The notes: generated from the letters alone by a model not told the origin. Numbered from the stretch's first letter, positions 1 through 64,000 are shown. The stretch: 64,000 bases of DNA from Puniceicoccaceae bacterium (GCA_028285755.1 JANQOQ010000008.1:897399-961398); one strand, 5' to 3'. A program made the numbers and translations.

Positions 1-966
1 TTCCTTAAAGAACGTTGCACACACCTGAGATGCTTTGCCGATCCAGGCTACATCAACCAGGTCATGTAACCCGTAGTACTGAAAAGCAAATGGCTTGGAG
101 AGGCGCCCAAAGGTCTGTACCTCATCTACCAATACCGCGATGCCATGATCCTTGCAGTATTGCATAATCGTGCGGAAAAAATCGGTATTGCCCGGGTAGA
201 AGCCGCCCTCTCCCTGTACCAGCTCAAAAAACATGGCGGCGTATTCGCCCGGATGTTCCTCTACCAAGGCATCGATTGCTGAAAGCGTCGCATTGGTGCT
301 GCCTTCCGGATCTTCCGGATCAAAGAAAGGCACATGATCAATGGGGAAGTATTCCGGCAGACCTTCTCGCAGGGCGGGCTTGTCATTGATTTGTGAGAAC
401 GCCAGAGTGCGTCCTGCAAAGCAGCGATTGAAAGCAAGGATACGTTTAGCCGGGCTTTTCTTTTGAAACGTAATCTTGAGTGCGTTTTCTCCGGACATCA
501 CTCCCGAGCTCGTTAAGTAACAATGATCAAACACATGACCCTCACGGTTAGCGAGGTTCAATAGCTTGCCGGTGAGCTCTGCAGAGGCGGTCGTCTGCTG
601 CACATGTCCCTGAATGAGTGTATCTTTCACAGCAGCATCCAGTGAGGAAGCGACGATTTCCGGGTGGCAATGCCCAAACTGATAAACCCCGATACCCGCA
701 ATAAAATCGTATTTGATACTACCATCCGCGAGCTCTACAAAAGGACCTGCGCCGATACCGGAGCCCAGGTAGGGAAAAATGAGGGTGCCCGCCCGATGTT
801 TCTGAAATACTTCCAGAATATCTTCGTATTTTTGGCGAAGCTCAGCGATCGGTGGGCGTATGCCAGTAATCCGGGACTGGTATTCAGCAAGAGACTCAAG
901 GATTTTACCTTTCGCCTGCTGATAGCTCGAATCTTCCAAAAATTGATCTGCCAATGTCTTATTCAT
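1..966 (-). CDS. class-III (PLP-dependent) aminotransferase, N-terminal part; C-terminus lies beyond the window edge
   Basis: Not in the ORF track because it is open at the window edge. My own minus-strand translation from the ATG at 966-964 reads MNKTLADQFLEDSSYQQAKGK...GIGVYQFGHCHPEIV...SSGVMSGENALKI...QGEGGFYPG...LVDEVQTFGRLSKPF...DVAWIGKASQV with no stop down to base 1. The DEVQTxxGR motif and the D..x.GK lysine context are class-III aminotransferase hallmarks. Confidence 0.7.
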   Translation of the reverse strand, partial: MNKTLADQFLEDSSYQQAKGKILESLAEYQSRITGIRPPIAELRQKYEDILEVFQKHRAGTLIFPYLGSGIGAGPFVELADGSIKYDFIAGIGVYQFGHCHPEIVASSLDAAVKDTLIQGHVQQTTASAELTGKLLNLANREGHVFDHCYLTSSGVMSGENALKITFQKKSPAKRILAFNRCFAGRTLAFSQINDKPALREGLPEYFPIDHVPFFDPEDPEGSTNATLSAIDALVEEHPGEYAAMFFELVQGEGGFYPGNTDFFRTIMQYCKDHGIAVLVDEVQTFGRLSKPFAFQYYGLHDLVDVAWIGKASQVCATFFKE

Positions 967-1010
967 GATTTACCTGATTTTGATCCATAAAGGAACCGCT
1001 GGAATTGCAA

Positions 1011-1042
1011 ACAAAATAAAAGCCCGGGGGTATGCCCGGGCT
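1011..1042 (-). terminator. rho-independent terminator after the sigma-factor gene
   Basis: Perfect 8-bp GC-rich stem AGCCCGGG (1021-1028) / CCCGGGCT (1035-1042). On the minus strand it is followed by TTTATTTTGT (1020-1011). It lies 33 nt downstream of the stop at 1075. Confidence 0.8.
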
Positions 1043-1074
1043 CTTTTGCAAGTTGGTAATATAGGTTTTAAATT

Positions 1075-2130
1075 TTACTCAGAATCAGATGATTTTTGCT
1101 GAATATACTCATTGATTACTTCAATGCGGCTGCGCTCAAGCTCCTCGGACTTTACTTCCTCGGCACTTCTCTGGCGCTCCTTTGTATACATGATCTTACG
1201 CATTTGACTGATTGCCATGTTTTGCAACTGGCGGACGCGCTCGCGTGTGATATCAAAAGCCTGCCCCACTTCTTCCAGGGTCTTTGCTTTTTCACCACCG
1301 ATACCAAATCGCATGCGAATGATCTCGGCTTCACGCGGTTCCAGTTGCGCAAGCATTTCATTCATGTCATCGTAAAGATTCTTGCTGCGTAATTTATCAA
1401 AAGGATTGATCGCATTTTCATCGCCGATGAGATCGCCAAATTCGGTATCATCCCCGTCACCGATGGGTGCATCCAGTGAAGCCGGGCGCACACTCACGCT
1501 TTTCAGATGTGCTACCTTGTTGACGGGAATCCCCATCTCCATGGCGATTTCTTCATCAGTCGGCTCACGGCCAAACTCGTCCTGCAATGCTGCAGTTACT
1601 TTGCGCATGGTTGCAATTTTATCAACCAGGTGCACCGGTAAGCGGATGGTCTTACCCTGGTTCGCGAGCGCACGTTTGATAGATTGCTTAATCCACCATG
1701 CAGCGTAGGTGCTGAGTTTACCTCCCTTATCAGGATCAAATCGTTCAATCGCTTTGATAAGGCCGATGTTACCTTCGCTGATAAGATCAAGGAGCGGTAG
1801 TCCAAAATTATTATAGTCGTAGGCTATTTTAACGACGAGCCTAAGGTTGGCAGCAATCATTTCATTGCGTGCTTCCATGTCACCCGACTTAATTCTGCGT
1901 GCGAGTGCAACCTCTTCCTCATAATTGAGAAGGGGTGTTTTGCCAATTTCCTGTAAGTAAAGCTTAATTGCGCTTTTCTCATTTTGAGGAAGATCCCTCA
2001 CATCCGTGACTTCATTGGCTGAACTCACATAGGGATCACGATCCAGTGAGCTGCGGCGCACACTGATGTTTTTGGGGTCCTTTTGACTATTGGCGGTTTG
2101 AGTTACGTTGATTCGGCTAGTGTATGACAT
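1075..2130 (-). CDS. RNA polymerase sigma-70 family factor, RpoD/SigA-like (regions 1.2 to 4)
   Basis: 351-aa ORF. Region 2 reads DLISEGNIGLIKAIERFDPDKGGKLSTYAAWWIKQSIKRAL, region 3 IRLPVHLVDKI, and the region 4.2 HTH TLEEVGQAFDITRERVRQLQNMAISQMRK. There is no long region 1.1, so group 1 versus group 2 is undecided. Confidence 0.9.
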   Translation of the reverse strand: MSYTSRINVTQTANSQKDPKNISVRRSSLDRDPYVSSANEVTDVRDLPQNEKSAIKLYLQEIGKTPLLNYEEEVALARRIKSGDMEARNEMIAANLRLVVKIAYDYNNFGLPLLDLISEGNIGLIKAIERFDPDKGGKLSTYAAWWIKQSIKRALANQGKTIRLPVHLVDKIATMRKVTAALQDEFGREPTDEEIAMEMGIPVNKVAHLKSVSVRPASLDAPIGDGDDTEFGDLIGDENAINPFDKLRSKNLYDDMNEMLAQLEPREAEIIRMRFGIGGEKAKTLEEVGQAFDITRERVRQLQNMAISQMRKIMYTKERQRSAEEVKSEELERSRIEVINEYIQQKSSDSE

Positions 2131-2185
2131 GGGACTCGATATTTAAGGTTAACTGCAGATAAATCGTGGAGATAAGAAAAACCTT

Positions 2186-2209
2186 ACAAATTAAATTAAA
2201 TTAATTTGT
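2186..2209. repeat. AT-rich inverted repeat ACAAATTA-N8-TAATTTGT between trpE stop and sigma-factor start
   Basis: Read directly: 2186-2193 ACAAATTA and 2202-2209 TAATTTGT are exact reverse complements. On the minus strand the repeat is followed by AAGGTTTTT, so it could be a weak trpE terminator or an operator in the sigma-factor promoter region. Confidence 0.25.
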
Positions 2210-2253
2210 GGATTAATTTTATTTATCCCCGAAATGACCTCCCTACCTTAACG

Positions 2254-3747
2254 TTAACGCAGAAATCCGAGTGATTGTTGCAAAGAATTTAAAATTCCTT
2301 TCGATTTATTTACGGTCTCAATATATTCGAACTCCGGATCCGAGTCTGCAACGATTCCGGCACCTGCCTGAAAAAAGGCTTTGCCGTCCTTCAGCATTGC
2401 CGTTCTGATTGCGATACATGAGTCGTGATTCCCATCGAACCCAAAGTATCCCATCGCTCCTGAGTACAGGCCGCGTTGGGTTTTCTCCAGTTCAGCGATG
2501 ATTTGCATGGCACGCACTTTGGGTGCTCCGGATATGGTGCCGGCAGGGAAAGTGGCTCTCAACAGATCAAAGGCATTTTTATCATCATCGAGTTCGCCGA
2601 ATACTTGCGAGACAATGTGCATGACGTGTGAGTATCGCTCAATGGTCATAAACTGTGGTATCTCGATACTCCCGATTTTGCAGACACGACCAATGTCATT
2701 GCGCGCCAGATCAACCAGCATCAGGTGCTCTGCTTTCTCCTTTTCATCCCCCAGCAGCTCCTTTTCGTAGGCGAGATCCTCCTCCCAGGATTTACCGCGG
2801 GGCCTTGTACCTGCGATGGGCCGTATCTCCACCTCGCCGTCTAGTACTTTCACGTGCACTTCGGGGGATGCACTGACGATCCCAAAGTTCGGGTTTTCCA
2901 AAAGCACCATGTAGGGTGAAGGGTTTACCACGCGCAAAGATCTGTAAAGGTCGAGCGGGGATAAGGGATAATCTGCGCTAAAGCGTTGGGAAATAACTCC
3001 CTGAAAAATATCCCCTTCCGTGATGTATTCTTTCACCCGTTTTACAGCATCCATGAAATTTTCTTTGGTGAAATTGCTTTCGACGGCTAATTCCTGAGTG
3101 TTACCGGGTACAAAAGGCTCGAGATTGTGATCGAGGGGTTGCTTGATTTGCTCTGCAAGTTTGCGGATTTGCTCAGTGGCTCGCTGATAGGCCAGCTTCG
3201 GATCTCCCTCTACATGGGCATTTGCACAAAGGGTGAGCGTTTGCTTGGCATGATCAAATATCACCAGCGTCTCCGTAATGAGGAAATAGGCAACTGGTGT
3301 ATCCCATATAGTATCATCCGGCTTAGGTACCGTATTTTCTACATGGTGGACATACTCATAGGCAATGTAGCCGACAGCACCCCCGGTAAAGGGCGGCGCA
3401 TTATGCTTTTTCTGCGGCGTTTTAACCTTCGAGAGGTAATCTTCAACGTAAGCAAGCGGGTCCTCACCGTTCTTCTGGACGTTTTCTTTGCCTGATTTGT
3501 CCTTAATGATCGTTTGCTCAGGAAAGATGGAGATTTCCTCTAGGGGATTGCATCCGATAAATGTGTAACGACCGATCGCATCCCCACCTACGATTGATTC
3601 GAGCATAAAGCTGGGCCCCTGGCCCCGCAACTTCGTGTAAGTGGTTAATGGAGTCTCAGTGTCTCCATAAAAATCGCAGAACACGGGCACCAGTGTATGC
3701 TCATTTGCCAGTTCGGCAAATTCATCAAACTCAGGATAAAATTTCAT
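2254..3747 (-). CDS. trpE: anthranilate synthase component I (chorismate-utilising enzyme family)
   Basis: 497 aa. Motifs LESIVGG..GRYTFIG, GAPKVRAMQIIAELE and GAGIVADSDPEFEYIET are present. The PabB and isochorismate synthase paralogues are not strictly excluded without a tree. Confidence 0.85.
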   Translation of the reverse strand: MKFYPEFDEFAELANEHTLVPVFCDFYGDTETPLTTYTKLRGQGPSFMLESIVGGDAIGRYTFIGCNPLEEISIFPEQTIIKDKSGKENVQKNGEDPLAYVEDYLSKVKTPQKKHNAPPFTGGAVGYIAYEYVHHVENTVPKPDDTIWDTPVAYFLITETLVIFDHAKQTLTLCANAHVEGDPKLAYQRATEQIRKLAEQIKQPLDHNLEPFVPGNTQELAVESNFTKENFMDAVKRVKEYITEGDIFQGVISQRFSADYPLSPLDLYRSLRVVNPSPYMVLLENPNFGIVSASPEVHVKVLDGEVEIRPIAGTRPRGKSWEEDLAYEKELLGDEKEKAEHLMLVDLARNDIGRVCKIGSIEIPQFMTIERYSHVMHIVSQVFGELDDDKNAFDLLRATFPAGTISGAPKVRAMQIIAELEKTQRGLYSGAMGYFGFDGNHDSCIAIRTAMLKDGKAFFQAGAGIVADSDPEFEYIETVNKSKGILNSLQQSLGFLR

Positions 3748-3751
3748 AATT

Positions 3752-5173
3752 CTACTCGATGCGTCGTAGCTGAATACTCTCCACTACTTTACTTCGAGCT
3801 AATACATTTGTGATTACCACGAGACGATCACCACTTTTTACCCACTTGTCCACCTTTAACATATGAAGCGCGTTTTGAATGCTTTCCTCGCGGTCCTGAG
3901 TGTAGGTGAAATAGAAAGGCGTAATTCCCCAGACGATATTCAATTGCCTGAAAAGGGCCTCTTCATCCGTAAATGCATAGATGGGGGTCTTACTCGAACG
4001 TAATGCCGACAGCAGCAACGGGTAACGCATCCCCCGGGTGAATACGACAATACCGGAGTTTTCGATTTCCTGCGCCAACATCGCCGCAGAACGCAGCATT
4101 TTTTCAGCCGCTGTATCGAGCTTAATCCAGTCTGCAGGCTTGGTCTTGATGATTCCCTCAGAGCGGCGGGCTACCTTATTCATCACACGCACACATTCCA
4201 GAGGATACCTGCCAACGGTAGTTTCACCTGAGAGCATCATGCAGTCGGCGCGTTGAACCACGGCATTAAATACGTCCGATACTTCAGCGCGGGTGGGTAC
4301 CGGTGCAGAAATCATGGATTCCAGCATGTGGGTGGCCACAATAGCAGGTTTGAAATTTTGTATGCATAGGCGGATTGCATCTTTCTGGATTAGAGGAAGT
4401 TCCTCATAGGGGCATTCAATACCCAAGTCACCCCGGGCCACCATCAACCCATCCGATGCGATTACGATATCTTCGAGATTGCGGATGGCAGTCTGATCTT
4501 CGATTTTTGCGATAATTCTCGCCTTGGAGTGCCTTTGGGAAAGAAAACGCCGGAGCAGCTCGATATCACCCGCTTCGCGAACAAAAGAAAGAGCGAAAAA
4601 GTCAAACTCCTGCTCGATACCGAAGGTTACGTCTTTTTTGTCCTTATTAGTAAGGGAGGGAAGATCCACGTGTACTCCTGGTAGATTAACGTGTCTGCGA
4701 TTACCCATCTCACCGGGTGTTTCTACTTCTGCGCGAATGCGGTTCTCTGTTTTTTCGAGAACCTTCAGGCGAATAAGGCCGCTGTCTACCAGTAAATCAT
4801 CCCCGGGCTTCAGGTCTTGTATTAGCTTTGGGTAGTTGACCGTTACCTGAGGGATGTCGGCTTCTGCTTTAACGCTATCATCAACAATGAAATCCATTAA
4901 GTCCCCCTTTTTCAGGTCTAAGGGTCCGGGCAGATCACCGGTGCGGATTTCCGGGCCCTTTACGTCCATCATCAGTGCAATTTGCTTGCCGACCCGTTGG
5001 CTGGCCCTGCGTATTTTGGTAATACAGTTCTTGATCCATTCGTGGGAAGCATGAGCCATATTGAAGCGACATACATCCACACCCTCTTTGATGAGTTGTT
5101 CGAGGGTTTCTTCGTCGGCGGTTGCGGGTCCTATGGTAAATATAACTTTGGTAAGCCTGTATTTATCTCGCAT
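3752..5173 (-). CDS. pyk: pyruvate kinase
   Basis: 473 aa with motifs MMDVKGPEIRTG, MVARGDLGIE and SGETTVGRYP. Its stop lies 4 nt upstream of the trpE start. Confidence 0.93.
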   Translation of the reverse strand: MRDKYRLTKVIFTIGPATADEETLEQLIKEGVDVCRFNMAHASHEWIKNCITKIRRASQRVGKQIALMMDVKGPEIRTGDLPGPLDLKKGDLMDFIVDDSVKAEADIPQVTVNYPKLIQDLKPGDDLLVDSGLIRLKVLEKTENRIRAEVETPGEMGNRRHVNLPGVHVDLPSLTNKDKKDVTFGIEQEFDFFALSFVREAGDIELLRRFLSQRHSKARIIAKIEDQTAIRNLEDIVIASDGLMVARGDLGIECPYEELPLIQKDAIRLCIQNFKPAIVATHMLESMISAPVPTRAEVSDVFNAVVQRADCMMLSGETTVGRYPLECVRVMNKVARRSEGIIKTKPADWIKLDTAAEKMLRSAAMLAQEIENSGIVVFTRGMRYPLLLSALRSSKTPIYAFTDEEALFRQLNIVWGITPFYFTYTQDREESIQNALHMLKVDKWVKSGDRLVVITNVLARSKVVESIQLRRIE

Positions 5174-5199
5174 AAAGGAATTTCGGTTAATTGATCGTA

Positions 5200-5229
5200 G
5201 TTAAATCGACCGTATTGGGCGCTTGTCAA
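5200..5229 (-). promoter_or_regulatory. candidate sigma-70-type promoter for pyk-trpE
   Basis: The minus strand reads TTGACA (5229-5224), then 18 nt, then TTTAAC (5205-5200), about 27 nt upstream of the pyk ATG (5173). The -35 element is perfect and the -10 element matches 4 of 6 positions. The promoter consensus of this phylum is unknown to me. Confidence 0.3.
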
Positions 5230-5257
5230 CGGTGATTGCGCAGAAATCGATTTAACG

Positions 5258-6109
5258 CTAAAGTAATTCAGTTCGCTCGCTGTGAGGATTATGAATACTA
5301 ATTGCCACATGTGAACCCAGCTGCTCCTTTACGAAAGCGAACTGGCTGCGAATGGCTTCCACTGAGTTACAGTCTTTGCTGACATGGGCAATGATAATCT
5401 CCCGGAGCTGTGAATCCTTGAGGTGATGCACCAAGTCACTGGCATGTTGATTGGATAAGTGACCATGCCTCCCCAGGATGCGTTGCTTAACGGACCAGGG
5501 CCTTTTGGCATCCATTTCGAGCAGGTCATTATCGTAATTGGCCTCAAGGATGAGGGTGCGACTGCTTTTAAGTTTATCTCGTATCAGATTTGTGACATAT
5601 CCGACATCCAAGAGCCAGGTTATGGATTCATACGGAGTAAATAGATCTTCACCGCCCCAGCTGAAGTTATAGCCAACCGGATCCGCCGCATCGTGGGGAA
5701 TGGAAAATGCCTCTACATTGAGGTTGTTGAACTGGAATTGGCTGCCCGTCTCGAATATGGACCATTGGCACTGGCTTTTCTTATCAAAGTTGATCGCTTC
5801 GTAGGTCGCACGATTGGCCACCCAATTCAGGTGTTTGTATTTATACAAGCTCTTTATGCCGCAGGTATGGTCACTATGTTCATGGGTTATGAATACCGCG
5901 TCAATCTCTTCGATACTCAGTTGATTCGCAGCGAGCAGCTCTCGGATACGCTTGCCGGAAAATCCCACATCGACCAGGATTTTACAGGTATCGCTCATTA
6001 TCAGGCCACAGTTTCCTGCACTGCTGGACCCTAAAATTTTGAAGCTTTTGGGCGTTTCGTCGTCCTTATTAGTAGCGTTGAGTGATTTATCTGAGAGCGC
6101 TTCGGCCAT
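5258..6109 (-). CDS. MBL-fold metallo-hydrolase (YycJ/PhnP-like)
   Basis: 283 aa with the HxHxDH motif in FITHEHSDHTCG and a later HGHLSN histidine motif. Confidence 0.8.
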   Translation of the reverse strand: MAEALSDKSLNATNKDDETPKSFKILGSSSAGNCGLIMSDTCKILVDVGFSGKRIRELLAANQLSIEEIDAVFITHEHSDHTCGIKSLYKYKHLNWVANRATYEAINFDKKSQCQWSIFETGSQFQFNNLNVEAFSIPHDAADPVGYNFSWGGEDLFTPYESITWLLDVGYVTNLIRDKLKSSRTLILEANYDNDLLEMDAKRPWSVKQRILGRHGHLSNQHASDLVHHLKDSQLREIIIAHVSKDCNSVEAIRSQFAFVKEQLGSHVAISIHNPHSERTELL

Positions 6110-6179
6110 TTATTAGATTGAATGATTGAAAGATACGTTCTTACTGTGTCCCTGAAATTGACGCATACCCATAGCATTT

Positions 6180-6944
6180 GTGAGCAAATCCCTGACATTA
6201 ATACTACATGAGCTGAAGGCTCAATGGTCCTCATCATCCACATATGTGGCGGGATTTGTGTTCATGATACCAGTGGTATTATTTTATTGGGTAATCATCA
6301 AGGATTATTCCGAAATGGACAATATGGAATTTCCCATGGTGGTATTTTATCAGCTATTCTGGATACCCAACCTCTTTGTTATTCCGCTTTTGACGATGCG
6401 CAGTATATCTGAGGAACGGCGTATGGGGACATTGGAAACTTTGATGACCACGCCGATCACATCGTTTCAGATCGTATTATCTAAGTTTGTGTCTGCTTTT
6501 TGCACCTATCTAATTTTTTGGCTCATAACGCTCTTTTTCTCACCGATCACCAGTTGGGTTGCAGGTTCGTCCACAACAATGGGGGATCTTGCAAACTCTG
6601 CGAGCTTGCTGGGCAGTATGCTGTTTATCGCGATTTCAGGAGCCTGCTTTGTGAGTATTGGTATTTTCAGCAGCAGCCTGACACGAAGCCAGTTGGTTGC
6701 GGGAATGTTGTCATTCACCGGCATTTTTCTGGTATTGGTGAGTGGGCGCTTGTTTGCTGAGATCCCGCTTACTGTGGAGCAATCCCTGTTTGACCTGGGG
6801 GCAGTCTTACACTACTTTCAGAGTTTTGAACACTTCGATATGTTTGCCAATGGCATTATCGATCTACGCCCCTTTATCTATTATCTCAGTGCTACTATTC
6901 TATTGTTAGCCATTTCAACCCAAGTAGTTGAGCAAAAAACCTGA
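6180..6944 (+). CDS. ABC-2 type transporter permease (GldF-like)
   Basis: 254 aa with a GTG start and multiple hydrophobic helices. The motif SISEERRMGTLETLMTTP is typical of ABC-2 family permeases. Confidence 0.7.
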   Translation: MSKSLTLILHELKAQWSSSSTYVAGFVFMIPVVLFYWVIIKDYSEMDNMEFPMVVFYQLFWIPNLFVIPLLTMRSISEERRMGTLETLMTTPITSFQIVLSKFVSAFCTYLIFWLITLFFSPITSWVAGSSTTMGDLANSASLLGSMLFIAISGACFVSIGIFSSSLTRSQLVAGMLSFTGIFLVLVSGRLFAEIPLTVEQSLFDLGAVLHYFQSFEHFDMFANGIIDLRPFIYYLSATILLLAISTQVVEQKT

Positions 6945-6953
6945 TCGCATTTC

Positions 6954-8435
6954 ATGGCACCCAGGCACAGACTTGATGAATTCCGACTTGCTCGAAAACT
7001 CGTGTTTCTCAACCGTTTCACGCAGAGTATTCTTTTGGTATTGCTTGTCCTGGGGATAAATATCTTTGCGATCCGGTTTATCTACGTGTGGGATATTACT
7101 GAGAATAATACAAATACACTCAGTCCGGAAACCATTGCTTACATGCAACGCATTGATGATCCCGTTGTCATCTACGTGCTTGTATCCCCGAATTTTGAAC
7201 TGGAGGGAAATTTTAATCTATTGGACAATCTGAAGTCCTTGATGAACCGCTATCTGGTGGCTGCGAATCAATTGGATTTAGATGGATTTCGGGTGGTTTA
7301 TATAGACCCTTATACCGAACGGGAAGCCGTGCTGCAGCTCAAGGAGCAATTCAACTCGCTTGAGGATAATTCTGTGCTGGTCTTATCCCATGATCGAAGC
7401 CAAATCATTGATGTCAGCGAGTTCTTTGAGGAGGCAGCGGATGGGGATTGGTTGTTTAATGGGGAAATGCTGGTTACCTCCGCGATTCTCGAAGTGGTCA
7501 ACCCTGTACCCCAAACGATTCTTTTTACGGTAGGCCATGGAGAAATGCGGCTGAATGATACGGATGGTCGCAATGGACTTTCAGAGGTCTCTCAGTTTTT
7601 ATCGCAGCGTTCTTTTGAGTTGGGTGAATTTGATATCAGCCAATATGAAACGATCCCACAAGATATAGACTTGCTGGTGATTGCTAATCCGCAAAGGCAG
7701 TTTGTGGATCAGGATATCGAAAAATTGCGGCAATATCTCGAAAACGGATACGGCAGTGTTATTTTGTTTAAGGATAGTTTTTCGGAGCACTCATTTGGTA
7801 GACTCTTTGCTGATTGGGGGATTTGGACTGAGCCATCCGCGATCATCGATCCCGGCCCTGACTATCAGGCGGTATCCGGTAATTTGTTGTTGCGCAGATT
7901 TGCCACCCATCCCATTACCCAGGGCCTCATCGATCAAAAATTGTATCTTTACAGTCGACAACCAAGGCCCGTTATGCCTTCGCCGCAACCAGCTCTGCTT
8001 TCGGGTGTGACGCTCGAGCCCCTGGTGGCAAGCTCCACTACGAGCTGGATCGAACGTTCGTTAGGCAGTGACCAGCTCCCGCGCTATGATGCAGATCGGG
8101 ATACTAGGGGGCCCGTTCCCCTGGTTATCCTAGCTGAGCGTGAAGGCGGAGAAAATTTGGGTTTGAATCTGAGAGGCGGTAAGCTGATCGTAATTGGCGA
8201 TAGCAGTCTCATTTCTAACGAACTCTTTCAGCTATCGGGAAACCGCTTGTTTATTTTAAATTGTATTCATTGGTGCGCGCAGAGTGAATACCTTCTAAAT
8301 GTTATGCCCGCTGAACTTGCTACGTATCGTTTGAGTCTAAGTGAGCAAGATTTGTATCGACTGCTTATCTATTTATTAATCATACCGTTAGTGTTTCTAA
8401 TATTAGCGGTGACTATGCGCATCTTACGCCGATAA
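6954..8435 (+). CDS. GldG-like ABC-transport auxiliary protein
   Basis: 493 aa with N-terminal and C-terminal TM anchors and a large central domain. It begins DITENNTNTLSPETIAYM...VVIYVLVS, as in GldG-family proteins, and follows the ABC-2 permease with a 9-nt gap. Confidence 0.65.
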   Translation: MAPRHRLDEFRLARKLVFLNRFTQSILLVLLVLGINIFAIRFIYVWDITENNTNTLSPETIAYMQRIDDPVVIYVLVSPNFELEGNFNLLDNLKSLMNRYLVAANQLDLDGFRVVYIDPYTEREAVLQLKEQFNSLEDNSVLVLSHDRSQIIDVSEFFEEAADGDWLFNGEMLVTSAILEVVNPVPQTILFTVGHGEMRLNDTDGRNGLSEVSQFLSQRSFELGEFDISQYETIPQDIDLLVIANPQRQFVDQDIEKLRQYLENGYGSVILFKDSFSEHSFGRLFADWGIWTEPSAIIDPGPDYQAVSGNLLLRRFATHPITQGLIDQKLYLYSRQPRPVMPSPQPALLSGVTLEPLVASSTTSWIERSLGSDQLPRYDADRDTRGPVPLVILAEREGGENLGLNLRGGKLIVIGDSSLISNELFQLSGNRLFILNCIHWCAQSEYLLNVMPAELATYRLSLSEQDLYRLLIYLLIIPLVFLILAVTMRILRR

Positions 8436-8442
8436 TCCAAAA

Positions 8443-10323
8443 ATGAAATTTCGCTTAACCCTTGCATTATTAATTCTCAACGCGATCGTTTATTTTCTAC
8501 TTTTGCGTGAGGATACACCCTTCTCATTGGAGGACCGAATCGGGCGGGATGCACTCGGGATTCTGCCATACTCAATTAATGAAGCGGATTCTCTCGTGAT
8601 CAGTGGGGATGCTATTGAGGGTCGGACTTATCGTTTAGATAATGTAGGGTTTTATTGGCAGCTCATGGAGCCTATAGAATGGGAGGCAAATCCGTTTGCT
8701 GTGCGTCGCATGTTGAATAATCTCGAGCTCATTGATACCAGCATCCGCTTCAGTGTCAGTGATATGCAGCAGCGTGGAGAAACACTGGCGAACTACGGCC
8801 TGGAAAATCCGCCGTTGAACGTCACCATCGGTTTTGGGGATGAGTCTTTTGAACTGCGTTTCGGGGCACCGACTGAGATTGGCGAGCGTATCTACCTGTT
8901 TTCTGAAGAAGAACAGCACATATACGTAGTGGAGGCTCGTATCATCGATCCGTTTGTTTTGCCGATCAGGGAGTTGCGCTCCAATGATCTTATCGCCATA
9001 CCTGCTTTCGAAATTAGCCAGATCACCGTCGATTATCTGGATGACGGTTTACGATTTCGCCTGAATAAACGCGAAGAGGGCTGGGATGTATTGTCGCCTA
9101 TCGTTGCAGATGCTAATGATGCTCAGGTGCAAGGCTTGATTGATGAGTTGATCGAGCTCGATGTAGAACGCATTGAAAGCTTTACGGATAATTTAGACTT
9201 TAATGAAATTATACGCCTGGAGGTGGTCGGTAATCGTAGGAGCGCCACTCTCACGATCGCAGAATATCGGGATGCCGGAAATGTAAGTGATACTTTTTAT
9301 CAGGCGATGTTTGAGGGCCGAAGTACCCGGTTTCTTATTTCGCGGGCTTTCATGGATCAGTGGCGCGGTCAGCAGGATGTGTTCAGAGAACGTAGTCTGA
9401 TGAGTTTTGATCCCTACAGTGTAGGTAGTCTTTCGATTGTTGAACCTTCAACCAATCAATCATTGAGGCTATTACAGCTCGAAAACGGGAGCTGGAGGCT
9501 TTTTAACCAGCAGTCCCTCAGTGCAGATATGCAGAATGATGCGGATAAGCGGGTTGTCGAGGAGAAGCTGAAATTGCTGAATGATGCTCAGGTACTCGAG
9601 TTTATTTCAGATGCCCCCTCTGCAGAATTGCTTGAGCGCTCAGGAGTGGAGACCCCCTATAAGCGCATCAGCTTGTTGGCAGATGATGAATATATTTTGG
9701 AAATTGGCGAAATAGAGCCATCTGGCTTGGGAAGGTATGCGCGATTGCAGGGAAACCCATCCATCTATTTGGTTGGTCTGGATTTGGGGGATGCCCTTTC
9801 GGTAAACAGTCTCGATTATTTGCCCCGGGATGTGCTCTTGTTTGATGTAAACACTCAGCAGCTCAATTTCTTAACGATTACCGCATTGGCTGAGGATTCT
9901 GGATTGCGTGTGGAGTTTGATTTCATGCAGGAGAGTATTAGCGGCGAGGTGGAAATTATGACCCAGGAAGAGGAGCAGGCAATGAGCGCATTAATGCCAT
10001 CGATTTTGGAGAATTTCAGGGTCGCAGGCTATATCGATAATGCGTTTGATGAAGCAGGTACTCGATTCAATGACCTACCGGTGATCTGGGACTACAGGAT
10101 GCAGGGTTTTAGTAGCCGGGACTCCCAGAACCCCATTTTTGAAATACTTCTGTCAAAGCGCCTCAACGGTACCCAGCAGTTAGGATATACCGAGGGTGCA
10201 CCGCATATCTTTTTGCTATCACAGGTTATGATCGATGCATTACATCGGGTCATTTTTGATCCTGAAATACCACCTGAGCGCATATTGCCCGACCTGGAAG
10301 ATCAAAATAATGCAAATAATTAA
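8443..10323 (+). CDS. N-terminally anchored protein, DUF4340-like by position
   Basis: 626 aa with one N-terminal TM helix (LTLALLILNAIVYFLLL) and a 7-nt gap after the GldG-like gene. DUF4340 proteins usually sit in this position. The assignment rests on context and needs an HMM check. Confidence 0.45.
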   Translation: MKFRLTLALLILNAIVYFLLLREDTPFSLEDRIGRDALGILPYSINEADSLVISGDAIEGRTYRLDNVGFYWQLMEPIEWEANPFAVRRMLNNLELIDTSIRFSVSDMQQRGETLANYGLENPPLNVTIGFGDESFELRFGAPTEIGERIYLFSEEEQHIYVVEARIIDPFVLPIRELRSNDLIAIPAFEISQITVDYLDDGLRFRLNKREEGWDVLSPIVADANDAQVQGLIDELIELDVERIESFTDNLDFNEIIRLEVVGNRRSATLTIAEYRDAGNVSDTFYQAMFEGRSTRFLISRAFMDQWRGQQDVFRERSLMSFDPYSVGSLSIVEPSTNQSLRLLQLENGSWRLFNQQSLSADMQNDADKRVVEEKLKLLNDAQVLEFISDAPSAELLERSGVETPYKRISLLADDEYILEIGEIEPSGLGRYARLQGNPSIYLVGLDLGDALSVNSLDYLPRDVLLFDVNTQQLNFLTITALAEDSGLRVEFDFMQESISGEVEIMTQEEEQAMSALMPSILENFRVAGYIDNAFDEAGTRFNDLPVIWDYRMQGFSSRDSQNPIFEILLSKRLNGTQQLGYTEGAPHIFLLSQVMIDALHRVIFDPEIPPERILPDLEDQNNANN

Positions 10324-10394
10324 ATGTTTTCCACTAAAATACGTCTAATAGTATTGGAAAAGCAGTTCATTTAAAGTAACTTAATAAACAAGCA

Positions 10395-13040
10395 ATGCTG
10401 ACTGTCTTCAGTAAATTTCTGAATACCATATTTTTATTTGTATTGATTGTGCAAGCAGCAGTCTTTGCGCATTTAAAATACAAAGGGTATATTGGTCTGC
10501 CCGCAGTGCTTCTCGATTTTGCCCTGGAAAAATATTTTGATGAAACCATCGACTTCAAAATAGGTGGCATTAAGTATTACCCTCATAGTGGTCTCGAAAT
10601 TGCAGATATCCGGGTATTTAAAGACAATACAAAGAGTCCGGTTATTAAACTAGAAGCTATCCATCTGGATCTGGAATCGAGCCGGGACGTTCCCCTGGTA
10701 GATGCAGACTTCAGAGGTATCGCTAAGGGGGGCTACCTGTTTTATCCCGAGGCGCACATACCCGAAGATGAAGCAATCCGCTTAATGGAAGGGGCGCGGT
10801 TCACATTCGGAAGGCAAAACGGTGATTTCTTTTTGGATGATATACGGGGTCGCATTTCCAACTTAAATATAGTCGGTAACCATCCGGTATACCTGCGCCA
10901 GTCAAATACAGCCATAGAGGGCGAAATTTCACTTTCCGATGAAGTGATTGACCGCATACGCGAGGTTTTCGTGGTACGTGAGATTTTTAAAAATGCCGAA
11001 GAGTCTACACTTACGTTTCGGGTGGAGCATGTGGAGGGACAACCGGCTTACGCTTATTTCAATCTGTTCTCGGAAGGGTCCCAACTCGAAAGCTATTCAA
11101 TTGGAGATTTAAACTTACGGGGGAAACTTGCATTAAGCTCAAATCCTCAGGGCAGGGAAACGATTACCGGTCAGCTTCAGTACTTCCGGGATGGTAACGA
11201 AATGAAGGCATCCAATATTGATCTGAAACTCAATTATCAGAGGGATGGCCTTTATTCGGTGGTCCCGGATAGCATCCTTTTAAACGGTAGTAAGATTGAA
11301 TTGCACGGTGATGCACTGGATTATGCCTTGGTAGATATAAAGTTCCCGAACCAAGAGCATGTGGAGTTCATTGCCAAGGGTTCATTGCGGCGTCAAAACT
11401 TAAATTTGGAAGGGGTTTATGATCGATCAGCTCAATCGGGCGAACTAAAAGTCTACGGTTGGTTTAATCCCGAATATTTAGCTGATTGTTTCTGGGTGAA
11501 TGATCCTAAAATACTGGATCGCTTTCGATTTGAAAAAACACCCTATTTTGAGCTTTCGGCCAAACTTGCCGGTGATCAAACCATTGAGGATATACGTTTT
11601 AGCTTTTTAACACTCGGTATGAATGTGATGGACGTGCCCATTGGCTATGCCAAAGCAACGGGCAGATACGACAGCAAGCAGATCCATTTGGATCGTTTTT
11701 GTGCCTACCAGCCCGGGTATGCGATCGAGGGCAGTCTATCCAAGAATATTGATACCAGCGCTTACCGCTATATATTGATCGGCTCCTTTTTGCCCACAGA
11801 ATACAACCCCTGGTTTAAGGACTGGTGGTCCAGAACCTGGGTATCCTTTGATTTTGGGGCGGATCCGGCCACCACCAACATGGATATCTGGGGAGTGCTC
11901 GACGATGAAAACGACCGCTACGTTTATGGGGACATTCATTTTGGCTCTATGGATTTCAAGGGCCTGAAGCTGGATCGTGGTTCGGTGCGGATGCTCTATC
12001 TGGCCAAATACACGCATTTGTTCGATATGCAGATATCGCAGGGGGATTATCAGGCAAGTGGATCCGTAAAAACGGTCTATGAAACCTGGGGGATCGAGGA
12101 GGTTTCCAAGCGCTTTAATTTTCAAAGTAACTTTCCCATCCGTGCGATCAGCTCACCCGCTGCTGAGGAAGTGGGCAAATATTTGGATCTGCTGGACGGT
12201 GATATTGCGCCTGAGCTTAATCTTCAGGGGGTAGTAGTAGACGAACAGTTTGAGCAGTTTGCGCATTTGCAGGATTTGAAGATTTCTATCAATCAGCAGA
12301 AGCCCTTTAAGTATGCGGGTATTGAATTGCAAAGTGCCGAGCTGATTGCAGTTCGCAATGATGAGGGCATCATCATTGAGCCCTTTAAATTTGAATTTGC
12401 CGATGGCATGGGTAGTGGAGTGATAAGGCTCACAAAACCAGAGGATGCATTTATTACCGAATTTGAGTTTCAGCTCGAAGATTTTGATTATCACGTTGCG
12501 ATCAACAAAATCGATATTCTTAAACCGGAAGAATCTTTGGAAGACGATATTCTGAAAACAGCTAATACTGATAAGTCAGAACGAAGTTTTATGGATCTGC
12601 AGTTTGCCGGAAGCGGTGAGTTGGGTGATTGGGATAGTTTTACTGCCGAAGGTGAATTCCTGTTGGATGATCCCCTGATCCAGCGGGTACACCTGTTTGG
12701 GGGTATTTCAAAACTCCTCGATAATTCAGCGCTCAATTTAGGCTCATTCTCACTCAAACAGGCAACCTCCAGTGTACGTCTGGCAGAAATGAAGCTGCAT
12801 TTTGACGATATGCGGATGACCGGGCCTACCAGTCGCGTCGACGCGAAGGGCTCCATAGATCTGGCAACTCAGGGCCTTGATTTCAGGCTGAAGGCCTACC
12901 CGCTGCGCGAAACGAAAACGCCGATAGTCTCGCAATTGGGTATGATTATTAGCCCGATAGCGCACCTATTCGAGGTGAATGCACGGGGTACTTTTGACGA
13001 TCCGGAATGGAAACTTGTTATTGACGCGGGTAAATTATGA
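10395..13040 (+). CDS. large N-terminally anchored envelope protein, tentatively AsmA/TamB/YhdP-like
   Basis: 881 aa with an N-terminal TM helix (IFLFVLIVQAAVFAHL) followed by long beta-rich sequence. The C-terminus RVDAKGSIDLATQGLDFRLKAYPL...GTFDDPEWKL resembles AsmA-like C-terminal regions. I saw no catalytic motifs. Confidence 0.4.
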   Translation: MLTVFSKFLNTIFLFVLIVQAAVFAHLKYKGYIGLPAVLLDFALEKYFDETIDFKIGGIKYYPHSGLEIADIRVFKDNTKSPVIKLEAIHLDLESSRDVPLVDADFRGIAKGGYLFYPEAHIPEDEAIRLMEGARFTFGRQNGDFFLDDIRGRISNLNIVGNHPVYLRQSNTAIEGEISLSDEVIDRIREVFVVREIFKNAEESTLTFRVEHVEGQPAYAYFNLFSEGSQLESYSIGDLNLRGKLALSSNPQGRETITGQLQYFRDGNEMKASNIDLKLNYQRDGLYSVVPDSILLNGSKIELHGDALDYALVDIKFPNQEHVEFIAKGSLRRQNLNLEGVYDRSAQSGELKVYGWFNPEYLADCFWVNDPKILDRFRFEKTPYFELSAKLAGDQTIEDIRFSFLTLGMNVMDVPIGYAKATGRYDSKQIHLDRFCAYQPGYAIEGSLSKNIDTSAYRYILIGSFLPTEYNPWFKDWWSRTWVSFDFGADPATTNMDIWGVLDDENDRYVYGDIHFGSMDFKGLKLDRGSVRMLYLAKYTHLFDMQISQGDYQASGSVKTVYETWGIEEVSKRFNFQSNFPIRAISSPAAEEVGKYLDLLDGDIAPELNLQGVVVDEQFEQFAHLQDLKISINQQKPFKYAGIELQSAELIAVRNDEGIIIEPFKFEFADGMGSGVIRLTKPEDAFITEFEFQLEDFDYHVAINKIDILKPEESLEDDILKTANTDKSERSFMDLQFAGSGELGDWDSFTAEGEFLLDDPLIQRVHLFGGISKLLDNSALNLGSFSLKQATSSVRLAEMKLHFDDMRMTGPTSRVDAKGSIDLATQGLDFRLKAYPLRETKTPIVSQLGMIISPIAHLFEVNARGTFDDPEWKLVIDAGKL

Positions 13041-13101
13041 AAATTGCATAGCCCGTTGACATCAGTTAACAATCAATCTTCTATCTAGCTGAATTTTGGG
13101 T

Positions 13102-13569
13102 ATGGACATCAATCAAATCGAAAAACTTGCACAAATTATTGAATCGAACAACATCCGTGAGTTCGAGGTCGAAGAAAAAGGCTTTAAGCTGCGGATTAAG
13201 CGGGGTGGAGATGATATGCCTGTCGTCGCTGCACCTGCCCCTGTTGCGATCCCTGCTGCGCCAGCACCCGTTGCGGCCGCACCTGCCGCTGCTGCCGCTG
13301 AACCTGCAGCGCCAGTGGAAGAAGCGGGCATAGAAATCATTAAGTCCCCCATGGTAGGCACTTTCTATTCGGCTCCTTCACCGGAGAGTGATGCGTTTGT
13401 ATCGGTCGGCACACAAGTAACTGCAGATACAATAGTCTGCATCGTCGAAGCCATGAAAGTGATGAACGAGATCCAGGCTGAGCTCAGTGGAACCGTCACT
13501 GAAGTTCTGGTAGAGAACGGGGCGGCAATCGAATACGGGCAGCCGCTTTTCAAAGTTAAGTCCAGTTAG
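13102..13569 (+). CDS. accB: acetyl-CoA carboxylase biotin carboxyl carrier protein
   Basis: Ala/Pro-rich linker followed by the biotinyl-lysine motif [10 protein letters not shown]. The ORF track starts at TTG 13096. I prefer the ATG at 13102 (MDINQIEKL). Confidence 0.92.
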
Positions 13570-13616
13570 CGCTATAAGCCTGACTATACTTATACGAGTT
13601 AAAACCGAGGATTTGG

Positions 13617-14984
13617 ATGTTTAATAAGATACTTGTAGCAAACCGGGGAGAAATTGCATTGCGCGTGATTCGTGCCTGCCGTGAGTTGGGTATTAATTCA
13701 CTCGCCGTATATTCGGAGGCGGATGAGCAATCATTGCATACGCATGCAGCAAATGAGGCCATCTGTATTGGCCCGGCTCCCTCTGATCAAAGCTATTTAA
13801 AACGGGACCGCATTTTAAGTGCAGCAGAAATTGCAAATGTGGATGCTATTCATCCCGGCTACGGATTTTTGTCTGAAAACGCTGAGTTTGCGGAGCAATG
13901 TGAAACCTGCGGTATTAAATTTATCGGGCCCAAAGCGAATGCGATTCGCCTCATGGGTGATAAGGCGACTGCACGCGAAACGGTTAAAAAGTCAAAGGTT
14001 CCAACAGTCCCGGGTAGTGATGGCCCCATTGAAAATGAAAATGAGGCTTTGAATGTAGCCCAGAAGATCGGGTTTCCTGTCATCATCAAAGCCGTTGCCG
14101 GTGGAGGGGGTAAGGGCATGCGTGTCGCGCATAATGCGGTTGCATTTGCCAAGGAATTTACTACCGCCCGTAACGAGGCTGAAAAAGCGTTTGGCAATGG
14201 AGCGGTGTATATTGAGAAATTTATTGAAGAGCCCAGACACATTGAAGTTCAGATAATGGCGGATTCCTATGGGAACGTGGTGCATCTGGGAGAGCGTGAT
14301 TGCTCTGTCCAGCGACGTCACCAAAAAGTCATTGAAGAGGCTCCATCGCCTTTTGCCACATCCTCAATGCGGGACGCGATGGGTAAGGCAGCCGTAAATG
14401 CCGCGCGTGCCGTGAAGTATGAAAATGCAGGTACAGTGGAGTTCCTCGTCGATAAAAACGGCAACTTCTACTTTATCGAGATGAATACCCGCATCCAGGT
14501 AGAGCACCCGGTAACGGAAGAAATAACAGGCCTGGATCTTGTGCAGTTGCAGATTCTTATAGCCAGCGGCGAAAAACTCCCTTTTAAGCAATCGGACATC
14601 AAATTCTCAAAACATGCGCTTGAGTGCCGCATCTGTGCGGAGGATCCTGAGCGTAATTTCATGCCGAGTGCAGGGATGGTCGACTTTTTTCATATGCCCG
14701 GTGGGCGTGGAGTGCGCGTGGATAGCCACGTGTATTCCGGCTACAGGATACCTCCCAACTATGACAGCATGATTGGTAAGCTCATCGTCGTTGCTGATAA
14801 TCGTGAAAAGGCCATCGCCAAGATGAACCGTGCGCTGGGGGAATGTGAAATCAGAGGAATAAAATCAAACGTAGAATTCTTGCGTAAAATCACAAATGAC
14901 CCATACTTTCAAAGTGGTGATGTAACCACAAAATTTATTGAAGATTTTTTTGAGCGAAATAAAAATAGGCAATTAAAGGAGTAA
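13617..14984 (+). CDS. accC: acetyl-CoA carboxylase biotin carboxylase subunit
   Basis: 455 aa beginning [21 protein letters not shown], with the GGGGKGMRV glycine loop and [14 protein letters not shown]. Confidence 0.95.
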
Positions 14985-14986
14985 CT

Positions 14987-15502
14987 ATGAGTTCAGACAA
15001 AACAGATTTGGAAGCCCAGACCTCTCATATCGACCTGGGAGTTGGCAGTGAAGATCAAGGTAACCTCGGAGATATCAAAATCTCTCTGCCGGTAGTGGAA
15101 AATATGGTACGCATGGTCGTCTTAGAAGTGGAAGGAGTAGTCGATGTGATCGGCTCTGGTTCCAGCGCGATCTCTGGGATTTTTGCGTCCAAAGGTGAAA
15201 ATCGCAGCGGGGTTAAAGTAGTTGAGGATGAATCCGGAGCGTATTCGATTGAGGTGCGGGTATCCTTGGTATTTGGAGTAGAGCTTGCAAATATCGCCTA
15301 CACCATCCAGCAAAAAGTCATTGAGAAAATTGCGAAGATGACCTCAAAGCCTGTGACCAAGGTGGACGTATTTATTGACCGTGTGGAAAAAGAAGCCGCC
15401 GAGGCTCCTGCTGAAAAGAAGAGCAAGGCTAAGGCTAAGCCTGCCCCGAAAAAGCAAGAGCCTAAGGAAGAAGCTCCTGTCGAGGCTGAGAAGACTGAAT
15501 AA
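14987..15502 (+). CDS. Asp23/Gls24-family protein
   Basis: 171 aa. It starts 2 nt after the accC stop, has an Asp23-like core (IKISLPVVENMVRMVVLEVEGV...VEVRVSLVFGVELANIAYTIQQKV...VDVFIDRV) and a Lys/Ala/Pro/Glu-rich tail. Confidence 0.75.
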   Translation: MSSDKTDLEAQTSHIDLGVGSEDQGNLGDIKISLPVVENMVRMVVLEVEGVVDVIGSGSSAISGIFASKGENRSGVKVVEDESGAYSIEVRVSLVFGVELANIAYTIQQKVIEKIAKMTSKPVTKVDVFIDRVEKEAAEAPAEKKSKAKAKPAPKKQEPKEEAPVEAEKTE

Positions 15503-15519
15503 CTCATCAATCTTTTACA

Positions 15520-16101
15520 ATGAGCGACATTAACTTTCAGGAATTGCTTAACTGGGTGATCGAGTATGTCCAAAACCCAGTTGTATGGGGTGCGGGTGCA
15601 TTGATCATCGTCCTGATCATCGTGCTCATTTTATTGTCCAAGCTACAACCCGGCCAGATCCGGGCATTCGGCACCTCCAGCGGGTATGTTCAGATTTCCA
15701 GGGCCGCTTTGGTGGATTTAATCAAGCAAACCTGTGAGCAGATCGATGTTGAGAAAAAGCCGGGGGTACGCATTAAGACAAAGCGTAATCGCCTGAATAT
15801 TGATGTGCGCATTCGGTTGTCCAGCGGAGCCAAGCTCGTGGAAGTTGCAGATACGCTTCAGGAGCACCTCAAGGAAACCATGAAGAATGGCCTCGGGATA
15901 ACTAAACTTGGTAACATTAATGTCACTGTAGTGGGGATTAAGGCCATACCGTTGATTAAAGCAAAGCAGCAACCGGTTGAGCCTGTGGAAAACCCAAAGG
16001 AAGAAGCCGTGCCTGTGGACCCCATTCCCTTACCCGTGAACGAAAGTCCTGAGAAAGATCTGGATAAAGCAGAGCCCTCCAAAAAAGAAGATTCCAAGTA
16101 A
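15520..16101 (+). CDS. single-pass membrane protein, AmaP-like partner of Asp23 (tentative)
   Basis: 193 aa with one TM helix (VVWGAGALIIVLIIVLILL) followed by an Asp23-like soluble region and an acidic/Pro-rich tail. It sits after Asp23, as amaP does in Firmicutes. Confidence 0.45.
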   Translation: MSDINFQELLNWVIEYVQNPVVWGAGALIIVLIIVLILLSKLQPGQIRAFGTSSGYVQISRAALVDLIKQTCEQIDVEKKPGVRIKTKRNRLNIDVRIRLSSGAKLVEVADTLQEHLKETMKNGLGITKLGNINVTVVGIKAIPLIKAKQQPVEPVENPKEEAVPVDPIPLPVNESPEKDLDKAEPSKKEDSK

Positions 16102-16739
16102 TGACGCTCGAGAATGCTCATTTATATGCGATTCTGGACACGAGTTATATAGCGGCAGAAGATTTTGCGCTCTATGCTGAAAAACTGATCAAGGGCGGGG
16201 TGGATCTTCTGCAAATTCGCGCCAAGTATGAGTCTGCAGATGATAGACGTGCTTTGGTGCGTTCCGTATTGGATGTATGCACGGATGCAAATATCCCCCT
16301 GATCCTGAACGATGATGTGGAGGTCGCCAGTGAATTCGATGGTCTGGGTCTGCACGTTGGGCAGGACGATTTGAACCCCGAAATCGCCCGCGAAATGATG
16401 GGGCCGGACAGAATAATCGGCTTGTCTACACATTCGCGGGAACAAGCCACAGCTGCCTACGAATATTACCAAAAAGGTATCGTTAATTACTTTGCCGTGG
16501 GGCCCGTATTTAAAACCCCCACAAAGCCCGATTACACTCCCGTCACTCTGGATTTGGTGTCCTGGGTGGTTGAGAACAACTTTCATGCACCGCATTTCTT
16601 TATTGGTGGGATTAACGAGAGCACATTGCCTCTGCTCATCGGTAGAGGTGCTAATAGGGCGGTTGTTGTCTCAGCACTACTGAAAGCGATTGATGTGAGT
16701 GCGGCCGCCTCGCGGATTAAGACTTCACTGGTTGCGTGA
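16101..16739 (+). CDS. thiE: thiamine-phosphate synthase
   Basis: 212 aa with LLQIRAK, GLHVGQDDL, AVGPVFKTPTKP and FFIGGI. A TAATG start/stop overlap (base 16101) links it to the preceding gene. Confidence 0.88.
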   Translation: MTLENAHLYAILDTSYIAAEDFALYAEKLIKGGVDLLQIRAKYESADDRRALVRSVLDVCTDANIPLILNDDVEVASEFDGLGLHVGQDDLNPEIAREMMGPDRIIGLSTHSREQATAAYEYYQKGIVNYFAVGPVFKTPTKPDYTPVTLDLVSWVVENNFHAPHFFIGGINESTLPLLIGRGANRAVVVSALLKAIDVSAAASRIKTSLVA

Positions 16740-18009
16740 CTTTCCCAAGAGGAATTTCGAAGGTAATATTCGCACCGCCTTCTTCCAGATTTTTCGCATA
16801 AATAATACCCTCATGCAGTTCGACGATTCCGCGGGATATGCTCAGGCCTAATCCTGTTCCCCCGCTTGTGCGTGAACGGTCTTTATCTACGCGGTAAAAC
16901 CGCCTGAATATATGGGGTACATCTTGTTCGGGAATGCCTTTGCCATTATCTTCCACACTGCAGACTAAGGCCTCTTTTACCACATCGATACGCGCTTTTA
17001 CGTTGATGATGCTTTCACTCCCTGAATAGCGAATCGCGTTTTCGATGAGGTTTTGAAACACCTGAGATATTTTAAAGACATCCAACTGGAATTCCTGATC
17101 ATGGGTCTGATCCTCGAAAATGAGCTCTTGTTCATCACTCAGCATGGGGATGTAAGTATCTTTAAGATTATCAAAGATATCAATGATCCTATGTGAGCCT
17201 ACATTCAGGAATTCAGGATCCGTTTCGATCCGGGACAATGTTAGCAAATCCTCAACCAGTAAATGTAGTCTTTCGGTATTGTTTTTGATTTTTTTGAAGA
17301 ATTTGCTGCGCGTTTCGACGGGCAGATTGTCCCAATCTTCGGACAAAGTTTCGGTAAACCCTTTGATGATCGTGATCGGTGTTTTGAGCTCATGGGATAC
17401 ATTGGCAACAAAGTTGGTTTTGACCCGCTCGAGCTCCTTCAGCCGAGTAATATCATGGAGAACGAATAGCTGGCTGCCGTAAATACTGCTTTCAGTTCTC
17501 GGTATTTGCGATCCCGATACTTCAAACCAGAATTCCCGGTCATTTAAAATGACTTCAAATTCACTTTTCCTGGGAGCACGTTTGTTTTTGGAGCGAATGA
17601 TGAAATCCAGTAAATCCGGGTTGCGGATGACTGCCTCGATACGTTTACCCTTGATACGCGACCCTTGGCTAAACCGCTTTAATGCAGCCTGATTCGCATA
17701 TCGGATCACATTATTGTTATCGGTAGAGATTACGGCCTGCTCGATATTGCCCAGTACTTCAGTGATCTGGGATTCCGTTTGCAGTTCGAGATCTCGTATC
17801 TGGTTTTCCTTTTCGATAAGGTCGCGAAAAATCGCGGTTATATCCTCCAGGTGGTATTCCCTGGCAAGACGGGATTCCTGTGATTTTAGGAAAGTGGAAC
17901 GGTTAGTGGCGGCATCTTTAAGAGATGCCAGTTGCCTTTTAATATTCTGAAGCTTCCAAAACTGATAGGTGCATACAGCGATGAGCAGTATAAAAATAAA
18001 CTCCCACAT
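16717..18009 (-). CDS. sensor histidine kinase, PhoR-like (TM + PAS + HisKA + HATPase)
   Basis: 430 aa with N-terminal TM, H-box FVANVSHELKTPITIIKG, N-box QNLIENAIRYS, and G-boxes DNGKGIP and GGTGLGLSI. Confidence 0.9.
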   Translation of the reverse strand: MWEFIFILLIAVCTYQFWKLQNIKRQLASLKDAATNRSTFLKSQESRLAREYHLEDITAIFRDLIEKENQIRDLELQTESQITEVLGNIEQAVISTDNNNVIRYANQAALKRFSQGSRIKGKRIEAVIRNPDLLDFIIRSKNKRAPRKSEFEVILNDREFWFEVSGSQIPRTESSIYGSQLFVLHDITRLKELERVKTNFVANVSHELKTPITIIKGFTETLSEDWDNLPVETRSKFFKKIKNNTERLHLLVEDLLTLSRIETDPEFLNVGSHRIIDIFDNLKDTYIPMLSDEQELIFEDQTHDQEFQLDVFKISQVFQNLIENAIRYSGSESIINVKARIDVVKEALVCSVEDNGKGIPEQDVPHIFRRFYRVDKDRSRTSGGTGLGLSISRGIVELHEGIIYAKNLEEGGANITFEIPLGKVTQPVKS

Positions 18010-18027
18010 CTTGCATCCCTGAGGGGA

Positions 18028-18729
18028 TCAATCCTCGCTTATTTTATAGCCGACCCCACGGATCGTCTTAATAATATCGGCTTCTGACGAAAGTTTCTCG
18101 CGCAAACGCCGCACATGGGTATCTACTGTGCGGGTTTCGACATCCGAATTGTAGTTCCAGACGTGAGATAACAGTTCTTCGCGTGTTTGAACTACTCCCA
18201 CACGGCTCATAAGCACGTGAATCAATCGAAATTCGGTGGCGGTTAAAATGATGATCTCGTCCTTTACGATCAATCGATGCCGCTCACAATCAATGGTTAC
18301 GTTGCCCACGGTGATTGTAGCTGCAGATGAATTATCCTGAGAGGGCTGAATACGCTTTAAAATCGCCTTAATACGCAGTACCAGCTCCTTAGTATTGAAG
18401 GGTTTCGATAGATAGTCATCTGCGCCTGACTCGAGGCCATTCACACGATCATCGATTTCACTTTTAGCCGTCAAAAAGATAATCGGTATTGATTCGATAG
18501 CCGAGGTATTGGAGCGCATCATCTTGCATATCTGGATGCCATTGAGGTTCGGCATCATGATATCCAGAAGTACAAGATCAGGCATATAGCTGCGCACTTC
18601 ACGCATGACCTCAGTCGGGTTATTCAACGACCTTACATTAAAGCCCTCATTGCCCAACTTATACTCGATCAGATCGGTAACATCGGGTTCATCATCTACC
18701 ACGAGGATTTTTTTGTCAGCGTAGGTCAC
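18028..18729 (-). CDS. OmpR/PhoB-family response regulator
   Basis: 233 aa with a GTG start. It has a receiver domain (VVDDEPD...LLDIMMP...KPF) and a winged-helix output domain (TATEFRLIHVLM...VDTHVRRLREKL...IRGVGYK). Confidence 0.92.
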   Translation of the reverse strand: MTYADKKILVVDDEPDVTDLIEYKLGNEGFNVRSLNNPTEVMREVRSYMPDLVLLDIMMPNLNGIQICKMMRSNTSAIESIPIIFLTAKSEIDDRVNGLESGADDYLSKPFNTKELVLRIKAILKRIQPSQDNSSAATITVGNVTIDCERHRLIVKDEIIILTATEFRLIHVLMSRVGVVQTREELLSHVWNYNSDVETRTVDTHVRRLREKLSSEADIIKTIRGVGYKISED

Positions 18730-18788
18730 AATCTTCTTAATAGTTGCATAAGGCTGTTCTCAGAAAAATCCAGCAATAAATGGATAGG

Positions 18789-19991
18789 TTACTTATTATT
18801 TAGTACGACAACGTCGTGAGGCCCCGCCTCTCGGAAGCCGGCACTGGTGATTTGTATATATTTCGCGCGTTCTTTGAGCTGTGGAATGTCCTGCGCTCCC
18901 AGGTATCCCATACCGGACTGCACCCCTCCGATAATCTCTTTGAGCAGCTCAGCAACGTTCTTTGTAAGCGGCTTTAGTGCTTCAATCCCCTCGGGAGTAA
19001 CCTTCTTGCCGACGTCGCTCTTCTTGTGTCCATATCGGGCTGCCGAGCCGTCATTCATTGCTCCCAGACTGCCCATGCCTCGATATTTTTTGTATTTTAC
19101 TCCATCTATCTCTAATGTTTCACCCGGAGCTTCATGCGTGGTTGCGAGCATCCCACCCAGTATAACTGCATCCGCGAGTGTGAGCGCCTTTACAATATCC
19201 CCTGACTTATTAATGCCACCGTCCGCAATGATGCTGACCCCTTTTTCCTTTGCGACAACTGAGGTTAAGTAAAGGGCGGTCAATTGCGGGATGCCCACAC
19301 CGGCCACCTGCCGAGTCGTGCAAATGGAGCCCGGCCCCTGGCCCACCTTAATGATATCGGCTCCTGCATCCGCAAGAAATGCCACACCCTCACCGCTGGT
19401 AACATTACCCGCGATCAACGGGATATCCGGGAAGCTGGATTTAATGAGTCGCACGGTTTCACTTACACCTTCGGTGAATCCGTGGGCGGTGGATACCGCC
19501 AATGCGTTCACACCCGATTCAACCAAAGATGCGGTATGATCGCAGATAGCATTGCGATCCAGCTCACCGTCCTTACCCCGCTTTGCGGATATTGCTACGC
19601 CGCATAACAATCGGCCCTCATCATCCAGGGAGATGCGATTATGTTGTACCTGGGTATAATCAAACTGCTTTACTTTCTTTACCTCCTCCAGCTGGCTTTC
19701 ATCGGAAAAATTGTAATGGATAAGCCCCAGCCCTCCATTCAGCGACATGGCAATCGCCATCTCTGAACCTGTTACTGTATCCATATCGGATGAGATTATG
19801 GGGATTCGCAGTTTTAAATTCGGCGCCAGCTGGGTGCTTACATCCGTCTCCCTGGGCAAAACGTCTGAGTGTCGCGTCGCAAGCGAAACGTCGTCGTAAG
19901 TTAAGGCATACGGAGTGGCTTTTTGGAAAAATGCATCCGCATCTAGTAAAAAAGCATCATCGATTTGGGTGGTCGTGGCAAATACTGTCAT
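18789..19991 (-). CDS. IMP dehydrogenase / GMP reductase family protein lacking the CBS (Bateman) pair
   Basis: 400 aa with [20 protein letters not shown], the catalytic loop [17 protein letters not shown], and the flap GSLGAM...RY...PEGIE. Only about 25 residues occupy the position of the roughly 120-aa CBS pair. Confidence 0.75.
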
Positions 19992-20069
19992 TTGCCTTCG
20001 CCAGTATGATTAATAATCGCCAATATTCCAGAAAAATATATACACCTGTGTTAACTTTCTGTGTTTGGT

Positions 20070-21065
20070 ATGGAATTTAGTCTGGATTATCGACCCTATC
20101 GCTTCAAGCTTAACCAACCCATAGCGTTGGGAATGCTGGTTACCGGCTATCGTGAGGGAATCATCATACGCCTTATCGATGACTCAGGAAAAACAGGCTT
20201 TGGTGAGATCGCTCCGGTGGAGTCGTTTGGAAGCGAACCCCTTGAAAATGCACAGACAAAACTCGATTCTTTTTATGGCCGCGTAACGCTAGATGCCATC
20301 TCGACCCTTTACCAAGAAGGCTACGGTTGCACGCAGTTTGCACTTCGGTCTGCAGTTAAATCGATATTTAAGACTGCTGCTTACCCGCAATCGGAAGTAT
20401 ATTCTGCGGCGCTCCTGCCCATCGAAACCAATCCATTTTCCAAAGAGCTCCGCGCCTGTAAGGCTCAAGGATATCGAAGCATAAAGTACAAACTCAGGCC
20501 CGAGGCTCAGGGAGGTATTTCATACAAAGGATTAGTTGAGCTGCTCGATGCTGTGCAAGACACCGGGCTAAAAATACGGTTGGATGCAAATGAGACGTTA
20601 AGCCTGGAAGAAAGCAAACGGGCCTTGGAAATACTGGAAGGTTACTCGCATAGCATCGATTTCCTCGAACAGCCGTTGGACCGTATGCTCGTGGCTGAAA
20701 TGATCGATCTTTCCTATGAATATAATATACCCATCGCGCTAGATGAATCTTTAAGCACGATGGGTCGAGAAATCTGCAGTTATTCGATGCCAGAATCAAT
20801 GGTGTGGGTTATTAAACCCTCTTTAGGAGATTTAAACCTGCTATCTGATTCTCATAAGAACCCATTGGTTTATTCTTCGGTTTTTGAAACAGCTATTGGA
20901 TTTAGTGCTATACTGGAGTTGCAGGATAGTACCTATGATGGCGGCTTGGGCACTCAAAGTTATTTTGAGGATTCGAGCGTTGTTTATCCATCCAGCGGTA
21001 TGCCTGTTCAAACCGGCTTATGGACTCAGGCAATGAGTGAAACCCTATGGAATCGATTACAATGA
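20070..21065 (+). CDS. menC: o-succinylbenzoate synthase (enolase superfamily)
   Basis: Enolase-superfamily residues are present in IKYKL, RLDANETL, FLEQPL and ALDESL. It is adjacent to an acyl-CoA ligase gene. The ORF track starts at GTG 20061 and I prefer ATG 20070. Confidence 0.7.
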   Translation: MEFSLDYRPYRFKLNQPIALGMLVTGYREGIIIRLIDDSGKTGFGEIAPVESFGSEPLENAQTKLDSFYGRVTLDAISTLYQEGYGCTQFALRSAVKSIFKTAAYPQSEVYSAALLPIETNPFSKELRACKAQGYRSIKYKLRPEAQGGISYKGLVELLDAVQDTGLKIRLDANETLSLEESKRALEILEGYSHSIDFLEQPLDRMLVAEMIDLSYEYNIPIALDESLSTMGREICSYSMPESMVWVIKPSLGDLNLLSDSHKNPLVYSSVFETAIGFSAILELQDSTYDGGLGTQSYFEDSSVVYPSSGMPVQTGLWTQAMSETLWNRLQ

Positions 21066-22363
21066 ATAAATTCATAGAGAAGGACATTCGTGCGTGGTTT
21101 TCACTGAATGGTTTTCACGAGGCTGAATCCGTTTTTAAGCAAACCTTGTGCATAGCTAAGGAAAACCAAACTTCTGAGTCCATGCATAACTGGATTATCC
21201 AGACTACCAATCCTGAATCCTGGTTAGGCTATAGCTTTGCCGCAATTTTATTGAACCAGTGCGTATGGTTTGCCAATCCTTACTGGGGAAGTAATGAGCA
21301 GAAGCAACTCAGCCGGATAGTTCAGGCCGATGTGCTTTGTAACGATGAGGGCATTAGCTGGCAGCCAAACATGCGCCAATCCTCAACCACTGCCCAGTCC
21401 ATCTTAATCGCCACAGGGGGCACCTCAGGAAAAATGAGGTTTGCCCGTCACACTCCGGATACCCTGACTGCGGCAGTTGAAAGCCTTGCTCAGTATCTGT
21501 TTAAGCGAGCACCTGAAATCGGGGATTTCCCGTTCTATTGTGATTTGCCTCTGTGGCATGTCAGTGGATGGATGCAGGCTTATCGGGCGTTTCATGCCCA
21601 CTCACAATTACGATTTGCTGATAAATCCAGTGCTTTTGAGGATTGCTGGGTATCCTTGGTCCCTACTCAGCTACGTCGATATCTGGACAATAATGAAAAA
21701 GTAGCCTCATTAATACAATCGCGGGGTATATTCATCGGAGGGGCACATTGTCCCCCTGAGTTAGCAGGGCGTGCCGCTGAGCTTGGGATATCGCTTTTTT
21801 TGACATACGGAATGACGGAAACTGCAGGCATGATCGCAGCCACTCCGGCTATACCCGCAATGGGTGATCGACTGAGTTATGAGATATTCCCGGAAATTGA
21901 CCTCCGCGTCGATAATGGCTCCCGATTAATGGTCAAATCAGATTCCCTATTTAAAGGCTATAATTTCGATAACCAAACGGAGCAGCATTGGCTATCCGAC
22001 GATCTGGGGGTCCTTGATGAAAAAAACATCACTATTCTGGGGCGAGCGGATCAGATTATCATAACCGGAGGTGAAAAGGTGCTCCCTGCTGAAATTGAGC
22101 AGACCATTCAAAAGTATCTGGGACTGTCCAATGTCTGTGTTAGTTCCATTCCTGATGGCCAATGGGGCCAAAAAATTATAGTTTTGTACGAAAATGAAGA
22201 CCCCATAGACGAAGATTATGCTAAGCTGAAATTGCGCAAACATCTGGTTGCCTATAAGATTCCCAAGCGGTGGATACATTGCATTCAATTGCCATATGAT
22301 GAGAGGGGCAAAATCAGCTCGCAGGCGATTCAGGCACTCCTGCACAATTCAATTGTCAAATAG
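21062..22363 (+). CDS. menE: AMP-dependent synthetase/ligase, probable o-succinylbenzoate-CoA ligase
   Basis: AMP-binding motifs are present: TGGTSGKMR, TYGMTETAG, and GDLG...D-type and IPKRW...GKI C-terminal motifs. The ATG at 21062 forms an ATGA overlap with the menC stop (21063-21065). The ORF track uses ATG 21047. Confidence 0.6.
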   Translation: MNKFIEKDIRAWFSLNGFHEAESVFKQTLCIAKENQTSESMHNWIIQTTNPESWLGYSFAAILLNQCVWFANPYWGSNEQKQLSRIVQADVLCNDEGISWQPNMRQSSTTAQSILIATGGTSGKMRFARHTPDTLTAAVESLAQYLFKRAPEIGDFPFYCDLPLWHVSGWMQAYRAFHAHSQLRFADKSSAFEDCWVSLVPTQLRRYLDNNEKVASLIQSRGIFIGGAHCPPELAGRAAELGISLFLTYGMTETAGMIAATPAIPAMGDRLSYEIFPEIDLRVDNGSRLMVKSDSLFKGYNFDNQTEQHWLSDDLGVLDEKNITILGRADQIIITGGEKVLPAEIEQTIQKYLGLSNVCVSSIPDGQWGQKIIVLYENEDPIDEDYAKLKLRKHLVAYKIPKRWIHCIQLPYDERGKISSQAIQALLHNSIVK

Positions 22364-22402
22364 GAGCTTGTATGTCATTAATGATGTTAAATTTAGAGAA
22401 TT

Positions 22403-22774
22403 ATGGCAACTGACGCGATCGACCTGCACCTGGAGCTTTGTGAGCAAATCCATGAAATATTAAAGGAGGAAAATCGGGCTTTAAAGCACCAGGCTACTCA
22501 CATACCTGATGAATTACTCGATCGCAAAAAGCAGCTGCTACCGGAGCTGGATCGTTCGCTGCAGGCACTTCAAACCATGGAGAATGAGCGTAAGCATGAG
22601 AAACCCGAGTCTCTTCAAAAACTGAAAGCTGCCCAAAGCCTTACAATGACTATACTCCTGCTTGATCGCGAAAACGAACAACTGCTATTGAAGTCCCTGA
22701 TGCCCGTTAAACCCGAAGCGCCCCGGCTGGGAAATCTCAAGGGGCTGAAGGATATTTACGAAAAGAATCAATAG
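22403..22774 (+). CDS. hypothetical helical protein (FlgN-like feel, unproven)
   Basis: 123 aa, strongly helical and charged (LHLELCEQIHEILKEENRALKHQ...LLDRKKQLLPELDRSLQALQ), similar in style to the FlgN-like ORF at 35074. Confidence 0.3.
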   Translation: MATDAIDLHLELCEQIHEILKEENRALKHQATHIPDELLDRKKQLLPELDRSLQALQTMENERKHEKPESLQKLKAAQSLTMTILLLDRENEQLLLKSLMPVKPEAPRLGNLKGLKDIYEKNQ

Positions 22775-22775
22775 C

Positions 22776-23360
22776 TCATTTATCGGTTTCTTCTGACTCC
22801 GGCTCTGTATTCACTTCTTCAGCAGTTTCTTCTCTGTCATCGGATTCCTCAGGTTCGCTAATGGATGGTTTACTTGTTGTTTCAGTAACGGTTTCATTCT
22901 GAACTGCATGGAGAGCGAGTTCGATTAACTCACTGATGGTCTGCAATAGCTTATCGCCCCATTGTGCATATTCAGTTTCATCATTGAGCACCATGAGTAT
23001 CTGCCGGGTTTGTCCACTCGCCAGGCGTATCAGGCAATTCATCGCAGCCTTTTCATCCTGTTGTGGAACATTGGTAAGTTCCAAAAAGCAGTGCAGCTCA
23101 CTCTGACCCTGTGCAGCTTTAGACCACACAGACAACCCCGTGCGCTCAAGCGTGAAATTATGAGAACGCTCGATAACGACCTGTGCATTTTCCAGGCTGC
23201 CTTTATCTTCCCAGAATTCCTTTAGTTTCGGCTCGAAACTCGATGTAAAAGTAATAGGGCTAATTTTCACGTGATGATGATTATGCGCTATTTTCGGGGT
23301 TTCGCACAACTCTTTTAAGTATTTGATTGTAAAATTCTTATCGGGCTGGTAACTACTCAA
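22776..23360 (-). CDS. hypothetical protein with acidic C-terminal tail
   Basis: 194-aa ORF with normal-looking composition. The tail is SEPEESDDREETAEEVNTEPESEETDK. I recognise no motif. Confidence 0.4.
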   Translation of the reverse strand: MSSYQPDKNFTIKYLKELCETPKIAHNHHHVKISPITFTSSFEPKLKEFWEDKGSLENAQVVIERSHNFTLERTGLSVWSKAAQGQSELHCFLELTNVPQQDEKAAMNCLIRLASGQTRQILMVLNDETEYAQWGDKLLQTISELIELALHAVQNETVTETTSKPSISEPEESDDREETAEEVNTEPESEETDK

Positions 23361-23421
23361 ATTATTAGATGGGCGGATACTCGACTCCGAATTACGCAGA
23401 CCACAGTTAGACTAATAACGT

Positions 23422-24849
23422 ATGGCATTTGACAAAATCATTGTTGTTGATGACGAGCTTATTATTCGAAAAACGCTTGAACAACAACTTCGCAATAAAC
23501 GTTACACCGTCGCCCCTGCTACTTCTATCGCAGAATGTGAGGCCTATCTTGCCAAAGACCAGTTCGATCTGATTTTTTTGGATGTGCGTTTACCCGATGG
23601 GGATGGCACTGAATTGCTTGAACGCATCAATGAGATGGAAGATAAGCCCATGGTTGTAATGATTACAGGCCATGGCTCCATTGAATCTGCAGTCAAGTGC
23701 ATGCAGCTCGGCGCCTTTGATTATGTGATCAAACCTTTCTCCATTGAGCAAATTGAGGTCATACTCAAAAAGGCAGAGTCTTACAGCCAACTGGTGAAGG
23801 TAAACCGCTATCTCACCAACGCCTCAAACTCAAAGAGTGAAATCCTGGGCGATGCCGTAAATGTAGTGGGCATGCGCAATATTATCCGCAAAGTAGCTGC
23901 GACCGAAGCCACTGTGCTGATCATGGGTGAAAATGGCACTGGAAAGGAACTGGTCGCGAATGAAATCCACCGGCTCAGCTCACTTTCCAAACAGCCTTTC
24001 ATACGGGTAAATTGTGCTGCGATTTCTGAGAATCTAATTGAGAGTGAATTCTTTGGTCATGAAAAAGGAGCCTTTACCGGAGCCACCCAAAGGCGGGAAG
24101 GCCGCTTCGAACTCGCAAACAACGGCACCATATTATTGGATGAAATCAGCGAAATTTCGCCGCAATTACAGGCAAAACTCCTCAGGGTTTTACAGGAAAA
24201 AGAGTTTGAACGTGTAGGGGGTAATAAAACCATCAGCGTAAACGTGCGTGTGCTAGCAACTACGAATCGCGACCTAATGAAGGAGGTAGAGGCCGGAAAC
24301 TTTCGTGAGGATTTATTCTATCGCCTTAATGTTTTCCCGATCCATGTGCCACCCTTAAGAGAGCGCAAAGGCGATGTCATGTTGCTGGCTAACAAGTTTT
24401 TAGAAACTTTTACGAGAAAACACGGGCAGCAAATTAAAGGATATTCTAAATCTGCCGAAAATGCATTAGAGGGTCATGAATGGCCCGGAAATGTCCGTGA
24501 ACTTCAAAATACTATTGAGAGAGCAGTGATTCTAAGTGATTCGAATTCTTATATAACACCGGCAAATTTAGGGCTTATCCCTAGATCGCCTGTTAGTGAC
24601 CCAGAAACTGAGGAATCGTCTGTGAATGAAATTACCGCAACGTTCCCCAAGCCGGATGAATTGCCACTCAGTGAGGTCATACCTCTCGAGGAGATCGAGA
24701 AACAACATATACTCAATGTTTTGAAATCTACGGAAGGCAATCGCACCCACGCGGCTGAATTGCTTAACATCAGCATTCGCACCCTTAGAAACAAAATTAA
24801 TCAATACCGCATCGAAGGTATTGAAATCCCCGAACCCACCGCAAAGTAA
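23422..24849 (+). CDS. sigma-54-dependent response regulator (NtrC family; FleR/FlbD-like by context)
   Basis: 475 aa with a receiver domain (VVDDE...FLDVRLPDGDG...KPF), AAA+ domain with Walker A GENGTGKE, the GAFTGA loop (EKGAFTGA), and a Fis-type HTH NRTHAAELLNISIRTLRNKI. Confidence 0.92.
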   Translation: MAFDKIIVVDDELIIRKTLEQQLRNKRYTVAPATSIAECEAYLAKDQFDLIFLDVRLPDGDGTELLERINEMEDKPMVVMITGHGSIESAVKCMQLGAFDYVIKPFSIEQIEVILKKAESYSQLVKVNRYLTNASNSKSEILGDAVNVVGMRNIIRKVAATEATVLIMGENGTGKELVANEIHRLSSLSKQPFIRVNCAAISENLIESEFFGHEKGAFTGATQRREGRFELANNGTILLDEISEISPQLQAKLLRVLQEKEFERVGGNKTISVNVRVLATTNRDLMKEVEAGNFREDLFYRLNVFPIHVPPLRERKGDVMLLANKFLETFTRKHGQQIKGYSKSAENALEGHEWPGNVRELQNTIERAVILSDSNSYITPANLGLIPRSPVSDPETEESSVNEITATFPKPDELPLSEVIPLEEIEKQHILNVLKSTEGNRTHAAELLNISIRTLRNKINQYRIEGIEIPEPTAK

Positions 24850-24869
24850 ATTTCGAATTACAAGATATT

Positions 24870-25391
24870 ATGTCAAAATTAATCGATATCCCTGAAGAAG
24901 AGCTCGTTGGAATGATGATGTCTTCGGTCCAAGATGTATTTAGTACAATGCTTAGTTTGCAGGTAGACCTTGATAAGCATGAGTCCAGCACCCCGACGGG
25001 AGAGTCGCTTAAGCCTGCGATGGAACAATCCACGGATATGGTTGCGGCCAACGTAGGATTTAGCGGAAAAATTTATGGAATGGTCTACATTTGCATGAGC
25101 AGCGCGCTCGCTACTAAATTCACGAAACAACTCCTAGGTATGGACGAGCTCGAAGAAAGCGATCACGAAACTATCAATGATGCGTTGGGTGAGCTTGCTA
25201 ATATGACCGTAGGTGGTTTTAAAAACCAACTCAGCCACAAGGGCTACTCCTGCCAACTCACCATTCCCTCCATTTTGCGGGGCAGTAATTTTCAGATTGA
25301 ATCCACCTCGCAATCTCAGAGGGAAACTTTCTACTTTGACTCCGAAGGAGATTCATTTGTTGCCGATCTTTTCGTTAGGGAAGGCAATTAA
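24870..25391 (+). CDS. cheX: CheX-like chemotaxis phosphatase
   Basis: 173 aa with the E-x2-N motif context ALGELANMTVGGFKNQL and CheC/CheX-like size. It lies between two response-regulator genes. Confidence 0.7.
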   Translation: MSKLIDIPEEELVGMMMSSVQDVFSTMLSLQVDLDKHESSTPTGESLKPAMEQSTDMVAANVGFSGKIYGMVYICMSSALATKFTKQLLGMDELEESDHETINDALGELANMTVGGFKNQLSHKGYSCQLTIPSILRGSNFQIESTSQSQRETFYFDSEGDSFVADLFVREGN

Positions 25392-25403
25392 CGTTTTTAT
25401 ACT

Positions 25404-26528
25404 ATGAGTAAGACACTCTTAACCATCGATGATTCCAAGGCCGTTCGCATGATTGTGAAGAAGGCCTTTGGTGAATTCGATCTCGAAATCGTGGAGGCCA
25501 CCAATGGGGTAGAGGGGCTTGCCGCCGCGAGTAAGTCCAATCCCGACCTCATTTTGTTGGATATCACGATGCCTGTGATGGATGGTATCGAGATGCTCAC
25601 CAAACTGAAGGCCGATGTAAACCTTAAGCACATTCCGGTAATTATGCTTACCGCTGAAGCCGGCAAGGAAACCGTGCTCAAAATCGCTAAAATCGGGATA
25701 CGCGATTATATTGTAAAACCTTTCAGTGAAGACACACTGATCGAAAAAGTGGGGCGTGTTATCGACCTTCGCCCTATTTCTGACCAGGAGGAGAGCCGAC
25801 GCAAGATCACCGATCCGCTCAATATTTTGCTGGTTGAAGATAAGCCGGCGATTGCAGATCAGTTTAAATCCGGCTTTAGCAATGCTAATTGGACTGTGAA
25901 TTGTGTAACTTCCACAGGTGAAGCCATCGACGCTGCTCAAGAGACGAATCAGGATATTATTGTAATCAGCCTCTCACTGCCTCGCGATCAGGGTATAGAG
26001 CTTTTTCGCATACTGCGTTCGAATCCGCGTAATAAGTATACGCCGATCTTTGCCTTAATTGTAAAAACAGATACCCACGAGCAAACGCGGGCTCAAGAGA
26101 CCGGGTTTACCAATATCATTACCAAGCCAATCGACTTTCACGAAGTTGAGACCAAGATTGCCGCTGCGGCAAACCTGGATACCTCGGAGAAGTACTTTAC
26201 TGAGGACAGTGGTTGTTTGATCGTATCCCTGCCCGCAACCCCATCCACCCATGCGATTAATGAAGTCAGTAGCTTTTTGGAAGATAAAATCTCGGGGGCA
26301 GTAGATAGCGGTTTAAAGAAAGTGGCATTTGATGTCCACGAGCTTGAAGTGCTCAATATGAATGTGATTAAGCTTATGCTCGATGCTATGAAAAGCTGTA
26401 TGGAGCTTTCGTTGAGTTACTACATTATTGGTAATTCGAAGATCGAGCAGGAATGTATGGCATTTGAAGAGTCAAAATCCTGGAAAATCTATGGCAGTCT
26501 CCAGGAAGCATTGAGCTCTGGTTCTTAA
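25404..26528 (+). CDS. REC - pseudo-REC - STAS-like three-domain response regulator
   Basis: 374 aa. REC1 is canonical (TIDDSK, LILLD53ITMP, MLTAE, IVKPF). REC2 keeps the fold motifs (LLVEDKP, ITKPI) but has Ser189 (codon 25968-25970) at the phospho-acceptor position (IIVISLSLP). The C-terminal roughly 100 aa looks like a STAS/anti-sigma-antagonist fold (KKVAFDVHELEVLNMNVIKLMLDAM...YYIIGNS). Confidence 0.7.
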   Translation: MSKTLLTIDDSKAVRMIVKKAFGEFDLEIVEATNGVEGLAAASKSNPDLILLDITMPVMDGIEMLTKLKADVNLKHIPVIMLTAEAGKETVLKIAKIGIRDYIVKPFSEDTLIEKVGRVIDLRPISDQEESRRKITDPLNILLVEDKPAIADQFKSGFSNANWTVNCVTSTGEAIDAAQETNQDIIVISLSLPRDQGIELFRILRSNPRNKYTPIFALIVKTDTHEQTRAQETGFTNIITKPIDFHEVETKIAAAANLDTSEKYFTEDSGCLIVSLPATPSTHAINEVSSFLEDKISGAVDSGLKKVAFDVHELEVLNMNVIKLMLDAMKSCMELSLSYYIIGNSKIEQECMAFEESKSWKIYGSLQEALSSGS

Positions 26529-26606
26529 GCCCGTTCGGAGGTCGCAAAATAGTCGATTTAATAGGCTTGAGTGCCTTAAATGTATGACGCTATTCTGGCG
26601 GCACGT

Positions 26607-28022
26607 ATGAAACATTGGGTGGTTCTCTTTCTATTCTGTTGCGTAGTTTCATTCTCCTATTCTCAGGATCAGCCTAATATATTGCTCATTTTGGCGGATG
26701 ATCTGGGCATTGGTGACCTGACAATCTATAATCCGGATTCGAAGGTGCCAACTCCGCATATAGACCGCTTGGCAAGGCAAGGGCTGCGCTTTACGGATGC
26801 ATATTGCCCCTCAGCGGTATGTTCACCTACCCGTTATTCGCTATTTACGGGAGAGTATCCCTGGAGAAGCTGGAAAAAAACAGGGGTATTGGCAAACTGG
26901 GAGCGCTCGATGATCAATGAAAATACGCTTACATTGACTCAAATGCTTCAGAAGGCTGGATACTACACGATTGGTATAGGCAAATGGCACCTTGGTGCAA
27001 TTTTTCCAACAAAGGATGGAAAGCCTGCTTTGGGAATCGGCAAATTTAAATCTGAAAACACAGGGCAGAATATTGATATCCAGAAGGACGTTCTGGAAGG
27101 ACCTATCGATCGGGGTTTTGAATATTGGCATGGCTTCAGTTGTGCCAGTGAACAGTTGATATTACGCAATAGGAAAGTAGTTTCGTTACTAGGGCACGAT
27201 CTTTATACTCCACCTGCAGCCGAGGGTGTGGATCAACTGCCTAAAATCCCATTAAAGGACTATCTCGCAGACATGCTTACAGAGACGAAGCAATTGCTCA
27301 AGGAGCAGGTGGATAAGGAAAAGCCGTTCTTTCTGTATTTTTCGCCCTATGTTCCTCACATACCCTTGGCTGTTGAAGATAGATTCTTAGAAAGCACACG
27401 TGCCGGGGAATATGGAGATTATGTGGCCCAACTGGATCATTATGTCGGGGAGTTAATATCTGCGCTAAAAAACTATGGATTGGATGACAATACACTGATT
27501 ATTTTTGCAAGCGATAACGGCTCGCAATTTATCGAAACCGGAGAGGGTAAACATATGCCGAACTACCCGTTCTCTGGAATTAAGTGGACGGTCAGGGAGG
27601 GAGGTGTGCGCACGCCCCTCATTTTTCATTGGGTGGGAGTTATTGAAGAGAACTCGGTGAATAAGCAGATTATCGGATTGAATGATATAATGGCGACGCT
27701 TGCTGGATTACTTGATTACCCGATCGAAAGTGAGCAGGCCAAGGATAGCCTGGATTTTTCTGAAGTATTGCTTGGCAATGAGAATGAATCCATACGAAAG
27801 AGTATCTCATTACTCAGTGTTAACGGCCTGAATGCTCTGAGAATGGGTAAATGGAAATATATCGATGGCTCAGGGGACCGCAGAAGAGAAACTACGGATA
27901 ACTACATTCCTCAACTTTATGATTTGGAGCAAGATCCTGCAGAGCAGAATAATCTTGCTGCTAAGATGCCGGAGCAGGTGGCCATTATGCAGAGAGAATT
28001 GAAGCTAATCCTTGGGAATTGA
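26607..28022 (+). CDS. secreted Cys-type sulfatase (arylsulfatase family)
   Basis: Signal peptide MKHWVVLFLFCCVVSFSYSQ, then LILADDLG and the formylglycine motif CSPTRYSLFTG, with a later GKWHLG. The ORF track starts at 26580 and I prefer ATG 26607. Confidence 0.9.
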   Translation: MKHWVVLFLFCCVVSFSYSQDQPNILLILADDLGIGDLTIYNPDSKVPTPHIDRLARQGLRFTDAYCPSAVCSPTRYSLFTGEYPWRSWKKTGVLANWERSMINENTLTLTQMLQKAGYYTIGIGKWHLGAIFPTKDGKPALGIGKFKSENTGQNIDIQKDVLEGPIDRGFEYWHGFSCASEQLILRNRKVVSLLGHDLYTPPAAEGVDQLPKIPLKDYLADMLTETKQLLKEQVDKEKPFFLYFSPYVPHIPLAVEDRFLESTRAGEYGDYVAQLDHYVGELISALKNYGLDDNTLIIFASDNGSQFIETGEGKHMPNYPFSGIKWTVREGGVRTPLIFHWVGVIEENSVNKQIIGLNDIMATLAGLLDYPIESEQAKDSLDFSEVLLGNENESIRKSISLLSVNGLNALRMGKWKYIDGSGDRRRETTDNYIPQLYDLEQDPAEQNNLAAKMPEQVAIMQRELKLILGN

Positions 28023-28034
28023 TGGCGTAATTAA

Positions 28035-29573
28035 CTAATAAAACACGGCGCGATCCAGGCTGCGGTATTGGATGGCCTCCATGAGATGTATTTTTGAGAT
28101 TTGCTCACTTCCTGCCAGATCAGCAATCGTGCGGGCAACTTTCAGGATGCGGTCATACGCGCGGGCTGAAAGCTTCAGTTCTTCCATCGCGTGCTCAAGT
28201 AGCTGGGCATCCCCAGGTTGGATTTCGCAGTGATTGCGAAGGGCCTGCTGTCCCATTTGAGCGTTTGAATAGATTCTGCTTCCTCTAAAACGTGCCAGTT
28301 GAACCGCCCTTGCATTCTGGATGCGCTGTCGTATGATAGCAGAGTCTTCACCCGATTTTTCATTCCGGAGCTCGCTGATACTTAATGCGGGAACATCCAC
28401 ATGGATATCGATACGGTCCAACAACGGTCCACTGATACGCGAACGGTAACGCTGAATCTGTGCCGGAGTTGAGCGGATTTCCCGTCCTGAGCTTTCATCA
28501 TATCCATCTGGGGTGGGGTTCATCGCAGCTACCAGCATAAATGAGCAGGGGAGAGTAACCTTGGCTTTGCTGCGGGATATGGTTACACTGCCATCCTCCA
28601 GGGGTTGGCGTAGTACTTCCAGAGTCGATCGACGGAATTCCGGCAGCTCGTCCAGAAACAGCACGCCGTTATGGGCGAGTGAAATTTCACCTGGTCCAGG
28701 GACAGTCCCACCACCCAAGAGACCCACATCACTGATCGTGTGGTGAGGATTTCGGTAGGGCCGCACCATTTCGAGGGTTCCCGCTTTTTGAGAAAGCCCT
28801 GCGACTGAGTGTATACTTAAAATCTCAAGATACTCCTCAAGTGTGGGTTCCGGCATGATGGTGGGTATACGTTTCGCGAGCATCGACTTACCGGAACCCG
28901 GCGGGCCAATCAGCAAAATATTGTGCCCTCCCGCAACCGCGATTTCGACTGCACGTTTGGCGGCTTGCTGTCCCTTGATATCCGCAAAATCGACTTCATA
29001 GCGCTGTTGATCCTGGATCTCTTCTAATATCGCTTGACCATTTACAGGCGCCATCTTCAAATCCCCCGTCAAAAATCTGCGAACCTGATCCAAAGATCGC
29101 ATCCCGTATACCGGTAGCGAGGAGACTAATGCGGCCTCGCGCGCGCTAATCTCGGGGAGTATTAAACCTTTGAGTCCGCTCCTCTGTGCCAGGATCGCCA
29201 TGGGTAATCCCCCTTTTACGGGTCGCAGTTCCCCCGAAAGCGCTAGCTCTCCGGCAAACAAGTAACCGTTAATGCTCTCTTCGGGCAGTTGATCGGTTGC
29301 AGCGAGAATACCGAGTGCAATGGGCAAATCAAAGCTCGGGCCCTCCTTGCGTAAATCTCCGGGAGCCAGATTGATAATCGTCTTTGAGTAAGGCATCTTG
29401 TAGCCGCTGTTGACGATTGCAGAATTCACCCGCTCCTGGGATTCACGTACGGATGCATCCGGCAGCCCCACGATCATAGGCTTGGGTTCCCCTTCCAAAT
29501 CTGTATTCACCTCCACCTGCACAGACAAAGCCTCTATACCGGAAAGTGAGGCAGATTGGATTTGAGAGAGCAT
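28035..29573 (-). CDS. comM: YifB/ComM-family Mg-chelatase-like AAA+ protein
   Basis: 512 aa with an N-terminal Lon-protease-like domain, Walker [17 protein letters not shown], Walker [11 protein letters not shown], and a C-terminal ChlI-like domain. Confidence 0.9.
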
Positions 29574-29672
29574 TTAACAGATACAAGGTAATGCGATATG
29601 AATTTTCAAGAAAGTAAATGGTTTGCGATACACGACTTAAACATCTAATGAATCACTTATCCCGTTTAGAAA

Positions 29673-30368
29673 ATGTACGATATAATTAAAAAGAAATTAC
29701 TGAAGTCTGGCTGGTATGTTAAACGATTGGAGGGGGTACCCGTTGGAACCGATTTAGGGCTTTTCCTTCGCAGGCATCATACATTTACTAATGATGTTTG
29801 TTTGGATGTAGGAGCACATCGTGGGGAAACGATCGCGTGGATGCTTGAAATATTTAATGGACCCATACATGCCTTCGAGCCGGTAAAAGTAAATTTTGAA
29901 GCCTGTAAATCTCGATATGAAAAACATTCCAGGGTAACCCTGCAGAATCTCGGACTCTCAAATAAAACGGGAGAAGCTGAGATTTTTATTGAGGAGAATA
30001 CCCAAACAAACAGTTTAAAATCTACAAATTCATCAGCAGAATCTCTCAAGGAAACGATCTCGCTAACTACGATCGATAGTTACTTGAGTAATCATGGTAT
30101 ACAGACTATAGAGATGCTAAAAGTAGATGCAGAAGGCCATGAAATGGAAATACTTGAAGGCGCAAAAGACACACTCTCCCGACAGGGTGTAAAACTGATC
30201 TTTTGTGAAACTACCTTGGATATGAATAATCTATACCACACACCATTGAACGCTCTTCAAGCTTGTTTATATGACTACGGCTATAAGTTTAAGGGGGTTT
30301 TCGACCAAGTATTTATACCTGAGCATAATAACTTCATGTACTGCGACGCCCTATTTGCGCTGGAGTAA
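29673..30368 (+). CDS. FkbM-family methyltransferase
   Basis: 231 aa with the SAM-binding start LDVGAHRGE and LKVDAEGHEMEILEGA, typical of FkbM-type methyltransferases. Confidence 0.7.
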   Translation: MYDIIKKKLLKSGWYVKRLEGVPVGTDLGLFLRRHHTFTNDVCLDVGAHRGETIAWMLEIFNGPIHAFEPVKVNFEACKSRYEKHSRVTLQNLGLSNKTGEAEIFIEENTQTNSLKSTNSSAESLKETISLTTIDSYLSNHGIQTIEMLKVDAEGHEMEILEGAKDTLSRQGVKLIFCETTLDMNNLYHTPLNALQACLYDYGYKFKGVFDQVFIPEHNNFMYCDALFALE

Positions 30369-30474
30369 TCAATGGCTTTAAGCTTATTGTTTTGAGCAAT
30401 TATTACCTCGGTAAAAGTTGCCGATTAAGTTTTTTGTTTTTTGAAGTTATTTGATAAAGAACGACTTATGTAAC

Positions 30475-30490
30475 TGGTATTCGCTTTGCT
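30475..30490 (+). promoter_or_regulatory. candidate sigma-54 (-24/-12) promoter upstream of flgF
   Basis: TGGTAT-tcgct-TTGCT has exactly the TGGCAC-N5-TTGC spacing (GG at 30476-30477, GC at 30488-30489). It ends only 14 nt before the flgF ATG (30504). That would give a nearly leaderless mRNA and lowers confidence. Confidence 0.3.
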
Positions 30491-30503
30491 TTCCTGTAGG
30501 TGC

Positions 30504-31250
30504 ATGAATTCAGGTATCTACAGCGCAGCAACTTCGATGTCCTCGCTAGAGAAATGGCAGGAGATCACCACGCAGAACATTGCTGCAAGCAGCGTAACCG
30601 GCTTTAAGAAAACGGAGTTTAGTTTTGAAGCCGTCGCCAACGGGGTCATCGGTATTGGGAATGGTTTCGAGGCAGTTTCTACTGCGACCCATAAAGCCAC
30701 CGCTACTCCGGGTATCAATTTTGACAACGGAGTCGTCCAACACACGGGTGTGCCCACACACATGGCGATTAACGGCAATGGGTTCTTCAAAATGGAAAAC
30801 GGCGATGTAGAGTATTTTAGCCGCGACGGCGAATTTCGACTTAATGCGGATGGCATCATCGTTAACAAGCATGGTCACAAATTGTTAGGCGATGCGGGCG
30901 AATTGCGAATCTTGCCCGAAAATGGAGAAATCAGCATTTCAAGCGGAGGCCAGATTAAGCAGGGCGAAATAGTCGTCGGCAGTGTGAGCCTCTATGACTT
31001 TGAGGATAAGAGCGAGCTCGTGCGGGCTCACGGTGGGTTCATGCTTAAGTCAGATACCGAGCAGGAGCCCGAGCAGCTCAATGACATCCACGTCGTGCAG
31101 GGTAATATAGAAGCGAGCAACGTTTCCACCCTAAATGAAATGGTAAACCTTATCAGTATTTCACGGGCTTATGAAGCGAACCAAAAAGTAATCCAGAATT
31201 TCGATAATCTCGACAACCGCACGATCGAGGTGCTCGGAGACACTACTTAA
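30504..31250 (+). CDS. flgF: flagellar basal-body rod protein FlgF
   Basis: MNSGIYSAATSM... N-terminus, C-terminal VQGNIEASNVSTLNEMVNLISISRAYEANQKVIQ, and a position directly upstream of flgG. The ORF track starts at TTG 30486. Confidence 0.85.
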   Translation: MNSGIYSAATSMSSLEKWQEITTQNIAASSVTGFKKTEFSFEAVANGVIGIGNGFEAVSTATHKATATPGINFDNGVVQHTGVPTHMAINGNGFFKMENGDVEYFSRDGEFRLNADGIIVNKHGHKLLGDAGELRILPENGEISISSGGQIKQGEIVVGSVSLYDFEDKSELVRAHGGFMLKSDTEQEPEQLNDIHVVQGNIEASNVSTLNEMVNLISISRAYEANQKVIQNFDNLDNRTIEVLGDTT

Positions 31251-31263
31251 TCACCTAATTGAT

Positions 31264-32046
31264 ATGAATCTTTCACTTTATTCAGCTGCATCCGGTATGG
31301 ATGCCCAACAGCAAAACCTGAATACGATATCCAACAATATCGCCAACGTAAACACTGCAGGCTTCAAGCGCAGTAAGGCGGAGTTTCAGGATTTGCTCTA
31401 TCAAAATGCAAAGCCGGCCGGGGGTGATGCAGGTGCTGGTAATACGGTACCCACCTCCGTAGAGCTTGGCAACGGTAGTCAAATCGTATCAACCTCGAAG
31501 GTCTTTACTCAGGGCCAGCTCACTGAAACAGGTGAGAAACTGGATTTAGCAATTCAGGGCGATGGGTTCTTTGAGGTCCTGAGAGCAGATGGCACAAGTG
31601 CATACACACGCGATGGGGCCTTCAAAATTGATGCGAATGGCCAGGTTACCACCAGTAATGGCCTCACCATCCAGAATTTTCCGGCGATTACGCCCAATGC
31701 TGTGAGTATATTCATATCGCCTACCGGTGAGGTTACCGTAGATGATGGCACCACGCAGACCTCTGCCGGTACTATCCAGCTTGCACGCTTTGTAAACCCA
31801 TCCGGCCTGGAAAGCCTGGGAAGCAACCTCTTTGCTGAAACCAATGCGAGCGGTGTGCCCGAGACCGGAAATCCCGGTCTGAGTGGATTTGGCAATTTGC
31901 GTCAAGGGTTTCTCGAGATGTCAAATGTGGATGTTGTTCAGGAAATGGTAAATATGATCATCGCTCAGCGCGCCTACGAGATCAACTCAAAATCCATCCA
32001 AACATCAGATGAAATGTTGAGGCAAATCAATCAATTGAAACGATAA
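31264..32046 (+). CDS. flgG: flagellar distal rod protein FlgG
   Basis: 260 aa with LNTISNNIANVNTAGFKR and GFLEMSNVDVVQEMVNMIIAQRAYEINSKSIQTSDEML. Confidence 0.95.
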   Translation: MNLSLYSAASGMDAQQQNLNTISNNIANVNTAGFKRSKAEFQDLLYQNAKPAGGDAGAGNTVPTSVELGNGSQIVSTSKVFTQGQLTETGEKLDLAIQGDGFFEVLRADGTSAYTRDGAFKIDANGQVTTSNGLTIQNFPAITPNAVSIFISPTGEVTVDDGTTQTSAGTIQLARFVNPSGLESLGSNLFAETNASGVPETGNPGLSGFGNLRQGFLEMSNVDVVQEMVNMIIAQRAYEINSKSIQTSDEMLRQINQLKR

Positions 32047-32070
32047 ACGGAATATTTAAAAGCTGATTTA

Positions 32071-32946
32071 ATGTTAGATTCACTGATAAAAAAGCACTTT
32101 CTGCTCTTGGCACTATTTGTCAATTATTCTCTGTTTGCATCAACTGAAATTGATAAAGAGGCCATCCTGGAGAGTACAGACATCGATGCGCTATTGGGTT
32201 CACGTATTCAAAAAGTAGAAAAAGTAGAGGAGAGCGAAGCTCCACAGGAGGAATCCACGAAATACGATAAACTGACTTTGATTTCTGAGGTTGATTTGGA
32301 GACTCCTGTATACTATTTGACAGAGCAGCAACTCCTTGAAGAGTTGAAATTCCAGATCGGTCAGCGCTACGAAATCGTCGGTGATTTTCGGCTAACCCTA
32401 GAAAAGCCCTGGAAGGATTTGGAATTAATGGAGCCCGATTGGGGAATTGTTATCAGCTCCTTCCCAGTGCAAGGGCTGCGAAGCCGTTTCTTTATCTCAT
32501 TCGAAGTTTGGTCTTCAAATAAGCGCCACTCGAATTGGCAGATCGGTCTCGTCGCTGAGCTTCTCAAAGAGTGTTATGTGGCTACCAATGAGATTGAGCG
32601 GGACTCCTTGCTCGATGGCAGTGCGGTGAGTCCCAAAATGATAAACGTGCTCAACCAATACAGCCCTCCGGTGGAGAGTGATGTGGATTTAAACGACTTT
32701 GTGGCCTCACGGGCAATTAAGGCAGGAACCCCCCTGTTTATGAAGGACCTCAAGGTTCGCCCCTTAATCAGTCGTAACAGCATTATCGATGTGATCGCAA
32801 TTGACGGGCTCCTGCGTATCTCGCTGAAGGGTAGATCCCTGCAGGAAGGTACACGCGGTCAGTTCATTCGTGTAAAGAATTTGCAGTCCCATAAGGAAAT
32901 CAACGCCGAGGTGATCGGTGTAAACCAGGCCCGCGTATATTTTTAG
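32071..32946 (+). CDS. flgA: flagellar P-ring assembly chaperone FlgA
   Basis: 291 aa with a signal-like N-terminus and a C-terminal SAF-type segment IKAGTPLFMKDLKVRPLISRNSIIDVI...GQFIRVKNLQSHKEINAEVIG. Confidence 0.8.
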   Translation: MLDSLIKKHFLLLALFVNYSLFASTEIDKEAILESTDIDALLGSRIQKVEKVEESEAPQEESTKYDKLTLISEVDLETPVYYLTEQQLLEELKFQIGQRYEIVGDFRLTLEKPWKDLELMEPDWGIVISSFPVQGLRSRFFISFEVWSSNKRHSNWQIGLVAELLKECYVATNEIERDSLLDGSAVSPKMINVLNQYSPPVESDVDLNDFVASRAIKAGTPLFMKDLKVRPLISRNSIIDVIAIDGLLRISLKGRSLQEGTRGQFIRVKNLQSHKEINAEVIGVNQARVYF

Positions 32947-32967
32947 TCCAATCCGTATTAGTACATC

Positions 32968-33624
32968 ATGAAACAAGCATTTACCCAACGTTCCCGTTCA
33001 AGCGACATTTTATGGCTCTACGCCATTGTTGTGGGCTGCGTGTTTGCAGTCAGTTCCGTGAAAGCAGAATCCCTTTGGTTGCGCGGCGGGACTGAAAGGA
33101 GTATGTTTTCATCTAAGATCGCATATGGGGTGGGTGATATTCTTACTGTATCCATCAGTGAAACGGTTGACTTTAACTCGACCCAATCATTCGACAGCGG
33201 TCGTAAAAGCTCACCTCTAATCAGTATCGGCGGCGTGCTACTGGACTCTATTGATTGGGAAGAGCTTGAAGGAAAGGATATAAAACTATCTGATATTTTG
33301 GGCGGTCAGTATTCTACCAGCCCGAGTTCAGTCACCAATACAACGAATGTCGCGCAGGCGCAGATACCGGTAACAGTGATCGATGTTCTGCCCAATCATA
33401 ATCTGGTCGTAGAGGGCACACGCCTGGTCACTTTCACCGGTGAAAGACGCTACGCGGTATTTCAGGGCATAGTCCGCCCGCTGGATATAGATGTGACTAC
33501 AAACACGGTCGTCTCCAACCGCGTTGCAGACGCACGTATCGAATTTATCTCTGAAGGTGCCATTGGCGACGTTCAGGAAAAAGGCTGGTTCACCCGCTTT
33601 GTAGACGGGATCAATCCATTTTAA
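32968..33624 (+). CDS. flgH: flagellar L-ring protein FlgH
   Basis: 218 aa with ESLW...MFSSKIAYGVGDILTVSISE and VVEGTRLVTFTGERRYAVFQGIVRPLDI. Confidence 0.92.
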   Translation: MKQAFTQRSRSSDILWLYAIVVGCVFAVSSVKAESLWLRGGTERSMFSSKIAYGVGDILTVSISETVDFNSTQSFDSGRKSSPLISIGGVLLDSIDWEELEGKDIKLSDILGGQYSTSPSSVTNTTNVAQAQIPVTVIDVLPNHNLVVEGTRLVTFTGERRYAVFQGIVRPLDIDVTTNTVVSNRVADARIEFISEGAIGDVQEKGWFTRFVDGINPF

Positions 33625-33626
33625 GC

Positions 33627-34730
33627 ATGTATCGCATACTACTCACAGTTTTTAGCATTTTATTGGGCGCGAGTGTTTGCTCACTGCAGGCATCACGCAT
33701 CAAGGACCTCACGCACGTGGAGGGCGCCCGCTCGAATCAACTAATCGGCTATGGTATTGTAGTAGGACTTGCGGGTGATGGGGACAGCCAATTGTCCTAC
33801 ACGGTCCAAAGTGTATCTAATTTCTTAAAGCGCTTTGGCGTGGTGGTCGATCCTGAGACCATCCAGGGTGACAATCTTGCAGCCGTCATGATCACTGCAG
33901 AGATCGGAGCATTTGCGCGTCCGGGATCACGCATCGACGTGACCGTATCCTCTATCGGGGATGCTGAGTCCCTTAACGGGGGTGTCTTATTGCAAACGCC
34001 ACTGGTTGGTGCCGATGACGTGGTATACGCGGTTGCCCAGGGACAGGTAGCGGTCGGTGGATTTTTGGAAGGAGTTGGTGGACCGGGAGGGGCTACTGTG
34101 CAAAAGAATCACCCAACCGTGGGGATTATTTCGAATGGAGCGATTGTGGAGCGCCGCATTGCAGCTCATGTTGTTCAGCAGAACCGAATTAACCTGCTAT
34201 TGCATCATCCCGACTTTACGACCGCAGCCCGTGTCTCCCACGCCATCAATGAAATTTTCCCGGGAATCAGCCGTGCCATCGACAGTGCTTCAGTATCCGT
34301 CAATGTCCCGCCTAATTTCCGTGGGCAGGAAACCAATTTTATCGCCGCAATCGGAAACCTCGTTGCAGATCCCGATAGTGCCGCAAAAGTGGTCGTCAAT
34401 GAGCGTACCGGTACCATTGTTGCTACTGCTGATGTGCGTGTGTCGCGTGTGGCGATCAGTCACGGTTCGATCACGATTACCATTGCCTCCGATGTGGATG
34501 CCGTCCAGCCGTTACCCTTTTCGGATGGAGGCTTCACCGCCATTTTACCTGATACCAACGTGGAAGTGACCGAGATCCAGGGTGGATTTGAAATCCTGGA
34601 TCAATACCCAACCATTGAGCAACTTACCAACGCGCTCAATGCGTTGGGCGTCACTACCCGCGAGATGATGTCGATTTTTCAAACCCTTAAACAAGCCGGC
34701 GCACTGCAGGCAGAACTCGTCATCCAATAA
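33627..34730 (+). CDS. flgI: flagellar P-ring protein FlgI
   Basis: 367 aa with a signal peptide, then RIKDLTHVEGARSNQLIGYGIVVGLAGDGD and a C-terminal ALGVTTREMMSIFQTLKQAGALQAELV. Confidence 0.95.
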   Translation: MYRILLTVFSILLGASVCSLQASRIKDLTHVEGARSNQLIGYGIVVGLAGDGDSQLSYTVQSVSNFLKRFGVVVDPETIQGDNLAAVMITAEIGAFARPGSRIDVTVSSIGDAESLNGGVLLQTPLVGADDVVYAVAQGQVAVGGFLEGVGGPGGATVQKNHPTVGIISNGAIVERRIAAHVVQQNRINLLLHHPDFTTAARVSHAINEIFPGISRAIDSASVSVNVPPNFRGQETNFIAAIGNLVADPDSAAKVVVNERTGTIVATADVRVSRVAISHGSITITIASDVDAVQPLPFSDGGFTAILPDTNVEVTEIQGGFEILDQYPTIEQLTNALNALGVTTREMMSIFQTLKQAGALQAELVIQ

Positions 34731-34732
34731 CC

Positions 34733-35056
34733 ATGGAAACGACAGCAGCAGCGCATACACCGGTAATGATGAACCTCAGCGATTGGCAGGGGCTCCAGGG
34801 TATGAAACACCTTTCCGAAGAGCAGAAGCTCAAGGTAACGGCCGATGAATTTGAGGCCACCTTACTGAGGCAGTATCTCAACGATGCGATGAAACCCATG
34901 TTTAAGGGTATCATCAATGAGGAGGGTGTTGCCAATGATATATACAGAAGTTACTTCACCGATGCAATTGCTCAAAACTTGTCTCAGGGGACAGGGGTTG
35001 GCATCTCCAACGCATTACAGTCGCAGCTTTCAAAAGCAGTAAAGGAAACGTCATAA
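34733..35056 (+). CDS. flgJ: rod-binding protein (FlgJ N-terminal domain only)
   Basis: 107 aa with ADEFEATLLRQYLNDAMKPMF...IYRSYFTDAIAQNLSQGTGVGISNALQSQL, which corresponds to a rod-binding domain. No muramidase domain is present. Confidence 0.75.
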   Translation: METTAAAHTPVMMNLSDWQGLQGMKHLSEEQKLKVTADEFEATLLRQYLNDAMKPMFKGIINEEGVANDIYRSYFTDAIAQNLSQGTGVGISNALQSQLSKAVKETS

Positions 35057-35073
35057 AAAATAATTTGGAACAC

Positions 35074-35586
35074 ATGAGCATACCCACCAACGCACCCATT
35101 TGGGAACCCATTGTAGAAGCACTCCGCGCGGAGCTGCAGGAATACGGTGAGCTTCTCATACTCATCGAAAAACAACAGACCGCCATTCAAAAAAGGAATA
35201 TGCCTGGCTATATAGACCTGAGTACCGAAATTGAATCTCAGGCGGCATCTACGTCGGGCTTGCGCGCTGAACGTGAACAGAAAGTCAGGACCCTGGCAGA
35301 GTCGTTGAATATCGAGTATAATGAAAACCTCAGTGAGATGATCCCCGGATTCCCGGAGGAATCCCGCCCGATGTTCTCAGCACTCGTGGATGAGATCAAC
35401 AAACTCATCCATAAAACCCAGCGTAAGGCTAAGCAAAACCATATGCTGTTGGTACGCACACTGCATTTTACAAACGAGCTGCTTCAGAAAGTAAGCCCTC
35501 AATCTTTTACTCAGACTTACAGCCCGGCCGGTAATTCCAGCTTTCGTGCCAATCGGGACAGTGGCGCTGTAAACACCTCCGCATAA
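35074..35586 (+). CDS. flgN: FlgN-like flagellar export chaperone
   Basis: Helical protein LRAELQEYGELLILIEKQQTAIQKRN... located directly upstream of flgK-flgL, as flgN usually is. The ORF track starts at TTG 35065. Confidence 0.6.
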   Translation: MSIPTNAPIWEPIVEALRAELQEYGELLILIEKQQTAIQKRNMPGYIDLSTEIESQAASTSGLRAEREQKVRTLAESLNIEYNENLSEMIPGFPEESRPMFSALVDEINKLIHKTQRKAKQNHMLLVRTLHFTNELLQKVSPQSFTQTYSPAGNSSFRANRDSGAVNTSA

Positions 35587-35607
35587 TTCTTTTCCTTATC
35601 ATTTCCC

Positions 35608-37188
35608 ATGTCAGGACTCATCGGCAGTATTTTAAACACCACCGCATCCCTTAAGAGTAATCAAAAGGCGATTGAGGTGGCGGGTAAAAATATGGCTAAC
35701 GTGAATAATGCCAATTATTCGCGGCAAAGGCTGGAGTTTGGAATCTCAGGGGGTATTTCGGTAAGCACCATTACTCAGATTCGGGATAACCTGTTGGATG
35801 AAAAACTCATTCGCGAAGGATCCGTCTCTGGTAATCTAACCGCTCAAAACGAAGTCTATAAGCAGATCCAGGTAATTTTGGGAGAGCAGATCACAGCTGA
35901 TGTCAGCAGCCCGGATACACTTCAGGGTTCATCCTCTGGAGATCAGTCAGGGTCAGGTCTCAGCTACGCGCTCGATAACTTCTTTAACTCCCTGCAGGCA
36001 CTTTCTGTAGATCCTACGGATGCCGGGGCCAAGGCATCAGTGATCGCGAATGCAGAGGTGCTGGTAGAACGTTTTAACTCGATTTCAAATGATCTCACCG
36101 AGCTAGATAATGACGTGCTCGATAATGTTGAGACGGAGGTACGCAATGTAAATAACCTGCTTGGTGAGATTGCGGATATTAATGCAGAGATTGCCAAGAT
36201 TGAGCTTCGGGATCCGGGCGGTGCCTTTGAATATCGTGATCTGCGCCAGCAAAAACTGGAAGAGCTATCTACTTTAATCGATTTTGAAACCGTGAATGCT
36301 GACAACGGCCAGGTAATCCTGGTCGCTCCGGATAAGGCGGGAAATTCCATCGTATTGCTGGATCGGGGCGTGGTACGCAATGAGATCAAGTTCAATGAAG
36401 CCTCCAACGAGATCTACTTCAGCGATCATACCAGCTTGCCGCTTGGGAGTTCGCCCAATGCTGATGCATACGATTTAGGAGGAGGTAAAATCGGGGGCTA
36501 TCTCTATGCACGCTCTACGACAGATCCTTTCGGAGGTGCATCTTCCTATGCAGTGGGGCCCTTGGCAAAAGCACGCGAGGATCTCGATCAGCTGGCAGTG
36601 CGGGTGGCGACTGAGGTAAGCGCCATCTACGATCGCACGGATTATGGTGCGAGTCCACAGGTACTGGAACTTTTTTTTGACGATGATGCAGTGCCTGACC
36701 CCATTGATCTCTCAAATGTAACTGCAGCTAACATACGGCTCTATCAGGGAGATCTGACCACGCGCTACGGGGACGGTCCCGCATTCACTGATTTAGGTGC
36801 AGGGAGTGGCACCGTTAAGCAACCGCTCAATGTCAACACCCTGAAGTCCACTAATACCACCAACAGTGGCTCCAATGAAATTGCACTCGCTCTTGCAGAG
36901 CTGAATTCGCAAACCTACAGTGACCTTCAGGGCAGCACCTTTACGGGTTTCGTTGCAGATATGGCATCCGATATCGGGTATGCGGTCAGCAGCAATCAAC
37001 AATTAATTGAAAACCAGCAACTCATCCTGGCACAGCTAAAAGACGAGCGTGCATCCGTCAGCGGCGTATCCATTGATGAGGAGTTGGCCAACATCGTACG
37101 ATATCAGCGTTCATTCGAAGCCTCAGCCCGGGTTTTGCAGGTGATGGATGAGCTGCTGGAACTTATAACCACCCAACTGGTCCGCTAA
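35608..37188 (+). CDS. flgK: flagellar hook-associated protein 1 FlgK
   Basis: 526 aa with N-terminal LKSNQKAIEVAGKNMANVNNANYSRQR and C-terminal SGVSIDEELANIVRYQRSFEASARVLQVMDELL. Confidence 0.93.
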   Translation: MSGLIGSILNTTASLKSNQKAIEVAGKNMANVNNANYSRQRLEFGISGGISVSTITQIRDNLLDEKLIREGSVSGNLTAQNEVYKQIQVILGEQITADVSSPDTLQGSSSGDQSGSGLSYALDNFFNSLQALSVDPTDAGAKASVIANAEVLVERFNSISNDLTELDNDVLDNVETEVRNVNNLLGEIADINAEIAKIELRDPGGAFEYRDLRQQKLEELSTLIDFETVNADNGQVILVAPDKAGNSIVLLDRGVVRNEIKFNEASNEIYFSDHTSLPLGSSPNADAYDLGGGKIGGYLYARSTTDPFGGASSYAVGPLAKAREDLDQLAVRVATEVSAIYDRTDYGASPQVLELFFDDDAVPDPIDLSNVTAANIRLYQGDLTTRYGDGPAFTDLGAGSGTVKQPLNVNTLKSTNTTNSGSNEIALALAELNSQTYSDLQGSTFTGFVADMASDIGYAVSSNQQLIENQQLILAQLKDERASVSGVSIDEELANIVRYQRSFEASARVLQVMDELLELITTQLVR

Positions 37189-37206
37189 TGGTAGGAGGAT
37201 AGACAT

Positions 37207-38151
37207 ATGGCTGAATTACGCGTAAGCACCAATTCCCTGCAGGAAAACCTTATCCGACAGCTCAATATTAACCAAAGTAATCTCGTAACCCTGCAAAAGC
37301 AGCTCGCAACGGGGAGAAAGGTTACTTTGCCCGAGGATGATCCCATTTCTATGAGTCGCGCCTTAAGTCGCGAATCACAGAAGCGGGAAATTTCGCAGTA
37401 TCATACCAACAACATCATCGCAGGTAATTTGATCAATACCTCGCAATTGCACATTGATGAGCTCAAAAATCTTGGGGAGCTCGCTTTGGGCATTGCAAAT
37501 GCCACAGGCGTATCATCGAGCGATACGGAGATCGATGCCAATCGCCGTCAGTTGAATGAAATCGTCAACCAGGCCCTTGATATTGCCAATGCCAAACTCG
37601 ATGGGGAATACCTGTTTGCCGGAGTGGATTTCTCGTCAAATCCTTACTCCATTGACGATGGCGGCACCCCTACGGATGAATCGGATGATACGATCGCCTA
37701 TAACGGCAGCCCAACGGATCGCAGTGACCCCAATTTTGATGAAGCCGAGTATTATGTCGGCAAAAACACGAAAATTGCCCCTAAGCTCAATCCTGAGCAC
37801 AATGTGGATGTTCAGAACTACATCCAGGCGATCCTTGACTTGCGAAACAGCTTTGACAGTACGGCTGGGTTTGACGCATCAACCGTCGCTTCCGCATCAG
37901 CCAACCTGGAATCTGCCGAAGACCAGCTGCTCATCGCATCGACTGATCTGGCAACCAAGAGCCTGAGATTGGATATCGCGGCGCAGTCGGACTCACAACT
38001 TTTTAATCAATTGGACGAAGCGATCGCTCTGGAGGTTGGGGCGGACATTACGGATGTTGCCGTTCGCATCAATCAGGCGCAGACTTCCTATGAGGCAGCC
38101 CTGGCAAGCGCGAGCCGTATTTTGAATATTTCGCTCCTAAACTACATCTAA
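37207..38151 (+). CDS. flgL: flagellar hook-associated protein 3 FlgL
   Basis: 314 aa with a flagellin-like N-terminus RVSTNSLQENLIRQLNINQSNLVTLQKQLATGRKV...DDPISMSRAL and a C-terminal helical segment. Confidence 0.85.
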   Translation: MAELRVSTNSLQENLIRQLNINQSNLVTLQKQLATGRKVTLPEDDPISMSRALSRESQKREISQYHTNNIIAGNLINTSQLHIDELKNLGELALGIANATGVSSSDTEIDANRRQLNEIVNQALDIANAKLDGEYLFAGVDFSSNPYSIDDGGTPTDESDDTIAYNGSPTDRSDPNFDEAEYYVGKNTKIAPKLNPEHNVDVQNYIQAILDLRNSFDSTAGFDASTVASASANLESAEDQLLIASTDLATKSLRLDIAAQSDSQLFNQLDEAIALEVGADITDVAVRINQAQTSYEAALASASRILNISLLNYI

Positions 38152-38167
38152 TAAACCAAAGCCAATC

Positions 38168-38917
38168 ATGACTTTAGAAAATATCGAAGCACTCAAAGCT
38201 ACAGCCAACGACGGTGACGTTGAGGCACAGCACAAACTTGGATTCATATATGCCACGGGTGAAAGCGTCGAACTGGATAACCAGGAGGCGATCCATTGGT
38301 TTACAATGGCTGCTGAGCAGGGTCATCTGGATGCACAGTGTAACTTGGGTTACCTTTATTTCTCCGATAAAGAAGTTGGGGATTTGGAGGCGGCGCATAA
38401 ATGGTTTAGCATAAGTGCGGAAGCCGGACACCCGGCATCTCAGCTAAATATGGGTATCATTTATGCCAATGGACCAGCCAAGGACATAGACCGTGCGATG
38501 CACTGGTATCAGCTCGCTGCAAGTAACGGCGAAGTGCAGGCAGCCTATAACCTTGGTCTGCTTTATTTTGAAGGCACCGATGTTGCGCAGGATAATGTCA
38601 AGGCATTTGCCTACTTTGCACAAGCGGCTGAGGTGGGTTATGAAGAAGCTGAATACAGCCTGGCATATTGTTTTTCAAAAGGAATCGGTACTGAGCGCGA
38701 TCGTGAACAGGCTGTCCGCTATTATACCAAAGCAGCTCACAAAGGCCATGCGAGTGCTCAGTTTAATCTTGGCCTTCATCACGAGTATGGTGAAGGGGGG
38801 CTTGAGCAAGACCACGAAGAGGCGATTTATTGGTACCAAAAAGCAGCTAATCAGGGCCATGCTGCCGCTTCTGAGGCGATTGAGTTGCTAGAGCAATCTA
38901 CCCAGCAAAAAGTGTAA
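38168..38917 (+). CDS. Sel1-like repeat (SLR) protein, no signal peptide
   Basis: 249 aa with about six repeats of the A.-W+.KAA.QG...AQ..LG..Y..G pattern (for example AIHWFTMAAEQGHLDAQCNLGYLY and AIYWYQKAANQGHAAA). It starts 16 nt after the flgL stop. Confidence 0.85.
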   Translation: MTLENIEALKATANDGDVEAQHKLGFIYATGESVELDNQEAIHWFTMAAEQGHLDAQCNLGYLYFSDKEVGDLEAAHKWFSISAEAGHPASQLNMGIIYANGPAKDIDRAMHWYQLAASNGEVQAAYNLGLLYFEGTDVAQDNVKAFAYFAQAAEVGYEEAEYSLAYCFSKGIGTERDREQAVRYYTKAAHKGHASAQFNLGLHHEYGEGGLEQDHEEAIYWYQKAANQGHAAASEAIELLEQSTQQKV

Positions 38918-38959
38918 TTTGGTTGCTATCAGCAGCTATTTGCAGATACCTTAGTGGCA

Positions 38960-40006
38960 ATGAAAGGCCTACGCTTTGGTATCACACTGATTAGTATTTT
39001 TCTTATTTTTTATATCCTTCAATTGGGGAAGGATCTTATCATACCCTTTGTGTATGCACTCTTCCTTTGGTATCTCATAAACATTGTATCCTACGCTTTC
39101 CGGCAGATACGATACCGTGAATTTCAGATCCCACTGTGGCTGTGCTTCATCTTTTCGATTTCAACGATCGCGGCTCTTTTGAGTTTTGTTGTCTCGATTA
39201 TTTCGAATAACATTCAGACGATCGCCAGCGGTTCCGCGGTTTATCGTGAAAAATTTAGTGACATTGTCGGTCGTATGTTTGCGATGGCCAATATAGAGGA
39301 ACCGGAAAACCTTGCTACTCTCCTACAGGATATCGATTTGAATGCACTGATGTCCGAAATTGTCCAGGGCTTTACGGGCATCATTGATAGTGCTGCTACC
39401 CTAGGCCTGATTTTGATCTATCTCATGTTCCTGTTTCTGGAGCAGAAGAGCTTTTCCCCAAAGTTAAGAATGTCTATCAATAATGACGACCGAGAGCAGG
39501 AAGTCCTGCGTATCATTCGTAAAATCCAGTCGGATGTGCGGCTTTACCTGGGTATTAAAACCTTTACCAGCGGTCTCACTGCGGTAGTTGGTTACATCAT
39601 AATGAGCTGGGTGGGGTTGGACTTTGCGAGCTTCTGGGCACTGCTGATTTTCCTGCTGAACTTTATCCCTTCCATCGGTTCAATTTTGGCAACCTTTTTT
39701 CCATCGTTGCTGGCTTTGATGCAGTTTGATGTCACCGCACCGTTCTGGATCGTGTGTATCGGGATATCCGTACTGCAGTTTTGCATCGGCAACCTTTTGG
39801 AACCGAGACTCATGGGTAACTCCCTGAATCTGAGCCCGTTGGTTATCCTGTTGTCTCTCACCTTCTGGGGCACTATCTGGGGGATCCCCGGTGCATTCCT
39901 ATGTGTGCCGATCACCGTGATTATCATGATTGTCTTATCCCATTTTGAAAAGACTCAGCCCATTGCCATTATGCTCTCCAGGGGCGGTATGATCACACGA
40001 AGTTAG
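38960..40006 (+). CDS. AI-2E family (PerM-like) transporter
   Basis: About 348 aa with multiple TM helices. The C-terminal part reads FIPSIGSILATF...LLEPRLMGNSLNLSPLVILLSLTFWGTIWGIPGAFLCVPITV, typical of the AI-2E family. The ORF track starts at GTG 38954. Confidence 0.8.
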   Translation: MKGLRFGITLISIFLIFYILQLGKDLIIPFVYALFLWYLINIVSYAFRQIRYREFQIPLWLCFIFSISTIAALLSFVVSIISNNIQTIASGSAVYREKFSDIVGRMFAMANIEEPENLATLLQDIDLNALMSEIVQGFTGIIDSAATLGLILIYLMFLFLEQKSFSPKLRMSINNDDREQEVLRIIRKIQSDVRLYLGIKTFTSGLTAVVGYIIMSWVGLDFASFWALLIFLLNFIPSIGSILATFFPSLLALMQFDVTAPFWIVCIGISVLQFCIGNLLEPRLMGNSLNLSPLVILLSLTFWGTIWGIPGAFLCVPITVIIMIVLSHFEKTQPIAIMLSRGGMITRS

Positions 40007-40081
40007 TAGATTTTTTGTATAGTTTTTTTACGGACATCAAAAAATTGTATAAGTTCTTAAAAAGCTAAAATATAAGTATTT

Positions 40082-40309
40082 ATGCCGATCTTTAATGCAG
40101 GCATGGATACTGATACATCAAATGATGGCCTCTTACGGCTAATAAAAAATCTCCAATCGAGTAAGAACTATCGTCGCTTTAAGGAGAGGAGAATGAATTC
40201 GCCACATATTAAAGACGACTTAGTGTTAGAGGAAGATGAGGATCAAAAAAAATGGGATGATCTCATTGACCGATGCCTGTCGAATCTGGAGAGCGACGCA
40301 CTTCTGTAA
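40082..40309 (+). CDS. small hypothetical protein
   Basis: 75-aa charged ORF preceded by an AT-rich spacer and followed by a strong terminator. No motif recognised, so coding status is uncertain. Confidence 0.3.
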   Translation: MPIFNAGMDTDTSNDGLLRLIKNLQSSKNYRRFKERRMNSPHIKDDLVLEEDEDQKKWDDLIDRCLSNLESDALL

Positions 40310-40374
40310 ACTTTGGCAGCACGGGGGAACTATAAACAGATAATAAAATTTTTTTTACCGACGTCCCTCAGATT

Positions 40375-40407
40375 AAAAAGGCATTCTGTTCTGCAGAATG
40401 CCTTTTT
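40375..40407. terminator. bidirectional rho-independent terminator between convergent genes
   Basis: AAAAAGGCATTCTG-ttctg-CAGAATGCCTTTTT. The 9-bp stem is GGCATTCTG (40380-40388) / CAGAATGCC (40394-40402), flanked by an A-run and a T-run, so it can terminate both strands. Confidence 0.85.
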
Positions 40408-40417
40408 GTTTATTAGG

Positions 40418-40954
40418 CTAAATGGTTGTTTTAGGGGTAAAGTTTTTGCGAATCACCTCATCTGTTGAGACCTCAATTTCCAAATCCCTGCCCAGAAAGT
40501 CCAGCATGACTTTAATACGATCGTTTGCGGGAGTGTAGGCGTGAACGATGGCCAGTAAGTCCTTAAAGGGGCCCTCGGTAACCACCACGGTTTCCCCAAT
40601 ATTGAGTTCCGGGTTAGCGACTTCCCGGATATCTTCGGGAAAGTGTTTGGTGAGTTCGTCGATAAAGGCCTTGGGCAGGTAAGGAATATCTCCGCCATAT
40701 TTTACAATAGCCCGTACCCCCTGCATGGACAGCAGATGCCGCATGTGCTCCTGAATATTGCAATAAACAAACAAATAATTAGGAAACATGGGCTCCACAA
40801 AACGTACCACCCCCCGTTTAGTTTTCTTTTGATAGGCAATTCGTGGGCAAAAGGCTTCAATCCCTATGCGGGAGCGAATATTGGCAGCAGCGATATGCTC
40901 TTTCTTTGGCAACGATGCCAAACAATACCAGTGCGCTTGCTCAGAATTATCCAT
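40418..40954 (-). CDS. RfaH-like specialised NusG paralogue (NGN + KOW)
   Basis: 178 aa with the NGN domain WYCLASLPKKEHIAAANI...FCPRIAYQKKTKRGVVRFVEPMFPNYLFV...GVRAIVKYGG and a KOW segment IGETVVVTEGPFKDLLAIV. There is no adjacent secE/rplK, so it is not the housekeeping nusG. Confidence 0.7.
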   Translation of the reverse strand: MDNSEQAHWYCLASLPKKEHIAAANIRSRIGIEAFCPRIAYQKKTKRGVVRFVEPMFPNYLFVYCNIQEHMRHLLSMQGVRAIVKYGGDIPYLPKAFIDELTKHFPEDIREVANPELNIGETVVVTEGPFKDLLAIVHAYTPANDRIKVMLDFLGRDLEIEVSTDEVIRKNFTPKTTI

Positions 40955-41005
40955 AGCTGCTTAAGACTTATTCTTTAGTAGTATGAGTCAAGCAATTGTC
41001 TAGCC

Positions 41006-41395
41006 CTATAAATACGCCCTAAAGCCTTGGATGTAGTTATCCCAGCCCGCCTCATGCTGCGCTTTCGATTCTTCGGAAGGCAGATTCTTATGGGTTACGT
41101 CGACGCGAGTCATGCCGTGGGATTCAACAAAAGTGACAGTAACAGTCGATTGCTCGCCATCGTTGTTCCACTCCCAGGTATACTCCAGCTTCTCATTACG
41201 AATGAGCTCGATGAATTTGCCGTTCATCACCCATTCACGGTCGTTTACAAACGAGGTGAGCTTATAAATGCCGCCAGGATGGGGTTCTATTTCAAGCTGT
41301 GTGGCGGGTGGAACCAACGTATCTGGTGAGAGCCAGAGCTCGTAAACTCTTTTTTTGGGGGCAGCGAGAGTGTAGGTTTTATTTATAAGGTGCAT
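41006..41395 (-). CDS. SRPBCC (AHSA1-like) domain protein
   Basis: 129 aa with RVYELWLSPDTL...GGIYKL...NGKFIELIRNEKLEYTWEW...STVTVTF, typical of Aha1/SRPBCC small proteins. Confidence 0.7.
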   Translation of the reverse strand: MHLINKTYTLAAPKKRVYELWLSPDTLVPPATQLEIEPHPGGIYKLTSFVNDREWVMNGKFIELIRNEKLEYTWEWNNDGEQSTVTVTFVESHGMTRVDVTHKNLPSEESKAQHEAGWDNYIQGFRAYL

Positions 41396-41419
41396 AGGAA
41401 TAGGGTATAAATGGGTACA

Positions 41420-41914
41420 CTACAAGGGGTCCGGTAACCCTTCGAGGTTGATGCGATCCCCGACACTGACTCCATTGTTTTTAAACCAATCCCGATTCAC
41501 CTCAAGGGCGTATTGGATATCGTCAGTGCGCGACGGTACGGAATCTATGCTGTGGGGAAAAAGTGGATGGATTTCCCGGATTACGCCTTCGGTATCAATA
41601 TAGGCGATATCCAGGGCAATGTAGGTATTTTTCATCCAAAAGCTCTGTTGCTTGGGAGCGGTAAAGATAAAAAGCATGCCGGTATCCACCGCCAGCGTAC
41701 GTCGGTGCATTAACCCTTTTTGGCGTTGGGCAGGAGTCACCGCCAACTCAGCACGAATGGTTTGATCCCCGACTTCGAGCAGATGATAGCCATCCTGCAC
41801 AGTCCTGCGATTGTCTTCGCAGCCGAGAATTGCGAATGCGAACAAAATAAGCACCACCGAAATCAATGGTTTTTGAATGAAGGGTGTGTTGACTGGCTGG
41901 TTATTCGCTTTCAT
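41420..41914 (-). CDS. DUF192 domain protein (secreted/anchored)
   Basis: 164 aa with a hydrophobic N-terminus and a core AVTPAQRQKGLMHRRTLAVDTGMLFIF...FWMKNTYIALDIAYID. Confidence 0.8.
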   Translation of the reverse strand: MKANNQPVNTPFIQKPLISVVLILFAFAILGCEDNRRTVQDGYHLLEVGDQTIRAELAVTPAQRQKGLMHRRTLAVDTGMLFIFTAPKQQSFWMKNTYIALDIAYIDTEGVIREIHPLFPHSIDSVPSRTDDIQYALEVNRDWFKNNGVSVGDRINLEGLPDPL

Positions 41915-41952
41915 GAATGATAGTTAGAACCTATCTTAAATTTCAAAAGATC

Positions 41953-43089
41953 ATGTCAGATACCGCAAACTTATTGTTTCATGATATCCCAGAACGTAAT
42001 TCGGATATGTATTATCTTTCCGGCTTTCTCGCACCGGATGCGGTGACGCACTTTCAGTTTGCAAACAAATCCGTCCTTGCGGTGAGCCCGCTGGAATATG
42101 GGCGGGCCGTAAAGCAGGCTCAGGTGGATGAGGTGATCGATACCCTGGCTTTGCTTAAAGAAAATACTCAAGAGAATCTCAAGAAAATGAGCCGTGAAGC
42201 CCAGGTAATCGCCTTAATGGCAAGACGGGAAAATACCCTGGTATTCGAAGTTCCTAAGAGTTTTCCGTTGGGGCTTGCGGATGAGCTGCGTGCAGTTGAT
42301 CTGGAACTAACTGTCATGAACCAGCCGCAGCTCCCGCAGCGCGAATGTAAAACACAAGAAGAGATGGCCAAAATCAAGGATGCGGTTTCAGTGACGGAAC
42401 GACTCTTTCATCATGTGATCACTATACTTCATGAATGCACTATCGACGCGGGAATGCTCAAATGGCAGGGAGAATGGCTAACCTCTGAAATACTCCATAC
42501 GCAAATAAAGCTCGAGGCACTGAAGCGTGGTTTTATTGCGGATCATCCCATCGTCGCCGGGGGTGACCAGGCCTGCGATCCGCATGAAACCGGGCATGGC
42601 GTATTGCCTGCGCACCAGCTGATTATCGTAGATATTTTTCCCAAGTCACAGACCCACGGGTATTGGGGGGATCTCACCCGAACTTTCCTTAAGGGCAAGG
42701 CAAGTCCCGAGCAGGTGAAACTCGTGGAGACTGTGAAAGCAGCTCAGGATATCGCTTTGGATACGATGGCGAATGGTGTGAACGCAGCTTCCGTGCATCA
42801 AAACGTAGAGGAGCATTTTGAAAAGGCGGGTTATCGCACAGAAATTAAGAACGGCACATACACGGGATTCTTTCATGGCACGGGCCACGGCCTTGGCCTG
42901 GATATTCATGAGATGCCCAGACTCGGCAAAAACGTAAAGGATGTCCTCGCTGAGAACATGGTGATCACCGTGGAACCCGGCCTTTATTATCCGGGTTTGG
43001 GGGGCTGTCGTATTGAGGATGATGTGCGCGTGACACAAGACGGTGTTGAAATGCTCAGTGATTTGAGTTACGACTGGTTAATCGACTGA
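41953..43089 (+). CDS. M24-family Xaa-Pro aminopeptidase
   Basis: Metal-binding motifs are present: DIFP....YWGDLTRT, HGTGHGLGLDIHE, VITVEPGLY and RIEDDV. The ORF track starts at ATG 41917, which would overlap the divergent DUF192 promoter region. I prefer ATG 41953. Confidence 0.85.
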   Translation: MSDTANLLFHDIPERNSDMYYLSGFLAPDAVTHFQFANKSVLAVSPLEYGRAVKQAQVDEVIDTLALLKENTQENLKKMSREAQVIALMARRENTLVFEVPKSFPLGLADELRAVDLELTVMNQPQLPQRECKTQEEMAKIKDAVSVTERLFHHVITILHECTIDAGMLKWQGEWLTSEILHTQIKLEALKRGFIADHPIVAGGDQACDPHETGHGVLPAHQLIIVDIFPKSQTHGYWGDLTRTFLKGKASPEQVKLVETVKAAQDIALDTMANGVNAASVHQNVEEHFEKAGYRTEIKNGTYTGFFHGTGHGLGLDIHEMPRLGKNVKDVLAENMVITVEPGLYYPGLGGCRIEDDVRVTQDGVEMLSDLSYDWLID

Positions 43090-43096
43090 ATTCTGC

Positions 43097-43981
43097 TTAA
43101 CTGCTCAGGCTTGCCTCATAGGCCAACATCACCTGCTTTCTGGGTAAACCCCAGCGATATCCGCCCAACGCAAGTGACTTGCGCAATACACGGTGGCAGG
43201 GGATCAGATAGGAAACGGGATTACGCCCAATTGCGCTGGCACAGGTACGATGGGCATCTTCGCGATCCAAATCTTTAGCTACCTCAGAGTAGGAACGATT
43301 GGTAGATACTGGAATGTCGAGTAGTGCTTGCCACACTTTGAGCTGAAAGGGCGTACCTTTGAGAAATACCTTTAAATCAGAGTTTTTGTTCTCAGGATAA
43401 AAGATATGATCCCGCAATTTTGCAGTGGAGTTTGCATCTTCCACAAACTCACTGAGCGGCCAGAGACTTCGGAGTTCCTGGAGTTTTTCTCCTTCTTCGC
43501 TTGCTTCCAAAAAACCTAGGTGGTTGAGGCCCCGGTCATTCGCTGAGATTAGGCAGGTTCCAAAGGGGCTGTCGTGGAAGCCATATTTGAAAGTCAGCCC
43601 CTTACCCATGGATTTATACTCACCGGGTGTAACCTTCTCCAAAGTAATAAACAAGTCGTAGAGGCGACCTCCTCCACTTAACCCACTGCTGTATGCGGCA
43701 TCCAGATTGTTCTTGGCATGCAGGACTGCTTCCTTCGCATATCCTAAGGTTATTACCTTGAGGAGCTGCTTTGGAGATATCCCAGCCCAATCCTCAAACA
43801 GCTTCGTTAAATGGCTGGAACTGAGGCCTACTTGTTCTGCCAGTTCACTCACAGTGGGTTGGCGTTGAGCGTTCTCAGTAAGATACTCAATAGCCTTCTT
43901 TACGGTCTCGTAATGGGAGTGCCGATTATGCTGAGGTAACTGTACCGGTATGGCTGTATTCATGCCATTACTATAGTTCAA
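43097..43981 (-). CDS. AraC-type HTH fused to O6-methylguanine-DNA methyltransferase (Ada-like)
   Basis: 294 aa with the N-terminal HTH SELAEQVGLSSSHLTKLFEDWAGISPKQ and a C-terminal MGMT domain with the active site IPCHRV and YSEVA...AIGRNP. Confidence 0.85.
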   Translation of the reverse strand: MNYSNGMNTAIPVQLPQHNRHSHYETVKKAIEYLTENAQRQPTVSELAEQVGLSSSHLTKLFEDWAGISPKQLLKVITLGYAKEAVLHAKNNLDAAYSSGLSGGGRLYDLFITLEKVTPGEYKSMGKGLTFKYGFHDSPFGTCLISANDRGLNHLGFLEASEEGEKLQELRSLWPLSEFVEDANSTAKLRDHIFYPENKNSDLKVFLKGTPFQLKVWQALLDIPVSTNRSYSEVAKDLDREDAHRTCASAIGRNPVSYLIPCHRVLRKSLALGGYRWGLPRKQVMLAYEASLSS

Positions 43982-44017
43982 AAGGGGCTTTCTTTCGACC
44001 CGATTTCTCTGATCAGG

Positions 44018-44617
44018 CTATTTATTTTTACCTTCGAGAAAATAAGCCCAGTTTTGCTCGTATCCGTTATTTATCAGATTGCTGATAAATGGACGTGCTT
44101 TCGGCTTAAAGGGTTTACGAATAAGTTTTAAACCGGCTTCATGGGGTAAGCGATTAGCCTTGAGCGTATTGCAATGAATCGATGAGGTCACCACATTTTC
44201 CCAGGTGGTCTTTCCACCCCGGTGTTTGGGGATGACATGGTCGATATTCAGCATTTTTGGAGGGTATACGCGGCCTGAGTATTGGCAACGGTAACCATCC
44301 CTCTCGTAAATGCTTTGGCGGCAAAATTTAACTTCCTGCACCGGCACCTTATCGTAGCTTTTGAGTAACAATACACTGGGAATATGCAGCGCATAATTCA
44401 CGGTGCGCATGGTACCTTGATTTTTGCGGGGCGGGCGAGAGACTGATCGCTCTATCCATTGCTCGCCATTATACATGCGAAAATCACCGTCATTAGGGTC
44501 AATCACCTGAGCATGATCCTGGAAGAGGAGAGAGAATGCTCTTTTGGCACCCACTACATTGACGGGTTGCCAGACTCGGTTCAAAACCAGAATCCTATGC
44601 GAACTGTCATCCTCCAT
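44018..44617 (-). CDS. HNH endonuclease
   Basis: HNH core DGYRCQYSGRVY....LNIDHVIPKHRGGKTTWENVVTSSIHCNTLKANR. The ORF track uses TTG at 44659 and I prefer the ATG at 44617 (MEDDSSHRILV). Confidence 0.85.
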   Translation of the reverse strand: MEDDSSHRILVLNRVWQPVNVVGAKRAFSLLFQDHAQVIDPNDGDFRMYNGEQWIERSVSRPPRKNQGTMRTVNYALHIPSVLLLKSYDKVPVQEVKFCRQSIYERDGYRCQYSGRVYPPKMLNIDHVIPKHRGGKTTWENVVTSSIHCNTLKANRLPHEAGLKLIRKPFKPKARPFISNLINNGYEQNWAYFLEGKNK

Positions 44618-44690
44618 TGGCTGAAATGTGAATAACTTCTGAATAATTGTCAAAAGCAAATCTTTAGGAATTCCTAAGTCATTCTAATCC

Positions 44691-44724
44691 AAAAAAATAA
44701 GGATGCTGAGGCCAGCATCCTTAT
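44691..44724 (-). terminator. rho-independent terminator after ydbL
   Basis: Stem ATAAGGATGCTG (44697-44708), loop AGGC, stem CAGCATCCTTAT (44713-44724). On the minus strand it is followed by a T7 run (44697-44691). It lies 25 nt downstream of the stop at 44749. Confidence 0.85.
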
Positions 44725-44748
44725 TAAAATGATAGTAAGTAGATACAG

Positions 44749-45114
44749 TTATTTAGCAGCCCATTGCCCATCCGGGCTCTGAATCATGGTTCCTTTGGGC
44801 GCTATCTCATGGATTTGGAGCGCGCGTCGCTTTCCCACAAGCTCAACGCTTGCACCGGTCTGGTCGGCCAGAAGCTGGTAGACTGTCTTGCGATCTGCAT
44901 TCTCTTTCACGATGATTTCCGTTTGTGAAGTGCTCAGGTTACCCAGGGCCTGGAGAAAACCGGAATTATTTTCACCTACGACTTGTGAGCTCAAGAGCTG
45001 ATCAACGGCTGGTTTACGCTCTGCAATGCGATTTTTAAGCTCATTTGCACTTTGGGCAGATACCAGTGAAGCCAGTGCAAAGATTAACACGGAATATAAA
45101 AAGTAGTTTTTCAT
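44749..45114 (-). CDS. ydbL: YdbL-like periplasmic protein (DUF1318)
   Basis: 121 aa with a signal peptide and the core VVGENNSGFL...IVKENADRKTVYQLLADQTGASVELVGKRRALQIHEIAPKGTMIQSPDGQW. Confidence 0.75.
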   Translation of the reverse strand: MKNYFLYSVLIFALASLVSAQSANELKNRIAERKPAVDQLLSSQVVGENNSGFLQALGNLSTSQTEIIVKENADRKTVYQLLADQTGASVELVGKRRALQIHEIAPKGTMIQSPDGQWAAK

Positions 45115-45159
45115 GGTATAAATGTTAACGGGTTTTGACTAAAATCCAGTGTTGTAAGG

Positions 45160-45330
45160 TTATTGTGAGTCAATATCTCCAAAGAAATCTTCGAGCGCGT
45201 TGTCCACCTTTACATTGATGTCAACGGTTATACTGATGGGTTCGATCTTGTGCTCCGTTTTTACGGTTACACATCCAGAAAAAAGGAACAACGCTACGAG
45301 AGTAGCTAATAAAGTTGTAGTTGTTTTCAT
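45160..45330 (-). CDS. ynbE: YnbE-like small lipoprotein (56 aa; below the ORF-track length cut-off)
   Basis: My own translation of the minus strand gives MKTTTTLLATLVALFLFSGCVTVKTEHKIEPISITVDINVKVDNALEDFFGDIDSQ*. It has a signal peptide plus a lipobox-like LFSGC. It fills the otherwise empty gap between the ydbH-like and ydbL-like genes, exactly where ynbE sits in E. coli. Confidence 0.6.
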   Translation of the reverse strand: MKTTTTLLATLVALFLFSGCVTVKTEHKIEPISITVDINVKVDNALEDFFGDIDSQ

Positions 45331-45382
45331 AATATTAATGAAAGGTTAGACGTGTTGGACATAGTCCTATTCATATTATTCA

Positions 45383-46888
45383 TTAATTACGATTAAAAAA
45401 GGAACTAATATCAACCCATTGGTTAACAGCTTCGTGCACATCCCCGCGTAAGTTAAAGGTGATTCGCTCAATCGGCACCTCGAAGCGTTCACTGTTGGAT
45501 TGGCCACCGATCTCGAGCACTGAGGGCATATCGGGTTGATCACTTGGGTTGATATCCAGGTAGAAACGCGTGAGGATGATATTGCGCAAAGCCTCATCCA
45601 GCATGAGCCGGTCTCTCCCGTCAATGAGCGGAATATCCGGTATATATTGATTAAAGATAGCCTCTTCTCCGTAACGAATCTCTCCCGTGGTATTTTCCTT
45701 GAGTTGGATGTATCCGTCCCCCCAGTTTAGCTGATCTTCCTGGATGTTTAGATTCAGTGCACCTTCAAAGACACCTATCACCTCTTCCTTAACTTCCGGA
45801 AACAAGGCCAGGAGCTTAGCGGAATCCAGCTCCCAAAACTGGATCGACAGATCGAAATCAGGCTCTTCGAAATCGATCGTTGTTGGCTTTACGATTTGAA
45901 AAGAGGCTCCCTCAAACCGGAAATCAAATTCCTGTATTATAATATTGGATTCGGTGTCTAGCTGATGATTGCTATTCAGTGCATAGAACTCATATTTATC
46001 GATGATCAATAGGTCCGCTTGAATAGTATGATCCAAGTTCTTGAATTTCGAATCTGCAGACCCTTTGAGGTCTACGCCTGACAAATTTCCGATAGTGGGT
46101 ATTTCGGCGCTATCGATAACTGACTGGTATTCAACAATATCCGTCTCCTTTTTCCAGCTGGCGCTAAGAGTGACTCCATCTAATTGAGGGTAGGTTTCCG
46201 GGCTTTTAGGGATTAAATCCTCGATTAATTCTGGTAGCTTTGATCCCGGGTCAGTGCGTAACCAAGCCAGATACTGGGCATTATTCGTTGCCAAATCCCA
46301 GCTTAACTGTAGCTCCAGAATATCGATATCAGTGCTTAGTTTGAGTGACAAACTACGCGAATCACCAACATTAGCTAAAAAGCCATCTGCCTCAGCTTCC
46401 AATCGTTGTTCATCTCCAAGTCGTAGTGTCAGTTCCGATTTTTTTAAAACAATGTGATCGATCACCAATTCTGAGGGAGTCCACTCGAAAAAGCTGTCCG
46501 GTTCTTCAGTTTCCGAAGTATCGACTTCTGCCTCTGCCTCATCTTGCGCTTTAACTGATCTTGCAATATTAAGTGTAATTTCAGCCTCTTCGATGATAAG
46601 CGAATTCAGGTGAAAAGCACCTTCCATTAGTCCCGAAAAACGAATGTAGGCCTTGGGGAGCTCAAGTTCTATTGTCGGGTGCTTTAGATCCAGATGCGCA
46701 ATTTCAAGGTGCTCGAGACTGTAGGATTCCACATAAAAATCCAGCTTCTCAATTTCGTCCGGGGCGTAATACTTTGCGACTTTGGGTAACCAGTAGGGAA
46801 GGCTTACCCATGCAGTCAGAGTCAATAGACAAATGACTGTGACCAAGCCCAGTAATATCCGAAAAATAATGAGCAGAGCTGTTTTCAT
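45383..46888 (-). CDS. ydbH: YdbH-like AsmA-family protein (short form)
   Basis: 501 aa with an N-terminal TM anchor (ALLIIFRILLGLVTVICLL) and beta-rich sequence. The C-terminus LDEALRNIILTRFYLDINPSD...VLEIGGQSN...PIERITFNLRGDV is consistent with the YdbH C-terminal domain. Synteny with ynbE and ydbL supports the call. Confidence 0.6.
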   Translation of the reverse strand: MKTALLIIFRILLGLVTVICLLTLTAWVSLPYWLPKVAKYYAPDEIEKLDFYVESYSLEHLEIAHLDLKHPTIELELPKAYIRFSGLMEGAFHLNSLIIEEAEITLNIARSVKAQDEAEAEVDTSETEEPDSFFEWTPSELVIDHIVLKKSELTLRLGDEQRLEAEADGFLANVGDSRSLSLKLSTDIDILELQLSWDLATNNAQYLAWLRTDPGSKLPELIEDLIPKSPETYPQLDGVTLSASWKKETDIVEYQSVIDSAEIPTIGNLSGVDLKGSADSKFKNLDHTIQADLLIIDKYEFYALNSNHQLDTESNIIIQEFDFRFEGASFQIVKPTTIDFEEPDFDLSIQFWELDSAKLLALFPEVKEEVIGVFEGALNLNIQEDQLNWGDGYIQLKENTTGEIRYGEEAIFNQYIPDIPLIDGRDRLMLDEALRNIILTRFYLDINPSDQPDMPSVLEIGGQSNSERFEVPIERITFNLRGDVHEAVNQWVDISSFFNRN

Positions 46889-47826
46889 TAAGTGCTCACC
46901 TCCATCTCATTACGGGGGTGATATACGGAGTGTTCCTCCAATTTGCGGGCAATATCCACTGCAGTGTAAATCTGCGTCGTTGAAATATCAGAATGCCCCA
47001 ATAGTTCCTGAATGATACGCAGATCCGCGCCCCCGCTGAGTAAATGGGTCGCGAATGAATGCCGCAGGCTGTGCGGGGTTATGTTCTCGTCGATGCCCGC
47101 CTGCTTCGCATACTGCTTGATGAGGTGCCATACGGTCTTACGGGATATCGCCTTGCCCAGACGACTTAGAAAGAGCTCACTACCGGTATTGTTTTTGACC
47201 AGGCTGGGTCTACCACCGGAAAGATAATCCCTCACTGCTTTCAACGCAGGTGCCCCCACCGGGCTAAGGCGTTCCTTGGCCCCCTTGCCGAATACGCGTA
47301 TGAATCCCTCTTCGTAGTTAATGGAGGTAAAGGTTAGTGAACAAAGCTCAGTAACCCGGAGCCCGCTGCTGTAGGTAAGCTCAAGGATCGCACGATCACG
47401 TAATCCGATCGGGGTACTCAGATTCGGGCATTCGAAAAGCTTTTCAATAGCCTCCAGACTTAATGCATGCGGTAACTTCTTTTCAGATCGGGGGCGACTG
47501 AGGGATTCTGTGAAATCCCTATCGATGGCAGATTCCTTGAGAAGAAACTTGGCAAACGATTTGAGTGCTGAGTGTTTACGGGCGATGGATCGATTCACCA
47601 AATCGCTCTCACCGAGATGTTGTGACCAGCGCGTTAGGTGTGCTGCGTTCACCCCCTTCCATTCAGATATACCCTCAGACATTAATACCTTTGCACATTG
47701 CTCAATATCTTTGCGGTAGTTACTTACCGTCTCTTTAGATAGTCCTCTTTCGAGTGTCATCCAGTGCTCGAAATCTTCGATTGCGGCCACCATTGGTTGG
47801 CTAATGGGCTGAGCTTTCGAGTTCAT
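46888..47826 (-). CDS. tyrosine site-specific recombinase, XerC/XerD family
   Basis: 312 aa with N-terminal LERGLSKETVSNYRKDI and catalytic region HSLRHSFATHLLSGGADLRIIQELLGHSDISTTQIYTAV. Its TAA shares base 46888 with the ydbH-like ATG. Confidence 0.9.
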   Translation of the reverse strand: MNSKAQPISQPMVAAIEDFEHWMTLERGLSKETVSNYRKDIEQCAKVLMSEGISEWKGVNAAHLTRWSQHLGESDLVNRSIARKHSALKSFAKFLLKESAIDRDFTESLSRPRSEKKLPHALSLEAIEKLFECPNLSTPIGLRDRAILELTYSSGLRVTELCSLTFTSINYEEGFIRVFGKGAKERLSPVGAPALKAVRDYLSGGRPSLVKNNTGSELFLSRLGKAISRKTVWHLIKQYAKQAGIDENITPHSLRHSFATHLLSGGADLRIIQELLGHSDISTTQIYTAVDIARKLEEHSVYHPRNEMEVST

Positions 47827-47894
47827 TATGGGTTATGTGTGGATGCGTTTATTAGGTTGGAATATCAGCAAATTTTACTCAATTTATTGAAGCT

Positions 47895-49457
47895 ATGAAG
47901 ACTCACTCGGCTATTTACCATAAGAAAAAGATTTGGAAAATGGGGTGGGTCGCTCTCATGGTTGCAGGGTTTATTATGAATTGTGGGGCGAGTCAATTAC
48001 GAGTCGCTCTCTCCCATGAAATATCCAATATCGATCCTCAGGCGACCTCTTCGGTAGAGGCGATTAAGGTGCAGTCTGCACTCTTTGAAACTTTGGTGAT
48101 CGTCGATAGCAAGACGGGTGAAATACAGCCTTTTGCCGCTCAGTCCTGGAGTGTATCACAGGACGGCTTGGTCTACGATTTTATACTCAGGGATGATTTG
48201 AGATGGTCGGACGGTTCGCCCATCACTGCTCATGATTATGTATTTACCTTTAAGCGATTGTTGCAGCCTGGTTTAGCGGCTCCTTTCAGTAGTCTCTATT
48301 TCGTAATAGTTGGTGCAGAAGCATTTAATGCATCTGGGTCAGACGATTTTGATGATGTTGGGGTGAAAGCAATCAATGATCTCCAACTCAGGATTACGCT
48401 CAACCTGGCGACCCCCTATTTCCTGACGCTGCTTTGCCGTCCCTGCGTGGGAGTAATACATCAGGGGAGCGTATTGGCTGCGGGCGAGCTAGATTCCCGC
48501 TTATCTGCCTGGGCGCAAACTTCGGACTTTATCACCAGCGGGCCCTATAAACTACAATCGTGGGAGGTGAATCGGGCCATAAGCCTCAGTCCGAATCCAT
48601 ACCACCGTTCCTATCGGGATTTACAGGCACGTGAAATTGTCTTTTACCCTATGGAAAGTGCCTACTTGCAAGAGCGGGCTTTTTTGAAGGATGTCGTAGA
48701 CGTTACCTCCAAATTAGCGTCTGAGCGGATTGCCGCTTATGAGGAGTCTCCCTATTTAGTCAAAGATCCGGAACTGGGAACATTTTATCTCGTGATCAAC
48801 CATCAGCGCGATGAAATGCGGAGGCTTGAGAACCGTTTAGCTCTTAACGCTACGATCCAAAAGGACTATGTAGTGAAGTATCTGCGCAAACGGGGAGAAT
48901 TGCCCGCGGATGCCTTTTCTCCGCCAGCGTGGGCGCAATACAAACCAGCTTATAAGTCGACATCGATTGTGAGCCATCAGTTTACGGGACAGCTTACATT
49001 AATCATCGCATCCTCAGCGATGAATCAGGTCATCGCCGAAGCGCTCCAAGCGATGTGGATGGAAAATCTGGGAATTCAGGTGAATATCGAAGCTCAGGAA
49101 GCAAAGAGTTATTTTCAACGCCGTTCAGAAGGCGATTTTGACTTATGTCTGGGCAGCTGGATAGGAGATTATTTTGACCCTCTAACCTTTTTGGAAATTT
49201 GGCGCAGTGATTCCCCTAACAACTTTGCTAGCTGGCACAATACCGATTTCGATGGGTTACTCGATCATGCAGCGACCGTAATTGGAGTTGAAGATCGCTA
49301 CAATGTGCTCCGAAGCGCTGAGCAAATGCTTATTGATCAACAAGTCATCATACCGCTATTTTATCTCAATCGGGTCTACTTGAGGAAACCACATGTTCAT
49401 TACTGGCCACAGACGATTTTAAACACGGTAAATTATGCTCAAATAGTTTTGCATTGA
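47895..49457 (+). CDS. ABC transporter substrate-binding protein, family 5 (peptide/nickel type)
   Basis: 520 aa with a signal/lipobox-like N-terminus (VAGFIMNCG). Length and motifs (WSDGSPITAHDYVFTFKR, PNPYH) fit OppA/DppA-type binding proteins. No permease or ATPase genes are adjacent. Confidence 0.8.
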   Translation: MKTHSAIYHKKKIWKMGWVALMVAGFIMNCGASQLRVALSHEISNIDPQATSSVEAIKVQSALFETLVIVDSKTGEIQPFAAQSWSVSQDGLVYDFILRDDLRWSDGSPITAHDYVFTFKRLLQPGLAAPFSSLYFVIVGAEAFNASGSDDFDDVGVKAINDLQLRITLNLATPYFLTLLCRPCVGVIHQGSVLAAGELDSRLSAWAQTSDFITSGPYKLQSWEVNRAISLSPNPYHRSYRDLQAREIVFYPMESAYLQERAFLKDVVDVTSKLASERIAAYEESPYLVKDPELGTFYLVINHQRDEMRRLENRLALNATIQKDYVVKYLRKRGELPADAFSPPAWAQYKPAYKSTSIVSHQFTGQLTLIIASSAMNQVIAEALQAMWMENLGIQVNIEAQEAKSYFQRRSEGDFDLCLGSWIGDYFDPLTFLEIWRSDSPNNFASWHNTDFDGLLDHAATVIGVEDRYNVLRSAEQMLIDQQVIIPLFYLNRVYLRKPHVHYWPQTILNTVNYAQIVLH

Positions 49458-49489
49458 GCGGTCAGGAAAGAATTTTGTAAATATTAGAC

Positions 49490-51124
49490 ATGCGAGGTCG
49501 TTACAGGCACACTGGTTTCTATAGTTCTGAAGCAGGTATTGCAGGCGCATGGATGCGCGATAAGGCGGTGGTCGAGTTTACTACTGAGAAGCCGTTAAAG
49601 GATCTCCAGATCGATTTCGATTTTAGAGAGCTTCCGGGAATAGATTCTGCCGGAGGGTACGATCCCTCTTTGGGATTTAAGGTTAAAATCAATGGGAAGC
49701 GGGTGCTCACCCAATCTGCATTAAATTCGGATAAGAACCGACTTGCCCAATATCATCTGCCCGGTGGAGCCTTAAAGCTGGAGATAGAGTTGACGGGGGT
49801 TGGGTTCAGTAATTTTAAGGCGATGCTCGGTCGCAAATGGGAAACCCTTTCTCTGGTACCGAAATCCTGGCGTGATCACCTACAACCCTTTCGCAAACAG
49901 TTGAGAAATCGTTCGATTGTATTCAAGAAAATTACCATAAATGGGGAGTGCCTGCTGGATTTTGATTCATTTCACAATGCCTTTACCACGGCATACATAC
50001 TCAATCATGGGAACCTGGGCCTTAATATTCTCGGCTGGTATCATGGGCTTTTGGGGGTTGCTGAGTCTGCCCGGGCCTGCTGGAGAGCTGCCCGTGCGGT
50101 GAATTTGCGTACGGCTGCCGTTCCTTTAAATGTAAAGCTTGTTGGATCCCAGTCACCTGCGTTGTTTGATGACTCGTTATTGGGGAATGGGCCCTATCCG
50201 ATCTCTATCTCTCATATCGATGCACCCTTATCGTTCGATTTGCTTCAAAATCATGCAGATCTCTTTGATGATGACCATCACAAGGTTGGGTATTGGGCAT
50301 GGGAACTCCCTGAGTTTCCGGATAGTTGGGTCCGCTACAGCAGTGTGTTTGATGAAATCTGGTGCCCCTCTGAGTTTTGCCGACAAGCCTTAAGCGTTAA
50401 GCTGCCCGTTCCCGTATTCAAGATGCCCCATGCGATTGAGGTTCCTTTGGTGGAGCGCACGAGTGTTGAAATACGGGATCATTTCAAACTGCCGCAAAAT
50501 ACATTTCTATTCCTGTTTACTTTTGATTTTAATAGCTATACCCCCCGTAAAAACCCCGAGGCAGTTATTCAGGCTTTTAGGGAGGCCTTTGATGGCAGTT
50601 CTCTGGATGTAGGCTTGGTGATTAAAGTGCATGGCAAGGGGTATCAGGCACAGGAAAAAGAGCAGCTACAGCAGCTTATCGAAGGTTTACCCAATAGTAC
50701 GATTATCGATCGTTTATTGACGCGCAAAGAGTTAACGGAGCTTCAATATACTTGTGACAGCTTTGTGTCTTTGCACCGATCCGAGGGTTTCGGCCTCGCC
50801 GTAGCCGAGATGATGGCACTGGGCAAACCTGTGATCTCTACAAATTGGTCCGCGACTGCAGAATTCCTGAATGAAAGCAATGGCTGCCCCGTCAGGGCAG
50901 ATTTGGTAAAAATCGAGCGTAATATCGGTCCCTATTCTGCGGGCCAATATTGGGCAGATCCTGATATTTCTCATGCAGCCGAATACATGCAGCGCATACA
51001 TCAGGATAGTGATTTTCGACAAAGCATCTCAGAAAAAGCTCAAATAGATATTAAAGAACACTTTTCACCGCAGGTGATCGGAAAAAAGTATATTCAACGC
51101 GTAAAAGCAATTGCGCTTTTCTAA
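49490..51124 (+). CDS. group-1 (GT4-like) glycosyltransferase with a long N-terminal extension
   Basis: 544 aa. The C-terminal part has VSLHRSEGFGLAVAEMMALGKPVISTNWSATAEFL, the E-x7-E region of GT-B/GT4 enzymes. I do not recognise the first roughly 200 aa. Confidence 0.75.
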   Translation: MRGRYRHTGFYSSEAGIAGAWMRDKAVVEFTTEKPLKDLQIDFDFRELPGIDSAGGYDPSLGFKVKINGKRVLTQSALNSDKNRLAQYHLPGGALKLEIELTGVGFSNFKAMLGRKWETLSLVPKSWRDHLQPFRKQLRNRSIVFKKITINGECLLDFDSFHNAFTTAYILNHGNLGLNILGWYHGLLGVAESARACWRAARAVNLRTAAVPLNVKLVGSQSPALFDDSLLGNGPYPISISHIDAPLSFDLLQNHADLFDDDHHKVGYWAWELPEFPDSWVRYSSVFDEIWCPSEFCRQALSVKLPVPVFKMPHAIEVPLVERTSVEIRDHFKLPQNTFLFLFTFDFNSYTPRKNPEAVIQAFREAFDGSSLDVGLVIKVHGKGYQAQEKEQLQQLIEGLPNSTIIDRLLTRKELTELQYTCDSFVSLHRSEGFGLAVAEMMALGKPVISTNWSATAEFLNESNGCPVRADLVKIERNIGPYSAGQYWADPDISHAAEYMQRIHQDSDFRQSISEKAQIDIKEHFSPQVIGKKYIQRVKAIALF

Positions 51125-51148
51125 AGAGTTTATTTTGAAAGGACTATC

Positions 51149-52201
51149 ATGCCAACAATCTTAGTTACAGGTTCCTCTGGCTTAATCGGTTCGGAAGTGT
51201 GCGTATATTTTGGTTCGCAGGGATACACCGTGCACGGCGTAGATAATAATCAACGTGCAGTGTTTTTTGGACCCAATGGAGATACCCGGTGGAATCAACA
51301 GCGCCTGGAGTCAGCGCTGGGTGACTTCCATCACCATGAGCTGGATATTCGGGACCGTGAGGGCGTTCTGAAATTGATTGAGACACTGAAGCCGGATTGT
51401 GTAGTGCATACGGCCGCCCAACCTTCCCATGATCGTGCGGCTGCCATACCCTTTGATGATTTTGATACGAATGCGGTCGGCACCCTGAACCTCTTAGAGG
51501 CTACCCGCCGTCATATCCCGGAGTCACCCTTTGTGCACATGTCCACCAATAAGGTCTACGGGGACCGTCCTAATTTGATTAAACTCAAGGAGCTGGAGAC
51601 TCGTTATGACTACGATGATGCGGATTATGAACATGGCATCGCTGAAACGTTTTCCATAGATCAGTCCAAGCACTCGCTGTTTGGAGCTTCAAAGGTTGCT
51701 GCGGATGTCATGGTGCAGGAATACGGGCGCTACTTTGATATGCCCACCTGCTGTTTGCGTGGCGGTTGCCTGACGGGGCCCAATCACTCAGGTGTTGAGC
51801 TCCATGGGTTCCTCAGCTACCTGGTTAAATGTAATTTGGAGGGTAGGGAATACAAGGTATTCGGTTATAAGGGTAAACAGGTGCGTGACAATATTCACTC
51901 GCAGGATGTCGCCAAATTTATCCACGCATTTATCCGGGCTCCGCGCGTTGGCGAAGTTTATAATTTGGGTGGTGGTAAGGAAAACTCCTGCTCCATACTT
52001 GAGGCCTTTAAAATTGCCGAATCCATCAGCGGTAAAGCACAAATTTACCAATATGTGGACGATAATCGTATCGGCGATCACATTTGTTACTACAGTGATC
52101 TTTCCAAAATGCGTGCCCATTACCCGGAATGGGACATCCGCATACCCCTCGAGCAGATATTTCAGGAAATTGTTGAATCGTGGAGAGCAAGAACTGCTTA
52201 G
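51149..52201 (+). CDS. NAD-dependent sugar epimerase/dehydratase (extended SDR; CDP-paratose-2-epimerase-like)
   Basis: 350 aa with the Rossmann motif [12 protein letters not shown], the catalytic S...YxxxK (FGASKVAAD), and [13 protein letters not shown]. Confidence 0.85.
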
Positions 52202-52210
52202 CCGTTTTAT

Positions 52211-53854
52211 CTAGCTGGCAATTTTAAATCGGTTCACTGAGCTGATGAGATTTTGGCTGATACCACTCAACTCCTGGGCATTTTCGTGATCGTCCGATGC
52301 CGCTTTTCTGGTGTGGGTTGCGTCTACTTTAAATTGGTTGATGTGCTCTGATATCGAGCGGCTTGCATTTGCATTCTCAGTAATATACTCAGAGATTTTC
52401 TCAATCTGGGAGTTCAGGTTTTGAGTAATCTTAGAGACTTCATTCGAGGTAATGGACTGCTCTTCAACGGCTGCTGATATCGACTGGGCGATGGTGTTTA
52501 CTTCCTCTATAAGATGGGTGATCGACTCGATCGACTCAATGGCTCCATTTGTCGTGTTTTGAATATTCTCGACCTGCAGGGCAATCTGTTCGGTTGCAGT
52601 ACTGGTTTGTTTTGCCAGTTCTTTAACTTCGTTGGCAACCACGGCAAACCCCTTGCCGGCTTCACCGGCACTTGCGGCTTCAATGGTCGCATTGAGTGCG
52701 AGTAAGTTAGTTTGACCGGCAATTTGGTTGATCAGGTCTATGATTTTCCCGATTTCATTAGCAGCATTCCCCAGATTTTGAACGGTTTTACTGGTTTGCT
52801 TGGCTTCTTCGCTGGCTGTCGTGGTCATTTCTGCTTCCTTGATGCAGTTTACGGCTACTTCGTGGATGGAATTACTCATCTGACTGACCGATTCGGTCAC
52901 TGATACAGCCGAAGCTCTCATCGCTTCCGACTCGCTATTTAATTCTTCGGAAACTTGATAGAGTTTTTCACAGTCATCGGATGCGGCGGTTGCCTTGTTA
53001 CTGATCTCATTTGCGGAGCTATCCAGTTGCTGAGAACTATCTATCAGGTGGCTGGCATTTGTATTCAGCGAAAAGGATTGGTTTTTAATGTTGCCGATGA
53101 TAGTTCGAAAATTATCTGCCATCAAATTAATAGCATCTGCCAACTGGGCATATTCATCTCTTTGCTTAATCTCTATGTTAGCGGATAAGTCATGATTGGC
53201 CATGCTTTCCAAACCCGATATTGTTTTTTTAAGCGGGCTCATGATCCGTCTCATAACGAATTGGTTAACGACCATGATACCGATAAATGCGAGAAGCAAA
53301 ATGACAGATTGGATCTCAAATATCAAAGTACCGGTTTCTGAGATATTATCCAATCTACTTTTTGAGTAGGTTTCCCAGGATTTTACTGCAATATTCATTG
53401 CCGCCAGTAACTCCCCGTTATGGGCGACAATGTAGTCCAATGCCTCAAAAGTAGCCGGATCTTCGAGTGAATTATTAATCAGAATATCTATGGAGGCTCT
53501 GAATGGCTCCCAGAGTTTTACCACCTGATTAAGGTTTTGTTTAATTTCATCGTTGGGTGCTGCCGTTATATGTTGAGCTTCATTACCCTGGATGAGCATT
53601 TGCAACGCGCCATCAAACTCATCCCTGGATACTTTGAGTAGTTGGGCTTTTGATTCATCGAGTGTGCTGAAGTACTCGAGCGCCTCCTTTGACATTCTTT
53701 GGCTAAGCATTCGTTGCTTGCCGGCTAAATTAATGGCTACTCCATCATTACTGATGTTTTCCAATTTAGGAGCGGCAAAATTGATTACAAAAATAATACT
53801 AAATGCCACTGCAATCAGTAGTGTGTTGATAATAAGTATAGAACGGATCTTCAT
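52211..53854 (-). CDS. methyl-accepting chemotaxis protein with PilJ/NarX-type sensor
   Basis: 547 aa with TM1, a periplasmic helical sensor containing [19 protein letters not shown]2, HAMP, and the signalling hairpin [37 protein letters not shown]. Confidence 0.92.
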
Positions 53855-53969
53855 TTAAATGCCCCCTTATTGTACTACACTTATACGGTTGATAGGGTTT
53901 TCTATTAAGCGAATTTGTGATTCAACTAAGAAATATTTCAGCAACTGTATCTTCCCATTAGCAACTGCT

Positions 53970-54638
53970 CTAGTACATGGGCTTCTTTACGATTTCACCG
54001 GGAGCTATGTATCCACGAGCGAAAAGGGTAGGTAGAACGGCAGCCCCCTTACCCAGCAGTGTGCCGGGATTCATAACTGCATTGCAGCCAATCTCAACGT
54101 TTTCACCTATGATTGCACCTAACTTACGCAACTCGGTTTGATGGATGCCATTAGGTAATCGCAGACGTACGTTTTTCCGGTCCTGGCGCACATTCGCAAG
54201 GATTACCCCGGCACCGAGATGGACCTTGGTTCCCAATATCGAGTCACCCACATAGTTGAAGTGGGCGGTCTCCACTTTGTCCATGAGGAGCGAGTTTTTA
54301 TACTCACAGGAGTTGCCGAGTACGCACCTGCTACCGGCAATTACATTTCCCCGGATATAGACCCCAGGCCTCAGCTCGCAATCGGGACCGATAAAGGCAG
54401 GCCCCTCGATGTAGCCGTACGGGGGCAGGCTGACGCCCGGACCGATGTAGATCTGGCCTTTGATTGTTAAACCGGGAGGAATCTCAGCAGGTGGTTGAGC
54501 TTCTGTCCGATCAGTAAAATAAGCCTTCAGGGCCTCTTTGATCTGAGGGATCCAACTCCAGGGGGAGGCCTCCGGATCAAAGTAGTCTGAGAAAGTATTG
54601 AGACTATCGGGTAATTCAAAAAAATCCTTGGCTTTCAT
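53970..54638 (-). CDS. left-handed beta-helix (hexapeptide-repeat) protein, GlmU-C-terminal-like acyl/nucleotidyl-transferase fold
   Basis: 222 aa with imperfect hexapeptide repeats (IGPGVSL, IEGPAFIGPDCEL, IRGNVIAGSRCVLGNSCEY, VGDSILGTKVHLGAGVIL, IGENVEIGCNAVM). ATGA start/stop overlap with the upstream transglutaminase gene (54635-54638). Confidence 0.65.
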   Translation of the reverse strand: MKAKDFFELPDSLNTFSDYFDPEASPWSWIPQIKEALKAYFTDRTEAQPPAEIPPGLTIKGQIYIGPGVSLPPYGYIEGPAFIGPDCELRPGVYIRGNVIAGSRCVLGNSCEYKNSLLMDKVETAHFNYVGDSILGTKVHLGAGVILANVRQDRKNVRLRLPNGIHQTELRKLGAIIGENVEIGCNAVMNPGTLLGKGAAVLPTLFARGYIAPGEIVKKPMY

Positions 54639-55555
54639 TGGCTTTGTTGTTGGTTGTTCACGGGCTTAATCGGATCTACGCTGACTTCCACTAAAAGTTG
54701 GCTGGGTCCCCCTCCAGTGATAGCACCCTTTACCATGCTCACGTCATTAAAATCTCTCCCCGCCGCTACACGTATGTGCTGGTTGGATACAACCAGGTTG
54801 TTTGTGGGGTCAACATCGATCCAACCATAGCCCGGTATAAAGACAGCCACCCATGCGTGGGATGCATCCGATCCCGCGAGCCGGGATTGGCCTTCGGGTG
54901 TCAGGGTTAAGAGATAACCGCTGACATAACGTGCGGGGAGGTTCATGTTGCGGATTGCCGCTATCATCAAGTGTGCAAAATCCTGGCAAACACCACGTTT
55001 CAACTTCAGAACGTCGCTGACGGGTGTTGCGATATCGGTGGCTTTCGGGTCAAATTCAAACTCCTTGTATATGTATTCATTCAGTTCGAGGACACTTTGC
55101 AAAAATGACTTAGAATCTTCAAAGAAGGGTTGCGCAAATGATTCGATTTCTTCGGATTCGGGAACTAGTGATGAAGGATAAATATACTGGAGCGCATCGA
55201 GTATACTGCGATTGCGGATGCCATGCAGCGATTTTTTCACTTGCAGGCAGGTTGTAGTAAGCTCATCCGCCGGAGGGGTGCTATCATAAACGGTGGCCTT
55301 AAATTCATTAACGACTTCAAAGACTTCATGGAATTCCTGGATTGAGAAGAAGCCTACACGATTGCCAAAAAAGTCCTTTCGCTCGGTATAATCCAGTGGG
55401 TTTGGAGTGATACTGATACGGTAGTCTTCAATCTCCTGATATCTTTGCGTATTAGGCGGGCGCAAACATACCGAATGGTAGGACTGTGAGACCGGAAAGG
55501 TGTAGTCATACCGCGTGCGGTGCGTAAGTTGGTAGTGATGGGGGATTGAGCTCAT
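54635..55555 (-). CDS. transglutaminase-like cysteine protease family protein (Bact_transglu_N + core)
   Basis: 306 aa with N-terminal YQLTHRTRYDYTFPVSQSYHSVCLRP and a Cys/His/Asp triad context: RGVCQDFAHL, SHAWVAVFIPGYGWIDVDPTN. Confidence 0.85.
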   Translation of the reverse strand: MSSIPHHYQLTHRTRYDYTFPVSQSYHSVCLRPPNTQRYQEIEDYRISITPNPLDYTERKDFFGNRVGFFSIQEFHEVFEVVNEFKATVYDSTPPADELTTTCLQVKKSLHGIRNRSILDALQYIYPSSLVPESEEIESFAQPFFEDSKSFLQSVLELNEYIYKEFEFDPKATDIATPVSDVLKLKRGVCQDFAHLMIAAIRNMNLPARYVSGYLLTLTPEGQSRLAGSDASHAWVAVFIPGYGWIDVDPTNNLVVSNQHIRVAAGRDFNDVSMVKGAITGGGPSQLLVEVSVDPIKPVNNQQQSQ

Positions 55556-58056
55556 CCTTTCTTAACGTGGGCGAAAAACTGTTGTTCGATAGACTTTGAG
55601 AGGGCTTCAAGCTCATCCATTTGGCGTTCCAGGAAACTCACGAGGCTGTCTTTTTCTATCAACTCCCCATCCTTGAATAAGGTGTTGGGTTCGATGAAAG
55701 CAAAATCGTTGCTGAGTCTGTTGTAACTGATGAGTACTTCACTCAGCAGGTCGGCTTTCGGATCAATACCCGGTAGAGCAATGATGTGTTCGCCAATTTT
55801 ATCGATGTTAAACTGGATGCTGCGGGGGTTCATGCCATCCTTCATGAGCAGATCTATGATCGCAAGCGGATGAAAACTATTCAGATAACGATTCTTGTAG
55901 CTAATGGTACTATCGGAATACTCGAGTAGATAGAGTATTGTGTTTTCATTATAAATATCACCGATCTTCAGGCATTCACTCAGGAAACTGTTTAAATTGA
56001 AAGTACGCTCGATGCGCCTGCCAAGCATTAGAAAGTGCCAGCTTGGGCTACGCACCATATTCTCAGCCGTCATCCCATAGAAGGCCGCCAGCCAATCGAG
56101 GGCATCTTCAAGGGCTTCAATATTGCGCTCATGGATGAGAGTGCTTTGCCCGGGATCATGAATGATTTCGGTATTCTCCATGTAGCTGAGTATCTGGGCC
56201 GTATCTACTGACAAGCGTTCCTTTACGCTATTGGCTATGCGGTGGATATGATTGAATCCGGCCTTGAGGCTGTTCCAGCAATCCGGATCCCACACATATT
56301 GGCGGAGCATATCATCCAATGTATCCAGTAATTTGGCAGGATCCTGGATTTTGTAAATCTCTTCATATTCCTCTTCAGTAACCAGCAGGGAAATGAATGG
56401 GGCCAGAGAATGAACGGTTTCCAATTCGAACTGTTGAGTGATTTTGGAGAGGATAATGCGCAATTGACGGGCGAGGGACTCCACGCGCTCTACATAGCGA
56501 CCCAACCATAGCATGTTATTGGCAGTTCGGCTGGATAGGTCAATCTGTGGAGGTTTCAGCTTAATGCTACCATGCAGGGTAGCGGACTGTGCACCCCGCT
56601 TTTTCTGGCCTGTTTCATCCAGTATCCAGATGTCCTTACTCAGTCCTCCATGCTGCATGGACACATTCATCGATTCCGGTGAGGGGGCAATCCGCGCCAA
56701 CCCTCCGGGTAATAACTTGTAGCTGCCGTTGGTTCGTGCCAGGTATACTCTGACCAGAAAGTGATGGGAGTGTATTCCCGAATCGCTGTATACGGGTGCA
56801 GTCGCCTTGGATACGACTTCCTGTGCGCAAAAGCTTTCCGGCCGCTTTTGAATTTGCTGCACCAGCTGGTCAGTTTCATCCTTGCTCAGAGTAGGTCCAA
56901 ATATGGCGGGTGTAATCTTTTCGCGGAAGGTACGTTTAATGACCAACTTATTGATATTCTCAATGACGTATTTGAGCTCCCTGGGTTGACCGCACCACCA
57001 GGTGGCAACCGATGGAATCTTGAGACCTTCGCCTCGGAAATATTCGCACAGACTGTTTAGGAATGCAGGGAATGCCACTGTTTCCATCAATGCAGAGCCG
57101 GGCATATTGGATACACTGATGGTCTTTTGGCGGAGTGCATTGATAAGGCCGGGGGTGCCAAGCATTGATTCATTGCGCAACTCAAGGGGGTCACACCACT
57201 CACTATCAACCCGGCGTAGTAATACGCTCAAGGGTTTAATACCCGTTAGGGTTTTTAAATAAACGGTATTATCTCTCACGGTAAGATCCGCGCCCTCGAT
57301 CAATGGAATACCGAGATTTCTGGCAAGGAAGGACTGGTCATGATAGGTTTCATTTGCCGTACCGGGCGTCAGGAGTGCCAGACTCAGTGTTTCACTGTCG
57401 GGGGGTGCTAGTCCCTTCAGCGAATTGATGTAAGTATCGTAAAATGGGCGAAGCGAGCTTACACGATCATCCCGAAAGAATTCCGGCATCACTCGTGAGG
57501 AAAGCGAGCGGTTTTCCATCACATAGCCCAAGCCGGAGGGGGCTTCGATACGGTCACTCAGTATCCACCATTTGCCATCCGGCGATCTCGCAATATCCGC
57601 CGCATATAGATGGATGGAAGTTTCACTGTGTTCGATACTTGCGCAAGGTCTCAAAAATGCGGGATTGGCATAAACCAGGTAAGGGGGGAGTTGACCCTCG
57701 TGGATGAGCTCCTGTCTCCCATAAAGGTCCTGATAGATCTGATTCATCAGTTCTGCGCGCTGCTGCAGTCCCTGTTCAAGGTTTATCCAATCACTTTTAC
57801 TGAAGATCAGGGGCAATAAATCCATGATCCACCGCCGTGTTTCTCCCTGATCTGAGTAGACATTATAGGTGATACCATTGTCAGCGATGATCTTGTCCAG
57901 CAGCTGTTTGCGCTGCACAAGCGCATCCGGGGAAATCTGCTCAATGCGGTTTGCAAAGTAGGACCAATTGTCGCGTACGTTACCCTGAGTATCGACAAGC
58001 TCGTCATAATCACCTCCCGAGGGTGTGTAGCCATAGAGTATCGATTGCTCAGTCAT
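55552..58056 (-). CDS. fusion of circularly permuted ATP-grasp domain and alpha-E domain
   Basis: 834 aa. The N-half is paralogous to the 479-aa ORF at 62419 (GKWWILSDRIEAPSGLGYVMENR; LLTPG...FLARNLGIPLIEGADL; LLRRVD). The C-half opens with RTANNMLWLGRYVERVESLARQ, like the alpha-E ORF at 61403. Confidence 0.85.
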   Translation of the reverse strand: MTEQSILYGYTPSGGDYDELVDTQGNVRDNWSYFANRIEQISPDALVQRKQLLDKIIADNGITYNVYSDQGETRRWIMDLLPLIFSKSDWINLEQGLQQRAELMNQIYQDLYGRQELIHEGQLPPYLVYANPAFLRPCASIEHSETSIHLYAADIARSPDGKWWILSDRIEAPSGLGYVMENRSLSSRVMPEFFRDDRVSSLRPFYDTYINSLKGLAPPDSETLSLALLTPGTANETYHDQSFLARNLGIPLIEGADLTVRDNTVYLKTLTGIKPLSVLLRRVDSEWCDPLELRNESMLGTPGLINALRQKTISVSNMPGSALMETVAFPAFLNSLCEYFRGEGLKIPSVATWWCGQPRELKYVIENINKLVIKRTFREKITPAIFGPTLSKDETDQLVQQIQKRPESFCAQEVVSKATAPVYSDSGIHSHHFLVRVYLARTNGSYKLLPGGLARIAPSPESMNVSMQHGGLSKDIWILDETGQKKRGAQSATLHGSIKLKPPQIDLSSRTANNMLWLGRYVERVESLARQLRIILSKITQQFELETVHSLAPFISLLVTEEEYEEIYKIQDPAKLLDTLDDMLRQYVWDPDCWNSLKAGFNHIHRIANSVKERLSVDTAQILSYMENTEIIHDPGQSTLIHERNIEALEDALDWLAAFYGMTAENMVRSPSWHFLMLGRRIERTFNLNSFLSECLKIGDIYNENTILYLLEYSDSTISYKNRYLNSFHPLAIIDLLMKDGMNPRSIQFNIDKIGEHIIALPGIDPKADLLSEVLISYNRLSNDFAFIEPNTLFKDGELIEKDSLVSFLERQMDELEALSKSIEQQFFAHVKKG

Positions 58057-58082
58057 AAAGCAAAACCATACGACGACTTACT

Positions 58083-61000
58083 TTACTTAATCGAGGAGAA
58101 TCTTCTTAAATCCAGTGTATTTGGAAAATCGATGGACTCCTTTTCCCGTGGTGCCTGAGTGTAGCCACCGGGGGTATGCCCCCGAGCCTCAAAGCGACTC
58201 AGCCGACGGCTTTCCGCTTCATAGGCGTTCACGGGGAAAACCTCATAAGCCTTACCGCCAGGGTGGGCTACATGGTAGCGGCAACCGGCGACCGGGCGCA
58301 TATTCCACGTGTCCAGTAGGTCGATGGTAAGGGGCGCATCAACGGGGATCGTGGGGTGCAACGCAGAGGCGGGTTGCCAGGCGCGGAACCTTACGGCTGC
58401 GACGTATTCCCCCTGCTTGCCGGTGTTCTTCATGGGGATTTTGCAGCCGTTGCAGCAAAGTATGTAGCGATTGCTGTTAAAGTTCTTGGCTTTCACTTGG
58501 ATGCGTTCGAGGGAAGAATCCACGAAGCGCACGGCTCCACCGGTGCTACCTTCTTCACCCATTACGTGCCAGGGTTCCAGCGCCTGGCGAATGTCCACTT
58601 CAATATCCTTATATTGAAACGTACCATAATAGGGAAAGCGAAACTCAAGGTGGGATTTAAACCAATCTCGCTCCACTGGTATGCCAAACGAATTCAGGTC
58701 ATCCAGCACTTCCATGAAATCCTCCCATATATAGTGAGGCAGTAGCATGCGGTCGTGAAGATCAGTGCCCCAGCGCATCAGCCGGAGCGGTGTGTAGGGC
58801 TCTATCCAGAATCGGGTGACTAAAGCACGGATTACCAAATTCTGAGCGAGACTCATGCGCGCATTGGGTGGCATTTCAAAAGAGCGGAATTCAACGAGCC
58901 CCAGTCGCCCATTCGCCGCTTCCGGGTTATACAGCTTGTCGATGCAGATTTCAGCACGGTGGGTATTGCCGGTTATATCCACCAGGAGATTCCGGAAAAT
59001 ACGATCCACGAGCCATGGCGGACAAGGCGTGGGTGTATTTTTTACCTCTTCAAAGGCGATTTCCATCTCATAGAGTGCATCATCGCGGGCTTCATCCAGG
59101 CGAGGGCTCTGGCTGGTTGGGCCTATAAACAATGATGAAAATAGATACGAAAGCGAAGGGTGGTGATGCCAATATGCGACCATACTTTGCAGCAGATCCG
59201 GGCGCCTTAAGAAGGGAGAATCCTCGGGTGTTTTTCCACCCAGGATGATGTGGTTGCCCCCACCTGTGCCCGTGTGGCGTCCATCGAGCATAAATTTATT
59301 GGTGCCCAACCGGCACAGGCGCGCATCTTCGTAGATACTGGATACAATGTAAGTGAGCTCCTTCCAGCTTTCAGCGGGTTGGATATTTACTTCAATAACT
59401 CCCGGGTCGGGCGTCACGCTGAACATATTGATGCGCGAATCCTTAGGTGGCTTTTCCCCCTCGATTACCACGGGGTAGTCTAGTGCACCGGCAGTCGCTT
59501 CGATTGCCGAAAGCAGCTCCAGATAATCTTCGAGACTACTAACCGGAGGAAAGAATATAAACAGCTTACCGTCCCGGGGTTCTATACAGAGTGCGGTGCG
59601 GGCCGTTACATTAGGATTGTCCGGCTGTCTGGGCTCATCTGCTTCCTTACTTTCGAGGCTTTCTTCGGCGAGTTTACGAAACTGTCTGACCTTTTCAACA
59701 GTATCAAACAGTGGGTTTTGTTGTACGATACTGGGGTCCTGTTGAACGATGTAAGGATAGTCATTCTGGCGAATCCAGGGGAGGGTTTCCAGTGGCAGTC
59801 TCAGGCCAATAGGGGAGTCGCCGGGAGTCAGATAAAGATTGGGCTGGCGGATATCCCAGGGTGTGCTGGTCCAGATGTGTTTTGCCTGCCAGAGTTTCTG
59901 CAGGGGCAATACCCAACCTTTGGGCACATCAAGCCCTTCCTCAAAAAGCTTCGCAAGTCGCTCCCGTTCCTCGCTTTGCCTGAGTTTGTTATCGATCGGG
60001 TCGACGTTCACCGGCAGCTTTCGCTCTTTCCAGAGGTAATACCATGTATCCTCATAGGCGGGCATCAAAGTATCGACGCGCACTTTGAGGGTCTTTGCGA
60101 GCGTCTGGGCAAACTTTTTAGCTTCATCGGGACCGAAGCCATAATCTTTATCAATTTCAGCTAGCAGGCGTTTATTATTCCATAGCGGCTTACCGTCTTT
60201 GCGCCAATAACAGGAGAACGCCCAACGCGGCAGGGGTTCACCCGGATACCATTTGCCCTGCCCATAATGCAGAAACCCCTTGGGAGCAAAACGCACCCAC
60301 ATTTTTTTAAGCAGTTGCTCGGAAAGCGCCTTTTTCTGGGGGCCCACTGCCTCAGTATTCCACTCGGGTCCGTCCATGTTATCGATGGATATAAAGGTGG
60401 GCTCACCACCCATGGTCAGGCGAATATCATGCTCTTCTATAAGCTTATCAACCTGATCTCCGGTTTTCAGTAGCCGCTCCCAGGCATCATCCGAGTAAGG
60501 CTTTGAGATGCGCGGCACTTCAGCAATCCGGCTGATGGACATGTCGAAGTTAAACGCCGTTTCGACTTTCTCCAATGCGCCGGATATGGGTGATGCAAAT
60601 TTTGGCTCGGGGGCGCAGGCCACCGGAATATGCCCTTCCCCCGCAAGCAGGCCGGAGGTGGGGTCGAGCCCAATCCACCCGGCACCCGGTAGGTAGACTT
60701 CTACCCAGGCATGCAGGTCAGTAAAATCAGCTTCCGGTCCGGAAGGTCCATCCAGAGACTTTTCATCGGGTGTTAGTTGGAGGAGATAGCCGGATACAAA
60801 ACGGGCCGCAAATTTGAAATGCCGTAGTATATGAATGAGCAACCATGCCGTATCCCGGCATGAGCCGGTTCTTTTCTTTAGCGTCAGGCTGGGAGTCTGA
60901 ATGCCCGGCTCCATGCGAATCGTGTAGCCGATATCGTTTTGGAGTTTTGCATTCAGCGATACCAGAAAATCGATGGTTTTCTCCTTGTCCGTGTCAATCT

Positions 61001-61400
61001 CCGTTATGTATTCGTTGAGTAGCTCGGAATACAGGGGTGTTTTGAGGTAGGACTCCAGCTCCTTCTCCATGGAAGCTTCGAGCTTTCGTTCGTGGTATTC
61101 CTCGTAGTCCGGCTCCAGAAAGAAATCGAACGGATTGTATACGGACATTTCTGCCACCAAATCCACCTCGATCTTAAACTCCTTAATGCGCTCCGGGAAA
61201 ACGATGCGCGCTAGGTAGTTCGAGTAGGGGTCCTGCTGCCAGTTAACGAAATGATCCTTGGGGCTGACTTTGAGCGAATAGCTTAGAATTGGTGTGCGAC
61301 AGTGTGGAGCGGGTCGCAGACGGATAGTCTGAGGGCCTAACTTTGCAGGCTTCTCATACACATAGTGGGTGAGGTGGTGGATGGCAGCGTGGATAGCCAT
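58083..61400 (-). CDS. large transglutaminase-family protein (Bact_transglu_N + transglutaminase core + DUF2126-type C-terminal region)
   Basis: 1105 aa with N-terminal AIHHLTHYVYEKPAKLGPQTIRLRP and a core triad context RTGSCRDTAWL, LHAWVEVYLPGAGWIGLDPTSG. A conserved extension of about 800 aa follows. The DUF2126 assignment is from memory and needs an HMM check. Confidence 0.8.
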   Translation of the reverse strand: MAIHAAIHHLTHYVYEKPAKLGPQTIRLRPAPHCRTPILSYSLKVSPKDHFVNWQQDPYSNYLARIVFPERIKEFKIEVDLVAEMSVYNPFDFFLEPDYEEYHERKLEASMEKELESYLKTPLYSELLNEYITEIDTDKEKTIDFLVSLNAKLQNDIGYTIRMEPGIQTPSLTLKKRTGSCRDTAWLLIHILRHFKFAARFVSGYLLQLTPDEKSLDGPSGPEADFTDLHAWVEVYLPGAGWIGLDPTSGLLAGEGHIPVACAPEPKFASPISGALEKVETAFNFDMSISRIAEVPRISKPYSDDAWERLLKTGDQVDKLIEEHDIRLTMGGEPTFISIDNMDGPEWNTEAVGPQKKALSEQLLKKMWVRFAPKGFLHYGQGKWYPGEPLPRWAFSCYWRKDGKPLWNNKRLLAEIDKDYGFGPDEAKKFAQTLAKTLKVRVDTLMPAYEDTWYYLWKERKLPVNVDPIDNKLRQSEERERLAKLFEEGLDVPKGWVLPLQKLWQAKHIWTSTPWDIRQPNLYLTPGDSPIGLRLPLETLPWIRQNDYPYIVQQDPSIVQQNPLFDTVEKVRQFRKLAEESLESKEADEPRQPDNPNVTARTALCIEPRDGKLFIFFPPVSSLEDYLELLSAIEATAGALDYPVVIEGEKPPKDSRINMFSVTPDPGVIEVNIQPAESWKELTYIVSSIYEDARLCRLGTNKFMLDGRHTGTGGGNHIILGGKTPEDSPFLRRPDLLQSMVAYWHHHPSLSYLFSSLFIGPTSQSPRLDEARDDALYEMEIAFEEVKNTPTPCPPWLVDRIFRNLLVDITGNTHRAEICIDKLYNPEAANGRLGLVEFRSFEMPPNARMSLAQNLVIRALVTRFWIEPYTPLRLMRWGTDLHDRMLLPHYIWEDFMEVLDDLNSFGIPVERDWFKSHLEFRFPYYGTFQYKDIEVDIRQALEPWHVMGEEGSTGGAVRFVDSSLERIQVKAKNFNSNRYILCCNGCKIPMKNTGKQGEYVAAVRFRAWQPASALHPTIPVDAPLTIDLLDTWNMRPVAGCRYHVAHPGGKAYEVFPVNAYEAESRRLSRFEARGHTPGGYTQAPREKESIDFPNTLDLRRFSSIK

Positions 61401-61402
61401 GT

Positions 61403-62404
61403 CTAAATCGTTGTTTGCTTTTGCTCCTGGGCAGGATCAATGATCGGAAAGAACATATACGCGTTATTCAGTTCGATCGCGATTTTAGTAATAGTTCTGT
61501 GGATATGATCGAGTAGATCATCCAGGCCGCGTTCAAATATTTCGTTGACTGAGGAATAAGTGAGATCAGCAATCAGCTTTCCGCAAAGTCTCTCGGCTTC
61601 GTTGGAGTAATGCGTGGTCGGGCAATCGGAAATTGCGTGTATGTGAAATTGGAGTTTCGTTGCCGAAAAAAGGATCGAGCGCGGGAATTCCCGCGAGAGT
61701 ACCAAAAATTCGATAACGTTCTTTGGGATAATATCGGTTACGTAGATTTGCTGATAGACTTCCTCAGCACTGCATGCACGCAGGACCGACACCCATTGGG
61801 CGATTGCGAGAGGGTTGGTTTCATCCTTTTCTGCCCATTCTGCGTCCATCAGCTGCTTGGCCTTTAGGATTTGTCCGGTTTTATCTGCACGTTCGAGGAA
61901 CATTCCAGCCTTGATAAAGTCAAACCCATCTCCATGCAGGAAAGTGGAATCAGTTACGCCCTGAAAGAGGTTCGAATACTCCCGGATTTCTTTGTAAAAA
62001 TCATGAGGTCCGCTTTTCCAAATCTTTTTATGATCCGCCCGCTTTAAGTTAAGGTAGAGGCGATTGATGATTTCCCACATGTCCTCCGATATCTGATCAC
62101 GAATCATGCGCGCATTTTCGCGTGCGAATTTGATACAGGAGAGTACCGAGCTCGGGTTTTTGTCCGAGAAAGTGAGGAAATCCATTGCGGTCTCACTATT
62201 CAGCTCGTCGTAATTTTCTTTAAATAAGCCAAGGTCACCCGTGCTTGCGATGATCGGTTTCCAGAAGCTTTCGATGCTACTGGTAGAGGTTCGATCGGTT
62301 TCCAAGAGTATTTGCAGGTTAACATCCAAGAGCCGTACGGCGCTTTCTGCGCGCTCGATATAGCGGCTCATCCAAAAAAGTGAATCTGCAACGCGACACA
62401 ACAT
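61403..62404 (-). CDS. alpha-E domain protein
   Basis: 333 aa, all-helical, opening MLCRVADSLFWMSRYIERAESAVRLLDV. It follows the ATP-grasp gene after a 14-nt gap. Confidence 0.8.
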   Translation of the reverse strand: MLCRVADSLFWMSRYIERAESAVRLLDVNLQILLETDRTSTSSIESFWKPIIASTGDLGLFKENYDELNSETAMDFLTFSDKNPSSVLSCIKFARENARMIRDQISEDMWEIINRLYLNLKRADHKKIWKSGPHDFYKEIREYSNLFQGVTDSTFLHGDGFDFIKAGMFLERADKTGQILKAKQLMDAEWAEKDETNPLAIAQWVSVLRACSAEEVYQQIYVTDIIPKNVIEFLVLSREFPRSILFSATKLQFHIHAISDCPTTHYSNEAERLCGKLIADLTYSSVNEIFERGLDDLLDHIHRTITKIAIELNNAYMFFPIIDPAQEQKQTTI

Positions 62405-62418
62405 GGCTCAGTGTTTTA

Positions 62419-63858
62419 TCAGGTATCTCCGTAGAGCACCCAGGTGTCCTTACTGCCACCTCCTTGAGATGAATTCACGACAAGCGAACCTTTTTTAAGC
62501 GCCACTCGTGTGAGTCCCCCCGGCATAATCGATACCTTTTCGCCATAGAGAATATAGGGGCGAAAATCAATGTGGCGCCCCTCAAAACCCTTATCACACC
62601 AGGTAGGATGTCTGGACAATGAGATTGGGGTTTGTGCAATGTAATTACGCGGATCTTTTTGAACCGCCTCCTTAAATTGGGCGATTTCCTTTTTGCTGGC
62701 GTGGGGGCCAATCAAAATCCCGTAACCCCCGGATTCATTGGCAGCCTTGATGACCAGCTTGTTCATGTTCTCGAGGATAAATTCCAGATTATTGCCCTCG
62801 GTTGGCAGCCAGGTCTCCACGTTGGATAGAATAGGATCCTGATCCAGATAGTACTTAATGATCCGTGGAACAAATGCATAGATCACCTTATCGTCCGCAA
62901 CGCCGGTACCTATTGAGTTTGCCAGCCCCAGGTTCCCCTTGCGATAGGCTTCGACCAATCCGGGCACACCCAGCACGGAATCTTTGCGGAATACCTTGGG
63001 GTCGAGAAAATCGTCATCTACGCGCCGGTAGAGCACATCCACGGGTTTGAGCCCCCGGGTGGTACGCATGTATACTTTATCATGCCGTACAACAAGATCA
63101 CGCCCCTCCACGATATCCACACCCATCTGTCGCGCAAGGAAGCAGTGCTCGAAGTAAGCGCTATTGTAAACACCTGGGGTTAATACGGCAATCACAGGCC
63201 CATTATGATTTTCCGGAGCAATATGTTGGAGCACTTTCAGAAGGTGTTTTGAATAATCCAGATTTGTGCGTACTCCCGCTTGTTGAAAAAAGTTGGGAAA
63301 TGCTCGCTTAAGGGCCTCCCGGTTTTCGAGCATATAGGATACTCCCGAGGGCGACCGTGCATTATCCTCAAGCACCAAATATTCGCCCTGGTCGTTGCGA
63401 ATCAAATCCGTGCCGCAGATGTGGATGTAGATATCCTTGGGTACATTGACACCCCTGAACTCAGGCCGGTAGTGTTTCGCACTTTCGATAAAGTGGGCCG
63501 GTATGATTCCGTCCTTAATGATTTTCTGCTCGTGGTAGATATCCTTCAGGAAGAGATTGAGTGCAATAATCCGCTGCTCGAGGCCCTTGGATATGTGCTG
63601 CCATTCTGTGTTAGGAATGATGCGGGGCACCAGATCGAAAGGAAAAATCTTTTCGGTACCTTCCTCATCTCCGTACACGGTAAATGTGATCCCCTGCCTC
63701 AGAAATGACAGGTCAACCGCTTCTCGTTTCTGAAAAAATTCTTCAGTGCTCAGCTCGCTGAGTCTCGCATAGATATTGCGATAGTGGGGCCGAACGGTTC
63801 CATCCGCCTCAAACATTTCATCGTAAAAGGAATCCGTTTTATACGAATCAAACTTCAT
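62419..63858 (-). CDS. circularly permuted type-2 ATP-grasp protein
   Basis: 479 aa with [80 protein letters not shown] and [15 protein letters not shown]. Confidence 0.85.
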
Positions 63859-63877
63859 CGTTTATAGTTATCCGCAA

Positions 63878-63920
63878 ATTTTATGCCGTCTTGGTTATTG
63901 GTTAACATTCACTAAGTGAA
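63878..63920 (-). promoter_or_regulatory. candidate promoter/operator region of the ATP-grasp operon
   Basis: The minus strand reads TTCACTtAGTGAA (a perfect 6-1-6 palindrome, 63920-63908), then TAACCAA-TAACCAA (tandem 7-mer, 63904-63891). A possible -35 TTAACC (63905-63900) is followed by 16 nt and a -10 TAAAAT (63883-63878), about 20 nt before the ATG at 63858. Confidence 0.3.
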
Positions 63921-64000
63921 CGGCAATATTTATTGTACGAATCCTCCTGCCCACTTGATGAAGTAGACGCATATGTTTGCGCTGGCGTGGCTTAGGAAAC

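Follow-up and report, generated by a model that had tools for sequence, protein, structure and literature searches.

Two tandem ATP-grasp, Alpha-E and transglutaminase-like cassettes form a conserved five-gene unit that appears to be sigma-54-dependent

The window analyzed here is a stretch of DNA of 64 kb, in which ORF calling yielded six ORFs (G1 to G6) on the minus strand at 53970-63858. They are listed below in their 5' to 3' order, together with the two parts of the giant G3 and a promoter-like element upstream of G1. Domain assignments are based on Pfam matches, which for G6 are to Hexapep/LbH.

63874..63887, minus strand: sigma-54-type -24/-12 promoter-like element GGCATAAAATTTGC, which begins 29 nt before the start codon of G1
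62419..63858, minus strand: G1, circularly permuted ATP-grasp ligase of 479 aa, the ligase of cassette A
61403..62404, minus strand: G2, Alpha-E protein of 333 aa, presumed obligate partner of G1
58083..61400, minus strand: G3, giant protein of 1105 aa, transglutaminase-like (Cys-His-Asp) plus DUF2126
about 60576-61400, minus strand: N-terminal transglutaminase-like domain of G3
about 58104-60572, minus strand: DUF2126, putative carboxylate-amine ligase domain of G3
55552..58056, minus strand: G4, ATP-grasp::Alpha-E fusion of 834 aa
54635..55555, minus strand: G5, small transglutaminase-like Cys-His-Asp protein of 306 aa, cassette-B type
53970..54638, minus strand: G6, stand-alone LbH (GlmU-C-terminal-like) acyltransferase of 222 aa

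From G1 to G6, the junctions measure 14 nt, 2 nt and 26 nt, followed by two 4-nt overlaps. They are too short to accommodate a small tag ORF, and the counts of intrinsic terminators and sigma-70 promoters within the operon do not rise above those of shuffled sequence. As hydrophobic segments are absent from all six proteins (Kyte-Doolittle 19-residue maximum ≤ 1.21), they are expected to be soluble proteins of the cytoplasm. The nearest named relatives, determined for three genes, belong to the Verrucomicrobiota, mainly the Opitutales and related groups. The ORFs, junctions, domains, motifs and paralogies are all as stated in an earlier, sequence-only reading of this DNA: the peptide motifs it quoted were all found in the translations, and the families it expected (CP_ATPgrasp_1/2, Alpha-E, Bact_transglu_N, Transglut_core, DUF2126 and Hexapep) were all matched in Pfam. 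The same reading described the cassettes as interleaved, which has to be corrected. They are arranged in tandem, with cassette A composed of G1 and G2 and cassette B composed of G3, G4 and G5, and the unit comprises five genes, not six.

G1 shows a full-length profile match, with hits to CP_ATPgrasp_2 (E 1e-161) and CP_ATPgrasp_1. In G4, a full-length CP_ATPgrasp match (E 1.6e-130) is combined with Alpha-E, the circularly permuted ATP-grasp covering residues 82-457 and the Alpha-E part residues 507-828. G1 also matches PDB entry 3N6X (E 9e-166), which is titled merely 'putative glutathionylspermidine synthase'. G2 consists of Alpha-E (E 4.6e-88). Both paralogies claimed before could be substantiated: G1 aligns with the N-terminal half of G4 over 465 aa at 31% identity (E 1.6e-95), and G2 and the C-terminal half of G4 share 20% identity over 300 aa (E 7e-8), scoring 38.9 bits, whereas none of 50 shuffles exceeded 19 bits. 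Between the two ATP-grasp paralogue families, 36 columns with ≥ 95% conservation are identical. The Alpha-E fusion in G4, which nearly always comes after the giant in the related loci surveyed, provides Rosetta-stone evidence for an interaction between G1 and G2. Eleven residues of G2 are invariant across 64 homologs, namely E17, R18, R24, R95, N97, R102, D103, E171, R172, K175 and E271, of which E17 and R18 form the Alpha-E ER motif. The AF2 model of G2 is all-helical (pLDDT 92.3). Alpha-E has no solved structural relative: the best Foldseek match against PDB reached E 0.19 with TM < 0.3, and sequence and profile searches of PDB yielded no relative either.

G3 and G5 both contain Bact_transglu_N and Transglut_core, to which G3 adds DUF2126 (1286 bits; DUF2126 positions 1-826 of 826). 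The Cys/His/Asp triad, said to be intact in both proteins, is strongly conserved: C181, H230 and D246 of G3 are invariant in 48 homologs, and C190, H233 and D249 of G5 are retained in 76-78 of 78. G5 aligns with the N-terminus of G3 over 289 aa at 29% identity (E 3e-24) and matches PDB entry 3ISR (E 5e-16), and a Foldseek search with the N-terminal domain of G3 retrieved 3ISR (E 6e-11) and TgpA. Judging from these sequence data, the G1 and G4 ligases and the transglutaminase-like domains are predicted to be catalytically competent. The assignment of DUF2126 to the carboxylate-amine ligases stems from published profile searches (PMC2588565). Foldseek repeatedly matched this part (AF2 model with pLDDT 73.8) to glutamine synthetase/GmaS, always sub-threshold (E ≥ 0.17), and a profile search of PDB sequences with G3 matched the transglutaminase domain only and no ligase. 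When grouped at 90% identity, homologs of G3 fall into at least 8000 clusters. The 120 best matches, among them Verrucomicrobiota, Planctomycetaceae, Pseudomonas and Betaproteobacteria, are 57-72% identical to G3.

Iyer, Abhiman, Burroughs and Aravind reportedly predicted in 2009 that the COG2308, COG2307 and COG1305 families constitute a peptide-ligase system. The features of this system are present in the window: CP_ATPgrasp, an Alpha-E that is either adjacent (14 nt) or fused, and a transglutaminase-like domain with an intact Cys-His-Asp triad, G1 and G2 corresponding to its ligase and Alpha-E genes. Its example in M. tuberculosis is Rv2411c-Rv2409c. The window differs in that cassette A no longer has a small transglutaminase of its own, abuts cassette B and is not accompanied by Anbu. 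The absence of this gene, already noted from sequence, agrees with the bit scores of G5, which are about 177 against the transglutaminase after the fusion gene and about 91 against the one beside G1-G2, with the same outcome in 11/11 loci that encode both. Cassette B (G3, G4 and G5) has exactly the architecture and order of the Rv2566-type cluster, with nothing essential different. Neighbors of Rv2566 are Rv2567, an ATP-grasp::Alpha-E protein, and Rv2569c, which is small and transglutaminase-like. The Rv2566 giant of M. tuberculosis itself combines a transglutaminase-like domain with a carboxylate-amine ligase superfamily domain, DUF2126 (PMC2588565). In the Anbu operon of Pseudomonas, Yersinia and cyanobacteria, the first three genes are homologous to those of the window, whereas the window has no Anbu gene and carries the extra giant/fusion cassette. 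A search of the six proteins and of the remaining 38 window ORFs of ≥ 200 aa gave no proteasome-family or Anbu match, and an Anbu-type operon was rejected on this basis. An anti-phage defense system was rejected as well, since PADLOC gave no match for any of the six proteins. A Yersinia ATP-grasp homolog releases phosphate from ATP (PMC6376114), and Rv2569c acts as a protease in vitro (PMC11081392).

A census of 80 cassette loci was made, 52 of which had enough flanking sequence to determine the distance between cassettes A and B. The G3-G4-G5 triplet is near-universal in the 80 loci. Cassette A is located within 10 kb of cassette B in 35/52 loci, either co-directional, divergent or downstream, and this frequent co-localization fits the idea of a single pathway for both cassettes. 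The exact abutting A-B order recurs in 9/52 loci plus four closer relatives, so that the novelty implied for the gene order does not hold. In the four closest relatives (L083, L085, L086 and L091), the G1-G5 order is identical and a gene for an AEC-family permease, Mem_trans (PF03547), overlaps or abuts the end of G5. The permease gene is missing after G5 in the window, where the LbH gene stands.

G6 has the same orientation as G5 and overlaps it by 4 nt, and is therefore probably co-transcribed with the cassette. It is not a conserved cassette member, as an LbH gene accompanies the cassette in 0/80 loci surveyed. In NCBIfam, G6 matches the acetyltransferase halves of GlmU-type enzymes below their cut-offs, the best match being TIGR03992 (155.6 bits versus a cut-off of 292, C-terminal LbH half only); the nucleotidyltransferase domain of a GlmU-type enzyme is absent and the family cut-off is not reached. 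Homologs of G6 make up a stand-alone family of about 225 aa in Opitutae and other Verrucomicrobiota, auto-named GlmU-like, with a conserved synteny of its own that does not include the cassette (LbH-epimerase-GT1-SBP_bac_5-integrase-YdbH). Loci L088 and L090 have the LbH gene together with the downstream neighbors from the window and with an ECF sigma factor before it, and on the L088 contig about 45 kb separate this gene from the cassette. A metagenomic relative with 61% identity adjoins rpsL and rpsG. These data bear on the six-gene operon or pathway of the sequence-only reading, in which the LbH acyltransferase would acylate the product of the two cassettes. In its favor, G5 and the LbH gene overlap by 4 nt at an ATGA, on the same strand and with no terminator-like site in between, but with the gene missing from 80/80 cassette loci, its family standing alone across the Verrucomicrobiota, and the contexts in L088, L090 and the metagenomic relative, we consider such a pathway highly improbable, and LbH as a pathway member was discarded on census and synteny. 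G6 would rather be a housekeeping-type neighbor, placed beside the cassette by rearrangement.

The 142 nt of DNA upstream of G1 within the window contain a -24 GG/-12 GC promoter motif upstream of the first gene. The element GGCATAAAATTTGC is one of 2 matches in 64 kb versus 1.5 expected by chance, a count that is not significant by itself. The GGCA...TGC columns are invariant in an alignment with the three closest relatives, and 20 of 38 related loci, versus about 2 expected, have a relaxed motif in the 350 nt before G1 (binomial P = 5e-16). Upstream of the stand-alone giant, the motif was found in 7/75 cases, which is no enrichment. The five-gene unit thus appears to be transcribed from a sigma-54 promoter, as judged from this conservation. 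The window also contains a gene for a sigma-54 activator (23422-24849). The GC element lies about 15 nt upstream of the G1 ATG, so close that the mRNA would be nearly leaderless, and the element overlaps a weak sigma-70-like match. In three Burkholderia loci (L049, L056 and L058), the motif is positioned 52-56 nt upstream of G1, versus 29 nt in the window.

Regulation has been studied experimentally in orthologous clusters, whereas that of the window is predicted. In B. cenocepacia H111, genes I35_5080-5083 (BCAM1233-1236) are among the strongest NtrC-dependent genes under nitrogen limitation and are also sigma-54-dependent (PMC5491218). Their order is G1, G2, transglutaminase and giant, as far as the published table lists it, which equals that of the motif-bearing loci L049 and L058; Burkholderia retains the A-type small transglutaminase, unlike the window. 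PP2685-2688 of P. putida are induced under nitrogen limitation (PMC3325844, PMC8050072, PMC3235984), a response described for the Anbu operon of this species (PMC3325844, PMC8050072). In Bradyrhizobium, an RpoN motif is located upstream of a CP_ATPgrasp_1 gene. The claim that no phenotype is known was too strong, given the published dependence of orthologous clusters on NtrC, sigma-54 and nitrogen limitation, the ATPase activity of the Yersinia homolog and the in vitro protease activity of Rv2569c. The nitrogen-regulation data are from Proteobacteria, and the nearest named relatives of the window are Verrucomicrobiota.

On balance, we cautiously favor the reading that G1-G5 constitute a cytoplasmic, apparently sigma-54-dependent module that processes amide conjugates during nitrogen scavenging or recycling. 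Arguments against it are the sub-threshold fold matches of DUF2126, the nearly leaderless mRNA implied by the motif position, the proteobacterial origin of the nitrogen-regulation data, the permease missing from the window and the preference of published authors for a tagging role. When nitrogen becomes limiting, transcription would start from the sigma-54 promoter just upstream of G1, as suggested by the conserved -24/-12 motif and as demonstrated experimentally for orthologous clusters. Based on their fold, and with ATP hydrolysis shown for one homolog, G1-G2 and G4 would act as ATP-dependent carboxylate-amine ligases via an acyl-phosphate, with Alpha-E as an obligatory partner that may bind substrate or assist catalysis. 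The DUF2126 domain of G3 could be a second amide ligase, similar to glutamine synthetase or gamma-glutamylcysteine ligase, with weak support from its fold. The invariant triads suggest that the two transglutaminase-like domains would hydrolyze or transfer amide bonds of the gamma-glutamyl or isopeptide type, releasing a product or ammonia. PuuA/PuuD of E. coli and GmaS of methylotrophs carry out gamma-glutamylation via a glutamine-synthetase-like ligase and a Cys-His amidase. The logic is the same, in that an ATP-dependent amide ligase and a thiol amidohydrolase work together on a nitrogenous substrate, but the likeness is an analogy only, with no demonstrable sequence homology and with a transglutaminase/papain fold versus a class-I amidotransferase fold.

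The substrate is preferably read as a small nitrogenous metabolite or short peptide, which the module would capture and process in the form of an amide conjugate, rather than as a protein tag. This leaning is based on the AEC-family permease directly after G5 in the four closest relatives, on the lack of space for a tag ORF and of a protease or Anbu among window ORFs of ≥ 200 aa, on the lack of a recurrent flanking partner (no Pfam family had more than five members among 119 flanking ORFs of the 80 loci) and on the giant being 57-60% identical between phyla. In marine metagenomes, the cassette domains co-vary with urea-metabolism domains (PMC3597751). A literature search found no substrate or product for any orthologue, which agrees with the earlier statement that none had been demonstrated; the sole result from the expression of Rv2411c and Rv2567 (2026) is that no GABA-trehalose was made. 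The linked permease also allows for an exported peptide-like metabolite such as a signal, chelator or osmolyte, assembled by the three ligase domains, matured by the transglutaminase-like domains and exported by the permease. Several ligase and amidase-type domains would suit the assembly of a small non-ribosomal peptide. We find this quite unlikely, because the window has no permease, no transporter family recurs in the flanking ORFs (ABC_tran in only 2), and the very high cross-phylum conservation, together with membership of the nitrogen-starvation regulon, is more in keeping with core nitrogen metabolism than with a specialized secreted product.

Protein peptide-tagging, the model of Iyer and Aravind, attributes to the ligases the addition of amino-acid or peptide tags in the manner of TTL or RimK and to the transglutaminase-like peptidases their removal, for protein turnover in nitrogen starvation. 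It is the published prediction and the role favored by published authors (PMC3495828, PMC5666114, PMC6376114). Induction by nitrogen starvation fits protein recycling, and the A-type cassette shares an operon with the proteasome homolog Anbu in many genomes, yet Anbu showed no detected interaction with the other operon proteins (PMC6376114), and neither the window ORFs of ≥ 200 aa nor the flanking ORFs include an Anbu or proteasome-like gene. The in vitro protein degradation by Rv2569c, which also speaks for the model, is unspecific and sensitive to serine-protease inhibitors but not to cysteine-protease inhibitors (PMC11081392). Given in addition the absence of a small tag gene and the cassette-linked permease of the closest relatives, we regard tagging as unlikely. 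In a more general proposal, the cassette would be a near-universal nitrogen-starvation machine under sigma-54/NtrC control that makes and then cleaves a novel amide-linked conjugate (a new gamma-glutamyl or peptidyl metabolite or a new type of protein tag), with Alpha-E as specificity or co-catalytic subunit. We put this forward tentatively and with some doubt.

The cassette family is very large and has been a predicted amide-bond system since 2008-2009, and the window leaves the question of its substrate unchanged. What is gained is that the conserved five-gene unit is now separated from a passenger gene, and that cassettes A and B are seen to travel together in about two thirds of the loci. 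As the sigma-54 promoter is conserved in very distant lineages, nitrogen limitation can be named as the growth condition for knock-out metabolomics and proteomics. If true, this conservation from Proteobacteria to Verrucomicrobiota-like genomes would represent an ancient, unrecognized branch of the nitrogen-stress response. The copy described here is a further instance of a predicted, biochemically uncharacterized system. As an Rv2566-type cluster, it shares 53-58% identity with copies from genome collections and 67-72% with the nearest metagenomic relatives, and the C-terminal tail of its G5 departs from those of relatives past VEVSVDPI.

Six open reading frames (ORFs) were recovered on the minus strand at exactly the positions given by the sequence-only reading, and their junctions (gaps of 14, 2 and 26 nt, then two overlaps of 4 nt) are as it described. 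The Pfam matches to the six proteins are full-length and very strong, and fall in the families expected for each of them:

62419-63858 (minus), G1, 479 aa: ATP-grasp ligase, CP_ATPgrasp_2 (E 1e-161)
61403-62404 (minus), G2, 333 aa: Alpha-E (E 4.6e-88)
58083-61400 (minus), G3, 1105 aa: the giant, Bact_transglu_N, Transglut_core and DUF2126 (1286 bits)
55552-58056 (minus), G4, 834 aa: fusion protein, CP_ATPgrasp and Alpha-E
54635-55555 (minus), G5, 306 aa: small transglutaminase, Bact_transglu_N and Transglut_core
53970-54638 (minus), G6, 222 aa: LbH protein, Hexapep/LbH

NCBIfam has no model for the G1 to G5 proteins, and the nearest models for G6 are the acetyltransferase halves of GlmU-type enzymes, with scores under their cut-offs. 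The fusion gene links ATP-grasp to Alpha-E, and its supposed paralogy to G1 and G2 was borne out by pairwise sequence comparison: G1 shares 31% identity with the N-terminal half of G4 (E 1.6e-95), and G2 shares 20% with the C-terminal half (E 7e-8, 38.9 bits, against a maximum of 19 bits for shuffled controls). G5 is 29% identical to the N-terminus of G3 (E 3e-24). Thirty-six conserved positions are common to both ATP-grasp families, and the Cys-His-Asp triads of both transglutaminases are intact, being invariant or near-invariant among homologues. Hydrophobic segments are absent from all six proteins. The observation itself is confirmed in full.

At the structural level, G1 is very close to PDB entry 3N6X (E 9e-166), which is named only 'putative glutathionylspermidine synthase'. 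Alpha-E has several charged residues that are invariant, and is predicted to be all-helical (pLDDT 92.3, pTM 0.89); its model matched no PDB fold (best E 0.19, TM < 0.3), nor did sequence and profile searches match it to the PDB. The giant gave a moderate model (pLDDT 73.8), in which the N-terminal domain matches 3ISR, a transglutaminase-like cysteine protease (E 6e-11), and TgpA, while the matches of the rest to glutamine synthetases and GmaS are repeated and all sub-threshold. Published work places its DUF2126 domain in the carboxylate-amine ligase superfamily (PMC2588565).

All sequence-level defining features of the COG2308/COG2307/COG1305 and Rv2566-type systems are present, and on its sequence the locus belongs to the predicted COG2308/COG2307/COG1305 system, with an Rv2566-type cassette joined to it. 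An Anbu operon was rejected, since no Anbu gene was found among the window ORFs of at least 200 aa; a known defence system was likewise rejected, as PADLOC gave no match to any of the six proteins. Our literature search found no paper defining a substrate or product of the cassette. A 2026 study of Rv2411c and Rv2567 established only that they do not make GABA-trehalose, Rv2569c was reported as an unspecific in vitro protease sensitive to serine-protease inhibitors (PMC11081392), and Anbu had no known function as of 2021. The finding stands, as part of a system that has long been unsolved and of which the window cassette is an ordinary member.

Gene order was set by tblastn in 80 giant-encoding genome loci, sampled from at least 600 matches at 53-58% identity. 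G3-G4-G5 (cassette B) was found in nearly all loci with enough downstream sequence, and the two cassettes travel together: the G1-G2 pair (cassette A) lies within 10 kb of cassette B in 35 of the 52 loci with sufficient flanks.

Position of G1-G2 relative to cassette B (loci of 52)
Co-directional, directly abutting as in the window: 9
Co-directional, with its own small transglutaminase: 3
Co-directional, gap of 1-1.5 kb: 4
Divergent: 16
Downstream: 2
Complex arrangement: 1

The cassettes had been called interleaved; the actual layout is tandem, A then B, which is a common variant. Since the window G5 belongs with the transglutaminases found after the fusion gene rather than with those accompanying G1-G2, cassette A indeed has no transglutaminase of its own here. 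The G1-to-G5 order is identical in the four closest relatives found by protein searches; the Alpha-E of three of them is about 65% identical to that of the window, and for the fourth, L091, identity in the giant is 71%. In two metagenome-assembled relatives the G1 orthologue is broken into two ORFs (L085 3087-4531, L091 7424-8867), either by a frameshift, implying decay of the cassette-A ligase, or by assembly error. Just upstream of G1 the closest relatives carry an extra 295-aa Alpha-E gene and an Rce1-like (CPBP) intramembrane protease gene (L083 4648-6224; L086 6626-8192; L091 5647-7214), adjoining a divergent ThiF-rhodanese gene; the equivalent region lies beyond the window end. A dCache_3 histidine kinase gene is directly upstream of G1 in L083 and L084.

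The proposed six-gene unit did not hold, as the LbH gene is absent from all 80 census loci and has other synteny in relatives. Its slot after G5 is occupied in the four closest relatives by a Mem_trans permease gene (PF03547, auxin-efflux-carrier family), which overlaps G5 or sits at most 15 nt away:

L083 18088-19065: Mem_trans permease
L085 12534-13514: Mem_trans permease
L086 17947-18924: Mem_trans permease
L091 16867-17847: Mem_trans permease

G6 homologues make up a family of free-standing proteins, about 225 aa long, that is widespread across Opitutae and further Verrucomicrobiota; automatic annotation names them UDP-GlcNAc diphosphorylase or NDP-sugar pyrophosphorylase. In the related contigs L088 and L090 the LbH gene is followed by epimerase, GT1, SBP_bac_5, XerC-like integrase and YdbH-like genes, as in the window (51149-45383), and is preceded by an ECF sigma factor, not the cassette, which lies about 45 kb away on the 525-kb L088 contig. 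Because these neighbours recur without an adjoining cassette, the cassette was brought beside a pre-existing LbH gene in the lineage of the window. The G5 C-terminal tail departs from relatives just before the junction: its last ~10 residues (KPVNNQQQSQ; 54635-54680, minus) have no counterpart in the relatives, whose own tails extend further and share a conserved sequence (E-EPKRI-HS--SYS). A rearrangement with its breakpoint at the G5/LbH junction, giving rise to the ATGA overlap, would fit this divergence. The sixth gene, the one apparent peculiarity of this copy, is an accident of gene order. Given the 4-nt overlap and no terminator-like site between G5 and LbH, it is probably co-transcribed with the cassette. 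A PilJ/HAMP/MCPsignal chemoreceptor gene (52211-53854, minus) lies between the LbH and epimerase genes, 115 nt downstream of LbH, and no terminator-like site separates it from LbH. As L088 and L090 have no gene at this position, the chemoreceptor gene appears to be a lineage-specific insertion.

The ATG of G1 has a sigma-54-type element, GGCATAAAATTTGC, 29 nt ahead of it on the coding strand (63887-63874), so near that the transcript would be almost leaderless. The motif count in the window (2 found, 1.5 expected) is alone not significant. The sigma-54 reading is supported by conservation, the GG...TGC columns being invariant in alignment with three closest relatives, and by enrichment: in 20 of 38 related loci a relaxed motif is present no more than 350 nt upstream of G1 (~2 expected, P = 5e-16), mostly 16-56 nt before the start, against 7 of 75 and no enrichment upstream of the giant standing alone. 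It is also supported by a response-regulator-type activator gene (Response_reg, Sigma54_activat, HTH_8; 23422-24849, plus), which indicates that the organism uses sigma-54. Near this gene is a flagellar basal-body/hook/flagellin cluster (FlgF/G, FlgA, FlgH, FlgI, FlgK, flagellin-like; 30486-38151, plus), and the activator is probably a flagellar regulator rather than NtrC. Published expression data agree with the sigma-54 reading, nitrogen-limitation and NtrC/sigma-54 control having been shown in Proteobacteria. In B. cenocepacia, I35_5080-5083 (DUF404/407, DUF403, transglutaminase-like and large transglutaminase-like genes) are among the strongest NtrC-dependent genes under nitrogen limitation and are also sigma-54-dependent (PMC5491218); they are arranged as in the Burkholderia census loci, in which the motif is present. 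Nitrogen limitation strongly induces the Anbu operon PP2685-2688 of P. putida (PMC3325844; PMC8050072; PMC3235984), and an RpoN motif precedes a CP_ATPgrasp_1 gene in Bradyrhizobium. A perfect 5-3-5 palindrome, TTCACTTAGTGAA (63908-63920, minus), lying about 20 nt further upstream than the sigma-54-like motif, could be a regulator binding site; it is not conserved in the three relatives aligned. The only other exact GGCAY-N5-TTGC in the window (38573-38586, plus) falls inside a Sel1-repeat ORF (38168-38917), 368 nt ahead of an AI-2E-family transporter gene, and probably arose by chance.

One ATP-grasp homologue hydrolyses ATP (PMC6376114). In the proposed mechanism, the two ATP-grasp/Alpha-E ligases and a third, putative ligase, DUF2126, would make amide bonds at the cost of ATP, which the two Cys-His-Asp domains may then hydrolyse or transfer. 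The protein-tagging model of Iyer and Aravind is a serious rival; we lean towards a small nitrogenous molecule or short peptide as substrate rather than a protein tag, since the closest relatives have a permease gene coupled to the cassette, no tag gene or protease partner was found (cassette junctions, window ORFs of at least 200 aa and 119 flanking ORFs of related loci), no interaction of Anbu with other operon proteins was detected (PMC6376114), the giant is kept at 57-60% identity between phyla, and in marine metagenomes the cassette domains vary together with those of urea metabolism (PMC3597751). A secreted-metabolite model is a lesser rival to this small-substrate reading.

Elsewhere in the window, an 881-aa ORF (10395-13040, plus) downstream of ABC-2 transporter-associated genes (DUF4340, ABC_transp_aux) has no Pfam match at E 1e-5 or better. 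RidA/YjgF-family (Ribonuc_L-PSP) genes, 5 of 119 flanking ORFs in the census loci, are among the few recurring cassette neighbours, and a P. putida expression table lists PP2689 ('endoribonuclease putative') straight after PP2685-2687 (PMC3325844).
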